From a virus (lineage: Duplodnaviria > Heunggongvirae > Uroviricota > Caudoviricetes): a DNA stretch of 35,624 nucleotides. Shown here one piece after another: positions 1 to 35,624 of this stretch; positions within the stretch are counted from its first letter, which is position 1, and the number at the start of each line of letters is the position of its first letter. The stretch lies in IMG/VR virus record IMGVR_UViG_2778261544_000009; one strand, given 5' to 3'. The notes below the pieces were generated by a model that worked only from the letters and a program-made list of their open reading frames with translations, was not told the DNA's origin and did not search any database. The translations under genes were made by a program, and so were the position numbers.

Positions 1-594
1 TCAACCTGCCTTCGCTTTTAAACTGTGCGAGAGATTACTAGCTTCAATTTCTGCCAAAATCTCTCTAACTCTATCATCAGATAGATTATCTAGAAGTAGT
101 GCCGCTGCTCGTTTTCGCCCTTCTAATTGGATCAACTCTTGGTTCTCAGGTTCCAGTAAGCGCGACAAGTATTTGGCTCCATTTAGTGCCAGGAGTTTGG
201 ACAACCGCTCAGCCTCCGGTGATTCCAGGGCACTCAGAATAGCCAGGAGGCGTTGTTGTGTGATATCGAGTGGTTGGTTCTGGGCGTTGTTATCTGTTTG
301 AGGATGTAACGACTCTGCGTCTACCTTACCAAAAACAAGCCAATCAATACTTACTCCTTCTGCAAAAGCTATCTGGCTAGCTACTTGTAGAGATGGTATC
401 GCATCTTTCTCAAAATAGTTATTAAGTGTAGAGAATGGAAGCCCCCACGCTTTCGCAACAGCTGTTTTAGACCGACCACGCATTAACTTTGCCAGTCGTT
501 CCTTGATGCTTTCTTTTTGAAATGCTGGAAAAGAAAAATCACTTTCTTTTTTATCGTTTTTTTCTTTTCTCTTAACTGTATGATTCATAAGCAT
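1..594 (-). CDS. Putative immunity repressor (c-like), HTH protein
   Basis: 197-aa ORF divergent from ner at the left end of the early region, with a stop codon at window positions 1-3. Called by position; it lacks the LPGxP winged-helix motif seen at the N-terminus of the transposase, so it may not be a Mu-c-type repressor. Confidence 0.55.
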   Translation of the reverse strand: MLMNHTVKRKEKNDKKESDFSFPAFQKESIKERLAKLMRGRSKTAVAKAWGLPFSTLNNYFEKDAIPSLQVASQIAFAEGVSIDWLVFGKVDAESLHPQTDNNAQNQPLDITQQRLLAILSALESPEAERLSKLLALNGAKYLSRLLEPENQELIQLEGRKRAAALLLDNLSDDRVREILAEIEASNLSHSLKAKAG

Positions 595-728
595 TTATCC
601 TTGTGTAGATAAAAATCACCAAAGAAAGAGATTGAAGCTCTTTACTTTTCTTTTGTAGTGATCAAATATTTATCTGTAGAGATTATCCGGCGGTGTTATC
701 CGCGCAGATAACTTTTAAGGATAAACGA
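595..728. promoter_or_regulatory. Divergent early promoter/operator region between repressor and ner
   Basis: 134-bp AT-rich gap between divergent genes. It holds repeated TTATC/GATAA half-sites and a 6-bp inverted repeat GTTATC-N6-GATAAC at 695-712, just upstream of the ner RBS. Confidence 0.5.
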
Positions 729-965
729 ATGATGTCTATAAATGAAGTTGTAAAACAGGACTGGCACCCGGCACATGTTGTCGCTGCGGTGCATGTGAAA
801 GGCTTTACTTTGCGTTCGCTATCAGTTGAAGCAGGTTTAAACAAGGATTCTTTAAAGAATGCCTTGTACCGCAAATGCCCTAAGTATGAGCGCATTATTG
901 CTGATGCTATCGGTGTGGCTCCGGAGGAGATCTGGCCCAGCCGCTACGTTCGTAAGGTGGCGTAA
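729..965 (+). CDS. ner: Ner-like DNA-binding early regulator
   Basis: Small ORF directly upstream of the transposase; motif ...IIADAIGVAPEEIWPSRY... matches the Ner family C-terminus. Start chosen at the ATG at 729, preceded by AAGGA. Confidence 0.75.
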   Translation: MMSINEVVKQDWHPAHVVAAVHVKGFTLRSLSVEAGLNKDSLKNALYRKCPKYERIIADAIGVAPEEIWPSRYVRKVA

Positions 966-967
966 AA

Positions 968-3055
968 ATGTTTGTGTCTGTCAACGAACTCGTGGGGCTG
1001 CCTGGTATGCCGGGAAGTGCGCAAGGTGTGAGGTACACTATAAAAAAATTGGCCTCATCAGAGCATTTTCGACGCAAACGAGCAGGTACAAAAGCCATTG
1101 AGTACCACATTGATTGTCTGCCGGAAGCGACTCAAAAGGCGCTGCGTGAACGTTATGTGGAACAACTGGTAGCTACGGAGCACAACGTTTCCGAAGTTCA
1201 GGTCGTTACCAGGAAGGCGCGCAATCCTGATGCTGTCCAGGCAATCGAAGCATATCGCGGTTCGCCACAACTGATGGAAGAACGCCTGAATGCACTGACC
1301 GAAAATCAGCGTCGGGTATCTGAAGCAAGGGCTGCGCTGGTGGTGGAAGTGCTGAAGCTGGAAAGCGACGGTAATCTCGGGCGGCTGAAAGCCATTAACT
1401 ATCTTGTCGAAAAAGCCCGTAAAGGTGAACTACCGGAACGCCTGCAACAGGCCGCAGTTAACGCCAATGCAAAACGTGGCGCTAATCGCACCATCAGTCG
1501 TGACCCGCTTTATCAGTGGGTGCTGAAGTACAACCAGTCACTGAACGCCGCAGAACGGCTGCTGTTACTGGCACCAGGAAAACGCGACGAAATAAAACCG
1601 GAACAAATTAGCTGGCTACCTGAGTTTCTGGCGCAGTATCGCCAGGTGAATGGCAGACCTATGTCTGAAGCCTACGAGGATTTTGTCGCAGAATGGCAGC
1701 GTCGCCATGCGGACGAACCGTACATGCTGGAGGTGATGCCTTCTTACGATGTGGTTCGTTATGCCATGAAGAAATTGCCGGAAGTGGTGAAACAAAAAGG
1801 ACGCGTTACCGGCAGTGAATACCGTCAGCTTGAAGGATTCACCCGTCGCGACTGGACAGCTATGCCGGTGAATTATGTGTGGATTGGTGACGGTCACGGT
1901 ATGAAGCTGAAATGTGCGCATCCGATCCACGGGCGTCCATTCTCACCGGAAGTCACATTTGTGATCGACGGTGGAACACGGTTTGTTGTTGGCTGGAGTC
2001 TTGACCTTGCCGAGAACGTGTTCGCCGTTGCCGGTGCGATACAGCACGGCATTCGCAACCACGGAAAACCGTTTCTGTATTACTCGGATAATGGTTCTGG
2101 TGAAACGGCTGACATGCTGGACAAAGAGGTCGTAGGTATTCTGCCCCGCCTGGGGATTAAACACCCTACCGGTATTGCCGGTAATCCACAGGGGCGCGGC
2201 ATTATTGAACGCCTGAACCGGACACTGCCGATGCGTATAGCCAGGAGGTATCGCACCTATTTTGGCAAGGGTGCTGACCGGGAGTCGTTGCGTGTACTTA
2301 ACCGTGATCTGCGTTCAGCGTTTAACGCCATGCAACAGGACAAGCCTCTGAACGACCGCCAGAAAGCTGCAATGCGCGAGCTACCATCGTGGGCAGAGCT
2401 TATTGAGGCTATTCGTGAAGGCGTGGAATGGTACAACAACCGCCCGCATTCTGAGCTGCCGATGAAACCGAACGGGCGGCATTACAGCCCGGCAGAGTTC
2501 AGAAAAAAACGCCTGGCAGAAGAAGACACCGAAATTGAGTGGCTGAGTGATCTTGAGCTGCGTGACATGTTCCGCCCGATGGTGGAACGCCCGGTAAGAC
2601 GGTGCGAAATTCAGTGGCTGAACAATATTTACTACGCGCCGGAGTTGCGTGACGAACACGGTCGCAAAGTGCTTATCAGTTATGACATTCATGACGCCGA
2701 GCGAATTACGGTACGTCGCAAGGACGGTAGCTTTATCTGTGAGGCGATATGGAACGGCAATAAACGCGCAGCCTTTGCTGTCAGTGCTGAATATCACAAA
2801 CAACAGCAGCGTATTAAAGGAATGCGCAAACGTGCTGAGGAAAAAATTCGTGATGCTGAGGATGAAGGCATTCAGATTCTGGAGCACAAACAGACTGAAC
2901 CCTGGCTGGATAATGTTTATCGCCCGGTTGGTAATACGGTAACCATCCAGCAACAGGATTATGAGGAGGATTACGACGAAGATTATGAACGCGATTTCAG
3001 GCTGGGTTTGCAGAAACTTGCAGCCATACAGGAACAGGATGATCCGCTGGCCTGA
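968..3055 (+). CDS. A: DDE transposase A (MuA-like)
   Basis: 695 aa; N-terminal ELVGLPGMPGSAQGV winged-helix-like motif, central VWIGDGHG catalytic block, acidic C-terminus. Followed immediately by the B ATPase. Confidence 0.93.
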   Translation: MFVSVNELVGLPGMPGSAQGVRYTIKKLASSEHFRRKRAGTKAIEYHIDCLPEATQKALRERYVEQLVATEHNVSEVQVVTRKARNPDAVQAIEAYRGSPQLMEERLNALTENQRRVSEARAALVVEVLKLESDGNLGRLKAINYLVEKARKGELPERLQQAAVNANAKRGANRTISRDPLYQWVLKYNQSLNAAERLLLLAPGKRDEIKPEQISWLPEFLAQYRQVNGRPMSEAYEDFVAEWQRRHADEPYMLEVMPSYDVVRYAMKKLPEVVKQKGRVTGSEYRQLEGFTRRDWTAMPVNYVWIGDGHGMKLKCAHPIHGRPFSPEVTFVIDGGTRFVVGWSLDLAENVFAVAGAIQHGIRNHGKPFLYYSDNGSGETADMLDKEVVGILPRLGIKHPTGIAGNPQGRGIIERLNRTLPMRIARRYRTYFGKGADRESLRVLNRDLRSAFNAMQQDKPLNDRQKAAMRELPSWAELIEAIREGVEWYNNRPHSELPMKPNGRHYSPAEFRKKRLAEEDTEIEWLSDLELRDMFRPMVERPVRRCEIQWLNNIYYAPELRDEHGRKVLISYDIHDAERITVRRKDGSFICEAIWNGNKRAAFAVSAEYHKQQQRIKGMRKRAEEKIRDAEDEGIQILEHKQTEPWLDNVYRPVGNTVTIQQQDYEEDYDEDYERDFRLGLQKLAAIQEQDDPLA

Positions 3056-3129
3056 ATAAAAAAACAGTCCGCGGGAACGGACTGTTAAACAGGGAAGCAA
3101 AGTTAATTTTAAATAACCGAGGAAATAAT

Positions 3130-4062
3130 ATGACCGATATTAATGATGTTTTCAATACGATTAATGCGCTGATTTCCGACGGCGTAAAAACTCAGGGTGT
3201 TATTGCTAAAGAAGCGGGCGTGTCAGAGGCCACGCTATCGGAACTTCGCAAAGGTCGTTACAAAGGCGATACCGAAGGGATGCATGACAAATTACAGATG
3301 TGGCATCAGGACTGGCTGAAAAGCCAGGAATTGCCAGGCGCGCCGCAACTTGTGGAAACACAAACCCTCCGTGATTTGCGCGAGCTGTTTCAGACCGTGC
3401 GTGTTATGGGATGTATCAGCGTTCTGGTTGGTGTGCCGGGTGTTGGTAAAACCGTTGCGGCCCGCGAATACAGTAACCGTGTATCTAATACCTGGATGGT
3501 GACCCTTTCCCCTGCACACTCAACAGTGACCGAGTGTCTGCTGGAACTGGCAGACGCACTGGGAATTGATAACCCGCAAAGGAGTAAAGGCGCGCTGACC
3601 CGTGCCATTCGCAAAAAACTGAACGGCACACGCGGTCTGGTGATTGTGGATGAAGCTGACCATCTGAGCATGGACGGGCTGGAGCAGTTGCGCGCCATTC
3701 AGGATGCAACAGGCGTCGGGATGGTATTGATTGGTAACCCAAGCCAGTTAGCCAAAGCCACACACCGGGGAACGGATGACCTTGCGCGTTTGTTCAGCCG
3801 TTTCGCCAGAACAAAACAACTGCGTAAAGCCAAAAAGGCTGATGTGGTGGCAATTGCGAAAGCCTGGGGCATTGAGGGTGAAGATGAATTATCACTCATG
3901 CAGAGCATAGCGGAAAAACCAGGTGCATTACGTGTATTAACTCATACGTTGAATCAGGCATGGCTGGCAGCCAGCGGGAAAGGTGTTCCGTTATCCAAAG
4001 GCTACATTAAAGCGGCTTTTAAAGAGGTTTACAGCAACCCGAAGTTACTGAACTGGTGGTAA
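3130..4062 (+). CDS. B: Transposition ATPase B (MuB-like AAA+)
   Basis: 310 aa with Walker A GVPGVGKT and Walker B VIVDEADHL; sits directly after the transposase. Confidence 0.9.
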   Translation: MTDINDVFNTINALISDGVKTQGVIAKEAGVSEATLSELRKGRYKGDTEGMHDKLQMWHQDWLKSQELPGAPQLVETQTLRDLRELFQTVRVMGCISVLVGVPGVGKTVAAREYSNRVSNTWMVTLSPAHSTVTECLLELADALGIDNPQRSKGALTRAIRKKLNGTRGLVIVDEADHLSMDGLEQLRAIQDATGVGMVLIGNPSQLAKATHRGTDDLARLFSRFARTKQLRKAKKADVVAIAKAWGIEGEDELSLMQSIAEKPGALRVLTHTLNQAWLAASGKGVPLSKGYIKAAFKEVYSNPKLLNWW

Positions 4063-4074
4063 GGGGCATAAATC

Positions 4075-4302
4075 ATGATGTCACGGAATATCAAAATGGC
4101 GACGGAAGTAAAGACCTGGTTACAGGAGCGCGGCAGCCACGTCAACGAATCCTGGCTGGGCGTGGCCCGCCCGGTGCTTGAAATAACCTGCCCGCCACCG
4201 GAGCTGGTCAGGAACGCCATCAGGATTATGGAGCATAAATCAGGGGTTGCCCGTTCAGTATGGACGGCCCGTCTTAATGGTTGTCAGATTATCTGGCGTT
4301 AA
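4075..4302 (+). CDS. Small early protein, kil-position homolog
   Basis: 75-aa ORF immediately after B; assigned by position only. Confidence 0.4.
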
Positions 4303-4334
4303 TAACGGCTTATTTATTTGTGAGGAATAACAAA

Positions 4335-4598
4335 ATGGCAAAAGTCATTATCGAAATCAAAAATGTGACATCTGAAGTTAAAGGGCAGCATTTACGCACC
4401 AATGTTAACGTGGACCACAGCGCAGAACTGGATGGTGATGAATACACGCTTGCTGGTGCGATAGCGTTACTGGTTCTGGAAAAAAGCCGGGATATCGTTC
4501 GCGAGTCAGCCTATGAGGCCATTGAAATACTGAAAAATGATGGCGTCATTTCGGGTGGCAGTGTCACAGAAGCGACAGTTGAAGGAACACGTCACTGA
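4335..4598 (+). CDS. Hypothetical early protein
   Basis: ORF with strong RBS GAGGA upstream of the ATG at 4335; the longer track ORF begins at 4281. Confidence 0.5.
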   Translation: MAKVIIEIKNVTSEVKGQHLRTNVNVDHSAELDGDEYTLAGAIALLVLEKSRDIVRESAYEAIEILKNDGVISGGSVTEATVEGTRH

Positions 4599-4612
4599 AA
4601 GGAACGCTGACA

Positions 4613-5032
4613 ATGAACGCCAAAATCAGAAACGAAATTCAGGCATTAATTCGAATTAAAATGCGTAATAACAATCCAGGAGAATTACGCGAATTTATTT
4701 TCACCCGCAAAGTTTATGAGCATGGTGAAACTACTTATCTGATTACATTTGACCATTACAGCATTTGTGCGCGTTATTGTGGCGAAAACATCTCTAATGC
4801 CATCACGTTTGGCGGTGCGTTTAACGAGGATTTATGGGAATACGTCATGGACCGCGAATACATCAGCGCGTCAGACCCGGACGCACGGGAGCAGTGGCAG
4901 AACATCTGGCGCGATTACCGGCAAATGGCGAAAGGCTGGACGCAGGGGACGTATTCTTCCCTTGCCCTGAAAGCAGTTCAGTTATCGCTGCGGCATATTC
5001 CGGCATCACTGCGCGAACCCCTGTTGTACTGA
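4613..5032 (+). CDS. Hypothetical early protein (139 aa)
   Basis: ORF in the co-directional early operon with an AAGGA RBS. Confidence 0.55.
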   Translation: MNAKIRNEIQALIRIKMRNNNPGELREFIFTRKVYEHGETTYLITFDHYSICARYCGENISNAITFGGAFNEDLWEYVMDREYISASDPDAREQWQNIWRDYRQMAKGWTQGTYSSLALKAVQLSLRHIPASLREPLLY

Positions 5033-5332
5033 GTGGTGACCGGAATGATGTGTAATCGTAAACGCTGGTCACGCGAAGACCGGGAATTTATCGAAGCCAG
5101 TGTCGGAAAAATGACCGTTGAAGAAATGGCGAAAAAACTGAAAGTTGCCACAACCGCCCTCCGGGCACATGCCAGAAGGCACGGAATATCGTTGTGTGCA
5201 TACCGAATCAGTGAGCACGACAAATATTTGTGTCGTGAACTTTATAAAGAAGGGCTGGCTATTCATGTCATTGCCCAAAAGATGGAATTAAGCAATCGTG
5301 CTGTATCCAGCATTGTATACAGCGAATATTAA
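5033..5332 (+). CDS. Hypothetical early protein with HTH-like segments
   Basis: 99-aa ORF starting at a GTG (first ATG at 5045); contains two helix-turn-helix-like stretches. Confidence 0.45.
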   Translation: MVTGMMCNRKRWSREDREFIEASVGKMTVEEMAKKLKVATTALRAHARRHGISLCAYRISEHDKYLCRELYKEGLAIHVIAQKMELSNRAVSSIVYSEY

Positions 5333-5351
5333 TTAACAGGAGCTTTATTAT

Positions 5352-5876
5352 ATGGCTAAACCAGCAAAACGAATCAAGAGTGCCGCAGCAGCTTATGTTC
5401 CTCAATCCCGCGATGCCGTGGTGTGTGATATTCGCCGGATTGGTGACCTGCAACGCGAAGCGGCACGACTTGAAACGGAAATGAATGACGCTATCGCTGA
5501 GATTACAGAGAAATACGCCTCACAGATTGCGCCCCTTAAAACCAGTATTGAAACCCTTTCAAAAGGCGTTCAGGGATGGTGTGAAGCGAACCGCGACGAA
5601 CTGACGAACGGCGGCAAGGTGAAGACGGCAAACCTGGTAACCGGCGATGTGTCATGGCGTCAGCGCCCACCATCGGTAAGTATTCGCGGTGTGGATGCGG
5701 TGATGGAAACGCTGGAGCGTCTTGGCCTGCAACGCTTTATTCGCACGAAACAGGAAATCAACAAGGAAGCGATTTTACTGGAACCGAAAGCGGTCGCAGG
5801 TGTTGCCGGAATTACAGTTAAATCGGGAATTGAAGATTTTTCTATTATTCCGTTTGAACAGGAAGCCGGTATTTAA
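5352..5876 (+). CDS. gam: Host-nuclease inhibitor Gam
   Basis: 174 aa starting MAKPAKRIKSAAAAYVPQ... and ending ...FSIIPFEQEAGI, which matches my recollection of Mu Gam. Confidence 0.85.
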   Translation: MAKPAKRIKSAAAAYVPQSRDAVVCDIRRIGDLQREAARLETEMNDAIAEITEKYASQIAPLKTSIETLSKGVQGWCEANRDELTNGGKVKTANLVTGDVSWRQRPPSVSIRGVDAVMETLERLGLQRFIRTKQEINKEAILLEPKAVAGVAGITVKSGIEDFSIIPFEQEAGI

Positions 5877-5916
5877 TACCACCACGAATATTTAATTAAT
5901 TCACTTTCTTTTAATT

Positions 5917-6201
5917 ATGGCGCGATGCGTCAGGGGATTGCTCGCGCCTGAATCTGAAATGGTGATGTTTATGACCACAAAGAGTGAACGACAAAAAACA
6001 GAAATAACAGCAGCAACGCTGATTAAAGACAGCGTCGAATGTCTGGCATCAGTACCTGCATTGATTCAACAGGCGAATGCAAAAAATCTCCGTCGCGCAG
6101 CTTCGTTTATTCGTGCAGGCATTACCCGCCAGATGATGATTGCGCAGCTGTGTATGCGCGAAGCACAGCGTCTGGAACAGATGGAGACGAGTGGTGATTA
6201 A
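5917..6201 (+). CDS. Hypothetical early protein
   Basis: 94-aa ORF; the true start may be one of the internal ATGs. Confidence 0.45.
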   Translation: MARCVRGLLAPESEMVMFMTTKSERQKTEITAATLIKDSVECLASVPALIQQANAKNLRRAASFIRAGITRQMMIAQLCMREAQRLEQMETSGD

Positions 6202-6376
6202 GTCAATTGGCTTTGTCCTGCTGGTTGGCACCTGTGGGAATGATGCCTGTGATGCTATCCCGGTAACAGAAAAAATCTGGCCCACCGAGCAGGCATGTAT
6301 GCAGGTGATGGAGCGCATACAAAAACATTATCCCAATGAAATCTTTTATTGCGAGGAGGTATTAAGAAATGAATAA
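6191..6376 (+). CDS. Small Cys-rich putative secreted protein or lipoprotein
   Basis: GGAG RBS followed by a GTG start at 6191; hydrophobic N-terminus IGFVLLVGTC followed by a Cys-rich stretch. The lipobox match is imperfect. Confidence 0.35.
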   Translation: MVIKSIGFVLLVGTCGNDACDAIPVTEKIWPTEQACMQVMERIQKHYPNEIFYCEEVLRNE

Positions 6377-6758
6377 CGCAGAGAAAAATGAAATTAAATC
6401 CACATCCGCCAGCACCAGAAAACATCTTTATGATTTTTATGTCGCTTATAACCAGTGGTTAAAAAACGGAGCGCAAGAAACGGAAGGGGAAGGGTTTATT
6501 CGGGGAGTCGGATTATGCGCCAATGTTTATGACTATTTTGAATCAATCGGAGCAGACAGCGAGGCTGCGCTAGAACAATTACATGCGGATTTTGTCGCGA
6601 GTGGGCTGGATGAATCCCTGCCATTTAATGTAGATAACGTGCACTACCATGATGAATGCCTGCATGACAGATGCCACCTGAATTCTGCTCGTGTGGCATG
6701 GGTCGAAAAACACTGCATTAAGGAGATGGGGCAAAATGAGTCGCACATCCCTGATTAA
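6369..6758 (+). CDS. Hypothetical early protein (129 aa)
   Basis: Excellent RBS GAGGAGG 9 nt upstream of the ATG. Confidence 0.6.
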   Translation: MNNAEKNEIKSTSASTRKHLYDFYVAYNQWLKNGAQETEGEGFIRGVGLCANVYDYFESIGADSEAALEQLHADFVASGLDESLPFNVDNVHYHDECLHDRCHLNSARVAWVEKHCIKEMGQNESHIPD

Positions 6759-7287
6759 ATTAATTCATGTTGCCCGCCGGGAGTTGCACCTCGACGATGA
6801 CACTTACCGCGCCTTTCTGGTGCAGTGCACGGGCAAAACCAGTTGCCGCGAGCTGTCCGTTGCACAACTGGAACAAGTGCTCGATGCCATGAAAGAGCGC
6901 GGTTTTAAAAAGCAGAAAAAACATCCCCGCCGTCGCTTTAAGGGGCATGTCACACCGCGCGAGAAGATTTATAAAATCTGGCAGCAGATGTTTCTTGATG
7001 GTTTCGTCTCCGATATCAGCGACGCCGCGCTGGACAAATACGTTGAGCGCCTGACAGCCAGACGTAATGGCGGACAGGGTGTTTCCACGCTGGCCTGGTG
7101 TCACGGGGAATCGTTGCAGGTTGTGCTCGAAACGCTCAAACAGTGGCATATGCGCTGCATCCGGGAAGCCTTTGCCCGACATGGTGTGCCTTTACCTGTG
7201 AGCGAAACCGGGCGGGAGCTGCGCGGCTATGATGCACTGACCAGTGCATATGCCCGCGCACGAAACAGCGGGAGAATTGCTGTATGA
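6736..7287 (+). CDS. gemA: GemA-like protein (Mu gp16 family)
   Basis: Sequence MSRTSLIKLIHVARRELHLDDDTYRA... is Mu gp16-family-like and the gene sits directly before mor. Start taken at the internal ATG at 6736. Confidence 0.65.
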   Translation: MSRTSLIKLIHVARRELHLDDDTYRAFLVQCTGKTSCRELSVAQLEQVLDAMKERGFKKQKKHPRRRFKGHVTPREKIYKIWQQMFLDGFVSDISDAALDKYVERLTARRNGGQGVSTLAWCHGESLQVVLETLKQWHMRCIREAFARHGVPLPVSETGRELRGYDALTSAYARARNSGRIAV

Positions 7288-7733
7288 AACAGATGAAAGA
7301 GCAGGATTTATTCGAAGACCTTCGGGACGACAGCGTTCTGGAATATCTTCATGATTACCAGGAAAACACCGCTTATCCGGCGTTAATTTCTGAACTGAAC
7401 GCACTGCTGCGTAAAGAGCTGGCCCGGATTGGCGCAGACCCTGCCCATTCCCTTGAGCTGGTTGTGGCGATTTGTCGCCATATCGGCGGGATGCAGGTTT
7501 ATGTTCCGAGGGGGAATATTCTGGAGAATCTTGTCCGGGATATGCGTATCTGGCGTGATTTTAACGGCCATAATATTCCTGAACTGGTTCAGCGTTACGG
7601 AGTGACGTATAAAACCGTCTACAAGGCCATCAAACGGATGCGACGTCTGGAGCGTAACAAATACCAGCCGGATTTGTTTTACCACTCCCCGAACCTGCCT
7701 CACCCCGTTCGTCGTCCGCCACTACGCCCTTAA
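7284..7733 (+). CDS. mor: Mor-family middle/late transcription activator
   Basis: Mor/C-family C-terminal HTH block ...RIWRDFNGHNIPELVQRYGVTYKTVYKAIKRMRRLERNKYQ...; last gene of the early operon. Confidence 0.85.
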   Translation: MKQMKEQDLFEDLRDDSVLEYLHDYQENTAYPALISELNALLRKELARIGADPAHSLELVVAICRHIGGMQVYVPRGNILENLVRDMRIWRDFNGHNIPELVQRYGVTYKTVYKAIKRMRRLERNKYQPDLFYHSPNLPHPVRRPPLRP

Positions 7734-7739
7734 TCAATG

Positions 7740-7763
7740 AAGCCGGTAAATCCGGCTTTTTTT
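7740..7763 (+). terminator. Intrinsic terminator at the end of the early operon
   Basis: Stem AGCCGG / loop TAAAT / CCGGCT followed by seven T, beginning 7 nt after the mor stop codon. Confidence 0.75.
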
Positions 7764-7818
7764 ATGCCTCCGGCACCATGAAGCAGACCACGTTTAAATC
7801 TGCTTCACAGGTGCTTTT

Positions 7819-8415
7819 ATGGAAAATCAAAAATTCTCCCCGGCCTTTGAACATGCGCTGAATTTTATTCTGCGTCCCGATATCGAAGGCGTTTATGTCA
7901 ATGACCCCACTGACCGTGGCGGCGAAACCAAATACGGCATTTCTGACCGCCGCGACGGTGTGATTGACGGCAAAACCGATGTCAACGGCGACGGCAAACC
8001 GGATACCCGCATTAAGGATTTAACCCGCGAACAGGTTGCGCAGATTTACTGGCGCGATTACTGGCTACCTGCCGGATGTGACCAGTGGCCTGATGGCGTG
8101 GCGATGTTTGTGTTCGATGCGGCGGTTCAGCATGGCGTTAAAAAAGCCATCAGAATTTTGCAGGAAGCCGCTGATGTGGATGCTGACGGCATCATCGGCC
8201 CACGTACCCGTAAGGCTGTGAGTCTGTCCACCCCGGACTGGCTGCTGGCCCGCTGCATTGTCCGTCGTTCCCGCTTTTATGCCGACATCATCAAATCAAA
8301 ACCCGCCCAGGGCAAATACCTGAACGGCTGGTTTAACCGCATGGAAAAACTGACCGACGCCTGTCTGGAAATCATCGATACCCCTCTGGGCATCATGTCC
8401 GCCACGCGGGGGTGA
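7819..8415 (+). CDS. Endolysin, GH108-like N-terminal domain with C-terminal peptidoglycan-binding domain
   Basis: N-terminal FILRPDIEGVYVNDPTDRGGETKYGIS resembles the GH108 signature and the C-terminus ...DADGIIGPRTRKAV... is PG-binding-like. No N-terminal hydrophobic SAR segment. Confidence 0.75.
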   Translation: MENQKFSPAFEHALNFILRPDIEGVYVNDPTDRGGETKYGISDRRDGVIDGKTDVNGDGKPDTRIKDLTREQVAQIYWRDYWLPAGCDQWPDGVAMFVFDAAVQHGVKKAIRILQEAADVDADGIIGPRTRKAVSLSTPDWLLARCIVRRSRFYADIIKSKPAQGKYLNGWFNRMEKLTDACLEIIDTPLGIMSATRG

Positions 8416-8416
8416 T

Positions 8417-8644
8417 ATGGGCAAAGGCTGGGATGCCTCACTGAAAGCCGGGCGGCGTGACCGCCTGCGTCAGGAGGTTTTACACCGCATGGCCGGAGGT
8501 CCGCCCCCGAAACCGCTGGACTATACCGGCCATGACGGCACACACGCCAGCTACTACATGCGTGGCTGGAACTCCGTGGATACACGGGACATTTTCTGGC
8601 AGTGCCAGAAGTACAAGGAAAAACTCAATGCACAGAATGAATAG
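8417..8644 (+). CDS. Hypothetical basic hydrophilic protein, lysis-cassette member
   Basis: 75-aa ORF whose ATG lies 2 nt after the endolysin stop codon, suggesting translational coupling. Confidence 0.45.
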   Translation: MGKGWDASLKAGRRDRLRQEVLHRMAGGPPPKPLDYTGHDGTHASYYMRGWNSVDTRDIFWQCQKYKEKLNAQNE

Positions 8645-9038
8645 TCTTTTTGTTCGCGTTATTTACTCCCGCTTTATGTTGTGCCAGTGGTCGTTTCTGG
8701 GGCTGTCGGCAGTACTTTTTCTGGCGAGCTGTTTTGCCGGATGGCGGGCGTTTGCGGTCATGGTGCTGGCATACGGGGCGACACTCTGCCTGATTCACAG
8801 TTTCCAGCTGGGCAACGTACCTTATCGCCTGCAACCCAAAAGGCGTTTCCGGGCCGCCTCCCTTCGAATTGTCGTGTGGTCATGGGTGGTCTGGGCCGTT
8901 GGTTTTTTCATGCTGACATTCGGCATTCTTTATCTGAAGGAGCCTTATCAGCTGGCGTTCTGGCTGGGCGGTATTTTTTGCGCGGCACTTTATAAACATC
9001 AGCGCCGTTTTCATAAGGGGGATTCATGGATCCGTTAA
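8628..9038 (+). CDS. Four-TM membrane protein (holin/antiholin candidate)
   Basis: AAGGA RBS then ATG at 8628; four hydrophobic segments in about 136 aa. Confidence 0.5.
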   Translation: MHRMNSLFVRVIYSRFMLCQWSFLGLSAVLFLASCFAGWRAFAVMVLAYGATLCLIHSFQLGNVPYRLQPKRRFRAASLRIVVWSWVVWAVGFFMLTFGILYLKEPYQLAFWLGGIFCAALYKHQRRFHKGDSWIR

Positions 9039-9634
9039 CCCTTTCAGGCATCGCCTCTGTTCTGCTGAAAGCCGGGCCGGGGCTGATTCGTTCCGTCGGG
9101 CGCTGGTTTGGTGGCAGCACATCTGCCGCCGCTGACTCGGTGGCCGGTATGGTGGAAAGCGTCCGGGAAAGCCTTCCCGTTGCTGAACAGCAACGCATTC
9201 TGGAACAAAAACTGGGGATGCTGTCACCGGAGCAACTGGTGCAACTGGAAACCCTGAAAATTCAGCTGCAACAGCTGGAGGTGGAACGGCAGAAGCTGGT
9301 GCTGGCTGACCAGCAGGCCGCACACCACGAACAGCAGGAAACCATCCGCAATGGTGACAACGCCACGGACAGCTATGTGCGACAGACACGCCCGCTGCTG
9401 GCCCGCCTTTCCTGTTACAGCAGTCTGGCCTATGTGCTGTTGCTCTCCTGCGGCCAGATTGCCGGAGCCATTGCGGGTGCCAGAGGTATCACGCTGCATA
9501 TGCCATCACCGGACTGGGATATCACGCTGATGTTGCTTACCCCGGCGCTGGGCTATCTCGGCGTAAGAACCCTTGACGGCTTTGCCCGTTACAGCAAATC
9601 AAGCCGTCACAAAATGTCTGTGGGGCCGAAATGA
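9026..9634 (+). CDS. Holin-like membrane protein with central coiled coil
   Basis: AAGGGGG RBS; Q/L-rich heptad region followed by C-terminal hydrophobic segments. It resembles the prophage '3TM holin' architecture; family assignment is unverified. Confidence 0.5.
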   Translation: MDPLTLSGIASVLLKAGPGLIRSVGRWFGGSTSAAADSVAGMVESVRESLPVAEQQRILEQKLGMLSPEQLVQLETLKIQLQQLEVERQKLVLADQQAAHHEQQETIRNGDNATDSYVRQTRPLLARLSCYSSLAYVLLLSCGQIAGAIAGARGITLHMPSPDWDITLMLLTPALGYLGVRTLDGFARYSKSSRHKMSVGPK

Positions 9635-9858
9635 CCGACGAAATCGACCGCATCAGTGAAGTGGTTCTGAACGAACGTCAGAGCGTCGTTAACGCCTGGC
9701 AGACGCGGACAAAAGAAGTGCCCCGCAGTCGGGGCTTCTGCAATGACTGCGGGAACGTTATTCCGGCACAGCGCCTTGCGGCGCTGCCGGATGTGGTGAC
9801 CTGTATTGACTGTCAGCAGATGCGGGAACGCAGGAGGAAAACGTGTCCTGGGAAATGA
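9631..9858 (+). CDS. TraR/DksA-family C4 zinc-finger protein
   Basis: 75 aa with CNDCGNVIPAQR...CIDCQ, a four-Cys zinc-finger pattern typical of TraR/DksA-like phage proteins. Confidence 0.7.
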   Translation: MTDEIDRISEVVLNERQSVVNAWQTRTKEVPRSRGFCNDCGNVIPAQRLAALPDVVTCIDCQQMRERRRKTCPGK

Positions 9859-10148
9859 TCAGAGCCAACTGGCCCATTCTGTGGGCATTGCTGATGACAG
9901 GAATAAACCTGCTTCAGCTGATTCTGGCGAAAACCTACGTCAAACGTGAAGAGTTTGATTCACTCCGTTCCCGCGTGTCGGTGATGGAAAGCCAGGTACA
10001 CCATTTACCCGACCGTGATGAGTTCCACCGCCTGCAACTGGATATCAGCAACCTGCGGGGAGAAATCAAAGAACTGGGGCCATCCATCCGCCAGGTATCC
10101 CGCATCAGCGATTTGTTATTAGAGAACGAGTTAAAGGAAAAAAAATAA
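9843..10148 (+). CDS. Small membrane-anchored coiled-coil protein (releasin/spanin-like candidate)
   Basis: N-terminal TM segment WPILWALLMTGINLLQLIL followed by a predicted coiled coil. Confidence 0.5.
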   Translation: MSWEMIRANWPILWALLMTGINLLQLILAKTYVKREEFDSLRSRVSVMESQVHHLPDRDEFHRLQLDISNLRGEIKELGPSIRQVSRISDLLLENELKEKK

Positions 10149-10441
10149 TGGCGATGAAAGAGATCCTCACTGAAGACCGTCGTCTTGTGTTGCTGCGTTC
10201 CCTGCTGGACTGTGGCGACAGCGCGAATGAATCCGTGTTGCAGACCTGCCTTCAGGCCTACGGTCATAAGGTATCCCGTGATGTGGTGCGCACCCAGCTT
10301 GCATGGCTGCGCGAGCAGGGGCTGGTTCGTCTGTCTGATGTGGGCGGCTGTTACGTGGCTGAAATCACCGGCAGCGGTGAGGATGTGGCAAACGGCCTGT
10401 CCAGCGTTCCGGGCGTTAAAAAACCCCGTGCGAGGGACTGA
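10148..10441 (+). CDS. Hypothetical protein (97 aa)
   Basis: ORF in the operon with its start overlapping the upstream stop codon. Confidence 0.5.
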   Translation: MAMKEILTEDRRLVLLRSLLDCGDSANESVLQTCLQAYGHKVSRDVVRTQLAWLREQGLVRLSDVGGCYVAEITGSGEDVANGLSSVPGVKKPRARD

Positions 10442-10443
10442 GC

Positions 10444-10743
10444 ATGGCCCGAAAACTGAAGCCGTTAAGTCGCGGAGAACGGGCCGTCGTGCGGCAACTG
10501 GCGTACTGTCTTGTGCTGGCAGATATCGAGCAAAACGCCATTGTCCGTGCATACGAACAACAGACCGGAAAGCCCTGGAACCCGGATGCACCGGATACCC
10601 CCATGAAACGTGCCCTGCGTTCATCACCGGCATGTGCGCGGCTGTGGAAGCTGCTGGGTAAGGATATCCGCTCCGTTCGCGAAGAAATATACGCCGGTCT
10701 GAAAACACCGGGAACTGAAGACGGGGGCCGTCGTGAACCGTAA
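10444..10743 (+). CDS. Hypothetical protein (99 aa)
   Basis: ORF in the operon. Confidence 0.45.
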   Translation: MARKLKPLSRGERAVVRQLAYCLVLADIEQNAIVRAYEQQTGKPWNPDAPDTPMKRALRSSPACARLWKLLGKDIRSVREEIYAGLKTPGTEDGGRREP

Positions 10744-10880
10744 AAAGAATCCGATAAGTAAAGCGTCCCGTGATGAACTTCGCCGTCTGGCGCACAACCT
10801 GACATGGCGTGAAATCCAGAGTGGCGCGCTGAAATCTGCATACGAAAGTTTACAGCGTAGTGAGCAACAGGAGGGCACTC

Positions 10881-11462
10881 ATGGAAAATGAACAACGCCC
10901 CACCCGTGGCCGTCTTTCCAAAGTGGATTTACTCCCGGACAGCATCCGGGAGCAGTTGCATCAGATGCTGCGGGAAAAGCGGCACACGCAGGAAGAAATC
11001 CGCGAAGCCATCAATGCCCTGATTGATGAACACAACCTGCCGGAAGAGATGCAGTTAAGCCGGACGGGCTTAAACCGCTACGCCATCCGCATGGAAAAAG
11101 TCGGGGCAAAAATCCGCGCCTCCCGCGAAATGGCCGAAGTCTGGGCGGCAAAGCTGGGGTCCGCGCCGACGTCAGACGTCGGCAAGCTGCTGATGGAGTT
11201 TGTAAAAACGCTGGCCTTTGAAACGTCCATGTCGATGGCAGAAGACGACAAACCTGTTGCACCGAAGGCGCTGGGCCAACTGGCGCTGGTTGCCCAGCGT
11301 CTGGAAGCGGCAGCCATGACCAGCCATAAACGCGAGAAAGCGATCCGCGATGCGTTTGCGCAGGAGATGGCAGAGAAAACCGAAGAACTGGTCAGAACGG
11401 GCGGTCTGTCAGGTGGTGCGGCTGACACCATCAAACGTGAAATTCTGGGGATTAGCGCATGA
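10881..11462 (+). CDS. Terminase small-subunit-like protein (Mu gp27 position)
   Basis: AGGAGGG RBS then ATG at 10881 (the track ORF begins at a GTG at 10860); sits immediately upstream of the large terminase. Confidence 0.6.
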   Translation: MENEQRPTRGRLSKVDLLPDSIREQLHQMLREKRHTQEEIREAINALIDEHNLPEEMQLSRTGLNRYAIRMEKVGAKIRASREMAEVWAAKLGSAPTSDVGKLLMEFVKTLAFETSMSMAEDDKPVAPKALGQLALVAQRLEAAAMTSHKREKAIRDAFAQEMAEKTEELVRTGGLSGGAADTIKREILGISA

Positions 11463-12994
11463 CACAGATGAATACATTCAGTGAATACGATGTATTACTG
11501 CCGTATCAGAAACGCTGGGTGGCGGATGATGCCGACCTGAAAATCGCCGAGAAATCCCGCCGTACCGGTTTAACCTGGGCTGAAGCGGCAGATGCGGCAC
11601 TGACGGCATCACTGAAGAAGGAAGACGGCGGGCGCGATCACTTTTATATCGGTTCGAATAAGGAGATGGCCCGCGAATTTATCGACGCCGTGGCAATGTG
11701 GGCGAAAGCGTTTAATGCGGCAGCGGAAGAAATCTGCGAGGAAGTGATCACCGACGAAGACAAGGATATTCTGACGTTCGTCGTGTACTTCGCCAGCGGT
11801 TTTAAGGTCAAGGCACTGTCCAGCAACCCGAGCAACATTCGCGGGATGCAGGGGAATGTCACCATCGACGAGGCCGCGTTCCATGAAAAACTGGACGAGC
11901 TGCTGAAGGCGGTGCTGCCGCTGAAAACATGGGGCGGCAAAATTCGCCTTATTTCCACCCATGACGGCGTGGACAACCTGTTTAACCAGCTGATTCAGGA
12001 AAGCCGTGCGGGCAAAAAAGATTACAGCATTCACACCATCACGCTGGATGACGCCTGCAATGACGGGCTGTACCGGCGTATCTGTCAGGTGCGCGGCATG
12101 GTGTGGTCACCGGAAGCCGAGGCGGAATGGAAAGAAGGCCTGCTGCGAAATACCGCTACCCGCGAAGACGCACTGGAGGAATATTACTGCGTCCCGAAAA
12201 ACGGCGGCGGCACGTATATCCCCCGCTCACTGCGTGAACGTGCGGCCCGTGGCACCGGGAAAGTGTTGCGCTTTACCGGCACACCGGAATTTAACGCACT
12301 GACGGAAAGCCAGCGCCGGGCAGATATCCGGGAATGGCTGGAAACGGTGGTGCGCCCTGAACTGGAAAAACTCCCGAAGAACCTGCGCCACTGTCTGGGG
12401 GAAGACTTTGCGCGTTCGGGTGACCTGACCGTACTGGCCCCTGTGACGGTGAACGATGACACCACCCGCGAGGTGCCGTTCCTGGTTGAGCTTGCCAATG
12501 TGCCGTTTAAACAGCAGGAGCAGGTGCTTTTCTGGCTTTGCGATCGTCTGCCCCGTCGCGACGGCATCAAAATGGATGCGCGGGGGAATGGTCAGTATCT
12601 GGCAGAACAGGCTGCAGAGCGGTACGGCGATGAAGTGGAACAGGTGATGCTGTCCGTGGCGTTTTACCGCGAAAACATGCCCCGTTTCCGTGCGGCGTTT
12701 GAAGATGATGAGTTGATCCTTCCGAAGCATGAAGACGTGATCAATGACCTCGGGGCCATTCAGTTACTGCGTGGCGTTCCCGGCATTGATGATTCACGAA
12801 CCAAAGGCAGCGACGGTCACAAACGTCACGGCGACGCCGCTGTAGCCATTTTCCTGGGCTTCCTTGCCAGCAAGGATGACTGCCACCGTTACGAACTGCA
12901 CCGTCTGAACCGCCCGGCGAAACCAGAAGAACGCAACGCGCGCCGCCAGATGAAGCTGACACGCGGCCTGAAAAATGAGGGAGGTTTACTGTGA
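11459..12994 (+). CDS. Terminase large subunit
   Basis: 511 aa, preceding the portal gene, with acidic ATPase/nuclease-like motifs; Mu gp28-like by position and size. Confidence 0.8.
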   Translation: MTQMNTFSEYDVLLPYQKRWVADDADLKIAEKSRRTGLTWAEAADAALTASLKKEDGGRDHFYIGSNKEMAREFIDAVAMWAKAFNAAAEEICEEVITDEDKDILTFVVYFASGFKVKALSSNPSNIRGMQGNVTIDEAAFHEKLDELLKAVLPLKTWGGKIRLISTHDGVDNLFNQLIQESRAGKKDYSIHTITLDDACNDGLYRRICQVRGMVWSPEAEAEWKEGLLRNTATREDALEEYYCVPKNGGGTYIPRSLRERAARGTGKVLRFTGTPEFNALTESQRRADIREWLETVVRPELEKLPKNLRHCLGEDFARSGDLTVLAPVTVNDDTTREVPFLVELANVPFKQQEQVLFWLCDRLPRRDGIKMDARGNGQYLAEQAAERYGDEVEQVMLSVAFYRENMPRFRAAFEDDELILPKHEDVINDLGAIQLLRGVPGIDDSRTKGSDGHKRHGDAAVAIFLGFLASKDDCHRYELHRLNRPAKPEERNARRQMKLTRGLKNEGGLL

Positions 12995-14562
12995 ACCTGA
13001 AACAACTGGCCGGAGCCGTCCGCCGTCTGCTGAACCAGGCAACCGGTGAGGAAGACACGCTGAAAAAAGAGGCGCTCAACGAAGCACAGGCCCGTCCGCG
13101 TCATGCCGGTGTGCGTTCGGCCTCGCCGGGCATCAGCGTCGCCTCCGGGCTGAATCCCGGCAGGCTGGCAGGCATTCTGCGCAATGCCGCCGACGGCATC
13201 ACGCGTGATTTTTTTATCCTTGCTGAAGAGATGGAAGAACGCGATTTGCATTACGCCTCGGTGCTGCGCACCCGCAAGCTGACGGTGGCGGGTATCGAAC
13301 CGGTGGTGGTGGCCGCCAGTGATGACGATGCTGACGTGCAACTGGCGGACGCCATCCGTGCGCTGATGGAAGCCCCGCAAATCCCTGAGCTGATGTTTGA
13401 TTTGCTCGACGGGCTGGGAAAAGGCGTGGCGGTCTGTGAAATCCTGTGGGACACCCGCAACAACCACTGGATGCCCCGTGATTATGAGTGGGTTGATCCC
13501 CGTTTTCTGAAAGCCGAAAAACCCACGCTGCGCCAGTTCCGCCTGCTGACGGACGATGAACCGGTGGATGGCGTACCGCTGACACCGGGAAAATTCATTG
13601 TTCACCAGCCGCGCCTGAAATCCGGTCTGCCGCTGCGTAACGGTCTGGCCCGTCTGGTGGCGGTGATGTATATGCTGAAATCCTTTACCGTGCGTGACTG
13701 GTGGGCATTTGCGGAAAAGTTCGGCATTCCGGTCACGGTGGGGAAATACGGTCCCAACGCCACGGAGGAGCAAATCCGCGTACTGATTGATGCGATTGCG
13801 TCCATTGCCTCGGATGCCGGGTGTGCCATTCCGCAGTCCATGCAACTGGAGATGCAGGAAACCGCCAGCCGGAATAACGGCGGCGCACTGTTCCGTGAAA
13901 TGGCGGAATGGTGTGATGCGCAAATCAGTAAGGCTGTGCTGGGGCAGACCATGACCACGGATAACGGCAGTTCGCGTTCACAGGCGGACGTGCACAATCA
14001 GGTGCGCATGGACATTGTGCGCTGGGACGCGCGGCAACTGGCTAACACGCTGAATGAATATCTGGTGCGTCCCTATATCGAGGCCAACTACGGGCCACAG
14101 GCGCACTACCCCCGTGTTGTTCTGCGTATCAGTGAAGCAGAAGATCTGAAGGCGCTGACAGATGCTCTGGTGCCGCTGATTGACCGGGGGATGCGGGTTC
14201 AGGAATCAGAGCTGCGGGACCGGTTCGGCCTGGCTGAACCGGACGACGGGGCTGATGTTCTGCATCCGGTGTCCGCCGGGATGCCGGGTGATATGGCGAT
14301 GAACCGCGAGCGCGTCGCCCTGAACCGGGAACACCCCGACGAACTGGCACAGATGGTCGATGATGCCCTGCGTGACTGGCAGAAAACCGGCGAGGCGTTC
14401 ACGAACCCGGTGCTGACACTGGCGCAGGGATGCGACAGTTTTGATGACTTTCTGAAACGCCTGCCTGAGCTTCAGGAAACGCTGAACGCGGACGACTTTG
14501 CCCTGCAACTGGCGGAGGTGTGCTTTAAGGCGCGTGCGCTGGGGGACACTGCTCATGCGTGA
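12991..14562 (+). CDS. Portal protein (Mu gp29/H-like)
   Basis: 523 aa between terminase and the F-like gene; GTG start with GAGGGAGG RBS. Confidence 0.8.
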   Translation: MNLKQLAGAVRRLLNQATGEEDTLKKEALNEAQARPRHAGVRSASPGISVASGLNPGRLAGILRNAADGITRDFFILAEEMEERDLHYASVLRTRKLTVAGIEPVVVAASDDDADVQLADAIRALMEAPQIPELMFDLLDGLGKGVAVCEILWDTRNNHWMPRDYEWVDPRFLKAEKPTLRQFRLLTDDEPVDGVPLTPGKFIVHQPRLKSGLPLRNGLARLVAVMYMLKSFTVRDWWAFAEKFGIPVTVGKYGPNATEEQIRVLIDAIASIASDAGCAIPQSMQLEMQETASRNNGGALFREMAEWCDAQISKAVLGQTMTTDNGSSRSQADVHNQVRMDIVRWDARQLANTLNEYLVRPYIEANYGPQAHYPRVVLRISEAEDLKALTDALVPLIDRGMRVQESELRDRFGLAEPDDGADVLHPVSAGMPGDMAMNRERVALNREHPDELAQMVDDALRDWQKTGEAFTNPVLTLAQGCDSFDDFLKRLPELQETLNADDFALQLAEVCFKARALGDTAHA

Positions 14563-15319
14563 AACCCTCATCCCGAAAGAGGCGCTGGCGTGGCTGAAGG
14601 CGAAGAAGCTGCGCCCCGGTTTTGATTACCGGGATGTGTGGCGGGAAGAACACCGGAACAGCTTCACCGTGGCGAAAATGCTGCAACTGGATTTGTTGTC
14701 GGATGTGAAAGCCCTTGTGGAAGACGCCCTGCAAAGCGGGCAGACGTTCAGTGAGTTCCGGGAGGCGCTGCAACCACTGCTGATAAAACGCGGATGGTGG
14801 GGCATACAGGAGATGGATGATCCGCTGACGGGTGAAACCCGCACCGTGCAACTGGGCAGCGACCGCCGCCTCCGCACGATTTTTGACACCAACATGCGCA
14901 CTGCCCGCGCGGCGGGCCAGTGGGAACGCATTCAACGGACAAAGCGGGCCATGCCGTATCTGATTTACGAGCTGGGGCCATCCCGCGAGCACCGGGCGGA
15001 GCATGTGAAATGGGCGCGTCTGTGTCTGCCGGTAGATCACCCGTTCTGGCAGACACATTTTGCCCCTAACGGCTGGGGCTGCAAATGCACCATTCGTCAG
15101 GTCAGCCGTGGTGAGTATGCGCAACTGGCGGCACAGGGCACCATTCACACCGAAGCGCCGGAAATCAGAACTGTCCGCTGGGTGAACAAACGCACGGGCG
15201 AAGAGGAAGATGTGCCGGAAGGGATTGATCCGGGCTGGAACTACAATCCCGGCATAAACCGTGAGCAGGCGCTGGCGCGCCAGCTGGCGACAAAACAGGC
15301 CCGTTTTGACAGTGAGTAA
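14555..15319 (+). CDS. Head morphogenesis protein (Mu F-like)
   Basis: Follows the portal gene; start taken at the ATG at 14555 that overlaps the portal stop. Confidence 0.7.
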   Translation: MRETLIPKEALAWLKAKKLRPGFDYRDVWREEHRNSFTVAKMLQLDLLSDVKALVEDALQSGQTFSEFREALQPLLIKRGWWGIQEMDDPLTGETRTVQLGSDRRLRTIFDTNMRTARAAGQWERIQRTKRAMPYLIYELGPSREHRAEHVKWARLCLPVDHPFWQTHFAPNGWGCKCTIRQVSRGEYAQLAAQGTIHTEAPEIRTVRWVNKRTGEEEDVPEGIDPGWNYNPGINREQALARQLATKQARFDSE

Positions 15320-15533
15320 CCCTCCCGCCGCAAATCCCCCTGAAACGCATCAGAAACGCGTTTTTTTATTCTGATGGCGTGAATGTGCATTCTGACTTTT
15401 TTGAAGGCGCTGTGGCGTTTTTGAAGGGGTTTTGAAGGGGTATTCTTCCCGTTTTCAGTGAAGCCGGTAAATCCGGCTTTTTTTCTGCCTTCCGCATACT
15501 GACCGTCGGTAACCCCAAACGACGGAGACTGAC
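15320..15533. promoter_or_regulatory. Structured F-I intergenic region: hairpins, 3x TTTTGAAGG direct repeats, terminator-like element
   Basis: Direct repeat GAAACGC twice (15342-15360); inverted repeat CATCAGAA/TTCTGATG (15348-15377); TTTTGAAGG at 15399, 15419 and 15430; hairpin plus T-run at 15460-15484; inverted repeat CCGTCG/CGACGG at 15503-15525. Confidence 0.6.
15460..15484 (+). terminator. Terminator-like hairpin, identical to the one at 7740-7763
   Basis: Same AGCCGG-TAAAT-CCGGCT stem-loop followed by a T-run. Confidence 0.65.
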
Positions 15534-16496
15534 ATGCAACCGGAACTGCTGGCGCTGTGTTTTTCCCTGCCAGAACCCATCACTGAGCTGACACCCGCTC
15601 AACTGCCGGAATGGCTTGAACTCGTTCCTGCGGGTGAGTTCACCGGGCGTGATGGCCGGACGTGGATTAACCGCAATCCGCATGAGGTGGTTGCCCGCTC
15701 GTCCGACATCAAAATTCCGGTGGACATTGAACATGCCACCGAAATTAAAGGCCCGCGTGGTGAAGATGCTCCGGCGTATGGCTGGGTGGAAGAACTGCGG
15801 GTGACGGATGGCGGCACCATTGAAGGCCGTGTTGTCTGGAACGCGTCCGCCCGGTGGGTGCTGAGTGAGCGCCGCTACCGCTATTACAGCCCGGCGTTTT
15901 TCCATGACGCGGAGGGTGTGGTGACGCGCCTGTCCAGCGTCGGGCTGACCAACAAACCTAACCTGGATTTTCCTGCACTGAATACGGAGAAAAACCCGAT
16001 GACAGTACCTGTGCAAATCACCGGCCTGCTTGGGCTGGCTGAATCTGCCACGGTGGACGATACCGTGGCCGCCATTAAACAACTTCAGGAGAACGAACAG
16101 GTGGCGCTGAACCGCGCACAGACACCTGACCTGACGAAGTTTGTGCCGGTTGAAACCCACAATCTGGCACTGAATCGTGCCGAAACCGCAGAACAACGCC
16201 TTCAGCAACTGGAAGAGAAGGAAGCCGAGGCGCTTGTGGATGCGGCCATCGAGGCCGGAAAAGTGGCCCCGGCAAACCGTGACATGTTCCTTGCCACCTG
16301 CCGCACGGAAGAAGGCCGCAAACAGTTTGCGGAGTACACCAGAGGTGCACAGCCGCTGGTGAACAACGACAAGCCCAGCCAGGGCAAGGATAAACCCGCG
16401 CAGACACTGACCGACGCCGAACTGGCGATGTGCCGCAGCATGGGTATTACCGGGGAAGAGTTCCTCGCCGCTAAACCTAAACAGGAGAATAACTGA
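15534..16496 (+). CDS. Head protease/scaffold (Mu I-like)
   Basis: 320 aa immediately upstream of the major head gene; GGAG RBS. Confidence 0.75.
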   Translation: MQPELLALCFSLPEPITELTPAQLPEWLELVPAGEFTGRDGRTWINRNPHEVVARSSDIKIPVDIEHATEIKGPRGEDAPAYGWVEELRVTDGGTIEGRVVWNASARWVLSERRYRYYSPAFFHDAEGVVTRLSSVGLTNKPNLDFPALNTEKNPMTVPVQITGLLGLAESATVDDTVAAIKQLQENEQVALNRAQTPDLTKFVPVETHNLALNRAETAEQRLQQLEEKEAEALVDAAIEAGKVAPANRDMFLATCRTEEGRKQFAEYTRGAQPLVNNDKPSQGKDKPAQTLTDAELAMCRSMGITGEEFLAAKPKQENN

Positions 16497-17398
16497 TGGG
16501 AGCAGTCACTTCCGAAGTCCTTCACGCGCTGACCACCTGTCTGAGCGCCGCTTATACCCGTGGTCTGAGTGGTGTCACCCCACAATGGCAGCGCATCGCC
16601 TCTGAAATCCCGAGTTCGTCCGCCTCCAATACCTACGGCTGGATGAAAGATTTACCGGAGATTAAGGAATGGGTCAGCGCCCGTCAGATGGCAACGCTGG
16701 ACGGTTATGGTTACACCCTTGCGAACAAAACCTGGGAAAGTTCGATCCGCGTTAAACGCGAACACATTGAAGACGATCAGATTGGTCAGTACAGCATTAT
16801 CGCTGAACGCTATGGCCGCCAGACGTCGGAGTTCCCGGACAAGCTGTGTTACCCCCTGCTGTGTGCCGGGTTTAACACCCTGTGTTTTGACGGTCAGAAC
16901 TTCTTTGATGAAGACCACCCGCTGGGCGACGGCACCTACAGCAACGTTGTCGGCACCCCGGCATCAGACCAGGGAGAACCGTGGTTCCTGATTGATGATT
17001 CTCAGGTACTGAAACCCATCATCTGGCAGACGCGACGCGCCTTTAAGTTTGAAGCCCTGGATGATCTGAACAGCGAGCACACCTTCAAGAATAACGAGTT
17101 CCTTTACGGGGTGGACGGTCGCTGCAATGCGGGCTTCGGCTTCTGGCAGACCGCCGTCGGTTCCCGTGCGGCACTGACAGCGGAGAACTACGAGAAGGCC
17201 AGCAATCTGCTGCTGGGTATGAAGGCCACCAACGGTGAACCGCTGGGCATCCGCCCGACCACCCTTGTGGTGGGGCCGAAAAACCGTGCGGCTGCGAAGC
17301 GCATCATTGACGCCATGCTGGTTAACGGCGGCGATTCCAACATCTGGTACAAGGATGTGGACATCGTGGTCAGTCCGTTCATCACCACCCCGGCATAA
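16496..17398 (+). CDS. Major head subunit (Mu T-like)
   Basis: 300 aa; its start overlaps the stop of the upstream gene (TGATG). Confidence 0.8.
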   Translation: MGAVTSEVLHALTTCLSAAYTRGLSGVTPQWQRIASEIPSSSASNTYGWMKDLPEIKEWVSARQMATLDGYGYTLANKTWESSIRVKREHIEDDQIGQYSIIAERYGRQTSEFPDKLCYPLLCAGFNTLCFDGQNFFDEDHPLGDGTYSNVVGTPASDQGEPWFLIDDSQVLKPIIWQTRRAFKFEALDDLNSEHTFKNNEFLYGVDGRCNAGFGFWQTAVGSRAALTAENYEKASNLLLGMKATNGEPLGIRPTTLVVGPKNRAAAKRIIDAMLVNGGDSNIWYKDVDIVVSPFITTPA

Positions 17399-17427
17399 CC
17401 CGTCATCCGTAATCTGTTGTAACCCGC

Positions 17428-17475
17428 AGTTAAAAGGCGCTGTGAATGCCCTTTTAACTGCCTTTTAAAAGGCAG
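17428..17475. repeat. Two overlapping hairpins after the major head gene, including a perfect 18-bp palindrome
   Basis: AGTTAAAAGG...CCTTTTAACT stem at 17428-17459, and the perfect palindrome CTGCCTTTTAAAAGGCAG at 17458-17475 overlapping the RBS of the gene at 17480. Confidence 0.7.
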
Positions 17476-17479
17476 AGTC

Positions 17480-17791
17480 ATGAGTGAAAAAACAGGAACC
17501 AAAGGCGCGAAAGCCGCAAAGAACAGCGCAGCACAGGAAAACCCGGCACCGCTGGCAGACGTTATTGTGGCTGACGGTCAGGCGAATGAACCACGTCCGG
17601 CTGAAGACCCGGTTACTGTACAGGGTGACGCCCCTGTCCGGCTGAACGTCCGGGCCGTGTCTGAAAACGGGTTCTGGCGCTGTGGCCGTTTCTGGTCACA
17701 TGCCGGTGAGGATGTGGCGGTGACCGCTGCGGTTGCCACCCGCCTGATGGCAGAGCCGAATCTGATTGTCCGGGAAGCGGAGAAAGGCTGA
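17480..17791 (+). CDS. Hypothetical head-associated protein
   Basis: 103-aa ORF in the head-gene position. Confidence 0.5.
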   Translation: MSEKTGTKGAKAAKNSAAQENPAPLADVIVADGQANEPRPAEDPVTVQGDAPVRLNVRAVSENGFWRCGRFWSHAGEDVAVTAAVATRLMAEPNLIVREAEKG

Positions 17792-18228
17792 TGGGGTATA
17801 TCACGCAGGAAGACCTGTTACGCGCGGACGGCAATCTTGTCTGGAACATGGCGATTAACCGGGAAACCAACGAACTGGATGAAGACAAAATCCGTCAGGC
17901 CATCAGTGATGCCGAAGCGGAAATTGATTCGTTTCTGTCCCGCCGCTACCAGCTGCCGCTGGGGGTGACGGAAATCCCGCGCCCGCTGCAACGCGTGGCG
18001 GTATCGCTGGCGTTTTACTGGCTATCAGAGCGTGACAATCAAATCACGGAGCTGATCCAGAAACGCTACGACGACGCCATTAAAACCCTGCGTGAGATGG
18101 CGAACGGCACCCGCGACCTGGGCCTGCCGACGTATGCCACCCCGGCAGAAACCGACCACGGGAAAATCATTGTGGTGGGTGCCAACGCCCGGCTGTTCAC
18201 CCGTAACAACCTGAAAGGGGTGCTGTGA
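17791..18228 (+). CDS. Putative head-tail joining/connector protein
   Basis: 145-aa ORF with start/stop overlap to its neighbours. Confidence 0.5.
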   Translation: MGYITQEDLLRADGNLVWNMAINRETNELDEDKIRQAISDAEAEIDSFLSRRYQLPLGVTEIPRPLQRVAVSLAFYWLSERDNQITELIQKRYDDAIKTLREMANGTRDLGLPTYATPAETDHGKIIVVGANARLFTRNNLKGVL

Positions 18229-18770
18229 TGGGGATTTCTGTACAGGTCAGCGGTGACCAGCGGCTGGAGGATATCCGCCGCGCCGTTGAAAAGCTGGCAG
18301 ATGGTTCATTGCAGGCAGAGCTGCTGGAAAGTATCGGTGCGGTGGTGGAATCACAGACCCGTCGCCGCATCATCGATGAGAAAACCAGTCCGGGTGGCGA
18401 ACGCTGGCCGGACTGGTCTGACGGATACAAAAAGACCCGCCACGGCAACCAGAGTCTGCTGCGCGGTGAAGGCCATCTGCTGGAGAGTATCCAGTACATC
18501 GTGGAAAACCGCGTGGTGCGTATCGGTTCACCGCTGGATTATGCCCGCATCATGAATGACGGCTTTTCCGGCAGTGTGCCGGTCAGCGCCCACAAACGGC
18601 TTATCTCGCAGTGTTTCGGGCAGGCGCTGAAATATCCGGTCTGGCAGACCGTCGGCGCACATAACCGCATGATGAACATTCCGCAACGAGAATTTCTGGG
18701 GCTGTCTTCTGCCAACCAGCAGGAGCTGCAACAGGTTATCAGTCATTTCTGGAAGGAGGTTCTGCCATGA
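18225..18770 (+). CDS. Putative virion morphogenesis/tail completion protein
   Basis: 181 aa; motif ...LLRGEGHLLESIQYIVENRVVRIGSPLDYARIMNDGF... resembles the phage virion-morphogenesis family. Confidence 0.55.
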   Translation: MMGISVQVSGDQRLEDIRRAVEKLADGSLQAELLESIGAVVESQTRRRIIDEKTSPGGERWPDWSDGYKKTRHGNQSLLRGEGHLLESIQYIVENRVVRIGSPLDYARIMNDGFSGSVPVSAHKRLISQCFGQALKYPVWQTVGAHNRMMNIPQREFLGLSSANQQELQQVISHFWKEVLP

Positions 18771-19378
18771 CAGAACAACGCCCTGAACTGCGCACACCGG
18801 GGAGCACCGTTGCGGCCGCAGAGCGCATTGTGGCCTGGCTGAAAACAGCACTTCAGGGGAAAACCCCTGACCGGGCCGACGTGGTGGAGCGTCACATCGG
18901 CCAGTTCAACAGCCCGGAAGAAGTGAAGCGCTATCTGTCCGGTCGTACCGGCTGTATCCGAATAGCTGCCCTGCGTGTCCGGGATATCAACCCGCGCGGC
19001 GGACTGTCCGGTCTGGTCACCTGGGTGGCTTACATCATGGCGACGGATTCGTGGGGGTATTCCCGCGACGTGCGCTGCGAAGTGCTGGCCGGGAAGGTGA
19101 TCAAACGCCTGTTGTCGTCGGATGCCACAGCGGGCATGGGGGCTGAACGCATGGCTGCTGATGTGCGGGCAGACAACATTTACTCCGCCAGCCTCGACGG
19201 GCTGGGCGTCACCATGTGGGCGGTGACGTGGGAGCAGGAATTTCAGCTGGATGAAGAGATTGATCTCGCCGCGCTCCCGGACTTCCTGCGCCTCGGGGCA
19301 ACGCTGCGTAGCGGTGAACACACTGAAATTAACGACGTGATCCATGTACGGGGTGACGATGGAACAGAAACTGATTAA
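18767..19378 (+). CDS. Hypothetical structural protein
   Basis: 203-aa ORF between the head and tail sheath genes. Confidence 0.5.
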   Translation: MTEQRPELRTPGSTVAAAERIVAWLKTALQGKTPDRADVVERHIGQFNSPEEVKRYLSGRTGCIRIAALRVRDINPRGGLSGLVTWVAYIMATDSWGYSRDVRCEVLAGKVIKRLLSSDATAGMGAERMAADVRADNIYSASLDGLGVTMWAVTWEQEFQLDEEIDLAALPDFLRLGATLRSGEHTEINDVIHVRGDDGTETD

Positions 19379-19544
19379 GCCAGCGCGGGAAAGCGTTCGT
19401 GTCCGTAAACCGGATGGCGCGCATTTATCCCCGGAAGGGGAACGTCTCGACGTCTGCGCTTACTGGCTGCGCCGTGAAGCCGAGGGAGATGTGGAAATAA
19501 CCACACTTCCGAAAAATAACAACAAAACCAGAGGGAAAAAATAA
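19359..19544 (+). CDS. Small hypothetical protein
   Basis: Short ORF ending at the tail sheath start; start uncertain (19344 or 19359). Confidence 0.35.
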   Translation: MEQKLIKPARESVRVRKPDGAHLSPEGERLDVCAYWLRREAEGDVEITTLPKNNNKTRGKK

Positions 19545-21019
19545 TGTCGCTGGGTTCAATTCCTGATGATATCCGCGTCCCGCTTGTCTGGATCGATATC
19601 GACAATTCACAGGCGCTGGATGGTGCATCCGCGCAAAGCCGAAAAATTCTGGTCATGGGCCATGCGGTATCGTCCGGCAGCGCAGACGCCCTGTCACTGA
19701 CCCGCATCACCAGTGACAGCCAGGCAGACCAGCTTTATGGCAAAGGGTCGATGCTGGCTGAAATGCTCAAAATGCTGCGCCGTGCCAACACGTACACGGA
19801 AACCTGGGCAATGCCGGTTGCCGCGCCAGAAGGCGCTGCCGCAAAAGCCACGCTGACCGTGCTGGGTACAGCGACTGAAGCCGGAACGGTGGCGCTGCTG
19901 ATTAACGGTGTTTCCGTTCAGGTGAGCGTGAGCGCCGGGGACACGAAGGAAAACATTGCAAAAGCCATTGCTGATGCGGTGACGAAAAAGCCTGCCACGC
20001 AGGTGGCCGCTGCGGTGAAGGATGATGCCACGGATACCGTGGAGCTGACCGTGAACTGGCACGGCGTCACCGGCAACGGTGCCGACGTTCGCCTGAACTA
20101 CTACACCGGAGAAGCCTTCCCGGCAGGTGTAAAGGTGACAGCCACCGCGTTTACCGGCGGCACCGGGACACCGGAAATGGCGGATGCCGTTGCGGCCATC
20201 GGCCCGGAGTGGTTTACCGATATCATCGCCCCGTTCACCGACACGCAAAGCCTGAACACCCTGCGTGATGAACTGCTGAACCGCTGGGGGCCGCTCAAAA
20301 TGATGGAGGCGCAGCTGTGGACGGCGTTTCGTGGCACGCACGGCGAGACAGGCACGTTTGGTGAAACCCGCAATGACTGGCTGATTAGCTGTATTGGCAC
20401 CAACCTGTCACCGCACCCGGCGTGGATGTGGGCCGCGTCATACGGCGCAACGGCAGCGTATCACCTTGCCATTGACCCGGCGCGTCCGCTTCAGACGCTG
20501 GTCCTGACCGGCATTCTGCCGCCTGCGCGTAATGTTCGCTGGGATATGCCGGAACGTAACCTGCTGCTGCATGACGGCATTGCCACGCACATGGTGGACG
20601 CCGGGGATAACGTCTGCATAGAGCGTGAAATCACCATGTACCGGGTTAACCAGTACGGTGATGCGGATGTGTCGTACCTTGATGTGCAGTCACCCGCCAC
20701 GCTGGGCCGTATCCGTTACATCATCAAAAACCGTTTCACGAACCGTTATCCGCGCCACAAGCTGGCGGATGATGACGTGCTGGACTCACTGGATGCCGGT
20801 CAGCCGGTGATGACGCCGAAGCTGTGCACCGCAGAGCTGCTGGATATCTGCCAGACCGAACTTATCCCGGCAGGCCTTGTGGAGAACTTCAGCGATTACA
20901 AGGACACGCTTCAGGTGACACGCGACAGCAGCGATAAAAACCGCCTGAACTTTATCTGCCACCCGAATCTGGTGAACCAGCTGCGTGTGCTGGCAGGCCT
21001 GATTCAGTTCAAACTTTAA
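19544..21019 (+). CDS. Tail sheath protein (Mu L-like)
   Basis: 491 aa immediately upstream of the tube gene; GAGGGA RBS. Confidence 0.8.
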   Translation: MSLGSIPDDIRVPLVWIDIDNSQALDGASAQSRKILVMGHAVSSGSADALSLTRITSDSQADQLYGKGSMLAEMLKMLRRANTYTETWAMPVAAPEGAAAKATLTVLGTATEAGTVALLINGVSVQVSVSAGDTKENIAKAIADAVTKKPATQVAAAVKDDATDTVELTVNWHGVTGNGADVRLNYYTGEAFPAGVKVTATAFTGGTGTPEMADAVAAIGPEWFTDIIAPFTDTQSLNTLRDELLNRWGPLKMMEAQLWTAFRGTHGETGTFGETRNDWLISCIGTNLSPHPAWMWAASYGATAAYHLAIDPARPLQTLVLTGILPPARNVRWDMPERNLLLHDGIATHMVDAGDNVCIEREITMYRVNQYGDADVSYLDVQSPATLGRIRYIIKNRFTNRYPRHKLADDDVLDSLDAGQPVMTPKLCTAELLDICQTELIPAGLVENFSDYKDTLQVTRDSSDKNRLNFICHPNLVNQLRVLAGLIQFKL

Positions 21020-21028
21020 GGGGGCCGC

Positions 21029-21385
21029 ATGGCAAAAATTCTTGGCATGGCGACCATTCGCGTGAATGGCCGCGAAATTAAAACCGAGGGGAAATCCACG
21101 CTGAACCCGGGCGGCTTCAGCCGCACCCAGCATATGGGCGGCGGCAAGGTCTGGGGTATCTCCAGCAAGATGGCCTCGCCGTCCATCAAGGTGACCATTG
21201 CGGCGGCTGCGGATATGGACGTGATTGAAATCAGCAGCTGGGAAGACGTCACGGTGATGTTCTACGGCGACAACGGCCTGAACTACATGATGACAGGTTC
21301 AGCCACGGATAACCCGGCGGAGCTGGACGAGGATTCCGGCACCATCAGTGCCAACTTTATCGGTGAAAAATGCGTGAAGGTGTGA
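21029..21385 (+). CDS. Tail tube protein (Mu M-like)
   Basis: 118 aa directly after the sheath gene. Confidence 0.7.
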   Translation: MAKILGMATIRVNGREIKTEGKSTLNPGGFSRTQHMGGGKVWGISSKMASPSIKVTIAAAADMDVIEISSWEDVTVMFYGDNGLNYMMTGSATDNPAELDEDSGTISANFIGEKCVKV

Positions 21386-21386
21386 C

Positions 21387-21782
21387 ATGGCTGAAATGGA
21401 ATTTGAACTGAAACACGGGCTTCTGACCGGCAAAGGCACGGCAGATGAAACCCTGCATAAAACCGTGAAGCTGCGCGAGCTGACCGCCAGTGATGTGATT
21501 GATGCGCAACTGGCCGCAGAACGCGTCGTCATGGGCGAGAACGGAAAGGCGGTGGCCTACTGTTCTGAAGTGCTGATGGGGCTGGAGATGATGCGCCGTC
21601 AGGTTGCGGCCATCGGCAACATTCCCGGCCCACTGGACATGAAACAGCTGCGAATGCTCCACCCGGCAGACCTTGAGCTTATCAGCACGAAAGCCGCCGC
21701 GCTGGATGAGATGCTTGAGGAGGTGGCAACGCGGGGGCGAACTGATGCCGCTGGCGGCGGCACTGATGAACCTGCTGGTTAA
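21387..21782 (+). CDS. Tail assembly chaperone (G-like), probably with a frameshifted extension to 21882
   Basis: Located between tube and tape measure. An overlapping ORF in the +1 frame (21673-21882) ends inside the start of the tape measure gene. Confidence 0.65.
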   Translation: MAEMEFELKHGLLTGKGTADETLHKTVKLRELTASDVIDAQLAAERVVMGENGKAVAYCSEVLMGLEMMRRQVAAIGNIPGPLDMKQLRMLHPADLELISTKAAALDEMLEEVATRGRTDAAGGGTDEPAG

Positions 21783-21868
21783 CCTTTCTCAGCGATTCAG
21801 TATTCAGTACCTGGAACAGCTGCCCCTGCGGCAGCTGTTCCGCCTGATAAAGCAACTGGAGAAACAAC

Positions 21869-23716
21869 ATGGCAACAGGTAACCGTCTCAGCACGGAAAT
21901 CATGATCAACCTTGCCGGGAACCTGACCGCCAAAGCCCGGCAGTACGGCGCAAATATGTCGCAGTTCGCCCGGAACCATCAGAAGGCCATGCGCCTTGTC
22001 AAAGCCACAACGGAGGCCGCAGGACGCGGCCTTGATACGCTGGGTAACCGCTATACGGCAATGATAGCCGGGCTTGGCAGTAGCCTTACCATCAAACAGG
22101 TTGCCGATTTTGATGCGCAGATGCGCCGGATGGGTACGGATGCCCAGTTAACCACTGAACAGGTAAAGACGCTTCACGACAAAATCAGGGATGTATCGAA
22201 CCAGAAAGATATTCGTATTGATGCTTCTGCGCTTGGTCAGGGGGCCAGCGAACTTCTGGGGAAAACCGGTGATTATCAGTATGTGGTGGACAACCTCCGC
22301 AACATGGGGTTGATGATGCAGGCGTTCGGTGTTGACGGACAGGTTGCAGCCGGGCTGATGGCCCAGTTCTGGGAAAAAAACGTCCGGGGCGCTGATGCGG
22401 TCAGTAACATGATGGACAGGCTGTATTCGCAGTTCGCAGTGGGGTCTGTAAGCGTTGCCGATGTTGCCCGCGCTGCCCCGAAACTGTTTTCCATCATTCA
22501 GGATCAGGGACCGGAAGCCATTGCCCAGATGGGGGCATTTGCTCAGGTGTTCACCAAAAACAAAGGTAGCATTGATGAGACGGTAACCAGTATTCAGGCC
22601 ATGTATGCCTCCCTGTCGGACAAAAAGAACATCGAGTTTCTGAAAAAAAACGGCGTTGATGTTTTTGTCAAAGGCACAAAAGACATCAAAAAGCCCTATG
22701 AACTGATGATGGAAATCCTTAAACGGGCCAAATACGACCCGCTGAAACTTCAGGATGTGTTTGATCTGACCGGAATGCAGGGGATTAAGGCGCTGCTTAA
22801 CCCTGAAAACCGACAACTGATGGAACAAATGATTTACGGCACGATTGATCTGGGTTCCACGCAAAAGGCCGCACAGACCAATGCCGAAGGCTTTAATGCT
22901 GCAATGCAATCACTGAATAACGAATGGCAACGTTTTGCTGAAGGACAACTGGCAAAGCCCGTTCAGGACCTGGCGGATGCGCTCAACAGCGTGGACCAGA
23001 ACACTGTCCAGAACTGGTTGCAGGTCGGTAAATATATGGCGATTGCGCTGGGTGGCATTATCGCCATCAGAAAGACGTATCAGTTCGGTAAAACCATCCA
23101 CGACATCATGAATCCCAAAGGGAAAGGCAAAGGGATACCCGGTGGCATTACGGATGTTTTCGGCTCCGGTGTGATGCCGGTTTATGTGGTTAATATGGGC
23201 AGTGGCGGGATGAATGGTAATACCGGCGGTCTGCCGGATGCGCCGGATTCATCGCGCAATCCCCGCAATCCTCGGGGTCCGGGTAACCGTGGAGGAAAGG
23301 CAGGTAAAGGCGCTGGCATCATTGCCGGTGCTCTGGAATTTTACGATTTTCTGACCACGCAATACGCCCTGCCGGGTGAGGTTCACAGTCTCACTAAATC
23401 CGTTGCCGGTGATGCCAGCGCCAGCCCGTGGGAGCGCGAGTTCGCACAACAAAGCCAGGACAACCAGAAAGCACTGGAATCCGTCTGGCGTAAGGTAACA
23501 GACTGGTTCAATTCGCTTGGTGATAAGAACATTGCCGACCCGCGACCGTGGGCAGGTATGCAACCCACACAGAATTATCCTTTCCTTCCGCAGCAGTTGC
23601 AGGGGGAAATCCGTGTGGTGGTGGAAGGTGACGCCCGCGTGAAAAGTGTCAGAGTGGATCAACCCGGCGTCAGACTCAGTGCGCAGGCTGGCGTCACCAG
23701 CGTGGAGCAAGGGTAA
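21869..23716 (+). CDS. Tail tape measure protein
   Basis: 615 aa, A/Q-rich and predicted helical, with a Gly-rich C-terminus; downstream of the chaperone pair. Confidence 0.8.
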   Translation: MATGNRLSTEIMINLAGNLTAKARQYGANMSQFARNHQKAMRLVKATTEAAGRGLDTLGNRYTAMIAGLGSSLTIKQVADFDAQMRRMGTDAQLTTEQVKTLHDKIRDVSNQKDIRIDASALGQGASELLGKTGDYQYVVDNLRNMGLMMQAFGVDGQVAAGLMAQFWEKNVRGADAVSNMMDRLYSQFAVGSVSVADVARAAPKLFSIIQDQGPEAIAQMGAFAQVFTKNKGSIDETVTSIQAMYASLSDKKNIEFLKKNGVDVFVKGTKDIKKPYELMMEILKRAKYDPLKLQDVFDLTGMQGIKALLNPENRQLMEQMIYGTIDLGSTQKAAQTNAEGFNAAMQSLNNEWQRFAEGQLAKPVQDLADALNSVDQNTVQNWLQVGKYMAIALGGIIAIRKTYQFGKTIHDIMNPKGKGKGIPGGITDVFGSGVMPVYVVNMGSGGMNGNTGGLPDAPDSSRNPRNPRGPGNRGGKAGKGAGIIAGALEFYDFLTTQYALPGEVHSLTKSVAGDASASPWEREFAQQSQDNQKALESVWRKVTDWFNSLGDKNIADPRPWAGMQPTQNYPFLPQQLQGEIRVVVEGDARVKSVRVDQPGVRLSAQAGVTSVEQG

Positions 23717-24990
23717 TGACAACGAGCAAAGGCAAATGGGACGGGCTGCGCGATGCCTCGTTTCGCGGCGTCCCCTTCTTTCTGGTGGATACGGAAGGCA
23801 CCGGTGGCCGTCGTGCCATTCCCCGTGCGTATCCCCGGCGCGAAACCGCCTGGACGGATGATAACGGGGCCGTTCCGGGGCAACAGCAGATTAACGCAAA
23901 GCTGCTGGGTAAAAACTTCCAGGATGATTTAAACGCCCTTTTAGACGCGCTCAATATCCCCGGCCCCGGCGAGCTTATCCACCCGTGGTTCGGGATACAG
24001 ACCGTACAGGTTGGCAAGGTCACCCATCGCCTCAGCACGGAGGAAGACGGCATTGCGTATGTCACTTTTGAAGTGTTTGAGGCAGGCGAGCGCCTGTTCC
24101 CGTCTGCGGCGGATAACACGCAGCAGGAAGTGCTGACGGGCATTGATGCGGTGAAAGCCGCCATTGAAGATGGCGACTGGTTCGGCGCACTCGACGGGCT
24201 GGGTGAGATGGCCGACAGCTTTCTGGCCGATATGGAAAACCTTGTGGCTAACCTGCCCACGCTACCGGCAGCACTGAATCAGTGGATGGACAGGCTGAAC
24301 CATTTTAAGGAGATGGCCGGAACCATCATTGCCACACCGGGGCGTCTGGTCAGTGAGCTGTCCTCGTTCATCGACGGCGTGGTTGATCTGGTGACGGAAC
24401 CACCCGAAGCACTGGCGGTTTACACGACATTACGCAACCAGTGGGCCGGAGAACGTGCCCGACAGGTTGCCACCGGCGCACTGCCGGAAGATATCACCGT
24501 GAAGCCCGGCAGCGTGGCAGACGGTGAAATAGGCTTTGCTATCGGGCTGTCACCGGATTATCAGCCGGTATCTGACAGCCTGCAGAAGAACATTGACGAC
24601 TTCCGCCAGGTGGTTGTGCTGGAAACCCTGCTGGGACAGGCAAATGCCGTGGCCTCGATGACGTTCGATACCAGTGATGCGGCATTATCTGCCGGTGACA
24701 CGCTGGCGGCTGAACTGCATGAGCAGGCGGTGGCGGCGGTGGAAAATAACCAGCGGGCATTGTGGCGAACGCTGCGCGATTTACGGCAGGCCGTGATTAC
24801 GGATGCCCGCGAGCGTGCCGCCCGTCTGCCGGAAACCCGGCAGGTGACGCTGACCACAACCACATCTGCCGCATTGCTGGCATGGCGCGAGCATGGTGAC
24901 ACCAGCCGACGGGATGAAATCGTGCAGCGTAACCGCCTGCGCCATCCGTCATTCATTCTGCCGACGCAACCTGTGGAGATTACCGACTGA
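23716..24990 (+). CDS. DNA circularization protein N-like tail protein
   Basis: 424-aa ORF following the tape measure, as in Mu; assigned by position. Confidence 0.6.
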   Translation: MTTSKGKWDGLRDASFRGVPFFLVDTEGTGGRRAIPRAYPRRETAWTDDNGAVPGQQQINAKLLGKNFQDDLNALLDALNIPGPGELIHPWFGIQTVQVGKVTHRLSTEEDGIAYVTFEVFEAGERLFPSAADNTQQEVLTGIDAVKAAIEDGDWFGALDGLGEMADSFLADMENLVANLPTLPAALNQWMDRLNHFKEMAGTIIATPGRLVSELSSFIDGVVDLVTEPPEALAVYTTLRNQWAGERARQVATGALPEDITVKPGSVADGEIGFAIGLSPDYQPVSDSLQKNIDDFRQVVVLETLLGQANAVASMTFDTSDAALSAGDTLAAELHEQAVAAVENNQRALWRTLRDLRQAVITDARERAARLPETRQVTLTTTTSAALLAWREHGDTSRRDEIVQRNRLRHPSFILPTQPVEITD

Positions 24991-26060
24991 TGGAATCCGT
25001 GATTCTTACCGTTGACGGCAAACTGTGGGAAGGCTGGACGGAAATGTCCATCAGCCGTTCCCTGAAGGCGATTGCCGGTGAGTTTGATCTCAGTGTGACA
25101 ACCCGCTGGTCAGCGGCGGCACCGCGCGTGATTCGTGAGGGGCAACCCTGCACGGTCAGGCTGGGCGCGGATACCGTGCTGACGGGGTATATTGATGATT
25201 TTATCCCCAGCTATGACGCAGATAACGTGGAGATCCGCGTCATGGGGCGCGACAAAACCGGTGACCTGGTGGACTGCTCTGTGGTGCATTCATCCGGGAA
25301 ATGGAAAGGCGTGCGGCTTGAACAGGTGGCGGCTGATGTCTGCCGCCCGTTCGGGATAACCGTCATCACGGAAACCCCGACCGGGGAGGCGTTTGCGTCC
25401 GTTGTTCTGGAACAGGGTGAAACGGGCTTTGAACTGCTCGACCGGCTGGCAAAACAGCGCGGCGTTCTGCTGACGTCTGACGGCGCAGGTAACCTGATTA
25501 TCACCCGCGCCTCTTCCGTTCGCGCGGGTGTGTCACTGGTGCTGGGGAAAAATATCCTCGCTGCCCGTGGGCGCTTCAGCTGGCGGGAGCGTAACAGCCA
25601 GTACATCATCAAGGGCACCACCAGTGCCGGTGGCAAACTGTGGGACAGCCAACCTGCCTCGATGGTGGGTGGTCGCCAGTACATCACCGAAGACCCGGAA
25701 ATTAACCGTTACCGCCCGCGCATTCTGGTCAATGAAGACAGCCTGACCGTGGGCGGGGCCAGCATTCGCGGGGAATGGTACAAAGCCCGGATGCTGGGGG
25801 AATCCCGCACGACGGAAATCACGGTGGCAGGCTGGCGCGAACAGGGCGACAGCGGCCCGCTGTGGCAGACCAACCGCCTTGTCGATATCGACGACAGCAT
25901 TCAGAACCTGAAAACCACCTGGCTGATATCCGGGGTGACCTGGACGGATGGCGCACAGGGGCGGATGACGGTTCTGGCGCTGGTTCCACCTGAATCACTG
26001 GACATGCCGGAAATGAAAGCGAAGACGAAGAAAACAAAGGCGGTGGCCACATGGGATTAA
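24990..26060 (+). CDS. Baseplate/tail protein (Mu P-like)
   Basis: 356 aa in the baseplate block. Confidence 0.6.
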   Translation: MESVILTVDGKLWEGWTEMSISRSLKAIAGEFDLSVTTRWSAAAPRVIREGQPCTVRLGADTVLTGYIDDFIPSYDADNVEIRVMGRDKTGDLVDCSVVHSSGKWKGVRLEQVAADVCRPFGITVITETPTGEAFASVVLEQGETGFELLDRLAKQRGVLLTSDGAGNLIITRASSVRAGVSLVLGKNILAARGRFSWRERNSQYIIKGTTSAGGKLWDSQPASMVGGRQYITEDPEINRYRPRILVNEDSLTVGGASIRGEWYKARMLGESRTTEITVAGWREQGDSGPLWQTNRLVDIDDSIQNLKTTWLISGVTWTDGAQGRMTVLALVPPESLDMPEMKAKTKKTKAVATWD

Positions 26061-26587
26061 ACGCCATTGCCCGCCGTCTGCGGCTGATGGTTGACCGTGC
26101 CATTGTCCGCATGGTGTCTGACAGTCTGGAGCGGCAGAACCTGCAAATCCAGACGCTGGCAGATGCCACTGATGACGATGTGGAACGCTTCCAGAATTAC
26201 GGGTTTACTTCCGTTCCGCCGGAAGGTTCAGAAGCCATCGTGCTGGCCGTGGGCGGACGGCGTGACGGGCTGGTTGCCATCGCGGTGGAGGATAAGCGAT
26301 GTCGCCCTAAAGGCTTGTCCACCGGCGACGTCCGGCTGTATCACCAGGACGGCAAATCACATATCACGTTAAGGAAAGGCGGAATTATTGAAATCACAGG
26401 AGAACAATTAAACTTTTCAGGGAAAACGGTAAATCTCACCGCCGACGAATTGCTGAATATTATCGGTAAACAAATGAAATTCGTCGGTCCCTGTGAATTT
26501 ACTGAAGATGTCAGAATCAACGGTAAATCATTCATCGAACACATTCATAAGGACGGCGACAATGAGAATACATCACCGCCCGTATGA
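26051..26587 (+). CDS. Baseplate assembly/spike protein (V-like)
   Basis: 178 aa in the baseplate block. Confidence 0.55.
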   Translation: MGLNAIARRLRLMVDRAIVRMVSDSLERQNLQIQTLADATDDDVERFQNYGFTSVPPEGSEAIVLAVGGRRDGLVAIAVEDKRCRPKGLSTGDVRLYHQDGKSHITLRKGGIIEITGEQLNFSGKTVNLTADELLNIIGKQMKFVGPCEFTEDVRINGKSFIEHIHKDGDNENTSPPV

Positions 26588-27036
26588 CGACAGGAATCCG
26601 CTGGAATAACATGCTCTCACGGGGTGACATCACCGTCACCCATAACGGCCTCTCACTGGATGAGGGGCTGGTCACTCAGGTTCTTATCTGCCTTTTCACC
26701 GATGCCCGTGCTGATGACGATGATGTCATTCCTGACGGCTCTGGCGACCCGCGCGGCTGGCCGGGCGACACGTACAGCGATTTTTCGTGGGGTTCCCGCC
26801 TGTGGCTGCTTGAGCGTGAAAAGCTGACGGAAGATGTCCGCCTGCGTGTGGAAGATTACGCGCGGCTGTCCATGCAACCGCTGCTGCGGGCCGGTTACGC
26901 CCGTAACGCCACCGTCACGGCCAGAATCATCGTCCCTGACCGTATTGCCTTTCAGGTGGTGTTAACCCGCCCGGACAAAACCACGCTCACAATTGAAATC
27001 ACCCGCCGATGGGAGGCCACCATTAATGCCGTATGA
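26584..27036 (+). CDS. Baseplate wedge protein (W/gp25-like)
   Basis: 150 aa in the baseplate block. Confidence 0.55.
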   Translation: MTTGIRWNNMLSRGDITVTHNGLSLDEGLVTQVLICLFTDARADDDDVIPDGSGDPRGWPGDTYSDFSWGSRLWLLEREKLTEDVRLRVEDYARLSMQPLLRAGYARNATVTARIIVPDRIAFQVVLTRPDKTTLTIEITRRWEATINAV

Positions 27037-28102
27037 AATCCCCACGCTGGGCAAACTGATTGCCGACGGCGAAAAAGATATTGCGTATGAACTCGGCCTG
27101 CAAAAGCTGCCGCCTGTCAGTGTTGAGCAGGCGCTGAACGTGTCATTCAGCAGTCAGGTCCGGGATTTATACGACCATCAGAGCTGGATTAAGGACCAGA
27201 TAATCCCGTCCACCACGTCTGATGATGAAACCATTATCAAAACAGCAACGTATGAAGGGGTTATCCGCAAGCAGGCCACCTTTGCCAGCGGACCGGTGAC
27301 CTTCACCAGTCAGTCCCCCATTCCGGCAGAAACCCGGATGCAGTCCGACACGAATCAGGTGTATCAGGTGCTCACATCCGGCGAGGTACAGGACGGCGAG
27401 GTCACTGTCATCGTGCAGGCTGAAGAAGCCGGTGTGGCGGGCAATCTTGCTGCCGGTGCCGTGCTCACTCTGTTATCCCCGCTACCCGGAACGGGCAGCA
27501 CCGGCGCGGTGACTGAAAGTGGCATCACCGGTGGCGCAGATATCGAATCCATCGCAGAGCTGCTGGACCGTCTGCTGTATGTGCGCCGCAATCCCCCGGT
27601 GGGCGGTGCACTGCATGATTACGTCATCTGGGCGCGTGAAGTGCCGGGTGTCAGCCGCGCGTGGGCATGGGATGCGTGGCACGGCCCCGGCACGGTCGGG
27701 CTGGCATGGCTTTATGATGACCGTGAAGACATTATCCCCACACGGGACGACCTGAAGACAATGGAGCAGTATCTGTTCTGCCACAAACACCCGGCCACCG
27801 GCGTGATGGTGGGTAAACCGGGCGGCATCGAGGTCTGGCCGGTGCAGGTCAGGCTGAAGAAGCTCGACCTGTCCATCCGTCTGACACCGGACAGCCAGGC
27901 GAACAGGAACGCCGTCCGGGCCAACCTGACCGCATTACAGAAAACGCTGGCCCCCGGTCAGATGCTGCCGGTGTCCTCGCTGCGCACGGCCATCGGTATG
28001 ACGTCCGGCATTACGGATTACTTTCTCAACATCGGGGAAGACACCACCAGTGATGTGGATGAGCTTATCACCATCGGGGAGGTGACATGGCTCACAGCGT
28101 GA
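27026..28102 (+). CDS. Baseplate J-like protein
   Basis: About 358 aa; start taken at the ATG at 27026 (the track ORF begins at a TTG at 26993). Confidence 0.6.
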   Translation: MPYEIPTLGKLIADGEKDIAYELGLQKLPPVSVEQALNVSFSSQVRDLYDHQSWIKDQIIPSTTSDDETIIKTATYEGVIRKQATFASGPVTFTSQSPIPAETRMQSDTNQVYQVLTSGEVQDGEVTVIVQAEEAGVAGNLAAGAVLTLLSPLPGTGSTGAVTESGITGGADIESIAELLDRLLYVRRNPPVGGALHDYVIWAREVPGVSRAWAWDAWHGPGTVGLAWLYDDREDIIPTRDDLKTMEQYLFCHKHPATGVMVGKPGGIEVWPVQVRLKKLDLSIRLTPDSQANRNAVRANLTALQKTLAPGQMLPVSSLRTAIGMTSGITDYFLNIGEDTTSDVDELITIGEVTWLTA

Positions 28103-28671
28103 CGGAATGGCTGACCGCACTGCAACAGGTCATGCCACGGGGTAAGGCATGGCCGCGTGATAACGACACGGATTTAAACCGCTTTTTAAGGGCACTTGCA
28201 GCGCGTTTAACCCGCGTTGAATACGACGCCTCGCGTCTGCATGTGGAGATGCGACCGGAAACCACGCTCCAGCTGCTGCCGGAGTGGGAGCAATATCTGG
28301 CGCTGCCGGAATGCGGAATTGCCGCCACCACAACAGAAGCACGCCGCCGGGCCGTGGTGGAGAAATACCGCCGCAAAGGCGGGCTGGCAACCTGGCAGAT
28401 TGAAGCCGCTGCGGCGGCGCTGGGCTTCACCATCAAGGTGACGGCTGTTCTGCCGCACCACTGCCTGCGCGACTGTATGTATCCGCTGCATCCGGCCCGG
28501 TATCGCTGGCTGCTGAAAGTGGAAGTCCCGGACAAAGATGCCGGACGGTTTACCTGTATTGATGACGTCATGACGCCATTAATCAGCGAACGGACCCGCG
28601 AGCTGGAATGCCTGCTGAAGCATTACCGGCTGGCGGGGACGGGATATGAATATTATTACACCGGAGAATAA
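28087..28671 (+). CDS. Tail/baseplate protein (Mu gp48-like)
   Basis: 194 aa immediately upstream of the first fiber gene. Confidence 0.55.
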   Translation: MAHSVTEWLTALQQVMPRGKAWPRDNDTDLNRFLRALAARLTRVEYDASRLHVEMRPETTLQLLPEWEQYLALPECGIAATTTEARRRAVVEKYRRKGGLATWQIEAAAAALGFTIKVTAVLPHHCLRDCMYPLHPARYRWLLKVEVPDKDAGRFTCIDDVMTPLISERTRELECLLKHYRLAGTGYEYYYTGE

Positions 28672-28674
28672 TTT

Positions 28675-29670
28675 ATGTTTCATGTGGATAATCCGACGGG
28701 TGTACCGGTAATGCCACCTGTCGCGGCTGAATACAGTAAAACAACGCTTTATTTCACTGAAGGCGGGAACGGTATTCCGCCCACTTATCCGGGGCCGGAC
28801 TGGTTTAATATCATGCAGTCCGAAATGCTGGAAATTCTCCGGCAGGCAAATATCAAACCGGACAAAAACACGACCAACCAGATTATGACGGCGCTGAAAA
28901 AGCTGTTTATCACGAACAGTGGTTCAGCCGGAGCTATTGCCGGATTAACCGGTCAGAATAATACATTCCCGTATTTTACCGGCGAAGACACAATGGCATT
29001 AACGCCGCTCAGTGCTTTTGTGCGCAGTATTCTCGGGAAAACCACAGCCAGCGAATTTATTAAAGCAATTGGCCTGTCACCGGACACCCTTTTATCAAAA
29101 GGACGGGTGACAGCATTAAGCGGCACAGCACAGGGACATGCAGGGCTGCAGATGTATGAAGCGTACAACAACGGCTACCCCACCACTTATGGCAATGTTC
29201 TGCACCTGAAAGGCGCGACAGCATCAGGCGAAGGTGAACTGCTGATTGGCTGGAGTGGTACGAGTGGAGCGCATGCCCCTGTTTATATCCGTTCAAGACG
29301 TGATTCTGCAGATGCCAGCTGGTCCGAATGGGCACAGGTGTATACATCAAAAGACAGCTTCAACGCAGCAACCGCCACCAAACTACAAACCGCCCGCAGG
29401 ATTAACAATGTGCTGTTTGATGGCACCAGCGATATCACCATCAGCAGCACCGATTCCGGCGCTGTGCGTGATTTCAGATACACCAGCGAAGTGTTTCACA
29501 ATCCTGGTGGTAACGAAATTTCCTGGGTATTCCGTGCGCCTTCAGGTTGTATTTTGTCAGGTATTAACGTTCAGGATACTGGCAGAAGTTCTGCGGATAA
29601 CATCGGCGGCGTGTATTACAAACAAACTCAGATTTATATCAATGGTGGATGGCGCACGGTATCCGGCTAA
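28675..29670 (+). CDS. Tail fiber protein (first fiber)
   Basis: 331 aa; N-terminus MFHVDNPTGVPVMPP...GIPPTYPGPDWFN resembles conserved tail-fiber N-termini; followed by a fiber assembly gene. Confidence 0.7.
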   Translation: MFHVDNPTGVPVMPPVAAEYSKTTLYFTEGGNGIPPTYPGPDWFNIMQSEMLEILRQANIKPDKNTTNQIMTALKKLFITNSGSAGAIAGLTGQNNTFPYFTGEDTMALTPLSAFVRSILGKTTASEFIKAIGLSPDTLLSKGRVTALSGTAQGHAGLQMYEAYNNGYPTTYGNVLHLKGATASGEGELLIGWSGTSGAHAPVYIRSRRDSADASWSEWAQVYTSKDSFNAATATKLQTARRINNVLFDGTSDITISSTDSGAVRDFRYTSEVFHNPGGNEISWVFRAPSGCILSGINVQDTGRSSADNIGGVYYKQTQIYINGGWRTVSG

Positions 29671-29684
29671 TTAAGGAGAAAATA

Positions 29685-30215
29685 ATGGAACTCAGAAACG
29701 TCACGCGTTATTACCCGGAAGAGATGCCTTATGGTGAAAACATTCAGTATTTCCGCAGTGAAGACGGACAGGATTTTTATGAATCACTGGATAAATTCAC
29801 GAAGAAATACAAATTGTGTATTCACCCTGAAAGCGGCGTGATTTATTCAATGGCGGAAGACGTGTCCCGTCTTTATCCGGCTGGCTTCACCATTGTGGAA
29901 GTGGATGAACTGCCGGAAGGTTTTGGCATTGAAGCCAGCTGGTATTACAAAGACGGCGAAGTGCTGCCGGTTCCTGTTGATTACTCGCGACTGGCAGAAA
30001 AAAAACGCCAGAGCCTGCTGAATGAAGCGAAGGACATCACCTCCGACTGGAAAACCGAGCTGGAGCTGGGCACCATCAGCGACGATGATAAAGCCCGTCT
30101 TACGCAGTGGATGGCATATATCAAAGCGGTAAAGGCACTGGATTTAAGCACCGTTACTGACGAAGCCTCCTTTTACTCCATCAACTGGCCGGAGCGTCCC
30201 GATGCCGCAGCTTAA
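29685..30215 (+). CDS. Tail fiber assembly protein (Tfa/U-like)
   Basis: AAGGAG RBS then ATG at 29685; ends ...INWPERPDAAA, typical of Tfa chaperones. Confidence 0.7.
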   Translation: MELRNVTRYYPEEMPYGENIQYFRSEDGQDFYESLDKFTKKYKLCIHPESGVIYSMAEDVSRLYPAGFTIVEVDELPEGFGIEASWYYKDGEVLPVPVDYSRLAEKKRQSLLNEAKDITSDWKTELELGTISDDDKARLTQWMAYIKAVKALDLSTVTDEASFYSINWPERPDAAA

Positions 30216-33200
30216 AGGTGTGATTAAAACGCCCACGGGAGAACCGCTGGGCGGCGCAACAATTACACTGACCTCCCTGCACAACCGTGCAGGGATTCTG
30301 AAAAGTGTTTTCAGCCATGTCACCACACAGAGCGGGGAGTACGACTTCCCCGTTCTGCCGGGTGTGTACAGCGTTCGCCTGACACAAAGCACACAGCGCC
30401 TTTCAGAAATCGGTGTCATCCGCGTTTATGAGGATTCAGCGGACGGTTCGCTGAATGATTTTCTGGGCGCAACCGATATTGACCTGCGCCCGGAAGCCCT
30501 GAAGAAATTCGAGGAACTGGCGCAACAGGCGCAGCAAAGCGCAGAAAAAGCAGGAGAGCACGCCACCGCTGCTGAACAGGCCCGCCAGGATACAGAAACG
30601 CTCGCCTGGGAAATACAGCAGGATGCAGAAGAAATTGCGGGTAATGTGCAGAAAGCTGAAGAGCTGGCCTCTGAAACAAACCAGAATGCCGCCCGCGCAG
30701 AGCAGGCTGTCAAGGATGCTGACGCGATAGTCCAGAAAGCGGTCGATAAACTTGCTGATGCTGCAACGCTGACCGGCGAGGCAAAAGCCAGCGCCGAAGC
30801 GGCAGCAAAAAGCGAACAGAACTCGAAACAGCACAGGGACGAGGCGCAACGGATAGTTGATGACCTGAAGGGAAGCAATGCCTCCACGACGGAAAAAGGC
30901 CTGGTGCAACTCTGTAGTGATACAGACAACGACAGCGAAGAACTGGCAGCCACACCAAAGGCTGTCAAAACCGTCATGGACGAGACGAAAACAAAAGCTC
31001 CACTGGACAGCCCGGTGTTCACCGGCACGCCAACCACACCAACCCCACCGGATGATGCAGTCGGTCTGGAAACCGCGAACGCGGCATTTGTTCGCAAACT
31101 GCTCGCCGCACTGGTTGACTCGTCACCGGAAGCCCTGGACACACTGAATGAGCTGGCAGCGGCGCTGGGCAATGACCCGGAGTTCGCGACAACAATCATG
31201 AACGCGCTGGCGGGTAAACAACCACTCAGTGACGTGTTAACCGCAATCAGTAATCTGGAAGAACGGGCAGATAATCTTCTGTGCTTTAATCAGGACGGGA
31301 ATGCTTCACTGTCTCCGCTGTCAGAAAAAGCCCGGTCACTGCTGGCACAGGCCACAGTGGAAGCCATGCGCAATGAGCTTGAGCTGAAAAGCGCGGCGGT
31401 AAAGGACATTCAGACAGACCTTTACGACAGCTCGGAAGGCCGTGTTGCGCTGCCTGGTGCATTTGGTTACGGAATGACGGACGCCGGAGCGCGTTCAATT
31501 ATTGCCAGCGATATGGCGACTGTAGCCAGAACTGCGCACAACCTGCACCCGGGACGGTATTACACCTTTTCCACACAAACGGAAGAGACGACCGGAATAA
31601 CAGAAATTATCTGGCTGGATAATGGCTGGGGCGACAAAACAAGCCAGACAGCAACAAAGCTGGTTCTGTTTTTTGGAAAAGACGGACGGATTCTTATGAC
31701 CGTTCGTGGCGATAATATCTCCGCCCCGGTCACCTGGACGAATCTGACGCTACAACTGGGCAATGCAGCACAGAAGGATGCACAGGAGAATATTTACGAC
31801 CGCACCGAAGGCCGTCTGGCGATTCCCGGCATGTTTGGATTCGGGAAAGTATTTTCCAGCGGCGACAGGACCGAATTTAAAACAGAGGCCGATTTTCTCC
31901 GCTGGGTAAAAACAGCAAAACCCGGTCGTTATGTCGTTTATGGCGCAGATAAAGTGATTCCCGGAGTCCTGTTCAGCGGCACCGTTGAAATTATCTGGCC
32001 GGAACCTCAAACCAACTCCAATCCGGTATATGTGGCCAAAATCATTATTTTTTACGGTATTAACGGCCATATTTATTACAATCGCTACTGGACTACCGGA
32101 GATGGTTATCTGGTTGGCTGGGAAAACCTGAAAGTCAACGAGGCTTCACTCCGGGCACTGATTGAAACCCGCGCGCCACTGAACAGCCCGGCACTGACCG
32201 GAACGCCGTCCACGCCAACACCACCAGATGATGCAGCAGGTAATGAAATAGCCAATGCGGAGTTTGTCCGCAAACTGCTTGCCGCGCTGGTTGGCTCATC
32301 ACCGGAAGCCCTGGACACGCTGAACGAACTGGCGGCGGCACTGGGCAATGACCCGAACTTTGCGACAACAGTCACTAATGCACTGGCAGGTAAACAGCCG
32401 CTTAATGACGTGTTAACGGCTGTCAGCCAGATAACACCGGAAGAAAACACACTGCCTTATTTCAGTGAAGAGGGCCGGATTTTACTGGCGCAGCTGTCAG
32501 AAAAAGCCCGCGCATTACTGGCACTGGACACACCTGAGGCCATGCGCACGGAGCTTGAACTGAAAGCGGCTGCGACGATGGAGCCCCAGAGCGATATCCG
32601 CGACCGCACACCAGGCAGACTGGCACTGTCCGGCATGTACGGATTCGGTCAGGCATTTGCCAGCACCGACGCCCTGACATTTACCGGACAGGCTGATTTT
32701 GCTGAATGGCTGAAAGAGGCCACCCCGGGGCGTTATGCGGTCAGTATTGCGGACTCTTCCACGCTGCTGGCTGGCACCACGAAATTTAACGGCATCATTG
32801 ATGTGATGTGGTCGCCCTTTGATAACGATGAATCGGACACAACGCGTAAATTCAAAACGTTGCTGTGTTTTAACCAGTATTACGAAGGCGAACACAGCAT
32901 TCATCGCCTGACTTACCGCTGGAGTGGAAACAACTGGAATGCAACAGTAAGCCCTGTCATTTACGACGGCGATTCGCTGGCGTTCTTACTCTCCCGGACA
33001 GCAGGCTCAGGCTCATATTACAAATATCCGGCAGTTGGTGTGCCGGTTATGGCGGCATATCAGGGGGAAAGTTTTGGTGCTGATGTGTCTCTGGGACTCG
33101 GTGATATTGTGCCGGGTTCCCGTCTTGGCCCTCTGGCTATGAGTGCTTCAGTTAGCGATACAGGGACATACGTATCCACACCGCAAGTGGCAATTGGTGG

Positions 33201-33306
33201 TGCCAGTGCATACAACTTTCCCGGTCGTTATATGGCGCTTTCGGGGTCACGCAGTAATCACGATACAAAACGTGGCTATATTGGTCTTTTTGTGCGTATC
33301 GAGTAA
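30202..33306 (+). CDS. Side tail fiber protein (lambda Stf / P2 H-like), 1034 aa with internal repeats
   Basis: N-terminus GVYSVRLTQ...IRVYEDSADGSLNDFLGA matches the Stf-family N-domain; two copies of the LAATPKAVK...APLxSPxxTGTPTTPTPPDD...LVDSSPEALDTLNELAAALGNDP collar repeat; three GRLAxPGxFGFG...PGRY tip-like modules. Confidence 0.85.
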   Translation: MPQLKGVIKTPTGEPLGGATITLTSLHNRAGILKSVFSHVTTQSGEYDFPVLPGVYSVRLTQSTQRLSEIGVIRVYEDSADGSLNDFLGATDIDLRPEALKKFEELAQQAQQSAEKAGEHATAAEQARQDTETLAWEIQQDAEEIAGNVQKAEELASETNQNAARAEQAVKDADAIVQKAVDKLADAATLTGEAKASAEAAAKSEQNSKQHRDEAQRIVDDLKGSNASTTEKGLVQLCSDTDNDSEELAATPKAVKTVMDETKTKAPLDSPVFTGTPTTPTPPDDAVGLETANAAFVRKLLAALVDSSPEALDTLNELAAALGNDPEFATTIMNALAGKQPLSDVLTAISNLEERADNLLCFNQDGNASLSPLSEKARSLLAQATVEAMRNELELKSAAVKDIQTDLYDSSEGRVALPGAFGYGMTDAGARSIIASDMATVARTAHNLHPGRYYTFSTQTEETTGITEIIWLDNGWGDKTSQTATKLVLFFGKDGRILMTVRGDNISAPVTWTNLTLQLGNAAQKDAQENIYDRTEGRLAIPGMFGFGKVFSSGDRTEFKTEADFLRWVKTAKPGRYVVYGADKVIPGVLFSGTVEIIWPEPQTNSNPVYVAKIIIFYGINGHIYYNRYWTTGDGYLVGWENLKVNEASLRALIETRAPLNSPALTGTPSTPTPPDDAAGNEIANAEFVRKLLAALVGSSPEALDTLNELAAALGNDPNFATTVTNALAGKQPLNDVLTAVSQITPEENTLPYFSEEGRILLAQLSEKARALLALDTPEAMRTELELKAAATMEPQSDIRDRTPGRLALSGMYGFGQAFASTDALTFTGQADFAEWLKEATPGRYAVSIADSSTLLAGTTKFNGIIDVMWSPFDNDESDTTRKFKTLLCFNQYYEGEHSIHRLTYRWSGNNWNATVSPVIYDGDSLAFLLSRTAGSGSYYKYPAVGVPVMAAYQGESFGADVSLGLGDIVPGSRLGPLAMSASVSDTGTYVSTPQVAIGGASAYNFPGRYMALSGSRSNHDTKRGYIGLFVRIE

Positions 33307-33320
33307 CGGGGAAATAAGAC

Positions 33321-33896
33321 ATGAAAATCAGAGCGATAAAAGGCATCAGAAATGCCCATTATCTCGAAAATGGTGCGGTTGACTGCGAGGTGTTATTTGA
33401 AGGTGAAACGGAATTCGTCCCGTATACCGCCATGCAGGATGATACCGCAATGACAGGCCAGCGCATCTGGGAAGAGTTACAGAGCGGCAAATGGGGTGAA
33501 ATCGCCCCGTTTACAGTCACGCCTGAACTTATCGCAGCGGCAAAAGATGCCAAAAAGATGGAAATCGAGGCGTGGCGCACAGAACAGGAGGCGCAGCCGT
33601 TCACGTTCGAATGGAACGGCCGCCCTTGGAATGCTGGCCCCGACTCACTGGCCCGTCTTTATCCGGTAGTAATGGCGGCGAAATCCGATACGGCAAGAAC
33701 CGCCCTTGCGTGGGGTGACGCCAATAATCAACAGGTGAAACTGTCAATGTCGGAACTGGAAGAACTGGCGGTAGCAATGGCGCAGGCGCAGCTCGATCGC
33801 AATGACGGGATTTATCAGCGCCAGCGTGAAATGAAGGAGCAGCTTTCCCGGCTGTCCATACTGGACGAGGTGAGAGCGTTAACTGTCGGTGATTAA
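33321..33896 (+). CDS. Putative tail fiber assembly/chaperone protein (second)
   Basis: 191-aa ORF immediately downstream of the large fiber gene. Confidence 0.55.
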   Translation: MKIRAIKGIRNAHYLENGAVDCEVLFEGETEFVPYTAMQDDTAMTGQRIWEELQSGKWGEIAPFTVTPELIAAAKDAKKMEIEAWRTEQEAQPFTFEWNGRPWNAGPDSLARLYPVVMAAKSDTARTALAWGDANNQQVKLSMSELEELAVAMAQAQLDRNDGIYQRQREMKEQLSRLSILDEVRALTVGD

Positions 33897-34019
33897 ATAA
33901 TCAGTTTGTATAGTTTATGACGATCGATAACATCATATCGATCGTCGGTTTGCATCGGTTGTGATTAAATACCCCCAGCCCTCCGGGCGGTCATGTCTGG
34001 TTATTACACAGGGGGAATC
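33897..34019. promoter_or_regulatory. mom-operon regulatory region with GATC-containing inverted repeat
   Basis: Perfect 11-bp inverted repeat GACGATCGATA-N6-TATCGATCGTC at 33919-33946 carrying two GATC sites; CCCCC...GGGGG elements nearer the com start. Confidence 0.6.
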
Positions 34020-34205
34020 ATGGACTCTGTTCGCTGTAAAAACTGCAATAAATTACTGTTTAAAGGAGGTTTTAAGCATATAGAAATTAAATGCCCTCGC
34101 TGTAAACGTTACATTGTCATATCGAATGCCAAAGAGCATCCCACGGAGCTGTATTGTGGGAAAAGAGAAGAAATCACGCATTCTGACAAAACCCTGCGTT
34201 ATTGA
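34020..34205 (+). CDS. com: Com zinc-finger translational activator of mom
   Basis: 61 aa, CKNCNKLLF...CPRCKR zinc finger ending ...[10 protein letters not shown]; AGGGGGA RBS. An alternative ATG lies at 33993. Confidence 0.85.
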
Positions 34206-34851
34206 GTATGAAGGCCGGATTGTCGGCTATGGTTCAAAGGAGCTGCGCGTTGAAACCATATCCTGCTGGCTGGCCCGCACAATCATTCAGACAAAACACT
34301 ATTCCCGCCGTTTTGTGAATAACTCCTACCTGCATTTGGGCGTATTCAGCGGACGTGATCTGGTTGGTGTTCTTCAGTGGGGATATGCCCTTAACCCCAG
34401 CTCAGGGCGTCGTGTTGTGCTGGAAACGGATAACCGGGGCTATATGGAACTGAACCGCATGTGGCTACACGACGACATGCCCCGCAATTCTGAATCACGG
34501 GCCATCAGCTACGCGCTGAAAACCATCAGGTTACTGTACCCGTCAGTGGAGTGGGTTCAGTCCTTTGCAGACGAACGCTGCGGACGTGCTGGCATGGTAT
34601 ATCAGGCGTCGAATTTTGATTTTATAGGCAGCCACGAAAGCACGTTCTACGAACTGGACGGCGAGTGGTATCACGAGATAACGATGAACGCGATTAAGCG
34701 CGGAGGACAACGAGGCGAGTATTTACGGGCTAATAAGGAGCGGGCCGTGGTACACAAATTTAATCAGTATCGCTACATCAGATTCCTGAACAAGCGCGCA
34801 AAAAAGCGCCTAAACACTAAGCTATTCAGGGTTCAGCCATACCCGAAGTGA
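34126..34851 (+). CDS. mom: Mom DNA-modification protein
   Basis: Overlaps the 3' end of com, as in Mu. Start uncertain: TTG at 34114, ATG at 34126, or GTG at 34156. Confidence 0.8.
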
Positions 34852-34871
34852 TCCCACTTAATGAATAAAAA

Positions 34872-34896
34872 AGCAGCGGTAAATGCCGCTGTTTTA
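34872..34896 (+). terminator. Terminator-like hairpin after mom
   Basis: Stem CAGCGG / loop TAAATG / CCGCTG followed by TTTTAT. Confidence 0.5.
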
Positions 34897-34976
34897 TCTT
34901 GAATAACTTCCATATGCGCGCTTCTGGCTTATCTTGAAAGAATTCCATATCTATCTTGAATAATTTTGCGCGCTTT
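34891..34976. repeat. Right-end (attR) terminal repeats, putative transposase binding sites
   Basis: Three direct copies of ATCTTGAA(T/A)A at 34895, 34930 and 34953; GCGCGCTT at 34915 and 34969. The phage sequence ends ...TTTTGCGCGCTTT(A) against host DNA. Confidence 0.6.
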
Positions 34977-35624
34977 AGTTTCTCTGGCGCGCTCCGTAAA
35001 CCCCGGGAACAGAGGCAGCTTGATTTCCCGACACATCTGAATGGCAAAGTGTTCTGCCATCAGCATAATGTCGCTTTCGCGCTCGCGCAGGGGCGGCAGT
35101 TGCACTACATCGAAAGCCAGCCGGTCGAGCAGGTCAGCGCGAAAATTACCTTCATTGACCATCGCCGGGAGATCGGCATTCGTCGCGCATACCAACCGCA
35201 CATTCACCTGCAATGGCTGGCTGCCGCCAACGCGCTCCAGTTCACCGTACTCAATCACACGCAATAATTTCTCCTGCACCATCATCGGTGCCGTAGCGAG
35301 TTCATCAAGAAATAGCGTACCGCCGTCGGCACGTTCAAATCTCCCTGGATGACGTTTTTGCGCACCGGTAAACGCGCCCGCTTCGTGACCAAACAGTTCG
35401 GAATCCAGCAGATTTTCATTTAACGCCGCGCAGTTAAGGGAAATAAACGGCCCCTGCCAACGGGAGGAGAGATAATGCAGACGGCTGGCAATCAGCTCTT
35501 TACCTGTGCCGCGCTCGCCGATGATGAGCACCGGTTTGTCCAGCGGTGCGAGATGCGAAACCTGTTCCAGCACTTCGAGAAAGCTGTTCGCCTCACCGAG
35601 TAAATTATCTTTGTATTCTGCCAT
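34977..35624 (-). pseudogene. pspF: Host pspF (sigma-54 activator of the phage-shock operon), 3' end truncated by the prophage
   Basis: The N-terminal ~216 aa (MAEYKDNLLGEANSFLEVLEQ...GERGTGKE...GFTERARET) match my recollection of E. coli PspF; after ERARET the frame runs 15 codons into phage DNA to a stop at 34929. Confidence 0.85.

Follow-up and report, generated by a model that had tools for sequence, protein, structure and literature searches.

The window analysed here, meaning the whole stretch of 35,624 nucleotides recorded as IMG/VR virus IMGVR_UViG_2778261544_000009, carries its genes in the order Ner-A-B-block-GemA-Mor-endolysin, with Mom (PF25680) at the far end. The block, from 4075 to 6758 on the + strand, is made of short co-oriented ORFs that fill the interval between B (3130-4062) and gemA (6736-7287); B, which shares 44% identity with MuB, is on the same strand as the block, gemA and mor. 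The initial annotation had described nine small genes between B and gemA. The block is real and all on one strand, but it holds eight genes in total. These genes and the neighbouring features are the following.

4075-4302, + strand: kil orthologue, 75 aa, 84% identical to Mu Kil over its full length; phrog_2743, E 7.8e-39 (residues 1-75); dN/dS 0.08-0.09
4335-4598, + strand: Mu gp7/E6 orthologue, 87 aa, 69% identical to Mu gp7; phrog_10252, E 5e-38
4613-5032, + strand: Mu gp8/E7 orthologue, 139 aa, 81% identical to Mu gp8; phrog_3690, E 1e-81
5045-5332, + strand: Mu gp9/E8 orthologue, 95 aa (99 aa from GTG 5033), 91% identical to Mu gp9
5352-5876, + strand: gam, 174 aa, by homology a DNA-end-binding inhibitor of host nuclease; PF07352, E 1.9e-43; 93% identical to Mu Gam
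5877-5952, + strand: non-coding spacer of 76 nt 3' of gam with a GC hairpin, conserved by nucleotide identity to Mu; left breakpoint of the gam-gemA slot
5971-6201, + strand: o6, a 76-aa cassette gene with no Mu counterpart; phrog_24376, E 4e-41
6194-6376, + strand: o7, 60 aa from GTG 6194 (61 aa from 6191), overlapping the end of o6 by 8 nt; phrog_16556, E 4e-27
6369-6758, + strand: o8, 129 aa, a gene with no Mu counterpart whose product falls in the N4 gp3-like early-protein family; 8 nt shared with o7 and 23 nt with gemA
6736-7287, + strand: gemA, 183 aa, right edge of the cassette slot; PF06252, E 1e-32; 81% identical to Mu GemA
7284-7733, + strand: mor; PF08765, E 1.1e-29
7739-7759, + strand: first terminator-like site on this strand 3' of the block, from a consensus scan

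The genes are tightly packed, as had been claimed: gaps of 12-32 nt are followed by one gap of 94 nt 3' of gam and then by overlaps of 8, 8 and 23 nt. The good ribosome binding sites that had been reported with them hold for most genes, Shine-Dalgarno-like motifs lying 5' of most starts (e.g., GAGGA 8 nt 5' of the start of the gp7-like gene), but those of the gp9-like gene and o6 are weak (GGTGA). Simple consensus scans of the + strand found no promoter-like or terminator-like site in 3900-7738, and an Rfam search of the entire window found no RNA family. The block would read as one translationally coupled stretch of an early operon, lying 3' of the transposition genes A and B and continuing into gemA and mor.

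This arrangement is that of the semi-essential region of Mu (kil to gemA; Mup05-Mup16), with which it shares position and strand between B and gemA/mor, the conserved spacer 3' of gam and the position of a terminator 3' of mor. In Mu, this region contains 14 ORFs, most of them with no assigned role, and host cells regain viability after infection when it is deleted (PMC3325207, PMC3820752). Five genes of the block, kil, gp7, gp8, gp9 and gam, are orthologous to those of Mu (69-93% amino acid identity). It follows that the earlier view of Gam as the only recognisable product was mistaken, since kil (84%), gp7/E6 (69%), gp8/E7 (81%) and gp9/E8 (91%) can be recognised as well. The remaining three of the eight ORFs, o6, o7 and o8, have no Mu counterpart, so that the block is only in part a set of known Mu early proteins. 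Other differences concern gp6/E5, which precedes gp7 in Mu and is missing here, and the gam-gemA interval, which measures 859 nt here and 1907 nt in Mu (862 and 1910 nt by tblastn end-points). Outside the block, the transposase shares only about 29% of its residues with MuA, and B about 44% with MuB.

Among the Mu-derived genes, Kil and Gam are the two whose biochemical roles can be carried over by homology, those of all other genes being inferred. Kil would be a host-killing function. Pfam PF26843 (Kil_protein) is recorded for a 75-aa gene at the kil position in related contigs, a model not included in the Pfam copy searched here. Gam, which scores 148.4 bits against PF07352 (gathering cut-off 28.3), would bind DNA ends and shield the phage DNA from host exonuclease. 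The gp8-like protein has no relative in Pfam or in the PDB, and its gene is missing in some related prophages of the locus survey. The gp9-like gene was found in all 52 surveyed loci. Its product matches phrog_323 ("transcriptional regulator, D5-like", E 4e-27) and, weakly and below threshold, several helix-turn-helix models (RWP-RK, HTH_Tnp_1, sigma-70 region 4 and Cbp1), and is predicted to be a small helix-turn-helix DNA-binding protein.

The part of the block located between gam and gemA is a cassette hotspot. The spacer that precedes it shares 93-96% nucleotide identity with positions 6326-6401 of Mu, compared with about 85% for the flanking genes; its hairpin (arms at 5919-5925 and 5942-5948) is retained in 60 loci, with one compensatory change. 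Homology to Mu and to several prophages ends at 5952-5960 and resumes at 6734-6736, the whole set of homology breakpoints being 5952-5960, 6195, 6333, 6376-6404 and 6735. In 48 related loci, the slot showed 28 different gene orders and about 21 ORF families, whereas 52 loci gave 5 gene orders and 6 ORF families for the B-gam part; these counts are approximate because ORF calling was crude and some "families" are probably shadow ORFs. The order o6-o7-o8 is also found in an NCBI assembly, and in five more contigs o7-o8-gemA is preceded by first genes other than o6. Among related prophages, gp6, gp8 and all the slot genes vary in presence or absence, which agrees, if indirectly, with these genes being dispensable for plaque formation.

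These observations suggest a layout in two parts, where kil, the gp7-, gp8- and gp9-like genes and gam, on the side of B, would be little changed from the Mu lineage while the gam-gemA part would be exchangeable. The slot would be limited by the hairpin spacer on the left and by the start of gemA on the right, the small genes in between differing from phage to phage. Cassettes would be exchanged at gene boundaries, o6, o7 and o8 here replacing gp11-gp15 of Mu. The possibility that o6-o8 are diverged versions of gp11-gp15 was considered and rejected, because their direct comparison gave only chance-level matches. Very probably, then, the block is the ordinary semi-essential region of the early operon in a transposable prophage of the Mu family, probably from Salmonella, and comprises a conserved B-proximal part and a gam-gemA cassette slot. 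The gene models, their orthology, the selection acting on them, the variability of the slot and the family memberships were shown here; the folds discussed below are predictions.

Homologues of o6 were found only in E. coli and Salmonella. A longer o6 of 94 aa, starting from ATG 5917, was discarded: this ATG has no ribosome binding site and lies inside the conserved hairpin spacer, and unrelated cassettes, annotated as starting further downstream, are in frame with these upstream codons too. RefSeq and NCBI calls on near-identical prophages give identical models of 76, 60 and 129 aa for o6, o7 and o8.

The third gene of the slot, o8, belongs to a family of 927 cluster representatives that includes gp3 of coliphage N4 (hhalign probability 99.5%, E 2.8e-22, 99 aligned columns). 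A domain of about 100 aa is shared with N4 gp3, phAPEC8_0044 and gp8 of the Achromobacter phage JWAlpha (PHROGs 6418 and 2510), together with the signature FYxAYxxW...GLCxN...PFN...HLNxxRxxWV. The o8 protein has the signature residues G48 L49 C50, P85 F86 N87, H103, N105, R108, W111 and V112, and the signature positions are invariant or at least 83% conserved among 109 members of the family. None of these 109 members matched Pfam, the family having no Pfam model. Both o8 and the N4 gp3 homologues are encoded among early genes, the homologues being located in the early region at the left end of N4-like genomes and numbering up to five per phAPEC8-like genome. Unlike them, o8 has an N-terminal extension of 17 residues and a disordered C-terminal tail, and it is carried by a temperate transposable phage whereas their carriers are virulent. 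Its structure is confidently predicted to be all-helical and resembles no solved structure. Fusion partners of the domain (PF04447 dATP/dGTP pyrophosphohydrolase with DUF7415; DUF551) are sporadic and give no consistent hint of function. With Cys50 invariant and Asn, Arg, Glu, Tyr and His near-invariant, column conservation by itself leads us to infer a conserved pocket made of these residues in a small cytoplasmic protein. Given such a pocket, o8 could act as an enzyme or a ligand binder early in infection, and its homologues in N4-like and other virulent phages presumably act alike.

The product of o7 has four invariant Cys (C14, C19, C35 and C53) and homologues in the early-left operons of unrelated temperate phages of Yersinia, Aeromonas and Hafnia. 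A Cys-rich protein had seemed unusual for an early gene, but small proteins rich in Cys are nothing exceptional in this region: gp13 (E14) and gp6 (E5) of Mu are early proteins of the same kind. Mu gp13 is, like o7, a Cys-rich protein of 60 aa with a similar place in the slot, and in an E. coli prophage whose gene order is otherwise Mu-like, the place of gp13 is taken by a frameshifted o7 homologue. However, the two proteins share no sequence similarity, gp13 having paired CxxC motifs of the zinc-ribbon type and o7 a C-x4-C motif plus two distant Cys in a predicted beta-beta-alpha-beta arrangement. The AlphaFold2 model of o7 (mean pLDDT 91.5) consists of strands at residues 2-14 and 19-29, a helix at 32-45 and a strand at 50-59. 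On this model o7 is confidently predicted to be a compact beta-beta-alpha-beta protein, in which the segment taken at first for a hydrophobic leader would be a core strand.

Could o7 nevertheless be exported as a small lipoprotein, acting for instance in superinfection exclusion? Its N-terminus, MIKSIGFVLLVGTC, is hydrophobic and ends in a Cys, and three distant homologues carry LVSAC or LISSC, which fit the core of a lipobox. In the window protein, however, the motif is V-G-T-C with Cys14, where the Thr at position -1 departs from the lipobox rule ([LVI][ASTVI][GAS]C, Cys at residue 15-35). Moreover, all homologues have this Cys at residue 12-14, short of the 15-35 required by the PROSITE rule, and those with LVSAC or LISSC have it at 12-13. 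The charge expected of an n-region is wanting too: the window protein has one Lys, and no Lys or Arg precedes the Cys in 6 of 13 distinct homologues, among them all four distant ones. In the model, residues 2-14 do not stand outside the folded domain but form the strand of a beta-hairpin with 19-29, with pLDDT of 85-92 in that part, and lipidation would leave an odd number of Cys (three). Export as a lipoprotein is therefore quite unlikely; the reading preferred here is that of a compact cytoplasmic four-cysteine alpha/beta protein that is not exported and probably binds a host protein while being stabilised by a metal. A doubt of another kind bears on whether some ORFs, especially o6 or o7, exist by chance only. 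They are short, the ribosome binding site of o6 is weak and its dN/dS of 0.44-0.50 comes from few substitutions. Against this, every one of the eight ORFs matches a PHROG family (E 1e-27 to 1e-81) and all eight genes are under purifying selection (dN/dS against homologues of 0.03-0.50), which indicates more than chance. For o7, dN/dS is as low as 0.03-0.11 and distant phages have homologues with 42-54% identity. As starts and stops are also coupled and independent annotations call the same genes, chance ORFs are very improbable.

The roles of the genes that are not from Mu raise further alternatives. They might serve replication or transposition of the phage, as analogues of the genetically defined functions arm, lig or cim of Mu, rather than interaction with the host. 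The genes o6-o8 share their operon with A, B, gam and gemA and older genetic functions mapped to this part of Mu are not known to correspond to particular ORFs (see also the kil/cim note of the Mu record). This seems unlikely for genes that are absent from Mu and freely swapped between otherwise near-identical phages, and the o8 and o7 families are also found in non-transposing phages. The other alternative is that at least one unassigned gene, most likely o8 or o7, encodes an anti-defence protein dedicated to the inhibition of a host immune system. Remote-homology searches, which had been proposed for each ORF, recovered the five Mu orthologues and linked o8 to N4 gp3 but gave no significant match to a defence or anti-defence profile: Pfam, NCBIfam and PADLOC had no match for kil, the gp7- and gp8-like genes, o6, o7 and o8, and known defence and anti-defence profiles from these collections had no significant match to the seven non-Gam genes, the gp9-like protein showing sub-threshold helix-turn-helix matches and one weak match to GajB (E 0.0024). 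Searches of PDB sequences with single block proteins and with profiles returned nothing meaningful, and a literature search covering Mu early genes, anti-defence in Mu-like phages, N4 gp3 and the PHROG families found no functional study. The known proteins closest to o7 include AcrIC8 (PDB 8g9s), an anti-CRISPR of 70 aa, with 8% identity and no relation at the sequence level; a topoisomerase III domain scores equally and ClpS nearly so, which suggests a generic fold. A dedicated anti-defence protein is a tentative and rather doubtful reading, and anti-defence or host-takeover roles are plausible as candidates. The initial interpretation of the block along these lines is thus partly supported, and that of an ordinary semi-essential region is preferred.

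A bolder version of the same idea, speculative and improbable, is that the o8/N4 gp3-like domain is an unrecognised small enzyme or a binder of a small molecule, such as an immune-signal nucleotide, that neutralises a conserved host response. If so, Cys50, Asn87, Tyr93, Glu96, His103, Asn105 and Arg108 would form an active pocket, and Mu-like phages, N4-like phages and phAPEC8-like myophages would all deploy this domain in the first minutes of infection. The gam-gemA slot, with its hairpin spacer, would then be a dedicated site for the exchange of such counter-measures.

Taken together, the block is what a Mu-family prophage would be expected to carry and brings little that is new; it is useful as a map, which separates the unknowns conserved with Mu (gp7, gp8 and gp9) from exchangeable cassettes. 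Small early genes form a natural library in the gam-gemA interval, where the boundaries of recombination are defined. Furthermore, o8 now has relatives in a large, uncurated family to which N4 gp3 and genes present in several copies in virulent coliphages also belong. With its conserved polar residues, and having neither a Pfam model nor a solved relative, this family is a reasonable target for functional screens, and characterising it in Mu or N4, both genetically tractable, would bring annotations to hundreds of phage genes at once.

The best-supported reading of the block of small genes between B and gemA (4075-6758) is that it is a Mu-type semi-essential early region of the ordinary kind. 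It would consist of a conserved kil-to-gam module followed by a three-gene filling of the variable interval between gam and gemA. The window itself is a transposable prophage of the Mu family, with the following layout:

1-594, minus strand, repressor
between the repressor and A, Ner
968-3055, A (transposase)
3130-4062, B
4075-4302, plus strand, kil
4335-4598, plus strand, gp7/E6-like gene
4613-5032, plus strand, gp8/E7-like gene
5045-5332, plus strand, gp9/E8-like gene
5352-5876, plus strand, gam
5877-5952, 76-nt non-coding spacer after gam, left boundary and breakpoint of the variable interval
5971-6201, plus strand, o6
6194-6376, plus strand, o7 (GTG start)
6369-6758, plus strand, o8
6736-7287, GemA
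7284-7733, Mor
after Mor and up to Mom, endolysin, then morphogenesis genes
34114-34851, Mom homologue (PF25680)
34929-35624, minus strand, truncated host sigma-54 activator of the RtcR/PspF type, 3' of Mom

The right prophage end is placed near 34.9 kb because a fragment of a host sigma-54 activator follows Mom. Many NCBI and Logan assemblies contain the exact o8 protein, and its 99%-identity cluster carries the name Salmonella enterica; the host is therefore probably Salmonella.

The initial annotation counted nine ORFs in the block. The count should be eight, but the ORFs themselves are real, as indicated by PHROG matches, dN/dS and independent gene calls. All of them match PHROG families (E 1e-27 to 1e-81), and the 76-, 60- and 129-aa models of o6, o7 and o8 are also called in close relatives by independent RefSeq and NCBI annotations. 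Nei-Gojobori dN/dS was calculated against homologous genes of Mu and of E. coli prophages. From kil to gam the values are 0.08-0.09 (kil), about 0.25 (gp7), 0.17-0.43 (gp8), 0.16-0.33 (gp9) and no more than 0.09 (gam), and those of o6, o7 and o8 are 0.44-0.50 (on few substitutions), 0.03-0.11 and 0.12-0.23, respectively. Successive intergenic gaps are 12, 32, 14, 12, 19 and 94 nt; at the next three junctions the genes overlap by 8, 8 and 23 nt, the 23-nt overlap being between o8 and gemA, and mor and gemA overlap by 4 nt. A consensus scan of the block for promoter-like and terminator-like sites found none on the plus strand. The first predicted plus-strand terminator (7739-7759) lies directly past mor, and the Mu record has one at the matching place.

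Gam was initially considered the only recognisable product, a view contradicted by tblastn against the Mu left end. Essentially full-length amino acid identities to Mu reach 84% for Kil, 69% for gp7/E6, 81% for gp8/E7, 91% for gp9/E8 and 93% for Gam. Kil is a clear Mu orthologue; in related contigs, the 75-aa gene that occupies this position has a record for Pfam PF26843. Helix-turn-helix matches of the gp9-like protein are consistent but stay below threshold, and its PHROG is annotated as transcriptional regulator. Mu gp6/E5, present in Mu, is absent from the window. Nucleotide homology with Mu extends from 4329 to 5952 and restarts exactly at the gemA start (6736). Among Mu gp11-gp15, no counterpart of o6, o7 or o8 was found, all matches being at chance level.

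The module contrasts with the transposition genes, since A shares only about 29% identity with MuA and B 44% with MuB, whereas identity ranges from 69 to 93% from kil to gam. The phage is therefore strongly mosaic, its transposition and accessory modules differing in ancestry. The closest nucleotide matches of the left end are the Yersinia phages vB_YpM_5 and vB_YpM_6. At the other end, the tail-fibre gene (30202-33306) encodes 1034 aa, compared with about 500 aa for Mu S, which is unusually long for a Mu-like phage. Its product carries a prophage tail-fibre N-terminal domain, and the gene is preceded by one for a lambda gpK-like assembly protein and followed by DUF4376. The host-range module has probably been exchanged.

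The variability of the gam-gemA interval was surveyed in 80 viral contigs encoding Gam relatives, Mu and five E. coli prophages; B, gam and gemA were located in each contig and the intervening ORFs were clustered, counts being limited to loci with at least 90% Gam identity. Across 48 loci, the gam-gemA interval has 28 different gene orders, drawn from about 21 ORF families (approximate figures, some families being probably shadow ORFs). By comparison, 52 loci yield 5 orders and 6 families for the B-gam interval, where gp9 is always present, kil is absent from a single locus and the presence of gp6 and gp8 varies. With about 860 nt, the gam-gemA interval of the window is the shortest of the set. 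Its o6-o7-o8 order is unique within the sample but also exists in an NCBI assembly. In five more contigs, o7-o8-gemA is preceded by different first genes, and further loci have o6 and o7 without o8, or o8 without o7. The points where homology breaks off fall at gene boundaries (5952-5960, 6195, 6333, 6376-6404 and 6735).

The spacer at the left edge is 93-96% identical to Mu, versus about 85% for the flanking genes. It bears a GC hairpin (5919-5925 pairing with 5942-5948) that is kept, with one compensatory pair change, in 60 Mu-family loci, among them relatives whose Gam identity is only 76-81%; no U-tract was found at this hairpin. The spacer may serve as an anchor for recombination or as an RNA element involved in processing or stability. 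A 94-aa version of o6 starting at ATG 5917 is unlikely, this codon having no RBS and lying inside the conserved spacer.

In the E. coli FDAARGOS_943 locus, a frameshifted o7 homologue (4554-4737) occupies the position of Mu gp13 in an otherwise Mu-like gp11-gp12-gp14-gp15 order, and therefore represents a single-gene replacement. Furthermore, four IMG/VR loci (L049, L052, L056 and L062) have a 252-aa ORF (e.g., start at L062:6090) that joins, in frame, an o8-like domain and a CxxC zinc ribbon resembling that of Mu gp13. This fusion hints at a functional link between the o8-like domain and the small Cys-rich proteins of the interval.

The 76-aa o6 is confined to Mu-like prophages of E. coli and Salmonella and gave no informative match anywhere searched. 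The o7 family is small (Salmonella, E. coli, Shigella and Tatumella), with relatives at 42-54% identity in temperate phages of Yersinia, Aeromonas and Hafnia, where the gene lies in the early-left operon, past recombination genes and ahead of methylases, xis and int. Four cysteines are invariant (C14, C19, C35 and C53). The hydrophobic leader initially attributed to o7 does not hold up as an export signal. The V-G-T-C of the window fails the lipobox, and AlphaFold2 (pLDDT 91.5) predicts beta(2-14)-beta(19-29)-alpha(32-45)-beta(50-59), so that the putative leader would be a core strand. The first cysteine is at residue 12-14 in all homologues, and 6 of 13 distinct homologues have no Lys/Arg before it; three distant ones do fit the lipobox core. 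Export of o7 is improbable. Like o7, Mu gp6 and gp13 are small Cys-rich proteins, which are thus normal in this region.

Word-indexed search found only enterobacterial relatives of o8; an exhaustive profile search gave 927 cluster representatives (E<=1e-3). Most members, at 95-120 aa, consist of the domain alone, and some have two or three domain copies or fusions to other domains. No Pfam match was found among 109 members, nor any match of o8 profiles to PDB sequences. Among sequenced phages, 218 records contain the family, all copies being annotated as hypothetical. Carriers include Achromobacter and Erwinia N4-like podophages (near the left end), Rhizobium phages, phi92 and BcepSauron, and phAPEC8-like myophages have the domain at up to five places per genome. 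One phAPEC8 copy (L012, 14770-15090) sits amid a long stretch of small hypothetical genes. Only one of 72,556 plasmids encodes the domain, a phage-plasmid with phd/doc. Following a lead from an annotation note, N4 gp3 was identified as a family member (hhalign probability 99.5%, E 2.8e-22). Its neighbours, gp2 and gp15/16, are early gene products (PMC4496689), and this map position suggests early expression of gp3. In o8 numbering, the invariant columns of the family are G48, L49, C50, P85 and F86, and the polar residues R45, N52, N87, Y93, E96, H103, N105 and R108 are each conserved at 81-99%. From these columns, we infer that a catalytic or ligand-binding pocket may suit the family better than a fast-evolving protein-protein inhibitor. 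An unlikely and quite speculative proposal is that many phage lineages deploy this domain early in infection as a small enzyme or as a protein that binds a signal.

In Mu, the ORFs of the semi-essential region are mostly unassigned and co-transcribed with A and B; the region encodes functions lethal to the host, whose viability after infection is restored when the region is deleted (PMC3325207; PMC3820752). The location of accessory host-interaction genes in the block, proposed initially as host takeover or anti-defence, fits both the variability of the gam-gemA interval and the early-gene setting that the o7 and o8 families have in phages of unrelated lineages. That at least one block gene encodes a dedicated anti-defence protein is possible but rather unlikely, and a role in the replication of the phage itself is less likely still. 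Besides the semi-essential early region reading, the analysis has useful by-products: it connects o8 with N4 gp3, defines a large family that is uncurated, corrects the view of the o7 N-terminus as a signal peptide and quantifies a cassette hotspot with a conserved hairpin boundary.

Follow-up and report, generated by a model that had tools for sequence, protein, structure and literature searches.

Gene content of the prophage

The window (the whole 35.6-kb stretch of DNA that was analyzed) is a nearly complete Mu-like prophage of Escherichia coli, running from the repressor (1-594) through com-mom (34020-34851) (Table 1). As both of these lie inside the window, hardly any prophage DNA is left outside. 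The gene that follows mor encodes an endolysin, as judged from its Pfam matches (1e-23 for GH108 and 3e-17 for PG_binding_3) and its match to a PHROG endolysin family (1.7e-54), and its product shares 74% identity with a protein encoded in the middle operon of Yersinia phage vB_YpM_5. Small membrane proteins, proteins of unknown function, a TraR/DksA zinc-finger protein, DUF2730, and gp27 are encoded after the endolysin. Gene I (Pfam Mu-like_Pro, 2e-43) is followed by the major head gene T, tail genes, and tail fiber genes. The tail fiber gene of 1034 aa contains a 254-nt direct repeat (30997-31250 and 32173-32426; 81% identity), and, in contrast to Mu, the window holds neither gin nor an invertible segment.

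Among 5,426 complete E. coli genomes, 45 cover at least 80% of the segment from 6300 to 11500. In strain XJ34, the one relative inspected, the NCBI pipeline annotates a single Mor-family gene in the matching segment.

Table 1. Coordinates of genes and regulatory features in the 35.6-kb window
Feature	Position	Strand	Remarks
Repressor	1-594	minus	
ner	693-965		
Transposase A	968-3055		
B	3130-4062		
gam	5352-5876		
gemA	6691-7287		
mor	7284-7733	+	149 aa; sole Mor/C-family activator gene of the prophage
P1, predicted Pm-type promoter and intrinsic terminator	7736-7779	+	Before the lysis/packaging/portal operon
GH108/PG_binding_3 endolysin	7819-8415	+	First gene of the operon assigned to P1
TraR/DksA-type zinc-finger protein	9631-9858		In the predicted first late operon
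gp26-like winged-helix protein	10148-10441		In the predicted first late operon
Terminase	11459-12994		Followed by portal and F
P2, predicted Pm-type promoter and terminator cassette	15457-15500	+	Upstream of head protease gene I
Gene I, Mu-like head protease/scaffold	15534-16496	+	First gene of the operon assigned to P2
gp45-like baseplate gene	26051-26587		Contains the P3 candidate
P3 candidate, intragenic Pm-type promoter	26419-26463	+	Inside the gp45-like baseplate gene
Region upstream of com-mom	33897-34019	+	Two Dam GATC sites conserved with Mu; outside the shared element
com	34020-34205		Pfam match
mom	34114-34851		Pfam match

A single activator of the Mor/C family

The product of mor matches the Pfam Mor profile (PF08765) over positions 3-107 of 107 (E = 1.1e-29; 103 bits against a cutoff of 24.9) and a PHROG late transcriptional activator family (2.3e-40). 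The profile search that the original prediction had named as its check was run on all six frames, with every stop-to-stop segment of at least 20 aa searched by phmmer (queries: Mu Mor, Mu C, and the window protein) and by a family HMM built from 124 diverse members drawn from a search of 1.84 billion proteins, both with --max. The sole Mor/C match was the segment 7233-7730 (E = 5e-45). Neither method found a second Mor/C gene in any frame of the window, the next best hit (E = 1.7) being noise, and on Mu, used as a positive control, the family HMM recovered both C (3e-45) and Mor (3e-41). The claim that no other open reading frame (ORF) in the window belongs to this family is thus borne out. 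The gene order given for Mu was also correct, since the annotated record reads mor, Pm overlapping a terminator, gp18 to gp20, C, Plys, and lys. The three-tier cascade of Muvirus has two paralogous Mor/C genes with C in the middle operon; in the window there is one such ORF.

The window protein is 62% identical to Mu Mor and 29% identical to Mu C. The linker residues of the family (G68, G69, Y73, P75, and G77, in the pattern GG..Y.P.G) are invariant across a 26-sequence alignment, and HTH_28/HTH_23 submatches place a C-terminal helix-turn-helix at residues 94-121. In the helix-turn-helix region, identity is 71% to Mor and 39% to C. The DNA-contact positions of this motif are known from cryo-EM structures (bioRxiv 10.1101/2025.05.02.651988), and at those where Mor and C differ, the window residues T108, T111, and K114 are those of Mor (T105, T108, and K111), whereas C has S110, Q113, and Q116. 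Both identity and contact residues, as read from the sequence, assign the protein to the Mor subtype and not to the C subtype.

The C terminus departs from Mu Mor. Residues 128-132 read QPDLF, where Mu Mor carries QPSLL, and a Pro/Arg-rich tail of 17 aa follows (nt 7665-7733 = residues 128-149). QPDLF is the C-terminal clamp-binding motif of Mu C according to a 2026 PNAS study and is absent from Mu Mor (PMC12867686). Only the nearest homologues, from E. coli and Salmonella (P0001-P0012), show this tail. Elsewhere in the family, a metagenomic representative library contains proteins of 200-280 aa with two Mor/C domains in tandem (P0087, P0089, P0104, P0107, P0115, and others), which could be covalent dimers, given the tetrameric binding reported.

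Two Pm-type cassettes, after mor and before gene I

An exact 24-nt repeat (7740-7763 = 15461-15484; expected number in shuffled sequences, 0) lies within a 49-nt repeat of 86% identity and differs by a single base from the hairpin inside the Mu middle promoter Pm. In Mu, the Mor dyad spans -51 to -36, with 5-bp repeats flanking a GC-rich hexamer and a center at -43.5 (PMC4287176, PMC4390567), and the wild-type bases at -57 to -52 are GTAAAC (PMC4390567, Table 3). From these bases and the published dyad position, we deduced the Mu Mor site to be AGTAA-AGCCGG-TTAAT, followed after 22 nt by the -10 hexamer TATCCT. P1 consists of the homologous site AATGA-AGCCGG-TAAAT (7736-7751), 22 nt, and the -10 hexamer CACCAT (7774-7779), with a predicted +1 at ~7787; P2 consists of AGTGA-AGCCGG-TAAAT (15457-15472), 22 nt, and CATACT (15495-15500), with a predicted +1 at ~15508. 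The spacing from site to -10 is therefore identical to that of Mu Pm, the -10 hexamers keep A2 and T6, and there is no -35 hexamer, CCGGCT agreeing with TTGACA at two of six positions. With a matrix built from nine distinct sites, P2 (25.0 bits) and P1 (24.3 bits) ranked first and second in the window. The -10 of P1 is weak, and its site has a dyad symmetry of just 3/5.

Both cassettes also have the features of intrinsic terminators. The P1 hairpin (7739-7759) has an 8-bp stem with five GC pairs and is joined to a run of seven Ts (7757-7763); P2 likewise has a hairpin and T7, and the predicted fold at 7739-7763 and 15460-15484 is -12.6 kcal/mol (z = -3.9 at P1). The mor gene is thus followed by a terminator and then directly by the endolysin gene, as the original prediction had it. 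Since hairpin and T-run alone make a good terminator, part of their conservation serves that role. Taken together, the Mor site, spacing, and -10 hexamers shared with Mu suggest that P1 and P2 are Pm-type promoters fused to a terminator, as in Mu.

P2 occupies the place of the C-dependent promoter PI of Mu. The PI, Plys, PP, and Pmom promoters of Mu carry a C box (TTAT-N5-6-ATAA, centered near -43.5) that is unrelated to the Mor box. No C box within one mismatch was found before the GH108 gene, gene I, or com, and matches elsewhere in the window were at chance level, none of them at promoters.

Other repeats surround these cassettes. Inverted repeats with arms of 6-9 bp (7779-7807 and 15503-15525) begin at or just past the -10 and straddle the predicted +1; repeats of this kind are found at corresponding places in L005-L014, L021, and Mu, that is, in nearly every locus, with sequences that differ between P1 and P2 and among species. 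Given the geometry of Mu, their 5' arm would fall outside the transcript. Just upstream of the P2 box, at 15397-15440, are three direct repeats of TTTT(T)GAAGG(C/G)G, and in the two Vibrio loci the corresponding intergenic region between F/G and I, which in Mu contains the central strong gyrase site, has three TTTAAACG repeats.

A candidate site inside the baseplate gene

A third probable site, which the original prediction did not include, starts at 26419. P3 combines AGGGA-AAACGG-TAAAT (26419-26434) with a 23-nt spacer, 1 nt longer than in Mu, and the -10 hexamer TATTAT (26458-26463), and it has no hairpin. It is the third-best matrix match in the window (18.6 bits), a score equaled in just 1 of 200 random windows (p ~0.005). 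The homologous site of Klebsiella phage L021, at 27153, is likewise the third match there.

Constraint on P3 was assessed in 20 homologues of the baseplate gene from IMG/VR (59-95% nucleotide identity). Codons 123-128 have the lowest third-position entropy in the gene (0.48 versus a mean of 1.21; rank 1 of 164). In these homologues, the third base of codon 126 is invariant although the amino acid changes (T/R/S/K), and that of codon 123 is mostly A although the amino acid varies among S, R, K, T, and A. In 19 of the 20 homologues, the Val codon ends in A or T (GTA or GTT), paralleling the T[TA]AAT variation seen at the true sites. The more divergent homologues have a poor -10, and the constraint, lying in coding sequence, could have another purpose. 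On these patterns, P3 looks like an intragenic late promoter functionally akin to PP of Mu, and it would probably feed the baseplate-wedge and tail fiber genes from 26584 on.

Conservation of the arrangement in related prophages

A scan for related loci with one genome per species returned 16 loci, 10 of which share the layout of the window: Pluralibacter, Raoultella (two), Klebsiella (two), Serratia (two), Kluyvera, and Brenneria (two). These Enterobacterales loci read gemA-mor-GH108-p75-p202-TraR-DUF2730-gp27-TerL with one Mor/C ORF apiece, and nine of them continue through portal, F, I, and T, the exception (L013) stopping in TerL. Klebsiella phage Kp4866-3 has the same layout and one Mor/C ORF. 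All loci in which both regions were captured have the box just before the GH108 gene and again before gene I; the copy before I was recovered by the matched motif in nine related loci, and a near-identical copy is at the same place in L008 and L021.

This conservation bears on what the shared element does. It might be a recycled intrinsic terminator and nothing else, with late transcription coming either from the early promoter, through antitermination or read-through, or from unrecognized constitutive promoters. The strong hairpin and T7 of both window copies fit such a role, as do the compensatory stem changes in the box hairpins of L005 and L014. Conservation, however, reaches the 5' half-site beyond the stem and a -10 at a fixed distance. 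The T-run before gene I has decayed in L005, L007, L009, L010, and L014, and in all five the 16-bp site is kept with a -10-like hexamer (GACACT or CACACT) 19-20 nt away; site and spacing retained despite T-run decay form a pattern that fits a promoter, not a terminator. Moreover, mapping experiments in Mu have shown this sequence to be a Mor-dependent promoter (PMC4287176, PMC4390567), and the third site of the window is under nucleotide-level constraint although it is free of any hairpin. We therefore consider a terminator without promoter function very unlikely.

The window could also represent a defective prophage that lost gene C and whose late genes are not expressible. Such a deletion is formally conceivable, as the Muvirus relative vB_YpM_5 has GH108 and p75 genes and then C. 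The C-less layout, however, is found with intact ORFs in at least 45 complete E. coli genomes, in 10 other species, and in phage records, and the promoter of gene I is of the Pm type rather than a stranded C-type promoter. These observations leave a defective prophage as an extremely improbable explanation.

The original prediction had treated the absence of C as unusual, which it is not. A tblastn search of the phage database gave 87 Mor/C places in 73 records, most of which have a single one. The records with two Mor/C genes, among the matches listed, all belong to the Muvirus group (Mu, D108, SfMu, PhiR68_1, and the Yersinia phages), a small minority. In print, a GH108-type lys gene directly after mor, with no C, was reported in 2015 for Mannheimia phages 3927AP2 and phiMhaMu2 and Haemophilus phage SuMu, and the authors offered no mechanism and asked for experiments (PMC4553209). 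These Pasteurellaceae phages are without a typical com-mom module, whereas the window prophage has one.

More distant lineages keep the two places and use other boxes. In Vibrio prophage L018, whose single Mor is 37% identical, another dyad-like box, TAATTCRTCTTAATTT, follows mor and again precedes I, with CACAAT or CAAAAT ~21 nt away. The only Mor/C-family activator of Sp18, a prophage of E. coli O157:H7 Sakai, is C-like and is encoded directly before a lysozyme gene; here the box CTGAWATYCCGCAAARCCYGCC lies at both the lys and the I places, at the same distance from TACGCT or TATGCT. In the Thaumasiovibrio locus (L020), with a single C-like activator, we looked for a shared box and found none that was convincing. 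In Vibrio phage ZX4290 (L022), local alignment gave only CACAATCAG; the dyads TAAAT-CCAGCT-TAATT and TAATA-CGGCTC-AATTT, seen by eye at comparable distances, are suggestive only. As read from these sequences, box and activator change together across lineages, and the two-place arrangement persists. Packaging of Sp18 DNA is efficient (PMC2669165), and ZX4290 is on record as a phage with one activator and with sewage as its stated source; together, these indicate that single-activator prophages can be viable.

Two of these loci have further features. Sp18 represents another Mu-like prophage type of E. coli with a single activator, unrelated to the first; its lys and I promoters have a 22-nt box in common (L072, 21445-21515 and 29360-29408). 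The single-Mor phage vB-Vv-ZX4290 has a diversity-generating retroelement, with Avd and a reverse transcriptase, at its right end (L022, 35288-36894).

The com-mom region and the choice of late activator

The shared element had been placed in three regions; it is present after mor and before gene I, but in the third, 33897-34019, the Mor box is absent, with a best matrix score of 1.9 bits. The C box upstream of mom is degenerate (GTTGT-GATTAA-ATACC versus ATTAT-GCCCCA-ATAAC in Mu). Aligning four E. coli variants of this region with Mu brought out GATC sites and a TGTGRTTAAATA block that are conserved and gave no convincing -10/-35 or activator site for a mom promoter. Thus com-mom fits neither the Mor box nor the C box, and at least one late unit is outside the cascade that we propose; com-mom may be transcribed by read-through from upstream.

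The com-mom module and the right end (34030-34897) are 88% identical to Mu, whereas gemA-mor is ~72% identical. Together with ~115 bp of upstream region, the module is also found in other E. coli prophages, where the genes preceding it differ. This recurrence and the higher identity to Mu suggest recent module exchange.

That mom is not explained by Mor speaks for a late activator that is not homologous to Mor/C, such as a TraR/DksA-type protein, a gp26-like protein, or an unannotated early protein, with Mor switching on the first operon only, as in Mu. TraR-type proteins bind RNA polymerase, and the TraR/DksA gene recurs in every single-Mor locus, those of Vibrio and Sp18 as well as those of E. 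coli. TraR-type proteins are not site-specific activators, however, and a gp26 homologue is present also in Mu, where the late activator is C. A scan of ten ORFs between mor and the terminase genes matched no other transcription-regulator family. The promoters before gene I and after mor carry one and the same Mor box, which makes a second specificity unneeded. We consider a non-homologous activator unlikely. The original prediction had left a choice between such an activator and a single Mor-family protein driving late transcription through the shared element, and the latter is favored on sequence grounds: the element matches Mu Pm, the contact residues are of the Mor type, and every related single-Mor prophage examined has paired boxes.

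Comparison with known activator systems

The closest parallel is Mor and Pm of Mu, in which an orthologous activator (62% identity), encoded at the end of the early operon after gemA, acts at a 16-bp dyad with a GC-rich spacer that overlaps the early terminator, with no -35 and with a -10 22 nt on. Mu has a single Pm, which drives gp18-gp20 and C and nothing else, whereas in the window prophage the Pm type occurs two or three times and is predicted to drive the lysis, packaging, head, and probably tail genes. The window Mor further differs from Mu Mor in having QPDLF, as Mu C does, and the 17-aa tail. In its putative role, the window Mor resembles C of Mu, with one small Mor/C-family activator serving several -35-less late promoters located before lys, before I, and inside a tail gene; unlike Mu, the prophage has no C-type protein, and its intragenic site is in the gp45 homologue rather than in N.

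Sp18 has in common with the window a single Mor/C-family activator with the lysozyme gene next, a TraR-like gene, com-mom, and a box shared by the lys and I operons. It differs in that the activator is C-like (39% identical to Mu C), the box sequence is unrelated, and the endolysin is another one. Beyond this family, Ogr of P2 and B of 186 are single small activators for all late operons; their promoters have no -35, and the dyad is near -55. These proteins come from an unrelated zinc-finger family, and their promoter geometry is different; the logic alone is the same as for the window Mor, and we claim no homology. A literature search of incomplete coverage found no paper on Mor boxes at late promoters, so an earlier description is possible.

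The middle operons of Muvirus hold homologues of the first late genes of the window. Yersinia phage vB_YpM_5 (L002, 5021-5804) has homologues of GH108 (74%) and p75 (70%) in its middle operon, followed by C, and gp18 of Mu (Mu 9248-9466) is a p75 homologue (69%). The arrangement is consistent with insertion of C, Plys, and a SAR-endolysin into a formerly continuous operon.

A proposed two-tier lytic cascade and its implications

We propose that this prophage uses a two-tier lytic cascade, in which early genes lead to Mor and Mor leads to the late operons, so that a single activator would take the place of Mor plus C; we put the probability of this reading at about 75%. From a set of sequence features (the single Mor/C gene, boxes homologous to Mu Pm with conserved geometry, Mor-type contact residues, conservation across species, and nucleotide constraint at P3) we infer Mor binding, activation, transcript starts, and timing. 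The early transcript, with mor as its last gene, would end at the P1 hairpin. Mor would then bind 16-bp imperfect dyads with the consensus A[AG][TG]GA-A[GA][CG]CGG-T[TA]AAT, centered ~43.5 bp upstream of weak promoters without a -35, and recruit sigma-70 RNA polymerase in the manner of Mu Mor at Pm. P1 would serve the block that starts with the endolysin gene and takes in portal and F, P2 the genes for the head and proximal tail, and P3 probably those for the distal tail, and the P2 hairpin would terminate the first late transcript. Because P1 and P2 would double as terminators, each cassette would close the upstream transcript and make the next operon dependent on Mor. A C-type activator would be unnecessary, and the TraR/DksA-like and winged-helix gp26-like genes of the first late operon could contribute.

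How late expression might be delayed without a second tier is a more speculative matter. The QPDLF motif hints that coupling to replication supplies the delay. As a tentative extension that we regard as possible but doubtful, beta-clamps on replicating prophage DNA would set late timing by gating Mor, the layout with one activator and multiple Pm-type promoters would be ancestral, and the C tier of Mu would be a later insertion into a single late lysis operon, with the gp18/p75 and GH108 homologues in Muvirus middle operons as its remnants.

Mu is the textbook case of a three-step cascade, and yet most of its relatives in the phage database have a single Mor/C gene. No new kind of molecule or mechanism is revealed here; rather, the window offers a concrete wiring for the one-activator version, with Pm reused where Mu has C-type promoters. 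It would represent a natural case of regulatory rewiring through promoter replacement, and it suggests an origin for the extra tier of Mu. The sites defined here could also aid the annotation of late promoters in a prophage type carried by ~1% of complete E. coli genomes.

Follow-up and report, generated by a model that had tools for sequence, protein, structure and literature searches.

Introduction

The transcription cascade of phage Mu, which runs from early to middle to late genes through the activators Mor and then C, is the textbook model for its family. In the Mu genome record (AF083977), the Mor-dependent middle promoter Pm spans positions 9163-9233, directly 3' of mor, and contains a predicted terminator at 9179-9200. 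The Mor site in Pm is a 16-bp imperfect dyad, with two 5-bp inverted repeats flanking a G/C-rich hexanucleotide, and lies at −51 to −36 with its centre at −43.5. The promoter has a −10 but no −35 element, and the α-CTD contact falls just upstream of the Mor site (PMC4390567, PMC4287176). Mu has a single Pm, which drives a middle operon that ends in C, and it is C on which the late promoters Plys and PI depend.

Here we describe a repeated element in a complete Mu-like prophage (IMG/VR record IMGVR_UViG_2778261544_000009); by the window we mean the whole stretch of DNA that was analysed, 35,624 nucleotides long. The early region of this prophage is ~70% identical to that of Mu, the window ends on the right with a host gene for a sigma-54 activator, and close relatives with up to 98% identity (98% in E. 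coli STEC388 and KFu019) occur in ~1% of complete E. coli genomes (68 of 5426). Besides T and the baseplate genes gp43-48, the prophage carries the following genes:

6691-7287: GemA
7284-7733, plus strand: mor, the last gene of the early operon and the only Mor/C-family activator gene in the window (Pfam PF08765, E 1e-29)
7819-8415, plus strand: GH108 endolysin (lys), the first gene of the lysis/head operon (Pfam PF05838 and PF09374)
10860-11462: small terminase
14498-15319: Mu-F
15534-16496, plus strand: gene I, head protease/scaffold, the first gene of the second late operon (Pfam PF10123)
33993-34851: com-mom

Inside a 1034-aa tail-fibre ORF (30202-33306), a 254-nt direct repeat (30997-31250 and 32173-32426, 81% identical and 1176 nt apart) constitutes an internal duplication of a fibre segment.

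Two copies of a terminator-like element

The exact 26-mer TGAAGCCGGTAAATCCGGCTTTTTTT occurs twice in the window, at 7738-7763 and 15459-15484, with no third copy there even when three mismatches are allowed and no match in 100 dinucleotide shuffles. An earlier note on this DNA had reported the repeat with its second copy beginning at 15458, one base too early. Similarity between the copies extends more widely, with 86% identity between 7727-7775 and 15448-15496; the copy before lys reads cAATGAAGCCGGTAAATCCGGCTTTTTTTATGCCTCCGGCACCATGAAGCAGa and the copy before I reads cAGTGAAGCCGGTAAATCCGGCTTTTTTTCTGCCTTCCGCATACTGACCGTCg. Downstream of the T-run these continue as A-TGCCT-C-C-G-GCA and C-TGCCT-T-C-C-GCA, respectively, so that the shared segment TGCCT-Y-C-S-GCA is present as it had been read before, within the common pattern TGCCT..C..GCA...TGA. 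Pfam matches likewise bear out the gene context given for the repeat, with a Mor-family ORF followed by a GH108 endolysin at the first copy and Mu-F followed by the Mu-I protease at the second.

Each copy has the form of an intrinsic terminator, with an 8-pair stem that includes five G-C pairs, a 5-nt loop and T7 (RNA hairpin −12.6 kcal/mol, z about −3.5). The first begins 6 nt past the mor stop codon and the second lies 3' of F:

7739-7763, plus strand: intrinsic terminator predicted for the early operon, z −3.6 (stem 7739-7746/7752-7759, loop 7747-7751, T-run 7757-7763)
15460-15484, plus strand: predicted intrinsic terminator ending the lys-to-F operon (stem 15460-15467/15473-15480, T-run 15478-15484)

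In an alignment of 23 sequences that includes Mu Pm, the stem is paired in 94.9% of cells, with changes on both sides at two pairs (8 cells). None of 500 shuffles reached the observed pairing or covariation score, and the number of pairs changed on both sides (two) was not above that in shuffles (235/500). Examples of compensation come from copies before I, which have AACCGG/CCGGTT in relative L002 and AGGCGG/CCGCCT in relative L011, and where the stem varies the substitutions appear mostly compensatory.

The stem and T-run are not distinctive by themselves, as almost the same ones are found in the E. coli map-glnD terminator ATGAAGCCGGCGAATGCCGGCTTTTTT. The host terminator differs in its loop, CGAATG, which lacks the GGT(A/T)AAT half-site, and in having no −10 at the Pm spacing, and we read the likeness of the stems as chance or convergence among terminators. 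A weak match in ~730 E. coli genomes, considered as a possible copy of the phage element, was rejected because it is this host terminator. In locus L158 (601-633, the E. coli map-glnD intergenic region), ATGAAGCCGGCGAATGCCGGCTTTTTTAATGC stands 3' of map with a loop unlike that of the phage element.

Match to the middle promoter of Mu

Mu Pm reads cAGTAAAGCCGGTTAATCCGGCTTTTTTTACGTCCTCAATATCCTGTGATGAa. We rebuilt its register from the published mutagenesis, in which the wild-type bases at −57 to −52 are GTAAAC (PMC4390567, Table 3). This assignment places the Mu start at 9224 and makes the Mor site AGTAA-AGCCGG-TTAAT. Mu Pm can then be written AGTAA-AGCCGG-TTAAT-CCGGCTTTTTTT-(10 nt)-TATCCT, and the window copies AATGA/AGTGA-AGCCGG-TAAAT-CCGGCTTTTTTT-(10 nt)-CACCAT/CATACT. 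Carrying the register over to the window gives these features:

7730-7735, plus strand: A/T-rich patch TTAATC at predicted −57 to −52, the equivalent of the proximal UP subsite of Pm, with a putative α-CTD role
7736-7751, plus strand: predicted Mor site AATGA-AGCCGG-TAAAT at predicted −51 to −36, formed by the 5' stem arm and loop
7774-7779, plus strand: −10 hexamer CACCAT, at the distance from the Mor site that TATCCT has in Mu
7787, plus strand: predicted start (A), 8 nt past the hexamer as in Mu Pm
15451-15456, plus strand: A/T-rich patch GTTTTC of the second copy, at predicted −57 to −52
15457-15472, plus strand: second predicted Mor site, AGTGA-AGCCGG-TAAAT
15495-15500, plus strand: −10 hexamer CATACT of the second copy, from spacing and from conservation before I
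15508, plus strand: predicted start (G) of the second copy, from the Mu register

The likeness to Pm comprises an identical AGCCGG spacer within a 16-bp imperfect dyad, CCGGC-T7 followed by the same 22-nt distance to a −10-like hexamer, an A/T-rich segment at −57 to −52 with C at −52 in both copies (TTAATC and GTTTTC), the lack of a −35 hexamer and, for the first copy, a position directly after mor. The half-sites differ, with AATGA or AGTGA in place of the AGTAA of Mu and TAAAT in place of TTAAT. A position weight matrix (PWM) built from 22 sites scores 26.8 bits at the lys copy and 26.4 bits at the I copy, with a maximum of 15.9 in 50 shuffles. The −10 hexamers are weak (3-4 of 6 positions) and the start sites are extrapolated from Mu; a scan for −35/−10 consensus promoters of the sigma-70 type found none at either operon head.

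Register with Mu supports the assignment of the activator site to the 16 bp of the 5' arm and loop, which Mor is predicted to bind. The 3' arm and T-run would then stand where a −35 hexamer and spacer would be, and the conserved bases past the T-run appear to be promoter spacer and −10 hexamer. The earlier note had proposed a terminator combined with an activator site and copied between operon starts, and had looked for the activator site past the T-run. The combination is favored by the resemblance to Pm and by the retention of promoter parts at both junctions in relatives (see below), but the activator site is better placed inside the hairpin.

The activator

The protein encoded by mor is 62% identical to Mu Mor and 33% identical to Mu C. 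The helix-turn-helix of C contacts DNA through R98, S110, Q113, Y115, Q116 and R120 (2025 cryo-EM preprint). At the positions aligned with S110, Q113, Y115, Q116 and R120, the window protein and Mu Mor alike have T, T, Y, K and R, and at the R98 position Mu Mor has R and the window protein H, so that five of the six contact positions agree with Mor. The window protein also has a proline-rich C-terminal extension of ~17 aa (YHSPNLPHPVRRPPLRP) that is absent from Mu Mor.

By tblastn, no second Mor/C gene was detected in the window, nor within 10 kb of mor in ten relatives. From this result, we infer that the window phage lacks C and a middle operon and has its endolysin directly behind a Pm-type element, with the cognate Mor gene (PF08765 match) encoded in the early operon that precedes the lys element. 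Plys and PI of Mu occupy the same genomic positions and have the same role, before lys and before I, and resemble the window copies in having a predicted terminator upstream, in their (here predicted) dependence on an activator, and in a −10 without a −35. However, their activator is the less similar C, for which the window has no gene, and both share CCCGCACCT and lack the AGCCGG-TWAAT of the window element. The window copies do not conform to the C-dependent late type, with neither a C gene nor likeness to a C-type operator.

A related arrangement of genes is found in Yersinia phage vB_YpM_5 (MT374853), which is close to Mu (Mor 93%, C 99% and Lys 98% identical). As in the window, a Pm-type element is followed directly by a GH108 endolysin gene, whose product is 75% identical to that of the window lys; unlike the window, vB_YpM_5 retains C and a Mu-type Lys behind the GH108 gene, and with them a three-step cascade. 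The position of the GH108 gene behind Pm makes the lys promoter of the window the positional orthologue of Pm. The copy before I would be a second Pm-type promoter, standing at the position of the C-dependent PI of Mu. vB_YpM_5 itself (L156, 10154-12158) has two endolysin genes, GH108 in the middle operon and a Mu-type SAR endolysin, under two different activators.

The gap between F and I upstream of the element (15320-15456) resembles the region of the strong gyrase site of Mu. Relatives read TTAAACGCGCCACGGCGTTTTTAAACG there, Mu reads AAAACGCGCCACGGGATTTTTAAACCGG near the annotated gyrase cut site at 17879, and the window sequence has diverged here, with TTTTGAAGG(G) repeated three times, and also includes a second, weak hairpin with a T-run at ~15343-15367.

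Conservation in relatives

We compared the window with ten loci from Pluralibacter, Raoultella, Klebsiella, Serratia, Kluyvera and Brenneria, in which Mor is 65-70% identical to that of the window; the clade occurs in these genera and in E. coli. Klebsiella phage Kp4866-3, which is deposited as a phage genome in a GenBank record marked UNVERIFIED, has the C-less layout and both sites. The element precedes the lys homologue in 10/10 relatives, and a related element precedes I in every relative with sequence available. In relatives, a ~109-aa ORF for a predicted membrane protein lies in an A/T-rich stretch between mor and the element (L004, 10381-10710, with similar gaps in L003 and L005-L011); in the window, the element stands directly behind mor with no such ORF between them.

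The copy before I is near-identical to the lys copy, through the T-run and TGCCT, in the window and in L003, L008 and L009, and elsewhere it has diverged. What persists in the diverged copies is the 5' arm and loop, followed at unchanged or one-base-longer spacing by a hexamer, CAYACT or GACACT; the T-run of these copies has decayed, and their 3' arm is either kept by compensation (L002, L011) or lost (L005, L007). In L005 and L007, where the 3' arm or T-run is gone, the Mor half-site and −10 are retained, and overall the second Mor site is conserved before I in 10/10 relatives, even with the 3' arm lost. Across the 23 aligned sequences, the invariant columns are the core of the Mor site, A..gAA..CGGT.AATC, together with A at position 2 and T at position 6 of the −10. 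The Mor site is separated from the nAnnnT hexamer by the distance seen in Mu, constant or +1 in all 23 copies, and the bases at −57 to −52 are A/T-rich in all relatives, most of which have C or G at −52. The conservation past the T-run to which the earlier note had drawn attention is therefore found in relatives too, with the −10 A and T unchanged in 23/23 aligned copies.

The search was extended to related prophages with an exact-pattern scan of IMG/VR, which returned 98 stretches with 103 copies, and every classifiable copy lies between mor and lys (78) or between F and I (25). Taken together, these observations favor two functions that overlap, one of a DNA site and −10 which persist where the terminator has been lost, and one of a hairpin under selection of its own. 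We also considered the loop variant (TAAAT or TTAAT) as a co-varying specificity determinant, as it agrees in 10/10 pairs and 24/26 contigs, and dropped the idea, since two contigs disagree and relatedness accounts for most of the agreement.

Other candidate sites

The PWM also points to a candidate site within the baseplate gene gp45:

26419-26434, plus strand: candidate intragenic Mor site AGGGA-AAACGG-TAAAT (PWM)
26458-26463, plus strand: TATTAT, 23 nt downstream of the candidate site (PWM-site spacing)

This site, AGGGAAAACGGTAAAT, scores 18.9 bits, above all 50 shuffles (maximum 15.9), and has neither a 3' arm nor a T-run. Among 16 relatives with less than 93% nucleotide identity, synonymous positions within it are frozen, with Gly encoded by GGG in 15/16, Val only by GTA or GTT, and Asn by AAT in 15/15, and other Gly, Val and Asn columns of gp45 have mixed codons. 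In the relatives furthest from the window, a −10 cannot always be recognised. We regard it as a probable third Mor site, still a candidate, and one that may play the role of PP in Mu, which is likewise intragenic but lies in a different gene, N. Transcription of the tail genes would require read-through from the I promoter unless this candidate site serves them.

Before com-mom (33993-34851) and at the end of N, the place of PP in Mu, no Mor-type site scored above 8 bits. PWM matches at 32799 (minus strand), 23170, 10455 and 5010 were set aside as chance, as they fall within or near the range of the shuffles and have no −10. The region upstream of com-mom (33885-34025) contains two GATC sites in a palindrome-like stretch, GATCGATAACATCATATCGATC, an arrangement that recalls the Dam/OxyR control of Mu mom. 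In the same region, TGATTAAATA is repeated at 33891 and 33962, and com probably starts further downstream than its listed ATG at 33993.

A probable promoter within a terminator

Homology to Pm, spacing, the conservation pattern and gene content make it likely, in our judgement, that in each copy an intrinsic terminator houses a sigma-70 promoter of the Pm type that depends on Mor; Mor binding, the start sites and termination are predictions. As RNA, the GC stem and U7 would end the upstream transcript, which is the early operon past mor at the first copy and the lys-to-F operon at the second. As DNA, the 5' arm and loop would form the 16-bp Mor site, whose centre lies 43.5 bp 5' of the predicted start, with the weak −10 (CACCAT or CATACT) at the spacing of Mu Pm. 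Mor made from the early transcript would recruit RNA polymerase through the α-CTD and sigma region 4, and transcription would start at ~7787 into the lysis, packaging and head operon and at ~15508 into the I/T head-tail operon. With C and the middle operon both missing, Mor would act directly as the late activator, in a cascade of two steps compared with three in Mu. Points that weigh against this reading are the weak −10 hexamers, the lack of a Mor-type site before com-mom, the reliance of the tail genes on read-through or on the candidate gp45 site, the part that gene conversion may have had in the likeness of the two copies, and a stem and T-run that nearly recur in a host terminator.

The alternative that fares best, although we consider it improbable, is that the element is a terminator and nothing else, duplicated or homogenised by recombination, with the late genes transcribed by read-through or from promoters elsewhere. 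Both copies are indeed canonical terminators at the ends of operons, compensatory changes maintain the stem, and the host map-glnD terminator has nearly the same stem and T-run. A terminator does not explain, however, why the 5' arm and loop are conserved where the 3' arm or T-run is missing, as in some copies before I and at the gp45 site. A hexamer in which A and T do not vary also lies 22-23 nt downstream. Furthermore, the loop and its flanks match a footprinted Mor site, and the consensus scan offers no sigma-70-type promoter at either operon head.

A slightly weaker case can be made that only the copy after mor is functional and that the copy before I is a passenger of recent gene conversion or mosaic exchange. 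That the two copies are nearly identical in the window, L003, L008 and L009 and have diverged elsewhere suggests repeated homogenisation, and gene conversion rather than selection could be part of the reason for the near-identity in the lineage of the window. However, a Mor half-site and a CAYACT or GACACT hexamer stand before I at constant spacing in every relative examined, and this conservation, whether the copies are homogenised or not, indicates selection at I itself, which without C or a C-type site would otherwise be promoterless. Least credible of all is an RNA element for processive antitermination or attenuation, or a dispersed repeat of the REP or MITE type, instead of a protein-binding promoter: the hairpins are RNA-like and conserved, with extra conserved structure downstream, but an Rfam gathering scan of the whole window found no family, the loop and 5' arm, both conserved, correspond to a site footprinted on Mu DNA, and dispersal is absent, with two copies in the window and the classifiable IMG/VR copies confined to two syntenic junctions.

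A predicted hairpin that straddles the putative start site

With each copy taken as a Mor-dependent promoter inside a terminator, RNA folding (per-sequence folds against shuffles) points to a second structure, the strands of which lie on either side of the predicted start:

7769-7823, plus strand: hairpin split by the predicted start of the lys copy (RNA folding; co-varying strands)
15503-15525, plus strand: smaller split hairpin before I, CCGTCG (15503-15508)/CGACGG (15520-15525) (RNA folding)

At the lys copy, the 5' strand (7769-7787) runs from the spacer through the −10 to the predicted +1, and the 3' strand (7799-7823) holds the Shine-Dalgarno sequence GGTGC (7810-7814) and the start codon (7819). 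RNA of the window from 7764 to 7825 folds at −22.8 kcal/mol (z −4.79), and RNA that begins at 7787 folds at −5.7 kcal/mol (z −0.54). An inverted repeat is present in 18/18 diverse lys-type representatives, with its 5' arm made of the bases that separate the −10 from the predicted +1 and its 3' arm stopping just 5' of the Shine-Dalgarno sequence, and the helix extends outward as the −10 and spacer region pairs with GGTGC or the start codon. For these 18 copies, RNA from the T-run to the start codon averages −20.9 kcal/mol (z −4.1), and RNA from the predicted +1 averages −3.8 kcal/mol (z +0.4). Between 11 and 20 pairs straddle the predicted +1 in 48 distinct sequences. Pairing is better between a 5' strand and its cognate 3' strand than between non-cognate strands (permutation p 0.0002), with co-varying pairs such as ATGCCTGC/GCAGGCAT, CCCGGAA/TTCCGG and TCGGCA/TGCCGA. 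RNAalifold found no consensus structure in a MAFFT alignment of 18 diverse 5' regions, because variable loops misalign the 3' arms.

Before I, the GGAG ribosome site (15524-15527) lies partly within the 3' arm. The mean over nine relatives is −13.7 kcal/mol (z −2.3) for read-through RNA and −1.5 kcal/mol for RNA that begins at +1; the window's own split hairpin is weak at this copy (z −0.2 to −1.4). In Mu Pm (Mu locus L001, 1218-1250), GTGATGA at −7 to −1 forms pairs with TCATCAT, which lies at the gp18 start codon, and the 5' strand ends directly before the mapped +1; Mu's own Pm may share the design suggested by the folding models.

We therefore raise, tentatively and with more doubt than belief, the possibility that Pm-type promoters are three-in-one insulator cassettes made up of a terminator, a Mor promoter and a hairpin that silences read-through. 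RNA that leaked through the terminator would fold shut over the ribosome-binding site of the first gene, while RNA initiated with Mor would start just past the 5' strand of the hairpin and be open and translatable. Ensemble accessibility of −13 to +3 differs modestly, at 0.39 in read-through RNA and 0.48 in late RNA, which is why we keep silencing as a hypothesis. Davis, Simons and Kleckner reportedly described, in 1985, fold-back inhibition of externally initiated transcripts in IS10/Tn10. The hairpin modeled here is similar in that its 5' strand would lie upstream of the promoter's own start and its 3' strand over the ribosome-binding site, and in that it is predicted to form in read-through RNA only. 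It differs in belonging to a phage late operon instead of a transposase gene, and in being, by the same modeling, much weaker at gene I.

Discussion

The element appears not to be new in kind. Its parts are those of the promoter-terminator module of Mu Pm, which this C-less clade would use at least twice for late operons. Where Mu has one Pm that leads to the gene for the next activator, the window would have at least two Pm-type promoters placed directly before late operons, for lysis and packaging and for the head, and no C.

The split hairpin, if real, would add a post-transcriptional safeguard for the timing of lysis, of which a non-exhaustive literature search found no description for Mu, and a cassette of this kind would protect the cell from premature expression of lysis genes. 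At ~60 bp, the element would be a compact, portable part that combines a terminator, an activator-dependent promoter and possibly a silencer of read-through, and could find use as an inducible promoter with built-in insulation. Variation among the aligned copies reveals where change is tolerated in the Mor site and promoter, and complements both the published mutagenesis and the recent cryo-EM structures of Mor and C. For the Mu family, the clade appears to drive its late genes directly from copies of the Mor promoter, without C, and would provide a natural experiment in the gain or loss of a tier in a regulatory cascade.

Follow-up and report, generated by a model that had tools for sequence, protein, structure and literature searches.

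A probable holin-endolysin lysis cassette with a soluble GH108 endolysin and a PF11351-type holin candidate in an Escherichia coli Mu-like prophage

Genes at the locus

The window, i.e., the whole 35,624-nucleotide stretch of DNA analysed (Caudoviricetes; IMG/VR record IMGVR_UViG_2778261544_000009), contains at positions 7819-10148 what is most likely the lysis cassette of an E. coli Mu-like prophage. The region encodes, in this order, a GH108+PG_binding_3 muramidase, a 75-aa basic protein, a 4-TM protein (orf136), a 202-aa protein (orf202), a TraR/DksA protein and a DUF2730 protein (Table 1). The cassette ORFs described in a first-pass annotation of this DNA are real, with coordinates and + strand confirmed by the ORF list; its gene list was incomplete, having missed the TraR/DksA zinc-finger gene. 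From the endolysin gene (lys) through orf97, neighbouring genes overlap or lie at most 1 nt apart, which points to a single translationally coupled operon. The cassette accounts for every membrane protein encoded by real + strand genes across the prophage, three in all. None of the cassette proteins matched the PADLOC defence-system HMMs.

Table 1. Features of the lysis cassette and of the region immediately upstream.
Feature	Position	Strand	Size	Basis
Mor-family transcription activator (mor)	7284..7733	+		Pfam Mor, 103 bits
GC-rich hairpin and T-run, TGAAGCCGGTAAATCCGGCTTTTTTT	7738..7763	+	26 nt	Located between mor and lys
Endolysin, GH108 muramidase and PG_binding_3 domains (lys)	7819..8415	+	198 aa	Pfam, PHROG, structure match
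Mu gp18 homologue, soluble, basic, pI 9.5	8417..8644	+	75 aa	BLASTP
Hypervariable 4-TM inner-membrane protein, Mu gp19 slot (orf136)	8628..9038	+	136 aa	Hydropathy, charge
Putative holin, divergent PF11351 GTA_holin_3TM member (orf202)	9026..9634	+	202 aa	Profile, fold, gene context
TraR/DksA-type C4 zinc-finger protein, Mu gp24 slot	9631..9858	+	75 aa	Pfam, TIGR02419
DUF2730 protein, Mu releasin gp25 family	9843..10148	+	101 aa	PF10805

The mor gene, directly upstream of the cassette, encodes a protein 62% identical to Mu Mor and is the only Mor/C-family gene in the prophage: a tblastn search of the window with Mu C for a separate C gene matched only mor. In the hairpin that follows it, where a terminator-like site is predicted at 7739-7759, the core AAGCCGGT-AATCCGGCTTTTTTTA, with one variable base between its arms, is invariant in alignment with the Mu mor-gp18 region (annotated Pm) and with Klebsiella phage Kp4866-3. 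A primer used for cloning Mu Pm includes the same dyad (PMC9239132). Given this dyad lies in the Mu Pm region, the hairpin is likely a Mor-dependent promoter element for the cassette. A second, exact copy of the 26-nt element is found at 15459-15484.

The endolysin

The endolysin matches Glyco_hydro_108 (PF05838) with 84.1 bits against a gathering cut-off of 21.2 (E 1e-23), PG_binding_3 (PF09374) with 63.0 bits against 24.6 (E 3e-17), and phrog_315 'endolysin' (E 1.7e-54). It also matches the solved GH108 structures 2IKB/2IS5 (E 6e-20), whose HEGGY motif corresponds to E23-G-V-Y, with the stretch I-E23-G-V-Y-V-N-D-P-T-D-R-G-G-E-T-K-Y-G-I aligned to HEGGYANHPKDPGGETNWGI of 2IKB; the conserved motif E-G-G-Y ... 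D-x-G-G-x-T-x-x-G-I is present. E23 is presumably the catalytic Glu.

[quoted passage not shown] No such segment, nor any other N-terminal hydrophobic segment, was found in the first 60 residues of the endolysin, where the 17-residue Kyte-Doolittle mean peaks at 0.38 and no uncharged run exceeds 7 residues. The corresponding values are 1.46 and 17 for Mu gp22, a SAR endolysin used as control, and 2.54 and 26 for the signal-bearing SLT of B23. Since the listed ORF already opens at the start codon nearest the preceding in-frame stop, an upstream in-frame extension is impossible. Judged by these features, the endolysin is a soluble (cytoplasmic) muramidase without an export signal. The first-pass description of a soluble GH108 and PG-binding endolysin lacking a SAR segment is thus borne out by the Pfam domains, the 2IKB/2IS5 match and the hydropathy controls.

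The DUF2730 and TraR/DksA proteins

Mu lyses its host with a SAR endolysin (gp22), spanins (gp23/23.1) and a releasin (gp25) (Chamblee et al., mBio 2022, PMC9239132). The first-pass annotation set the cassette against Mu's SAR lysozyme and releasin, as if the cassette had no releasin. This contrast does not hold, because the TM and coiled-coil protein at the end of the cassette is itself a DUF2730 protein, matching PF10805 over residues 4-98 of 101 with 105.9 bits (cut-off 24.9) and Mu gp25 with 26% identity (E 3e-11); by sequence, it is a member of the releasin family. Its gene is the fifth after lys, has a GTG start preceded by a strong AGGAGG Shine-Dalgarno, and stands in gp24-gp25-gp26-gp27 synteny as in Mu. 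The protein has a TMD at about residues 11-29 followed by K30, K34 and R35 and a cytoplasmic coiled coil, with a predicted N-out/C-in topology. The pairing of DUF2730 with a GH108 endolysin was already tabulated by Chamblee et al. 2022 (Table S1, PMC9239132).

By its functional definition, a releasin promotes the release of a partner SAR endolysin whose cytoplasmic N-terminus is basic. As the endolysin of the cassette has no SAR domain, this function as defined cannot apply to its DUF2730 protein. A Mu-like, releasin-centred lysis, in which the DUF2730 protein would be the key trigger, with either the endolysin or a membrane-bound intermediate as its target, and orf202 would be secondary, draws on the strong DUF2730 membership, the shared synteny and the presence of DUF2730 genes within three genes downstream of orf202-like genes at 34 of 55 non-redundant viral loci. 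However, the endolysin lacks any SAR or TM segment on which a releasin could act, and Mu gp25 alone is neither lethal nor hole-forming (PMC9239132), so that such a protein could not free a folded cytoplasmic enzyme. In addition, at the remaining 21 of the 55 loci, from non-Mu phages, orf202-like genes stand by endolysins without any DUF2730 gene. We therefore give this reading only a slim chance.

The TraR/DksA protein matches Pfam zf-dskA_traR (E 4.9e-11) and TIGR02419 (60.6 bits, cut-off 59.7). Mu gp24, at the same position, is a 64-aa CxxC...CxxC protein, and every related phage examined has a conserved TraR/DksA gene separating the putative holin gene from the DUF2730 gene. It is probably not a lysis effector.

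The holin candidate

The protein encoded by orf202, two genes downstream of lys, has a helical region of about 85 aa, an invariant R122-P123 and a C-terminal TM hairpin. Its own match to PF11351 (19.0 bits) falls under the Pfam gathering cut-off of 24.8, yet 28 of 62 diverse representatives of its family match PF11351 at E<=0.01, with a best E of 8.4e-9. The AF2 model is all-helical (pLDDT 92.6), with a clear TM hairpin included in helices 116-152 and 164-186, and its best BFVD fold matches by Foldseek are 'Holin of 3TMs' (E 1.9e-7, probability 1.0). At the N-terminus, helix 3-28 has low hydrophobicity and conserved Arg, Pro and Gly residues, which makes a 3-TM topology insecure.

Related genes point in the same direction. 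The homologue in Janthinobacterium phage Donnerlittchen matches phrog_3427 'holin', and in Pseudoalteromonas phage HS6 the same slot is occupied by a gene annotated 'holin', which has W-R-P and G-R-T motifs in common with orf202. A degenerate DNA motif scan of IMG/VR gathered the 55 non-redundant viral loci with orf202-like genes. Within the three genes upstream of these, GH108 was found at 18 loci, DUF5675 at 7 and Phage_lysozyme at 6, with Peptidase_M15_4 (2) and M15_3 (1) being rarer; a recognised muralytic domain, from at least five Pfam families, is present in at least 34 of the 55. In named phages, the gene just ahead of the orf202-like one encodes a GH108, DUF5675, LD-endopeptidase or amidase protein, and the cassette of Vibrio phage 1.232.O consists only of an amidase and an orf202-like gene.

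Two members of the PF11351 family come from studied lysis systems: TeaA of ICP1 causes the PMF to collapse and can be triggered with DNP (bioRxiv 10.1101/790493), and lysis and release of RcGTA need rcc00555/rcc00556 (PMC5026251), of which rcc00555 is the endolysin. The likeness of orf202 to TeaA and rcc00556 is one of family-level sequence and fold, with an endolysin adjacent. With the TeaA-like ICP1 ORF137, the link is only moderate (hhalign probability 66%, E 6e-5), and ORF137 does not match PF11351 by hmmscan. Just upstream of this gene, ICP1 encodes the multi-TM ArrA-like ORF138 and the TM and coiled-coil ORF139, so ICP1 and the window share the same three membrane-protein architectures; unlike the TM and coiled-coil protein of the window, ORF139 has no DUF2730 match.

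Taken on profile, fold and context, orf202 is the best holin candidate in the cassette. The PF11351 matches of its family, the BFVD fold and the endolysin linkage agree with the first-pass reading of the 202-aa coiled-coil/TM protein as holin-like.

The gp18-like and 4-TM proteins

The first-pass annotation counted the 75-aa and 4-TM proteins among unassigned partners; they are in fact a Mu gp18 homologue and the occupant of the gp19 slot. The 75-aa protein is homologous to Mu gp18 over its full length (BLASTP, 70% identity, E 3e-37), and both match phrog_2121; precomputed annotations assign PF26867 to its relatives. Its AF2 model (pLDDT 84.6) has three helices and no significant match in a fold search against the PDB. 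The 284-position phrog_2121 profile implies gp18-orf202 fusions, and none was found among 19 gp18-like clusters and the 55 viral loci. The gp18-like gene also follows the endolysin in Klebsiella, Vibrio, Shewanella and Pseudoalteromonas Mu-like phages. Mu carries gp18 and gp19 in its middle operon, and a Mu clone remains lysis-competent when genes 18-21 are removed (PMC9239132). The gp18-like protein is probably not a lysis effector.

For orf136, 8628 is the best start, being the PGAP choice in near-identical E. coli prophages and having AAGGA upstream. The protein has four hydrophobic segments, and its basic N-terminus, middle loop and C-terminus predict an N-in/C-in topology. It diverges faster than its surroundings, with 86% identity where neighbours reach 96-100%, and 31% where they reach 50-83% (orf99 excepted, at 38%). 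In position after gp18, size and predicted topology orf136 matches Mu gp19. Homology to gp19 was rejected (BLASTP E 0.18; hhalign probability 12%, covering only the F-x-G-W-R-A motif at the end of TM1), and the two proteins belong to separate PHROGs (12596 and 4975). A weak phrog_2121 match hinted that orf136 and the TM hairpin of orf202 might be paralogous, an idea likewise rejected (hhalign probability 2%), as was homology to ArrA, given no similarity to ICP1 ORF138.

It is very unlikely that orf136 is the true holin, with orf202 as its regulator, antiholin or accessory. Holins are diverse and fast-evolving, and orf136 is a small multi-TM protein encoded between the endolysin and orf202 and translationally coupled to both; moreover, as cited in PMC9239132, Samanta et al. 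once proposed Mu gp19/gp20 as holin/antiholin. Nevertheless, orf136 matches no holin family, is missing from the Vibrio, Shewanella and Pseudoalteromonas cassettes, which retain orf202, and has a very narrow distribution, with only 13 clusters in a collection of 5.8 billion protein sequences. In Mu, the protein at the equivalent position, gp19, is not lethal and cannot be triggered with DNP, and lysis does not require it (PMC9239132). With low confidence, and by analogy with the multi-TM antiholin ArrA standing beside TeaA, orf136 is most likely a non-essential, antiholin-like candidate modulator of timing for the adjacent holin.

Spanins and the outer membrane

Two spanin layouts were sought: the two-component kind, in which the ORF of an outer-membrane lipoprotein with signal and lipobox lies within, overlaps or adjoins the gene of a type II inner-membrane protein whose coiled coil is periplasmic, and the unimolecular kind, a lipoprotein ending in a TMD. 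The lipobox scan of the whole window yielded no spanin or lipoprotein candidate, while the o-spanins of Mu (gp23.1) and B23, used as controls, are picked up by it. Its only hits were in-frame artefacts, Cys35 of orf136 and an internal 'LLLSC' of orf202, whose cysteines are not conserved. Embedded out-of-frame ORFs in orf202 (9351-9530) were rejected as Rz1-like, since they have no signal or lipobox and are missing from the Klebsiella orthologue. That spanin roles are not obvious, as the first-pass annotation held, stands after this prophage-wide scan. In having no detectable two-component or unimolecular spanin, the window resembles spanin-less phages; no spanin was found in 91 of 677 phage genomes (Kongari et al. 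2018, PMC6139136). Unlike in phiKT, with its gp28 disruptin, no such cationic peptide is evident in the window.

These results bear on whether orf202 replaces the spanins, performing or enabling outer-membrane disruption while orf136 or the DUF2730 protein permeabilises the inner membrane. One slot is filled in a complementary manner, with Mu and B23 having spanins and no PF11351-like gene, and the window, Klebsiella, Vibrio, Shewanella and HS6 having a PF11351-like gene and no lipobox ORF; few if any credible lipoproteins lie near the orf202-like genes at the 55 related loci. In Donnerlittchen, a separate LydA-type holin is encoded upstream of the endolysin and the orf202-like gene follows both, exactly in the usual place of Rz/Rz1, which indicates the orf202 family may not be the primary holin in some phages. 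On the other hand, orf202 is almost wholly cytoplasmic by the positive-inside rule, with basic residues flanking the TM hairpin at both ends, and its periplasmic loop of about 11 residues cannot span the periplasm. Given the family members TeaA and rcc00556 act as holins, and the 1.232.O cassette holds nothing besides the amidase and the orf202-like gene, a spanin-replacing orf202 is improbable.

Conservation and comparison with Mu-like phages

The gene order mor - endolysin - gp18-like - PF11351-like - TraR/DksA - DUF2730 - wHTH (gp26-like) - TerS - TerL is common to Mu-like phages with cytoplasmic endolysins, being shared by Vibrio phages 1.028.O, Martha 12B12 and ZX4290, Shewanella MuM16-2, Pseudoalteromonas HS6 and Klebsiella Kp4866-3. 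The cassette proteins are 31-83% identical to those of the Klebsiella phage and 30-71% to those of the marine phages. Only the enterobacterial lineage has a further gene, the hypervariable 4-TM one, after the gp18-like gene and ahead of the holin candidate, and the window endolysin, unlike these relatives, carries a D/G-rich insertion. In these phages the orf202 homologues are annotated hypothetical, 'coil containing' or 'transmembrane segment', and the 'holin' label is found only in HS6, on a distant, shorter occupant of the slot. The arrangement is not unusual, being the common one among Mu-like phages other than Mu.

With Mu itself, the prophage shares homologues of Mor, gp18 (70%), gp25 (26%), gp26 (59%) and gp27 (47%), a zinc finger in the gp24 slot, a 4-TM protein in the gp19 slot and the Pm-region dyad after mor. 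It differs in having a soluble GH108 endolysin rather than a SAR T4-type lysozyme, a PF11351-type holin candidate where Mu has none, no spanins and no separate C gene, and in having its gp18/gp19-like genes downstream of lys, where Mu has them in a middle operon of their own.

It is scarcely credible that the prophage is decaying and can no longer be induced, leaving the cassette without a lysis function. The window is a prophage rather than a plaque-forming isolate, and one early gene is frameshifted in the STEC383 copy. Yet the cassette ORFs are all intact and overlapping, the module is intact and conserved in 42 complete E. coli genomes, with 95-98% identity of the region across the ten best-matching ones, and a complete structural gene set spans from the repressor to mom. 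Deposited phages of Klebsiella, Vibrio and Shewanella carry the same module, and those of Vibrio were sequenced from plaques.

Lysis model and implications

With a probability of about 0.65, the cassette is a canonical holin-endolysin system, the late module of an intact Mu-like prophage, and does not follow Mu's releasin/SAR route. A Mor-dependent, Pm-like promoter just after mor would drive one coupled operon, from which the GH108+PG_binding_3 muramidase would accumulate, folded, in the cytoplasm. The orf202 protein is predicted to enter the inner membrane in a class-I-like, N-out/C-in form with a large cytoplasmic helical loop, where it would accumulate and then trigger, producing lesions that let the muramidase reach the murein; this holin action is proposed because of PF11351 membership, TeaA, rcc00556 and the strict linkage to endolysins. 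The 4-TM protein may tune timing (by analogy with ArrA, and with low confidence), and the products of the gp18-like and TraR-like genes, both conserved in the Mu family, probably play no effector role in lysis. The DUF2730 protein, having nothing to release, would probably act at the membrane or holin step, or have a role other than lysis. As no spanin is encoded, the outer membrane would be broken in a spanin-independent way or by an unrecognised factor. The first-pass interpretation hence stands regarding the soluble endolysin, the 202-aa holin candidate and the spanin gap, and falls regarding the releasin contrast and the 'unassigned partners'.

A broader reading, which we consider doubtful, is that PF11351-type cassettes form a distinct, generally spanin-less pathway, with a DUF2730 function broader than SAR release and with Mu as the derived case. 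The complementarity of PF11351-like and Rz/Rz1-like genes in one slot and the frequent holin-TraR-DUF2730 linkage are compatible with it. If true, DUF2730 may control the triggering of 3TM holins or help breach the envelope, and Mu would have swapped the holin for spanins and a SAR endolysin while keeping DUF2730.

The cassette is otherwise ordinary, with described families in a widely recurring architecture. A specific holin candidate can now be named for DUF2730 phages with cytoplasmic endolysins, which were left unexplained by Chamblee et al. 2022. Hosted by E. coli and open to genetic work, this representative of the lysis module used by most Mu-like phages lets two questions be asked directly in that bacterium: what role a releasin homologue has without a SAR endolysin, and how spanin-less phages breach the outer membrane.

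Prophage context and gene order

The window represents a complete Mu-like E. coli prophage. Positions 7284-11462 share 97.8% identity with the STEC383 chromosome and are found in 58 of 5,426 complete E. coli genomes, with a coverage of at least 80% in 42 of these. The STEC383 element carries repressor, ner and transposase A/B genes at one end and com-mom at the other, and its insertion splits potE. The lysis cassette encodes, among others, a soluble GH108 muramidase and three co-transcribed inner-membrane proteins, and no spanin. Its features are presented in the table below.

Coordinates of the lysis cassette and associated features
Feature	Position	Strand	Basis or remark
mor	7284-7733		Mor-family activator gene
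26-nt repeat, first copy	7738-7763		after mor, before lys
Endolysin (lys)	7819-8415	+	Glyco_hydro_108 + PG_binding_3, both far over Pfam thresholds
D/G-rich endolysin insertion	7945-8010		residues ~43-64, within the GH108 domain
75-aa basic protein (gp18-like)	8417-8644	+	pI 9.5
4-TM protein (orf136), 136 aa	8628-9038	+	ORF and hydropathy; 8628 is the best start
202-aa helical/TM protein (orf202)	9026-9634	+	ORF
TraR/DksA zinc-finger protein	9631-9858	+	left out of the first-pass annotation
101-aa TM+coiled-coil protein (DUF2730)	9843-10148	+	ORF; full-length DUF2730 match, 105.9 bits
273-aa ORF	ends 15319		'phage minor head protein' in STEC383
26-nt repeat, second copy	15459-15484		between the 273-aa and 320-aa ORFs
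320-aa ORF	15534-16496		'phage protease' in STEC383

All ORFs listed in the first-pass annotation are present, and its list overlooked the TraR/DksA gene. RefSeq labels the cassette genes 'GH108 family protein', 'hypothetical protein' (three times), 'TraR/DksA C4-type zinc finger protein' and 'DUF2730 family protein'. Given that neighbouring genes from lys through orf97 either overlap by 1-17 nt or lie 1 nt apart, they form a single translationally coupled unit. Among the real plus-strand genes of the entire prophage, strong hydrophobic segments are found only in orf136, orf202 and the DUF2730 protein.

The endolysin

The GH108-like N-terminal domain and the peptidoglycan-binding domain first read from the sequence were recovered by the domain search, both above Pfam thresholds. 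The enzyme matches the solved GH108 proteins 2IKB/2IS5 with an E-value of 6e-20, and its E23-G-V-Y aligns with the HEGGY motif. Over its first 60 residues, the top 17-residue Kyte-Doolittle mean is 0.38 and the longest uncharged stretch has 7 residues, against 1.46 and 17 for the signal-anchor-release (SAR) endolysin gp22 of Mu, and 2.54 and 26 for the signal-bearing SLT endolysin of the Mu-like phage B23. These values agree with the earlier claim that no N-terminal SAR segment exists, and a hidden N-terminal extension is impossible, since the ORF begins at the first start codon past a stop.

The D/G-rich insertion (RRDGVIDGKTDVNGDGKPDTRI) is shared with the Klebsiella phage Kp4866-3, and is absent from 2IKB and from the Vibrio and Shewanella enzymes. 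Its sequence is reminiscent of a Ca2+-binding DxDxDG loop, and Dockerin_1 is matched weakly (E 0.088).

The 202-aa protein as a holin candidate

On its own, orf202 scores 19 bits against PF11351 (GTA_holin_3TM), under the cut-off of 24.8. Searching 1.84 billion representatives in full with HMMER yielded 136 relatives, and PF11351 is matched individually by 28 of 62 diverse full-length relatives (best E 8.4e-9), with no other recurrent family among the 62. Family invariants are R122-P123, ahead of the second hydrophobic helix, and R181, past the last one. The AF2 model built with the family alignment is all-helical (pLDDT 92.6, pTM 0.70), with helices at 3-28, 30-47, 52-63, 68-111, 116-152 and 164-186, and the predicted viral structures that match it best are labelled 'Holin of 3TMs, for gene-transfer release' (E 1.9e-7, probability 1.0). 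The C-terminal hairpin has basic residues at both of its cytoplasmic ends, an argument for a cytoplasmic location of residues ~30-115 and of the C-terminus. If helix 3-28, which is weakly hydrophobic, crosses the membrane, the predicted topology is N-out/C-in with three TMDs, as in class I holins.

In named phages, orf202 homologues directly follow the endolysin, whatever the enzyme chemistry: a GH108 enzyme in Vibrio 1.028.O, Vibrio LP.1 and Shewanella MuM16-2, DUF5675 in Vibrio ZX4290, an LD-endopeptidase in Janthinobacterium phage Donnerlittchen, and an amidase in Vibrio 1.232.O. IMG/VR was also scanned with a degenerate back-translation of the conserved motif Q-x-T-I-R-x-G-D-...-Y-V-R-x-T-R-P, which yielded at least 120 loci, with 55 non-redundant genes among the matches listed. 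Within three genes upstream of these 55 are GH108 (18 loci), DUF5675 (7), Phage_lysozyme (6), Peptidase_M15_4 (2), Peptidase_M15_3 (1) and Mor (11), and a DUF2730 gene lies at most three genes downstream in 34. Five or more Pfam families of muralytic enzymes are thus linked to the orf202-like genes, which is the classical mark of a holin.

Experiments in two systems back PF11351 members as holins. TeaA of Vibrio phage ICP1, placed in PF11351 through remote homology, causes the PMF to collapse, is DNP-triggerable, and is encoded beside the TMD-containing antiholin ArrA (bioRxiv 10.1101/790493), while RcGTA lysis and GTA release need rcc00555/rcc00556 (PMC5026251). The direct profile link between the orf202 subfamily and the TeaA-like ICP1 ORF137 is moderate (hhalign 66%, E 6e-5). 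Upstream of ORF137, on the minus strand of ICP1 (locus L011, 10725-12097), lie the multi-TM ORF138 and the 114-aa TM+coiled-coil ORF139; the latter shares the DUF2730 architecture, yet does not match PF10805, the Pfam entry for DUF2730. The same three membrane-protein architectures are found in both phages, although the ICP1 order is 139-138-137, whereas here the TM+coiled-coil gene is downstream of the holin candidate.

Spanins

The first-pass annotation considered the spanin roles not obvious, and this holds: a lipobox and signal scan covering every frame of the window gave no credible candidate, while the same lipobox scan picks up Mu gp23.1 and the B23 o-spanin. The cassette's only plus-strand lipobox matches are in-frame segments of orf136 and orf202, which were ruled out because their cysteines are not conserved. 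Scanning the matching loci of Klebsiella, Vibrio 1.028.O, Shewanella and Pseudoalteromonas phages returned nothing, and few if any believable lipoproteins lie near the orf202-like gene in the 55 viral loci among the matches listed. Spanin-less genomes are a known class, accounting for 91 of 677 (Kongari et al. 2018, PMC6139136). Like Mu, B23 combines an exported endolysin and an i/o-spanin pair with a TraR-like gene and DUF2730, and lacks a PF11351-like gene. One slot thus holds the spanin pair in some Mu-like phages and the PF11351-like gene in others.

One Vibrio Mu-like lineage (ZX4290, locus L006 707-1279, and locus L028 548-1120) carries a lipoprotein gene between mor and the gp16-like gene. 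Its 190-aa product (MKRLLSFGLIAMLAGC...) exceeds the size of an o-spanin and is also wrongly placed for one; it may be a surface protein or serve in superinfection exclusion.

Companion genes and comparison with Mu

The claim that the cassette differs from that of canonical Mu stands in part. The type of endolysin, the presence of the 202-aa gene and the missing gp23/gp23.1-type spanins are real differences, yet most genes are shared with Mu, including that of the releasin-family DUF2730 protein, given the counterparts of gp18, of the gp24 slot and of gp25-gp26-gp27-TerL. The 75-aa protein is a homologue of Mu gp18 (70% identity, E 3e-37); the TraR-like protein occupies the slot of Mu gp24, itself a CxxC...CxxC protein. 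The DUF2730 protein shares 26% identity with the Mu releasin gp25 (E 3e-11), and the genes that come next are, in the same way as in Mu, gp26-like, gp27 (TerS) and TerL.

The 4-TM protein shares its slot after gp18 with Mu gp19 (120 aa, annotated with 4 TMDs, N-in/C-in), but homology is not demonstrable (BLASTP E 0.18, hhalign probability 12%). It shares 86% identity with its E. coli relative, where neighbouring genes reach 96-100%, and 31% with Kp4866-3, where neighbours reach 50-83% except orf99 (38%); only 13 clusters are found in a collection of 5.8 billion protein sequences. By these sequence comparisons, the gene is evolving much faster than its neighbours. One E. coli copy, P0266, is an in-frame fusion to the gp18-like gene's end.

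AF2 models the gp18-like protein as soluble, with three helices (pLDDT 84.6), and no PDB entry matches the model significantly. The top Foldseek matches of the model (8417-8641) are nearly all RNA polymerase omega-subunit chains, at non-significant scores (E 0.3-2, TM about 0.3), which is curious alongside a gene of the RNAP-binding TraR/DksA family in the same operon, and a lead at most. Positions 3-75 of phrog_2121 (284 positions) match the gp18-like protein and 91-272 match orf202, which implies a fused protein somewhere; none was found in 19 gp18-like clusters or 55 viral loci. In Kp4866-3 (locus L012, 878-1210), an extra gene between mor and lys encodes a hydrophobic protein of 110 aa, apparently with multiple TMs; the E. 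coli prophage has nothing but a hairpin-bearing intergenic region there.

Regulation

The whole window has a single Mor/C-family gene, whose product resembles Mu Mor (62%) more than Mu C (32%). Directly after mor lies a hairpin with a T-run, whose core AAGCCGGT-AATCCGGCTTTTTTTA, its arms separated by one variable base, shows no change when aligned with the dyad of the annotated Mu middle promoter region and with the Klebsiella phage; the same dyad lies within a Mu Pm cloning primer (PMC9239132). The hairpin and T-run form an exact 26-nt repeat, TGAAGCCGGTAAATCCGGCTTTTTTT, whose second copy ends about 50 nt before the 320-aa ORF begins. As judged from sequence, each copy probably acts as terminator and Mor-dependent promoter in one. 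This suggests that the Mor-type activator would drive the lysis genes from a Pm-like promoter without the separate C step of Mu. Since the sole Mor/C gene directly precedes the lysis/late operon, a two-tier transcription cascade is suggested, in comparison with the three tiers of Mu (Mor, then C). Com/mom are nonetheless present.

Proposed mechanism and relation to earlier work

We infer with fair confidence that the holin letting the muramidase out is the 202-aa PF11351-type protein. More tentatively, the hypervariable 4-TM protein might tune timing, given its analogy with the multi-TM ORF138, presumably ArrA, that neighbours the TeaA-like gene in ICP1, and because Mu gp19 is neither lethal nor required (PMC9239132). 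The gp18-like and TraR-like proteins are probably not lysis effectors; Mu genes 18-21 can be removed from a lysis-competent clone (PMC9239132). As for the DUF2730 protein, the cassette has no SAR domain for it to release. Chamblee et al. 2022 (PMC9239132) report DUF2730 proteins in Mu-like phages with non-SAR endolysins, list Vibrio phages pairing them with GH108+PG_binding_3 enzymes (Table S1), and state their role there as unknown; a whole-word literature search for 'releasin' brought up no later paper on the question.

The cassette is a real but ordinary finding, a member of a known sort of lysis module. What is new is modest: a PF11351-type holin candidate is named for cassettes with DUF2730 and a non-SAR endolysin, the gp18, gp19 and gp24 correspondences with Mu are drawn, and a slot-level complementarity between the PF11351-like gene and spanins is pointed out.

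Follow-up and report, generated by a model that had tools for sequence, protein, structure and literature searches.

A probable strong gyrase site beside a predicted Mor-type late promoter in the F-I gap of a Mu-like prophage

The F-I gap and its prophage

The window, meaning the whole 35,624-nucleotide stretch of DNA that was analyzed, carries a 214-bp gap between the F gene and the I gene, the latter encoding the protease/scaffold protein (Table 1). Besides the genes listed in the table, Pfam assignments made over the whole window identify a large terminase gene and a Mu-type portal gene, and further prophage proteins include GemA, Mom, and proteins resembling gp36, gp44, gp45, and gp46. Judged by this gene content, the window is a Mu-like transposable prophage. 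Among 5426 complete E. coli genomes, ~46 carry copies that are 93-98% identical over the F-I gap, and the closest deposited phage is Klebsiella phage Kp4866-3, with ~68% DNA identity. The relationship to Mu is mosaic, with 80-85% identity at positions 4061-5952, 73% at 6736-7649, and 88% at 34030-34903. When the head region was compared with Mu by blastn, no DNA-level match was found except short pieces of the terminase genes, and the I protein shares 27.5% identity with Mu I. Its identity is 58% to the I protein of L026, an IMG/VR relative, and 45% to that of Vibrio phage 1.136.O. A search of genome contigs with the I protein yielded only three distant and uninformative loci.

Table 1. Coordinates of the F-I gap features and of related elements in the window
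Feature	Position	Strand	Basis or detail
Mu transposase A gene	968-3055		Pfam assignment
MuB gene	3130-4062		Pfam assignment
Mor/C-family activator gene	7284-7733	+	PF08765
Module copy upstream of lysozyme gene	7736-7813	+	32-nt recurrence, box, folds
Mor box of lysozyme module	7736-7751		AATGAAGCCGGTAAAT, with terminator
-10-like hexamer of lysozyme module	7774-7779		CACCAT, 22 nt after box
Hairpin of lysozyme module	7780-7806		GAAGCAG/CTGCTTC
Shine-Dalgarno of lysozyme module	7809-7813		AGGTG
Lysozyme gene	7819-8415		Pfam assignment
F gene	14498-15319		PF04233
Counterpart of SGS left arm	15320-15380	+	Colinear with Mu, Kp4866-3, and L026, all with C(T/A)GAAA(A)CGCG
GAAACGC, two copies	15342-15348, 15353-15359		Within 11-bp tandem duplication, 15342-15360
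8-bp inverted repeat	15348-15355, 15369-15376		CATCAGAA and TTCTGATG, around T7 at 15361-15367
Predicted gyrase core	15381-15392		Palindrome GAAT-GTGC-ATTC, from alignment to annotated Mu cut
Counterpart of SGS right arm	15393-15449	+	Three phased repeats, then TATTCTT
Right-arm repeat units	15397-15407, 15417-15429, 15430-15440	+	TTTTTTGAAGG, GTTTTTGAAGGGG, TTTTGAAGGGG
Exact 9-mer, three copies	From 15399, 15419, 15430		TTTTGAAGG, spaced by 20 and 11 bp
A/T-rich GTTTTC	15451-15456	+	Directly upstream of Mor-type box
Mor-type box	15457-15472	+	AGTGA-AGCCGG-TAAAT, 14/16 identical to Mu 9173-9188
Intrinsic-terminator hairpin and T run	15460-15484	+	GAAGCCGG-TAAAT-CCGGCTTT, terminator scan; overlaps Mor-type box
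-10 hexamer of predicted I promoter	15495-15500	+	CATACT, 22 nt after box
Hairpin before I	15503-15525	+	Arms CCGTCG (15503-15508) and CGACGG (15520-15525); 3' arm overlaps GGAG (15524-15527) of I
I gene (protease/scaffold)	15534-16496		PF10123
T gene (major head protein)	16496-17398		Pfam assignment
G-family gene (virion morphogenesis)	18225-18770		PF05069
Candidate Mor-box promoter inside gp45-like gene	26419-26463	+	Box AGGGAAAACGGTAAAT (26419-26434), -10 TATTAT (26458-26463)

A first-pass annotation made from the letters of the sequence had reported that no G-like open reading frame lies between F and I, and an ORF check of the gap agrees. The reading frames of at least 20 amino acids found there are short, overlap one another, and run antisense to I, and they give no support for small proteins in the gap. 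A G-family gene is found farther on, after the gp36-like gene and downstream of T, and a relative in strain PSS-15 is annotated with a G-family gene in the same downstream place. G is not lost in this prophage and sits downstream of T instead. The PSS-15 prophage interrupts aaeB and spans ~34.3 kb, with its F-I gap ~46% of the way along. For the prophage of the window, whose left end is cut off, the gap is estimated to lie ~45% of the way along rather than at 50%, and the Mu gyrase site is found at 48.7% along Mu.

The same annotation had listed two copies of GAAACGC, an 8-bp inverted repeat around a T-run, three copies of TTTTGAAGG, a terminator element shared with another locus, and a CCGTCG/CGACGG hairpin by the ribosome-binding site of I, and all of these are present as described. 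The GAAACGC pair is part of an 11-bp tandem duplication, GAAACGCATCA followed directly by GAAACGCG, of which Kp4866-3 and L026 have a single copy. GAAACGC is not enriched in the window (11 copies observed versus 7.5 expected). The inverted repeat, folded as RNA, gives -11.4 kcal/mol with z = -2.0. No further exact copies of TTTTGAAGG are found in the 35.6 kb, where ~0.27 would be expected on both strands, and three exact 9-mers within 40 bp are far beyond chance. GAAACGC and TTGAA-like motifs were considered as transposase-binding sites since both occur at Mu-type ends. This reading was rejected: the repeats persist with different transposases, and GAAACGC shows no enrichment. A search of the gap against Rfam gave sroD as the sole match, which is sub-threshold (20.7 bits and E = 0.17, where the gathering score is 50) and probably is caused by the terminator.

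Phased repeats and the gyrase site of Mu

[quoted passage not shown] When the window was aligned with Kp4866-3, L026, Mu, and a Mu-type prophage of E. coli TUM9757, a shared order of blocks was evident in all five lineages. The C(T/A)GAAA(A)CGCG block is followed by a loosely conserved core and three T-tract repeats, and then by an activator box and a -10 sequence (CA.ACT); a hairpin comes next, ahead of the ribosome-binding site and ATG.

The right half of the Mu SGS begins GATTTTTTAAAACGCGCCACGGGATTTTTAAACCGGTATTTAACGG in the 133-bp fragment, centered on the Mu cut, that was used by Sutormin et al. Positions 15393-15456 of the window align with this right arm over 63 columns at ~67% identity. 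The local-alignment score of 29 stands against 17.3 +/- 2.3 for dinucleotide shuffles, only one of 2000 of which reached it. For the right arm of Kp4866-3, the score is 40 versus 17.7 +/- 2.5, and none of 1000 shuffles reached it. In an 8-kb comparison of the head region with TUM9757, the sole blastn match is a 43-bp segment (15398-15440) with 41 of 43 positions identical (95%), despite I proteins that are 26% identical. Kp4866-3, L026, and TUM9757 serve as intermediates that link the right arm of the window to that of Mu.

The spacing of the repeats is 20 and 11 bp in the window, TUM9757, Kp4866-3, L026, and L064, and is 21 and 12 bp in Mu. In Klebsiella phage ST405-OXA48phi1.1 and Vibrio phage 1.136.O, the last two repeats are still ~11 bp apart. 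The exact 20-mer TTTTGAAGGGGTTTTGAAGG is present in 24 IMG/VR contigs, most of which are window-type, with one TUM-type contig and two of a third lineage. In both third-lineage contigs, the element lies ~25 nt upstream of an I-like gene.

A physical signature of phased bending is also apparent. When the periodicity of T on one strand was measured at 10-11 bp in windows of 63 bp, the region from 15394 ranked first among 35,562 positions. As a positive control, the Mu SGS right arm ranked third among 36,655, and the strongest signal in the whole Kp4866-3 genome is also located at this element. The choice of the T signal was partly post hoc; with the W (A/T) and AA/TT signals, the region is within the top 0.1-0.4%, not first.

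Conservation among close relatives was assessed by counting variable columns in 19 distinct relatives. The repeats are nearly invariant, and variation is seen in the left arm, the predicted core, and the 15406-15410 spacer. The core is the most variable stretch, with 50% of its columns affected, and the left-arm counterpart is moderately conserved, with 24% of its columns varying. In Mu, the right arm with its repeats, which give phased bending, is essential and the left arm is dispensable (PMC10052514; PMC13284261; PMC6379681). The pattern seen here, in which the repeats are constrained and the core and left arm are loose, fits these published roles. If bending were the only signal, the repeats would not have to be conserved as exactly as they are.

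The alignment to the annotated Mu cut predicts a gyrase core at the palindrome GAAT-GTGC-ATTC, with a 4-bp stagger at 15385-15388, give or take 2 bp. The F gene ends 65 bp from this predicted cut. Measured from its center, the A/T patches of the right arm lie at +14.5, +35, +46.5, and +57.5, and those of Mu lie at +14, +34.5, +47.5, and +58.5 from the mapped cut. In the left-arm region, CATCAGAAACGCGT is a match for the CCATCAGAAAACGCGT that stands at the 3' end of Mu G.

The E. coli gyrase motif derived by Topo-Seq has arms with a G/C periodicity of ~10.5 bp (Sutormin et al. 2018, PMC6379681). The unit TTTTGAAGGGG resembles the consensus arm CCTTTAAGGGGG of this motif, and the predicted core resembles its core GTAT-NNNN-ATAC. 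These likenesses were drawn by consensus string alone, a measure that fails to single out the Mu SGS. When sequences were scored against the 133-bp Topo-Seq consensus, either as whole sites or as right arms alone, the true Mu SGS ranked just 247th to ~1000th. The window site has z = 2.1-3.0 by the same proxies, which were discarded because this positive control on Mu failed. Overall, homology, conservation, and periodicity support the proposal that the repeats are the homologue of the Mu SGS right arm and belong to a predicted strong gyrase site.

Mor-type box, terminator, and the predicted promoter of I

Some elements downstream of the repeats recur near the start of the Mu middle operon. Mor binds a 16-bp element spanning -51 to -36 that consists of two 5-bp inverted repeats separated by a GC-rich hexanucleotide spacer, and its target promoter Pm has a -10 but no -35 sequence (PMC4287176; PMC4390567). 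Directly after mor, the Mu sequence reads cagTAAAGCCGGTTAATCCGGCTTTTTTTACGTCCTCAATATCCTG. From the published descriptions and this sequence, AGTAA-AGCCGG-TTAAT (Mu 9173-9188) is deduced here to be the Mor box of Pm, and a TATCCT located 22 nt downstream of the assigned box fits the published numbers. The corresponding box of the window is a poorer dyad (AGTGA/TAAAT) than that of Mu. If transcription starts at 15508, near where the start of the predicted promoter is expected, the center of the box is at -43.5. Pm also has an A/T-rich site for the alpha-CTD just upstream of the Mor site (PMC4390567). By analogy, GTTTTC could be a proximal UP-like contact for the alpha subunit of RNA polymerase.

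The CATACT of the window, a moderate -10 hexamer only, aligns with CAAACT of the Mu promoter PI, and A.ACTG is invariant in the five lineages. No -35 sequence is found upstream of I, and a sigma-70 scan, which needs both hexamers, found no promoter there. In the five-way alignment, the Mor-type box occupies the position of the C-type box of Mu PI. Judged by position, the predicted I promoter is therefore homologous to Mu PI, yet its type is that of Pm (Mor) and not C. The features expected of a C-type promoter were not found in the window: the box is of the Mor type, the activator is 33% identical to Mu C, and a tblastn search of the window revealed no second member of the Mor/C family. The one activator that was found is 62% identical to Mu Mor, and it presumably binds the boxes.

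The terminator scan identified an 8-pair stem followed by T7 (-12.8 kcal/mol, z = -3.1) downstream of F, which probably ends the upstream lys-to-F late operon. This hairpin overlaps the Mor-type box, and the composite of box and terminator follows mor in Mu and the mor-like gene in the window. The shared terminator element noted in the first pass is thus best read as more than a terminator: an activator box of the Mor type is fused with the terminator hairpin, an arrangement also seen at Mu Pm. Its 32-nt stretch at 15459-15490 recurs at 7738-7769 with 31 of 32 positions identical. Among relatives, one of the 34 columns at 15457-15490 varies, compared with 27-33% at third codon positions. Upstream of I in Kp4866-3 and L026, GCGGTTAATCC is kept and a good stem and T run are absent. 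Because the box is kept without the hairpin, the DNA sequence must be constrained, and not the RNA hairpin alone.

When up to three mismatches are allowed, six matches to the box are found in the window versus 0.27 expected, and three of these are regarded as putative promoters. In addition to the I promoter, one is part of the module before the lysozyme gene, and Kp4866-3 has a full module before the gene in the lysozyme position. Another is the candidate inside the gp45-like gene, where TATTAT follows the box by 23 nt, and where the box and -10 sequence remain identical to Kp4866-3 although the coding DNA around them has diverged. The weak matches at 10455 (+) and 32784 (-) have no -10 sequence at the right distance and were not counted as promoters; a match at 4995 (-) also was left out of the count.

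The hairpin that precedes the ribosome-binding site of I has a predicted fold of -9.7 kcal/mol. Hairpins in the equivalent place are found in Kp4866-3, L026, Mu, and TUM9757, although their arm sequences differ. They were compared by folding each sequence separately, and the Mu-type and window-type stems are one alignment column out of register. At the I and lysozyme promoters of the window, both promoters of Kp4866-3, that of L026, and Mu PI and Pm, the stem begins 0-3 nt after the -10 sequence. The stem arms across these promoters are CCGTCG, GAAGCAG, CTGTCCGTC, CTGCAT, CTGCTCA, and TGATGA. If transcription starts ~8 nt after the -10 sequence, as can be inferred for Pm, the 5' arm would be left outside the promoter's own transcript. 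On one reading, the hairpin would block the translation of read-through transcripts only.

The combined arrangement and its relation to known systems

The first-pass annotation had suggested a gyrase site analogous to that of Mu and/or a late promoter. Homology, conservation, and the physical signature support both parts, with the functions being predicted ones. The F-I gap is therefore proposed to be the counterpart of the central G-I region of Mu and to hold two adjacent cis-elements, a gyrase site and a late promoter, with a probability of roughly 0.7. Of the alternative sites tested, one prophage site alone (Sp18) could replace the Mu SGS (PMC10052514), and the estimate was set at this level because of that result. 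Thus, similarity and a central position are no guarantee of function. A link to Sp18 was considered and set aside, as Sakai, the host of this prophage, was absent among the matches for all three E. coli intergenic types.

[quoted passage not shown] If the parallel with Mu holds, processive supercoiling that starts at a near-central site may help to bring the prophage ends close to each other for replicative transposition. Directly downstream of the gyrase site would lie a late promoter driving the I-T head operon, composed of the Mor-type box overlapping the lys-to-F terminator, CATACT 22 nt farther on, and a start near 15508. A single Mor-like protein would activate this promoter, its lysozyme twin, and probably the third promoter inside the gp45-like gene, giving a cascade of two steps (early to late) versus the three steps of Mu. 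The hairpin after the -10 sequence would require RNA initiated farther upstream in order to form, and it may limit the translation of I from such read-through transcripts.

Some of the same features can be viewed differently. The gap might be an ordinary spacer whose repeats and hairpins arose by chance or are neutral remnants of a deleted G gene. Some of the gap sequence may be a relic, given the resemblance of CATCAGAAACGCGT to the 3' end of Mu G, and GAAACGC lacks enrichment. However, this view is already contradicted by the conservation data and is highly improbable. The TTTTGAAGG repeats are kept even between lineages in which the I proteins share 26% identity, three exact copies within 40 bp compare with the 0.27 expected in the whole window, and the box varies far less than silent codon positions. 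Another view is that the 32-nt element is a mere intrinsic terminator that was copied to two loci, with the real late promoter elsewhere or unrelated. Its canonical hairpin and T7 run, the location of both copies after the end of an operon, and the lack of a promoter in the sigma-70 scan all would be expected of such an element. Nevertheless, this view is quite unlikely, given that the identity extends upstream of the hairpin (TCA.TGAAG), that a -10 sequence is at a fixed distance in all copies, and that the third copy, within a coding region, has no hairpin. Furthermore, the I-upstream copies in Kp4866-3 and L026 retain GCGGTTAATCC despite losing the stem and T run, this sequence is also found after mor in Mu, at the site of Pm, and Mor/C promoters are expected to lack a -35 sequence.

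The repeats might instead be sites for a sequence-specific protein, either from the phage or from the host nucleoid, or might form a curved activating region for the I promoter, without any gyrase site. In favor of such a role, the units are conserved almost exactly, including a spacer (CGCGCCACGG) common to Mu and Kp4866-3, which seems to go beyond the needs of phased bending. In addition, the repeats span roughly -110 to -67 relative to the predicted start, and the repeat 11-mer forms arrays in two unrelated GC-rich contigs (L058 and L052). This role seems unlikely, however, because experiments have identified the homologous Mu sequence as the gyrase-wrapped right arm (PMC10052514; PMC6379681; PMC13284261), and the unit resembles the gyrase arm consensus. 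Moreover, repeats of this kind are absent from the promoter copies at lysozyme and gp45, and the repeats persist beside C-type promoters (TUM9757 and Mu), a Mor-type promoter (the window), or no promoter (L064), as well as with different transposase types.

If the proposal of adjacent gyrase and promoter elements is correct, the gap is a further example of a known arrangement, namely a probable strong gyrase site beside an activator-dependent late promoter. Like the SGS of Mu and D108, the candidate lies directly upstream of I near the middle of a transposable prophage, has an alignable core and right arm with three T-tract repeats, and combines outstanding helical T-periodicity with constraint on the right arm and looseness in the left. 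It differs in that the window has no G gene on the left and in that its unit TTTTGAAGGGG, in place of TTTTAAAC in Mu, is closer to the Topo-Seq arm consensus. In addition, its right arm runs straight into the promoter, whereas Mu has ~70 bp more.

The promoter likewise combines features of two Mu promoters. Mu Pm and the window share the near-identical sequence AAGCCGGT(T/A)AATCCGGCTTTTTTT, the 22-nt gap between box and -10, the terminator hairpin that overlaps the box, and the hairpin that follows the -10. Mu has a single copy of this module, from which the C-producing middle operon is transcribed, whereas in the window, which has no C gene, it is proposed to drive late operons directly (lysozyme, I, and probably gp46 onward). 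The position upstream of I, the -10 hexamer, and the hairpin and ribosome-binding site that follow are shared with Mu PI, which differs in having a C-type box (TACTCAAATAGCATAACC) that is recognized by C. Mor and C do not cross-activate (PMC4287176).

Current understanding is not overturned by these findings, and the element joins the known kinds of Mu-type SGS and Mor/C promoters. The predicted site would extend the Mu SGS type to a second E. coli prophage lineage that is widespread, with the ~46 genomes noted above. Its head genes are too diverged to be aligned as DNA, and the right-arm repeats are almost unchanged. Such sequences provide a natural comparative data set for gyrase-site strength, in which the phased T/G-tract repeats and one spacer are conserved, not the cleavage core. 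The regulatory layout also appears to be simpler than that of Mu, with one Mor-like activator acting on late operons via Pm-type boxes that double as terminators.

A broader extension can be offered only tentatively. When placed in helical phase, TTTTGAAGGGG might be a near-optimal, portable module for wrapping by the GyrA CTD, carried on a cassette of ~45 bp that is kept or exchanged among transposable-phage lineages that cannot otherwise be aligned, and perhaps among other GC-rich phages. Mor/C promoters as a class might also carry a start-straddling hairpin that blocks only the translation of read-through transcripts.

A precedent for such a hairpin is the fold-back inhibition of IS10, in which transcripts that read through from outside occlude the ribosome-binding site. 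The window hairpin is similar in that its 5' arm lies upstream of the predicted start of its own transcript, such that only outside transcripts could bring about occlusion. It differs in that occlusion is a prediction here and would be partial for I, with two of the four Shine-Dalgarno bases covered. In the lysozyme leader, the stem is extended by pairing between CACC in the -10 region and GGUG in the Shine-Dalgarno sequence, and at Mu Pm the hairpin covers the start codon.

Hairpins after the -10 of Mor/C-type promoters

In all Mor/C-type promoters examined, a hairpin begins 0-3 nt 3' of the -10, with arm sequences that differ from one promoter to the next. Transcripts initiated at the promoter itself should lack the 5' arm. 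For the lysozyme gene, base pairing of the stem in the leader involves the Shine-Dalgarno sequence; at the Mu middle promoter, Pm, it is the start codon that the stem covers. These structures could act as a block to translation on read-through transcripts.

A third promoter candidate, with a site resembling the Mor box (a 16-bp activator element), lies within the gp45-like baseplate gene, 5' of the gp46-like gene. Its box and -10 form conserved islands when compared with the Klebsiella phage Kp4866-3, and the site may be this lineage's counterpart of the Mu P promoter, differently placed.

Promoter-associated hairpins and other sequence features of the window and related phages
Feature	Record	Coordinates	Sequence
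Hairpin after -10	window	15503-15525	
Hairpin after -10, lysozyme leader	window	7774-7813	
Hairpin after -10	Mu (L034)	9214-9251	
Hairpin after -10	Mu (L001)	2523-2553	
Third Mor-box-like promoter (candidate)	window	26419-26463	AGGGAAAACGGTAAAT - 23 nt - TATTAT
Degenerate sequence 3' of F	window	15326-15340	CGCCGCAAATCCCCC
Hairpin at the same position	Kp4866-3 (L002)	2396-2413	GAGGCGGTAATCCGCCTC
11-bp tandem duplication	window	15342-15360	GAAACGCATCA then GAAACGCG
GATC inverted repeat	window	33919-33946	GACGATCGATA...TATCGATCGTC
Repeats flanking it	window	33889, 33961	GTGATTAAATA

The F-I gap and its repeat unit

Directly 3' of the F stop codon, the window carries a degenerate box-like or terminator-like sequence, whereas Kp4866-3 has at this position a clean hairpin that resembles, minus one base, the module in which a Mor box overlaps a terminator hairpin. 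Where the window has a tandem duplication, Kp4866-3 and an IMG/VR relative (L026) have only one CT(G/C)AAACGCG, and Mu has CAGAAAACGCG, located within the 3' end of gene G.

A search of Rfam matched window 15397-15485 to the sroD sRNA with 20.7 bits (E = 0.17), against a gathering score of 50. This match falls below threshold; the terminator hairpin is its most likely cause, and the sequence is not a true member of the family. The record for phage D108 (L036, 450-578) places a 42-aa hypothetical protein, gene 31.5, across the strong gyrase site region between G and I; no credible ORF was found in the equivalent stretch of the window.

The 11-bp unit of the gap, TTGAAGGGG(T), also occurs in two GC-rich contigs. 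In L058 (IMG/VR 3300042691_026848), two arrays of 4-6 units each, iteron-like in appearance and about 115 bp apart, lie on the reverse strand at approximately 1010-1200 and adjoin a gene judged by eye to be primase-like. In L052, three units (reverse strand, 2470-2510) sit between a Mu-type portal-like gene and an F-like gene, both judged by eye.

Early region, com/mom and right end

Window 693-4062 was compared with the early region of the E. coli PSS-15 prophage (L035, 5843-9061). The ner-like (228 nt) and A-like (1992 nt) genes of this relative have exactly the lengths of their Mu equivalents, whereas A of the window is 2088 nt long. Therefore, lineages exchange the early region but retain the same head region and central element.

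Upstream of com/mom, an inverted repeat with GATC sites is flanked by two copies of another sequence, and the whole region (33889-33971) is reminiscent of the Mu mom region that is under Dam/OxyR control. It showed no Mor box, and the phage is without a C gene. The sequence 3' of mom (34868-35010) contains a terminator-like hairpin, GCAGCGGTAAATGCCGCTG, with a T run. After it, ATCTTGAA(T/A)(A/G)A occurs three times at intervals of about 30 bp, and these copies are possible transposase-binding sites of the right end. On the minus strand, the ORF at 34929-35624 encodes a sigma-54 interaction domain, and therefore is probably the disrupted host gene.

Follow-up and report, generated by a model that had tools for sequence, protein, structure and literature searches.

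The window, the whole stretch of 35,624 nucleotides that was analyzed here, is a Mu/FluMu-like E. coli prophage that is present in 48 of 5426 complete E. coli genomes. Its head genes comprise the portal gene (12991-14562, PF06074), F (14498-15319, PF04233), the protease/scaffold gene I (15534-16496, PF10123) and, on the + strand, the major head gene T (16496-17398), the upstream high-copy cistron of the junction under study. The T product belongs to the Mu-like gpT family (PF10124 Mu-like_gpT, E=4.7e-111), an assignment with which the PGAP annotation of a 99%-identical prophage agrees. T is followed on the same strand by a 103-aa ORF (17480-17791, phrog_10420), the positional counterpart of Mu gene 35, then by gp36 (17791-18228, PF07030) and the tail genes. 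The preliminary description of this DNA had placed a palindromic element between the major head gene and the next ORF, and these flanking genes proved correct: T ends at 17398, the next ATG lies at 17480, and the 81-nt gap between them is filled by the hairpins described below.

In the PGAP-annotated copy, the genes from I to the tail fibers overlap or nearly abut. Only two gaps in that interval exceed 20 nt, one of 81 nt between T and the 103-aa ORF and one of 86 nt between the tail chaperone and tape measure genes. Because the latter is covered by an alternative-frame ORF, the gap after T is the single true non-coding spacer of an operon of ~16 kb. The ORF that spans the chaperone-tape measure gap (21673-21882) is probably a frameshift extension of the tail chaperone. 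The same gap holds a perfect inverted repeat with 12-bp arms (21813-21841, GGAACAGCTGCC-CCTGC-GGCAGCTGTTCC), which may be related to this putative extension.

The 103-aa ORF had no match in Pfam or NCBIfam and no BLASTP similarity to Mu gp35; the Mu record calls the product of gene 35 a head-to-tail connector protein, and some RefSeq copies of the 103-aa ORF carry the name 'HI1506-related'. Among 24 close relatives, the ORF is polymorphic at 48 of 206 first and second codon positions and at 24 of 103 third positions, whereas the corresponding values for gpT in the same relatives are 22 of 198 and 35 of 99. This equal polymorphism at both classes of site, unlike that of gpT, suggests weak constraint on the encoded protein, at least in its low-complexity N-terminal half. 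Translation of the ORF is expected to start from an initiation region at 17469-17482 (+), which consists of AAGG (17469-17472), a 7-nt spacer and the ATG at 17480.

The first part of the spacer (17399-17425, +) is variable and prone to indels, with 6 of its 27 sites polymorphic and indels of 3 to 10 nt among relatives in which the hairpins stay fixed. TAACCCG, the sequence around the T stop codon (17396-17402), is repeated at 17420-17426, and the stretch between the two copies is indel-variable in relatives. Immediately beyond lies hairpin 1 (17426-17461, +), the minimum-energy structure of the region at -20.2 kcal/mol. Its main stem consists of 12 bp, GCAGTTAAAAGG (17426-17437) pairing with CCTTTTAACTGC (17450-17461); beyond a 1-nt bulge at C17438, two further pairs (17439-40 with 17448-49) close a 7-nt loop (17441-17447). 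G-C pairs flank the central A-U run at both ends. The 10-bp stem described earlier is real, as AGTTAAAAGG (17428-17437) and CCTTTTAACT (17450-17459) are exactly reverse-complementary, although the true stem is longer.

Hairpin 1 runs into a perfect 18-bp palindrome, CTGCCTTTTAAAAGGCAG, at exactly the coordinates first given for it (17458-17475). In + strand RNA, the palindrome can form a helix of 7 bp with a UUAA loop (-9.6 kcal/mol), and it contains the AAGG that is the likely Shine-Dalgarno sequence of the 103-aa ORF, as had been pointed out before. The overlap between stem and palindrome also stands, but it measures 4 nt (CTGC, 17458-17461) and not 2. Since these four nucleotides (CUGC in RNA) are common to both structures, the full hairpin 1 and the full palindrome helix are mutually exclusive. 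A 9-mer, TTAAAAGGC, occurs across the two elements as three exact copies and one single-mismatch copy within 44 nt (17430-17473): at 17430-38 (+), 17449-57 (-, one mismatch), 17460-68 (-) and 17465-73 (+). Other exact copies are absent from the rest of the window.

RNA folding, the check proposed in the preliminary description, confirmed that the + strand of this region is strongly structured (106 nt, z=-4.3, with 0 of 200 shuffles as stable); the - strand of the hairpin region folds more weakly (z=-2.15). In the ensemble of a 102-nt region, hairpin 1 pairs reach a probability of 0.99 and the palindrome pair 17460:17473 only 5e-4. The palindrome helix is thus scarcely populated in the model because hairpin 1 out-competes it, even though the conformers considered alone are only 1.2 kcal/mol apart (full hairpin 1, -20.2 kcal/mol; shortened hairpin 1 plus palindrome, -19.0 kcal/mol). 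Perfect palindromes of 18 bp were found in 16% of 300 Markov-1 simulated windows of the same size and composition, so that the length in itself carries no significance. It is several features together that stand out: the longest perfect palindrome of the whole window (the next longest is 14 bp) lies in an 81-nt spacer that makes up 0.2% of it and adjoins a second, strong helix of 14 bp (12+2), and the four 9-mer copies are crowded into the same 44 nt.

We examined the conservation of these structures in ten window-type junction variants from E. coli genomes and IMG/VR, with gpT 88-100% identical, aligned as 11 sequences when Mu is included. Both helices are invariant and the palindrome is perfect in nine of the ten window-type variants; changes among these relatives are found at the bulge (C17438T), in the loop (T17444C), at base 17478 before the ATG and as indels in the upstream spacer. 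The exception, variant L072, carries G17460C, which breaks one pair in each helix and is uncompensated, so both a weaker hairpin 1 and a mismatch in the palindrome are tolerated in this lineage. L072 also carries A17428G, the sole stem substitution that keeps pairing, and the resulting G-U pair is workable only in + strand RNA. Covariation counts for both helices across the 11 junction variants had no power, as the stems hardly vary and Mu is poorly aligned over the palindrome.

Polymorphism was more informative. The 24 distinct close relatives show polymorphism at 3 of 42 paired positions, compared with 59 of 202 third-codon positions of the flanking genes (Fisher p=0.0017), and nucleotide diversity is 0.011 at paired positions, 0.078 in loop plus bulge and 0.107 at third positions of T. 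The search in relatives called for in the preliminary description therefore revealed conserved pairing positions, and their low polymorphism indicates that the paired bases are under purifying selection, for which hairpin 1, the palindrome helix or the Shine-Dalgarno sequence may each be responsible, as the test takes them together.

The hairpin element was found at 50 places in 44 of 5426 E. coli genomes, STEC346 among the carriers, with a median of one per genome and always in the same prophage context. A dispersed extragenic palindrome of the REP or MITE-like kind was considered and ruled out by this distribution of about one copy per prophage and none outside the prophage context. Rfam gave nothing at the gathering score across the whole window, a permissive Rfam scan of 17300-17600 gave merely chance-level matches (E>=0.5) outside the hairpins and nothing relevant, and blastn of the 84-nt spacer against deposited phages gave chance matches alone. 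E. coli UMNF18 (L005) has a 2944-bp deletion that takes out the two hairpins together with the 103-aa ORF, the genes from gp36 to gp38 and the sheath gene's 5' part, joining two copies of the 8-bp direct repeat AACCCGCA (17421-17428 and 20365-20372), the left one of which ends at the 5' base of hairpin 1. In strain E94 (H31), similarity to the window is lost at about 17405.

Phage Mu has a counterpart of hairpin 1. Its GenBank record (AF083977) lists at 20068-20087, between T and gene 35, a 'terminator, predicted by TransTermHP', so that Mu's element too is a computational prediction. The Mu sequence after T reads TAACCGTCA-TTAAAAGGCGGT-TCAG-ACCGCCTTTTAA-CCTGATTTAAAGG...AGGAGG...ATG, in which TTAAAAGGCGGT-TCAG-ACCGCCTTTTAAC-CTGATTTAAAGG aligns with TTAAAAGGCGC-TGTGAAT-GCCCTTTTAA-CTGCCTTTTAAAAGG of the window. 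By our own count the aligned hairpin core is ~69% identical between the two phages, compared with nucleotide identities of 48% for T, 32% for gene 35 and 45% for gene 36; the gpT proteins are 37% identical. Both hairpins lie on the sense strand at the same junction, directly after a gpT-family gene, and share the arms TTAAAAGGCG / GCC(C)TTTTAAC, the stop-codon context TAACC(C)GTCA and, later, CTG...TTTAAA(A)GG; hairpin 1 likewise contains the Mu-type arm pattern TTAAAAGG...CCTTTTAAC. They differ in that the GC core of Mu is intact, with 6 bp (GGCGGT/ACCGCC) around a loop of 4 nt, whereas the window has GG(c)GC/GCCC, with 4 pairs, a bulge and a 7-nt loop. Mu also lacks the downstream palindrome and has a strong AGGAGG. 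The common arms and the identity of the core lead us to regard hairpin 1 as homologous to the Mu post-T hairpin, its own GC core having decayed.

The stop context occurs only once in Mu, where the hairpin begins just 7 nt past the T stop, compared with 28 nt in the window. Ribosomes finishing T would consequently reach the hairpin of Mu but not that of the window. When IMG/VR was scanned with a degenerate pattern of the hairpin arms, at least 120 loci matched, at least 27 of them linked to gpT; among the matches listed, the arm pattern after gpT is confined to window-type and Mu-type enteric clades, and neither new variants nor forms intermediate between the two types appeared. The 100% identity of the junction between Mu (L143) and Yersinia phage Tongde (L144) was considered as a sign of constraint and rejected, as it reflects a recombination mosaic instead. 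These two phages are ~69% identical over most of T and 100% identical from ~60-90 nt before the T stop through the spacer and genes 35 and 36, with the mosaic boundary inside T.

The wider comparison covered 113 distinct gpT junctions from genomes and viral contigs. One scan of a genome collection, for which exact peptides served as seeds, yielded gpT relatives of 59% identity or less and none between 65% and 88%. In 69 of these the spacer is shorter than 40 nt, mostly in GC-rich distant relatives, and most of them have essentially no room for a hairpin; a post-gpT hairpin is therefore not universal. The other 44 junctions have spacers of at least 40 nt and, with the UMNF18 deletion junction excluded, yield 25 independent spacer families. 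We found that 24 of the 25 families have a hairpin of -10 kcal/mol or better in sequences that are unrelated, and that the spacers fold far more stably (median z -2.7) than same-length coding controls from the same loci (-0.23; Mann-Whitney p=2e-8). Hence it is the position of a hairpin that is conserved across phages, and not its sequence. The sense strand is not favored in fold energy, the minus strand being at least as stable as the plus strand in 28 of the 44 spacers. Nor is there T-richness or polarity downstream of the hairpins in the 25 families: of the 8 nt that follow the GC-closed core, 2.1 on average are T, only 4 of 25 families reach 4 or more T, and downstream T does not differ from upstream A (Wilcoxon p=0.95). 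The conserved feature is a hairpin without a dependable U-tract.

The window hairpins follow the same pattern. Hairpin 1 has the stable stem-loop expected of an intrinsic terminator, but the tails that follow hairpin 1 (CUUUUAAA) and the palindrome (AGAGUCAU) both fall short of a U-tract directly 3' of the stem, which typically has five or more U in 8 nt. Terminator scores were computed with our own implementation of the d'Aubenton-Carafa formula, so that only their relative ranking is trustworthy: a hairpin after F, used as a positive control, ranked highest at +18.7, the Mu post-T hairpin followed at -2.5, and the window hairpins scored from -32 to -65 in every reading, well under the threshold for a classical terminator. 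An independent terminator scan did not call the hairpin 1/palindrome site. The post-F hairpin (15460-15480, +, tail to 15493; GAAGCCGG-TAAAT-CCGGCTT followed by a T-run) is strongly terminator-like; it separates F from I, which starts only ~50 nt further on. At the same F-I junction, the Mu record shows a terminator followed by the late promoter P_I. With the post-F hairpin on one side and the post-T hairpins on the other, the I-T cassette for protease/scaffold and capsid is bracketed by hairpins.

Transcription must continue past the post-T hairpins. From 17480 to the tail genes there is no promoter-like site except a weak match at 19516, we saw no gap between the ~20 downstream genes big enough for another promoter, and the late promoter that follows P_I in Mu, P_P, lies far downstream, as described in PMC12867686 with reference to Margolin et al. 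1989. Read-through is therefore needed. A literature search for transcript data across the T-35 junction in Mu-like phages, Mu included, returned nothing relevant. The preliminary description had read the element as an attenuator that keeps capsid expression above that of the downstream genes. A stem-loop site after the head gene is borne out by the Mu annotation, by 24 of 25 families and by purifying selection; an efficient intrinsic terminator or attenuator is not supported, given the tail of 4 U, the low scores and the silent scan.

Together, these observations lead us to favor, with moderate confidence, a stem-loop that works at the level of the mRNA, as a decay barrier and/or a leaky terminator, and keeps the I-T message above that of the downstream genes. 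The data show the anatomy and position of the element, its resemblance in sequence to the Mu hairpin, the recurrence of hairpins at this position in other families and the constraint on paired bases; we infer the mechanism and that the element acts in RNA, where two overlapping stem-loops would form in the late transcript just after the major head gene. Hairpin 1 (17426-17461), the conserved unit, would block 3'-to-5' exonucleolytic decay of the upstream segment and perhaps terminate a fraction of transcripts, with polymerase still reading into the ~20 downstream genes; in this way it would raise the I-T message above the connector and tail part. The lack of a dependable U-tract means that an exonuclease barrier or a weak, leaky terminator fits better than an efficient one. 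As would be expected of a decay barrier, the hairpin is stable, conserved in position and located between co-transcribed cistrons of very different demand. The palindrome combines CUGC, at the 3' base of hairpin 1, with a short U-run and with the A-rich Shine-Dalgarno region of the next gene; its helix would be a minor alternative conformer that may add a second barrier.

The palindrome is best described, from the comparison of relatives, as a lineage-specific second helix on a Mu-type post-head stem-loop. We consider it unlikely, though worth weighing, that hairpin 1 alone matters and that the palindrome is a functionless by-product of a U-run and an A-rich ribosome-binding site, extended by chance or by slippage between short TTAAAAGG repeats. 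Such a U-run followed by an A-rich site is inherently palindromic in its core, TTTTAAAA, to which the window adds CC...GG and CTG...CAG; relatives have the core without these flanks, and some combine a U-run and an A-rich Shine-Dalgarno sequence in an incomplete palindrome, for example CGCCATTTTTAAAAGGAG (L083) and GTTTAAAAGGAG (L096). An origin by chance would also agree with the 16% of simulated windows that contain a palindrome of this length, with the mismatch tolerated by L072 and with the lack of a palindrome in Mu. Rearrangements do occur here: two Mu-type IMG/VR contigs (L149/L280) have a tandem duplication of the post-T hairpin module (...GGCGGTTCAGACCATCAGACCGCCTTTTAACCTGATTTAAAGGCGGTTCAGACCGCCTTTTAA...) just after T, apparently formed between short TTAAAGG repeats, which indicates that the region rearranges by slippage. 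Against a mere by-product, the palindrome is perfect in nine of ten window-type variants, and its eight palindrome-only positions (17462-66 and 17473-75) are invariant in 24 distinct relatives; by our own calculation this invariance is marginal, with ~0.06 expected at the third-codon-position rate.

Rather improbable, in our view, is a translational switch in which the palindrome sequesters the Shine-Dalgarno sequence and competition from hairpin 1, or a bound protein, sets the output of the low-copy 103-aa protein. The AAGG at 17469-72 does lie within the palindrome, the two helices would stack end to end, and the near-equal energies of the conformers (-20.2 and -19.0 kcal/mol) make a kinetic or protein-driven switch possible. 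Moreover, the initiation region has its complement in the 3' arm of hairpin 1 (CCUUUUAA) and a mimic in the 5' arm; a Klebsiella relative (L006) also has a small hairpin over GAGGA; and the annotation of the 99%-identical prophage L147 includes com and mom. However, the helix that would occlude the Shine-Dalgarno sequence is barely populated (5e-4 versus 0.99 for hairpin 1), and the -13 to -6 region of the 103-aa ORF is more open than most, ranking 38th of 49 from the least accessible when all annotated + strand prophage starts were folded locally. In addition, the palindrome of L072 carries G17460C with no compensating change, the corresponding junction of Mu offers a strong AGGAGG that is not occluded, and no Rfam match came near threshold, the MS2 operator included, nor was a candidate binding protein identified. 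UUUAAA(A)GG before the start is common to distant relatives (for example ...TTTTTAAAAGGAGTTCAACGTG in L083), and so the site looks like an ordinary initiation region. The earlier idea of a translational control site or protein operator thus found no support in the thermodynamic model, in which the site is open, or in the mismatch of L072.

A more specific form of such control, which we regard as quite improbable, would treat the four TTAAAAGGC repeats as a bistable RNA. As long as hairpin 1 kept an intact 5' arm, ribosomes would have access to their binding site before the connector-like gene, the 103-aa ORF; if this arm were unwound or cleaved, for example by RNase E, a ribosome or a bound protein, the 3' arm so released would fold into the palindrome and translation would be shut off. 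If true, the synthesis of a low-copy head-completion protein would be coupled to the integrity or processing of the capsid mRNA.

It seems very doubtful, too, that a canonical efficient intrinsic terminator ends the head transcript here and that the downstream genes use another promoter. TransTermHP called the Mu counterpart, and CUUUU follows hairpin 1 directly, but every reading of the window hairpins scored -32 or lower, the terminator scan was silent, and the scarcity of promoter-like sites between 17480 and the tail genes, with only the weak one at 19516, leaves the downstream genes dependent on read-through, as does the distant P_P of Mu.

An operator at the level of DNA, in which the perfect 18-bp dyad and the four TTAAAAGGC half-sites within 44 bp bind a dimeric or tetrameric phage or host protein, would agree with the similar stability of the hairpins on both strands but is extremely unlikely, given that the prophage has no further exact copies of the 9-mer, that promoter-like sites are absent from the vicinity of the dyad, which lies within a long operon and stops 5 nt short of an ATG, that unrelated hairpins at the same position in other families fit a structure better than a specific DNA site, and that L072 has a change that preserves pairing as G-U. 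A one-mismatch copy of the 9-mer at 33336, near the expected mom start, was considered and set aside, as it lies inside an ORF that starts at 33322 and its fold is unremarkable (z=-0.58).

Major head subunits are needed by the hundreds for one capsid, whereas about a dozen copies of each connector protein suffice. The comparisons made here add to the evidence for a hairpin placed behind the major head gene in Mu-like phages. That the hairpin and not a U-tract is conserved in this data set points to mRNA stability or weak termination as the means of setting capsid stoichiometry. Hairpin 1, the palindrome and the natural G17460C variant provide a concrete test case for this question at Mu-like junctions. 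The element is an ordinary and fairly well-precedented piece of punctuation in phage gene expression, and not a new kind of element.

Its closest parallels in position are found in other phages. In T7, the terminator T-phi lies right after the major capsid gene. A terminator immediately after this gene has been described for both T7 and LUZ100 (PMC10134795). These elements resemble that of the window in being a stem-loop directly behind the major capsid gene, and theirs sets capsid expression above that of the downstream structural genes. They differ in that they have been mapped experimentally, act on a phage RNA polymerase and have clear U-tracts, whereas the predicted element of the window would face the host polymerase and has a tail of 4 U and a poor terminator score.

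A second parallel lies in the mechanism. Intercistronic hairpins act as barriers to mRNA decay in the Rhodobacter puf operon and, as REP hairpins, in E. coli malEFG. Like the element of the window, they are stable stem-loops between a high-demand upstream and a low-demand downstream cistron of one operon. A U-tract is unnecessary in those systems, which matches the pattern seen here across families. Unlike REP, the window element is not a dispersed repeat, and its role as a decay barrier is predicted. A third comparison is with com/mom of Mu itself, where Com binds at mom and a translation-inhibition stem is formed. There, as in the window, two adjacent helices lie upstream of a start codon and one of them covers the Shine-Dalgarno sequence. 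In the window, however, the occluding helix is predicted to be almost unpopulated, and the single motif copy examined elsewhere, the one-mismatch copy at 33336, lies inside coding sequence.

What the first reader, a model, noticed from the sequence alone, without database searches (positions are those of the whole stretch)
21700..21882. Probable -2/+1 programmed frameshift in the tail assembly chaperone
The chaperone ORF (21,387-21,782) is overlapped by a +1-frame ORF that runs to 21,882, inside the start of the tape measure gene, which is the lambda G/GT arrangement. The run CGGGGGC at 21,732-21,738 lies in the overlap; a -2 slip on GGG_GGG would read ...GGELMPLAAALMNLL... A -2 shift has been described for Mu, to my recollection. 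The alternative is independent initiation at the ATG at 21,745.
Basis: partly seen in the sequence, partly recalled or inferred. Interest (0 to 1): 0.5.

Follow-up and report, generated by a model that had tools for sequence, protein, structure and literature searches.

The report
Mu-type -2 frameshift in tail chaperone
This E. coli Mu-like prophage carries the same rare "slip back two bases" signal that phage Mu uses to make a longer second form of its tail assembly chaperone; the mechanism is already known, but the longer product is not annotated for this prophage lineage.

Summary
The window is a complete Mu-like prophage. ORF 21387-21782 is a Gp41_Mu tail assembly chaperone lying between the tail tube and tape measure genes. 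Its codons CGG_GGG_CGA (21732-21740) match, base for base and in the same phase, the site in phage Mu gene 41, whose GenBank record cites a verified -2 frameshift (Xu et al. 2004).

All 149 related loci fetched keep GGGGGCGA in phase. Across 87 distinct coding sequences the three codons are CGG 86/AGG 1, GGG 87 and CGA 87, whereas other invariant Gly and Arg positions use 4-6 synonymous codons. Third-codon-position variation switches from frame 0 to frame +1 exactly at the motif. The ATG at 21745 is not conserved, and Mu has no start codon there.

The predicted product is a 165-aa fusion of the chaperone and a 48-aa extension, ending at 21882, 14 nt inside the tape measure gene.

Two corrections apply:
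- The run has five Gs, not six.
- The junction residue (Gly or Arg) depends on the slip model.

This is a new member of a known kind. No fused version of this protein is in the protein collection searched, and the 45-aa ORF is filed as "hypothetical protein" on more than 1000 contigs.

I also noticed a conserved upstream Shine-Dalgarno-like element that Mu lacks. It may stimulate the shift.

The parts
21029..21385 (+). Tail tube gene (context, immediately upstream)
   Evidence: Pfam Tail_tube PF10618, E 4e-38. RefSeq annotates the equivalent gene as 'phage tail tube protein'.
21387..21782 (+). Zero-frame tail assembly chaperone ORF (131 aa, gp41-like; the analogue of lambda G)
   Evidence: Pfam Gp41_Mu PF23746, E 8.6e-38, and Phage_TAC_7. 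PHROG 508 'tail assembly chaperone'. The exact sequence is deposited as E. coli 'phage tail assembly protein'.
21718..21724 (+). Internal Shine-Dalgarno-like AGGAGGT, a candidate 5' stimulator (inferred, not shown)
   Evidence: GGAGGTGG is the strongest anti-SD binder within +/-1.5 kb (dG -13.8). No start codon lies 5-13 nt downstream. At the equivalent codon, synonymous choice is fixed across the family: GAG 58 to GAA 0, AAG 7, CAG 9, GGG 7. It lies 8 nt before the GG_GGG_CGA motif and 10 nt before the P-site GGG.
21732..21740 (+). Shift site CGG_GGG_CGA (core GG_GGG_CGA, 21733-21740)
   Evidence: Identical and in the same phase as the Mu gene 41 site. Invariant in 87 distinct coding sequences from 149 loci, while other invariant Gly and Arg codons vary freely. 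The literature places the Mu -2 slip on GG_GGG_CGA (PMC3458567).
21736..21882 (+). +1-frame extension of 48 aa (GELMPLAAALMNLLVNLSQRFSIQYLEQLPLRQLFRLIKQLEKQHGNR) plus the TAA stop; the analogue of lambda T
   Evidence: The open frame, its 48-52-aa length and the LP[LI]R motif are conserved in 14 representative lineages. Third-position variation follows this frame from the motif onward. It matches PHROG 38797 (E 4e-35). The fused product is join(21387..21737,21736..21882) or join(21387..21740,21739..21882), 165 aa either way.
21745..21747 (+). ATG in the +1 frame, the start of the 45-aa ORF that pipelines annotate as 'hypothetical protein' (rival start)
   Evidence: The 45-aa sequence is deposited on more than 1000 contigs. 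A start codon at this position is absent in Mu, L003, L004, L005 and L008.
21746..21762 (+). GC-rich hairpin UGCCGCU-GGC-GGCGGCA, starting 5 nt after CGA; a candidate 3' stimulator (weak evidence)
   Evidence: dG -10.9 kcal/mol, z -2.08, with 12 of 200 shuffles folding as well. The core GCCG/CGGC is kept in 31 of 32 distinct enterobacterial sequences, but there are no compensatory double changes in the core. It is not found in Mu or the Vibrio lineages.
21869..23716 (+). Tape measure gene (context); its start overlaps the end of the extension by 14 nt
   Evidence: ORF. RefSeq annotates the 96.6%-identical E. coli locus as 'phage tail tape measure protein'.

Best explanation
This is a Mu-type programmed -2 ribosomal frameshift in the tail assembly chaperone gene of an E. 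coli Mu-like prophage.

Most ribosomes read 21387-21782 in frame and make the 131-aa chaperone. A minority slip two bases backwards when GGG (21735-21737) is in the P site and the poorly decoded CGA (21738-21740) is in the A site. The Gly-tRNA re-pairs on the GGG at 21733-21735, which is possible because the preceding Arg codon ends in GG. Those ribosomes continue in the +1 frame to the TAA at 21880-21882. The result is a 165-aa protein: the chaperone domain fused to a 48-aa C-terminal extension.

By analogy with lambda gpG/gpGT, both forms would coat the tape measure protein. The rarer extended form would recruit the tail tube subunit. Neither would end up in the virion.

What is shown here: family membership, gene order, the identical site, nucleotide-level selection on the site, and protein-coding selection on the +1 frame beginning at the site.

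What is inferred: that the shift occurs in this phage, that it is -2 rather than +1 (from Mu), its efficiency, and the role of the extension.

What is hypothesised: the upstream AGGAGGT (21718-21724) and the downstream hairpin (21746-21762) stimulate the shift, in the way the SD and stem-loop of dnaX do.
For: Family and gene order:
- Gp41_Mu domain (E 8.6e-38), with sheath, tube, chaperone, tape measure, DNA-circularisation and hub genes in Mu order.

The site in Mu:
- Phage Mu (AF083977) has GAA CGG GGG CGA in the same phase.
- Its record carries the CDS Mu_56, 'verified -2 translational frameshift in PMID 15469818'.
- Reviews state that Mu uses -2 frameshifting and that the slip is on GG_GGG_CGA (PMC5009743; PMC3458567).

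Conservation of the motif:
- All 125 + 24 loci found by protein similarity keep GGGGGCGA in phase. These span 41-99% identity and include E. coli, Klebsiella, Vibrio, Shewanella, Alteromonadaceae and Pasteurella phages.
- The flanking codons vary freely.

Internal control:
- In 87 distinct coding sequences, other invariant Gly columns use GGT, GGC, GGG and GGA.
- Other invariant Arg columns use 5-6 codons.
- The site itself is CGG 86/AGG 1, GGG 87 and CGA 87.
- A change of CGA to AGA would be silent in both frames, yet it is never seen.
- The upstream Arg is restricted to the two Arg codons that end in GG. A backward re-pairing needs this; a +1 slip does not.

Switch of coding frame:
- The most variable codon position is frame-0 position 3 upstream of the motif (0.49-0.52).
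- It is frame +1 position 3 downstream (0.42-0.53, against 0.09-0.11 at position 2), including inside the overlap.

Limits on where the shift can occur:
- In some relatives the +1 frame opens only 6 nt before the G-run (L005, L060, L069).
- In others the zero-frame stop lies 11 nt after the first G (L003, L005, L123).
- This confines the shift to about 17 nt.

The two C-terminal ends:
- The zero-frame tail after RGR varies in length (1-16 aa after the RGR Arg; listed as 2-17 in the and 49 tables, which count that Arg) and in sequence.
- The extension keeps a length of 48-52 aa and the LP[LI]R motif in 14 representative lineages.

Other frames:
- A -1 slip would meet a TGA at 21743-21745.

SD-like element:
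- Its spacing, 8-10 nt before the site, is at or near the 9-14 nt range reported for backward shifts, not the 3 nt reported for +1 (PMC5009743 section 36).
Against: - There is no experimental evidence for this phage. The direction of the shift and its occurrence rest on homology to Mu.
- I could not read Xu et al. 2004 or Baranov et al. 2006, so details of the Mu experiment come second-hand from a GenBank note and two reviews.
- In this lineage an ATG (21745) sits 7 nt after the GGGGG run, which could act as a ribosome-binding site. Some independent initiation cannot be excluded.
- Homology of the extension to Mu's extension is only weakly supported (hhalign probability 16%, P 0.0016).
- The candidate stimulators are unproven. 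The hairpin is barely better than shuffles (z -2.08) and shows no compensatory changes. The SD-like element overlaps a partly conserved Glu/Val pair and is absent in Mu, where the shift nevertheless occurs.
Confidence: 0.88

Rival explanations
1. A +1 ribosomal frameshift at the same site. The P-site Gly-tRNA moves from GGG (21735-21737) to GGC (21736-21738) while the slow CGA codon waits in the A site. The fusion would be 164 aa (...TRG-ELMPL...).
For: This reaches the same frame. CGA is a poorly decoded codon (established knowledge), and such codons favour P-site slippage. The product length differs by only one residue.
Against: - The Mu homologue is annotated and reviewed as -2.
- The preceding Arg codon is restricted to NGG in 87 of 87 sequences, which a +1 slip does not need.
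- The SD-like element lies 8-10 nt upstream, not the 3 nt typical of +1 sites.
- Neither deposited form of the Mu fused protein is the +1 form.
Confidence: 0.05
2. There is no frameshift. The extension is a separate 45-aa gene, translated from the ATG at 21745, with the GGGGG run 7 nt upstream as its ribosome-binding site. Current pipelines annotate it this way.
For: An ATG with a G-rich stretch at good spacing is present. The 45-aa ORF is deposited as 'hypothetical protein' on more than 1000 contigs. An ATG or GTG at or next to this position recurs in the enterobacterial, Alteromonadaceae and Pasteurella lineages.
Against: - There is no start codon at or near this position in Mu, L003, L004, L005, L008 or L123. 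Mu has none at all until a TTG 87 nt downstream of the first G of the run.
- This model does not explain the invariance of CGA, the NGG Arg codon or the phase of the motif.
- In Mu the fused protein is the verified product.
Confidence: 0.04
3. Transcriptional slippage on the G5 run. RNA polymerase deletes one G or adds two, and standard translation of the edited mRNA gives the fusion.
For: This would reach the same frame and give the same proteins as the +1 or the P-site -2 models.
Against: - Known productive bacterial slippage needs long A or T runs, about 9 (PMC5009743). Five Gs is short.
- It does not explain the invariant CGA after the run or the upstream SD-like element.
Confidence: 0.02

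Closest known systems
Phage Mu gp41 / FS-gp41 (Mu_41 / Mu_56; UniProt P0DJY4), the -2 frameshift of Xu, Hendrix and Duda 2004
   Same: - Same Pfam family (Gp41_Mu).
- Same position between the tube and tape measure genes.
- Identical CGG_GGG_CGA in the same phase.
- A +1-frame extension of about 50 aa (48 here, 51 in Mu) with an LPL motif near the end.

   Different: - Only 50% identity over the aligned chaperone domain (43% in the alignment).
- The extension is barely alignable with Mu's (17% identity in the 14-sequence alignment; hhalign probability 16%).
- The extension ends 14 nt inside the tape measure gene here, but 14 nt before it in Mu.
- This lineage has a perfect AGGAGGT 8 nt upstream of the motif and a GC hairpin 5 nt downstream. 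Mu lacks both.
- An ATG lies in the new frame 4 nt after CGA; Mu has none.
Lambda gpG/gpGT and P2 gpE/gpE+E' tail assembly chaperones
   Same: [quoted passage not shown] Pfam Phage_TAC_7, which groups E, 41 and 14, also matches.
   Different: Those use -1 slippage on an X_XXY_YYZ heptamer. Here the -1 frame hits a TGA at 21743-21745, and the conserved frame is +1/-2. I tested no sequence similarity to lambda G.
E. coli dnaX frameshift signal (SD, slippery site, stem-loop)
   Same: The layout is similar: an internal SD-like element 8-10 nt upstream, a slip site, and a hairpin 5 nt downstream. Stimulatory SDs for backward shifts lie 9-14 nt upstream (PMC5009743).
   Different: dnaX shifts -1 on A_AAA_AAG at about 50% efficiency. 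Here the shift is -2 on GG_GGG_CGA, and the flanking elements are untested. This is a resemblance in architecture only.
Arterivirus nsp2TF and Trichomonas vaginalis virus 1 -2 frameshifts
   Same: They are natural -2 ribosomal frameshifts (PMC5009743; PMC3622925).
   Different: They are eukaryotic RNA viruses with different slip sequences, different stimulators and unrelated proteins.

Membership tests
Mu gp41-type tail assembly chaperone with -2 frameshift | Gp41_Mu chaperone domain | tested here: met
   PF23746, E 8.6e-38, covering residues 8-118 and the full model. PHROG 508.
Mu gp41-type tail assembly chaperone with -2 frameshift | The gene lies between the tail tube and tape measure genes of a Mu-like contractile tail module | tested here: met
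   The order sheath, tube, chaperone, tape measure, DNA-circularisation protein, gp44-like hub.
Mu gp41-type tail assembly chaperone with -2 frameshift | GG_GGG_CGA near the 3' end, with GGG and CGA as zero-frame codons | tested here: met
   21733-21740, in the same phase as Mu. Invariant in 87 distinct coding sequences.
Mu gp41-type tail assembly chaperone with -2 frameshift | A +1/-2-frame ORF of about 50 codons with no conserved start of its own, ending at the tape measure gene start | tested here: met
   48 codons ending at 21882. The length is 48-52 in 14 representative lineages. Coding periodicity switches at the motif.
Mu gp41-type tail assembly chaperone with -2 frameshift | The extension is homologous to the Mu extension | tested here: inconclusive
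   The alignment is colinear with a shared LP[LI] motif. hhalign gives P 0.0016 but only 16% probability. The two fall in different PHROGs, 38797 and 12783.
Mu gp41-type tail assembly chaperone with -2 frameshift | The fused protein is actually made, by a -2 and not a +1 shift | not testable with these tools
   Only indirect support: the Mu annotation, the NGG restriction of the upstream Arg codon and the SD spacing.
Lambda G/GT-type -1 frameshift chaperone | An X_XXY_YYZ heptamer giving access to an open -1 frame | tested here: not met
   The -1 frame stops at the TGA at 21743-21745 and is open only from 21770 to 21847. The gene works like G/GT but does not use the -1 mechanism.
dnaX-like SD-stimulated backward frameshift | An internal SD-like sequence 9-14 nt 5' of the shift site that serves no start codon | tested here: met
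   AGGAGGT at 21718-21724, 8 nt before the motif and 10 nt before the P-site codon, so at the short edge of the reported range. No start codon follows within 5-13 nt. Synonymous codon choice is fixed across the family. The stimulatory effect itself is untested.
dnaX-like SD-stimulated backward frameshift | A stable 3' stem-loop about 5-8 nt after the shift site, supported by covariation | tested here: inconclusive
   A hairpin is present (dG -10.9, z -2.08). Its core is invariant with no compensatory changes. It is absent outside the enterobacterial clade.

The most novel reading that the evidence does not exclude
In most of the Gp41_Mu family, though not in Mu itself, the -2 site may be part of a three-part, dnaX-like signal. 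The parts would be an internal Shine-Dalgarno-like element 8-10 nt upstream, the GG_GGG_CGA slip site and, in the enterobacterial clade, a GC hairpin 5 nt downstream.

The upstream element is a perfect AGGAGGU in this window. Across lineages it is held in place at synonymous sites: Glu is always GAG, Lys AAG and Gly GGG.

If this is right, it would be a natural case of rRNA-mRNA pairing that stimulates a -2 shift. Mu, which lacks the element, and this prophage, which has it, would then form a ready-made comparison. As far as I could find, this has not been described. However, I could not read Xu et al. 2004 or Baranov et al. 2006.
Probability: 0.3. Interest if true: 0.5.

Novelty: new member of a known kind. 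Interest (0 to 1): 0.3.

Why it matters
The practical value is a correct annotation. This prophage family occurs in 51 of 5426 complete E. coli genomes. RefSeq lists only the 131-aa chaperone for it. The 45-aa remnant of the extension is filed as 'hypothetical protein' on more than 1000 E. coli, Shigella and Salmonella contigs, and no fused product is deposited.

There is also value for studying the mechanism. Natural -2 frameshifts are rare. The family gives dozens of natural variants with an invariant 8-nt core and variable flanks, some with and some without an upstream SD-like element. That could be used to dissect how a -2 slip is set up in bacteria.

The finding does not change what is known about tail assembly.

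Tried and rejected
- Megablast of the tube-to-tape-measure region against the phage collection found nothing. A protein-level search was needed.
- The genome-contig scan with the chaperone found no relatives.
- Xu et al. 2004 and Baranov et al. 2006 are not held. A search for 'GGG CGA' with 'phage Mu' found no paper.
- Rfam gave no frameshift element in 21300-22100; the only hit was a chance EBER2 match at E 1.8.
- The PDB sequence search with the chaperone profile gave only a spurious hit. NCBIfam gave no model for the fused protein or the tape measure protein.
- A downstream RNA structure conserved across the whole family was not found. Z-scores ranged from -1.9 to +1.4 outside one lineage, L122 (z -6.5).
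- The TTG at 21673 is rejected as the start of a 69-aa +1-frame ORF. The +1 frame upstream of the G-run is closed in close relatives (L060 has a stop 6 nt upstream), and the variation there follows frame 0.
- A -1 shift is rejected because it meets a TGA two codons later.
- I did not run a structure prediction.
Full report
**What is in the sequence.**
- The window is a complete Mu-like transposable prophage. It encodes a Mu transposase, MuB, Mu-type portal, gpF, the gpT major head protein, a contractile tail module, baseplate, tail fibre and Mom.
- The tail module runs: sheath 19544-21019, tube 21029-21385, ORF 21387-21782 (131 aa), a 615-aa ORF 21869-23716, DNA-circularisation protein 23716-24990 and a gp44-like hub 24990-26060.
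- RefSeq annotates the 615-aa ORF as a tape measure protein in a 96.6%-identical E. coli locus.
- The 131-aa ORF is a full-length Gp41_Mu tail assembly chaperone (PF23746, E 8.6e-38; it also matches Phage_TAC_7).

- The zero-frame codons are ACG CGG GGG CGA, at 21729-21740.
- The +1 frame is open from 21643 to the TAA at 21880-21882, and it overlaps the tape measure ATG (21869) by 14 nt.
- An ATG in the +1 frame lies at 21745.
- One correction: the run has five Gs, not six.

**Comparison with Mu.**
- Phage Mu (AF083977) has GAA CGG GGG CGA GTG in gene 41, in the same phase. A +1-frame ORF follows that ends 14 nt before the tape measure gene.
- Atkins et al. 2016 list Mu among the users of -2 frameshifting (PMC5009743).
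- Lin et al. 2012 state that tandem -2 slippage occurs on GG GGG CGA. In their account the A-site tRNA-Arg (anticodon ICG) re-pairs better in the -2 frame than in the -1 frame (PMC3458567).
- I could not obtain Xu et al. 2004 or Baranov et al. 2006.
- The Mu fused protein is deposited in two forms that differ at the junction. GenBank UIW09302.1 reads ...ERGG-EWL..., and UniProt P0DJY4 reads ...ERGR-EWL.... The junction residue predicted for this window (G or R) is therefore uncertain in the same way. Both forms give 165 aa.

**Conservation.**
- Protein-level searches brought in eight phage records: Mu, Klebsiella Kp4866-3, two Vibrio phages, a Shewanella phage, Alteromonadaceae B23, Pasteurella Pmp9 and a Mu-like insert in an Stx phage. 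They also brought in 139 IMG/VR loci and one RefSeq E. coli locus.
- Every locus has GGGGGCGA in phase near the end of the chaperone ORF. There are 54 distinct sequence contexts in the first 125 loci, plus 15 more in the next 24. The codons on either side vary freely.
- An internal control shows that this is selection on the nucleotides, not on the protein. In 87 distinct coding sequences, other invariant Gly columns use all four Gly codons (for example GGT 31, GGC 28, GGG 25, GGA 3). Other invariant Arg columns use five or six codons. The site itself is CGG 86/AGG 1, GGG 87 and CGA 87.
- A change of CGA to AGA would be silent in both frames, yet it is never seen.
- The upstream Arg is restricted to the two Arg codons that end in GG. 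A backward re-pairing of the Gly-tRNA needs this; a +1 slip does not.

**Which frame is translated.**
- In 72 distinct sequences of the enterobacterial clade, anchored on the motif, the most variable codon position upstream is frame-0 position 3 (0.49-0.52).
- From the motif onward, including inside the overlap, the pattern follows the +1 frame. Position 3 is 0.42-0.53 and position 2 is 0.09-0.11 in the extension, and frame-0 position 3 becomes the least variable.
- The zero-frame tail after RGR varies in length (1 to 16 residues after the RGR Arg) and in sequence. The extension keeps 48-52 residues and an LP[LI]R..L motif in 14 representative lineages.
- In some relatives the +1 frame opens only 6 nt before the G-run, and in others the zero-frame stop lies 11 nt after its first G. 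This confines the frame change to about 17 nt around the motif.
- A -1 slip would meet a TGA at 21743-21745.

**Rival explanations.**
- *Independent initiation at 21745.* This is how pipelines treat the region. The 45-aa ORF is deposited as 'hypothetical protein' on more than 1000 contigs. RefSeq annotates only the 131-aa protein and leaves a gap before the tape measure gene. None of the three possible fused sequences is in the protein collection searched. However, a start codon at that position is missing in Mu, both Vibrio lineages, Shewanella, the Stx-phage insert and others. This model also explains neither the invariant CGA nor the NGG Arg codon.
- *An upstream TTG start at 21673.* This is excluded because the +1 frame there is closed in close relatives, and the variation there follows frame 0.
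- *A +1 slip.* This reaches the same frame but does not fit the Mu annotation, the NGG restriction or the SD spacing.
- *Transcriptional slippage.* This is unlikely on five Gs and does not explain the CGA (for the usual requirement of long A or T runs).

**Candidate stimulators (noticed here, unproven).**
- AGGAGGT lies at 21718-21724, 8 nt before the motif and 10 nt before the P-site GGG. No start codon follows that it could serve.
- GGAGGTGG is the strongest anti-SD binder within +/-1.5 kb (dG -13.8).
- An SD-like element sits at the same offset in 23 of 25 representative lineages. It is missing only in Mu and its closest relative, L008.
- At the corresponding codon, synonymous choice is fixed: Glu GAG 58 to GAA 0 (gene-wide GAG fraction 0.48), Lys AAG 7 to 0, Gln CAG 9 to 0 and Gly GGG 7 to 0. 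The preceding codon ends in G in 69 of 87 sequences.
- Stimulatory SD elements lie 9-14 nt upstream of -1 sites and 3 nt upstream of +1 sites (PMC5009743 section 36). The spacing here is close to the range for a backward shift.
- Downstream, a hairpin at 21746-21762 (dG -10.9, z -2.08) starts 5 nt after CGA.
- Its GCCG/CGGC core is kept in 31 of 32 distinct enterobacterial sequences, and synonymous variation is roughly halved in that stretch. However, there are no compensatory changes in the core, and dual coding could explain the same pattern.
- The hairpin is absent in Mu and the marine lineages.
- Lin et al. 2012 found that -2 shifting is favoured by spacers 1-2 nt shorter than the optimum for -1. 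That is compatible with the hairpin having a role but proves nothing here.

**Verdict.**
- It is a new, unannotated member of a kind known since 2004, not a new mechanism.
- The modest added interest is the conserved SD-like element that Mu lacks.
- No Rfam family, solved structure or NCBIfam model covers the element or the fused protein.

Noticed in passing
window 21718-21724: A perfect internal Shine-Dalgarno core, AGGAGGT, lies 8 nt upstream of the slip motif and serves no start codon. The equivalent position is SD-like in 23 of 25 lineages, and synonymous codons there are fixed (GAG 58 to GAA 0). It is absent only in Mu and L008.
   Followed up: yes
window 21746-21762: A GC-rich hairpin starts 5 nt after CGA (dG -10.9, z -2.08). 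Its core is invariant in the enterobacterial clade but shows no compensatory changes. One relative (L122) has a much stronger 13-bp hairpin at the same place (z -6.5).
   Followed up: partly
window 21745-21882; L044 2740-2825: The 45-aa ORF from the 21745 ATG is deposited as a stand-alone 'hypothetical protein' on more than 1000 E. coli, Shigella and Salmonella contigs. RefSeq leaves the stretch unannotated in NZ_CP115984. No fused product of this lineage is in the protein collection searched.
   Followed up: yes
L001 (phage Mu AF083977) 1426-1990: The Mu frameshift product is deposited in two versions that differ at the junction residue: GenBank UIW09302.1 reads ...ERGG-EWL and UniProt P0DJY4 reads ...ERGR-EWL. 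These correspond to P-site-only and tandem -2 slip models.
   Followed up: partly
window 1-35624: The window is a complete Mu-like transposable prophage: MuA-like transposase 968-3055, MuB 3130-4062, Mu portal, gpT head protein, tail, baseplate, and Mom at 34114-34851. The tail region matches 51 of 5426 complete E. coli genomes at 95-99% identity for most, but has no megablast match in the phage collection.
   Followed up: partly
window 2243-2249: A second perfect AGGAGGT lies inside a gene, the MuA-like transposase ORF 968-3055. The window has six copies in all, every one on the + strand, against about 2 expected. Three lie 13-14 nt upstream of an ORF start listed (6369, 10860, 18767); one (34064-34070) lies upstream of the Mom ORF, 50 nt before the start listed for it.
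   Followed up: no
window 21700-21800: In the 101-nt minimum-energy fold, the SD-like GAGGAGG pairs with a pyrimidine stretch just past the zero-frame stop (the ...CCUUUCUC stretch near 21783-21790). The overall z-score is only -1.77, so this may be chance.
   Followed up: no
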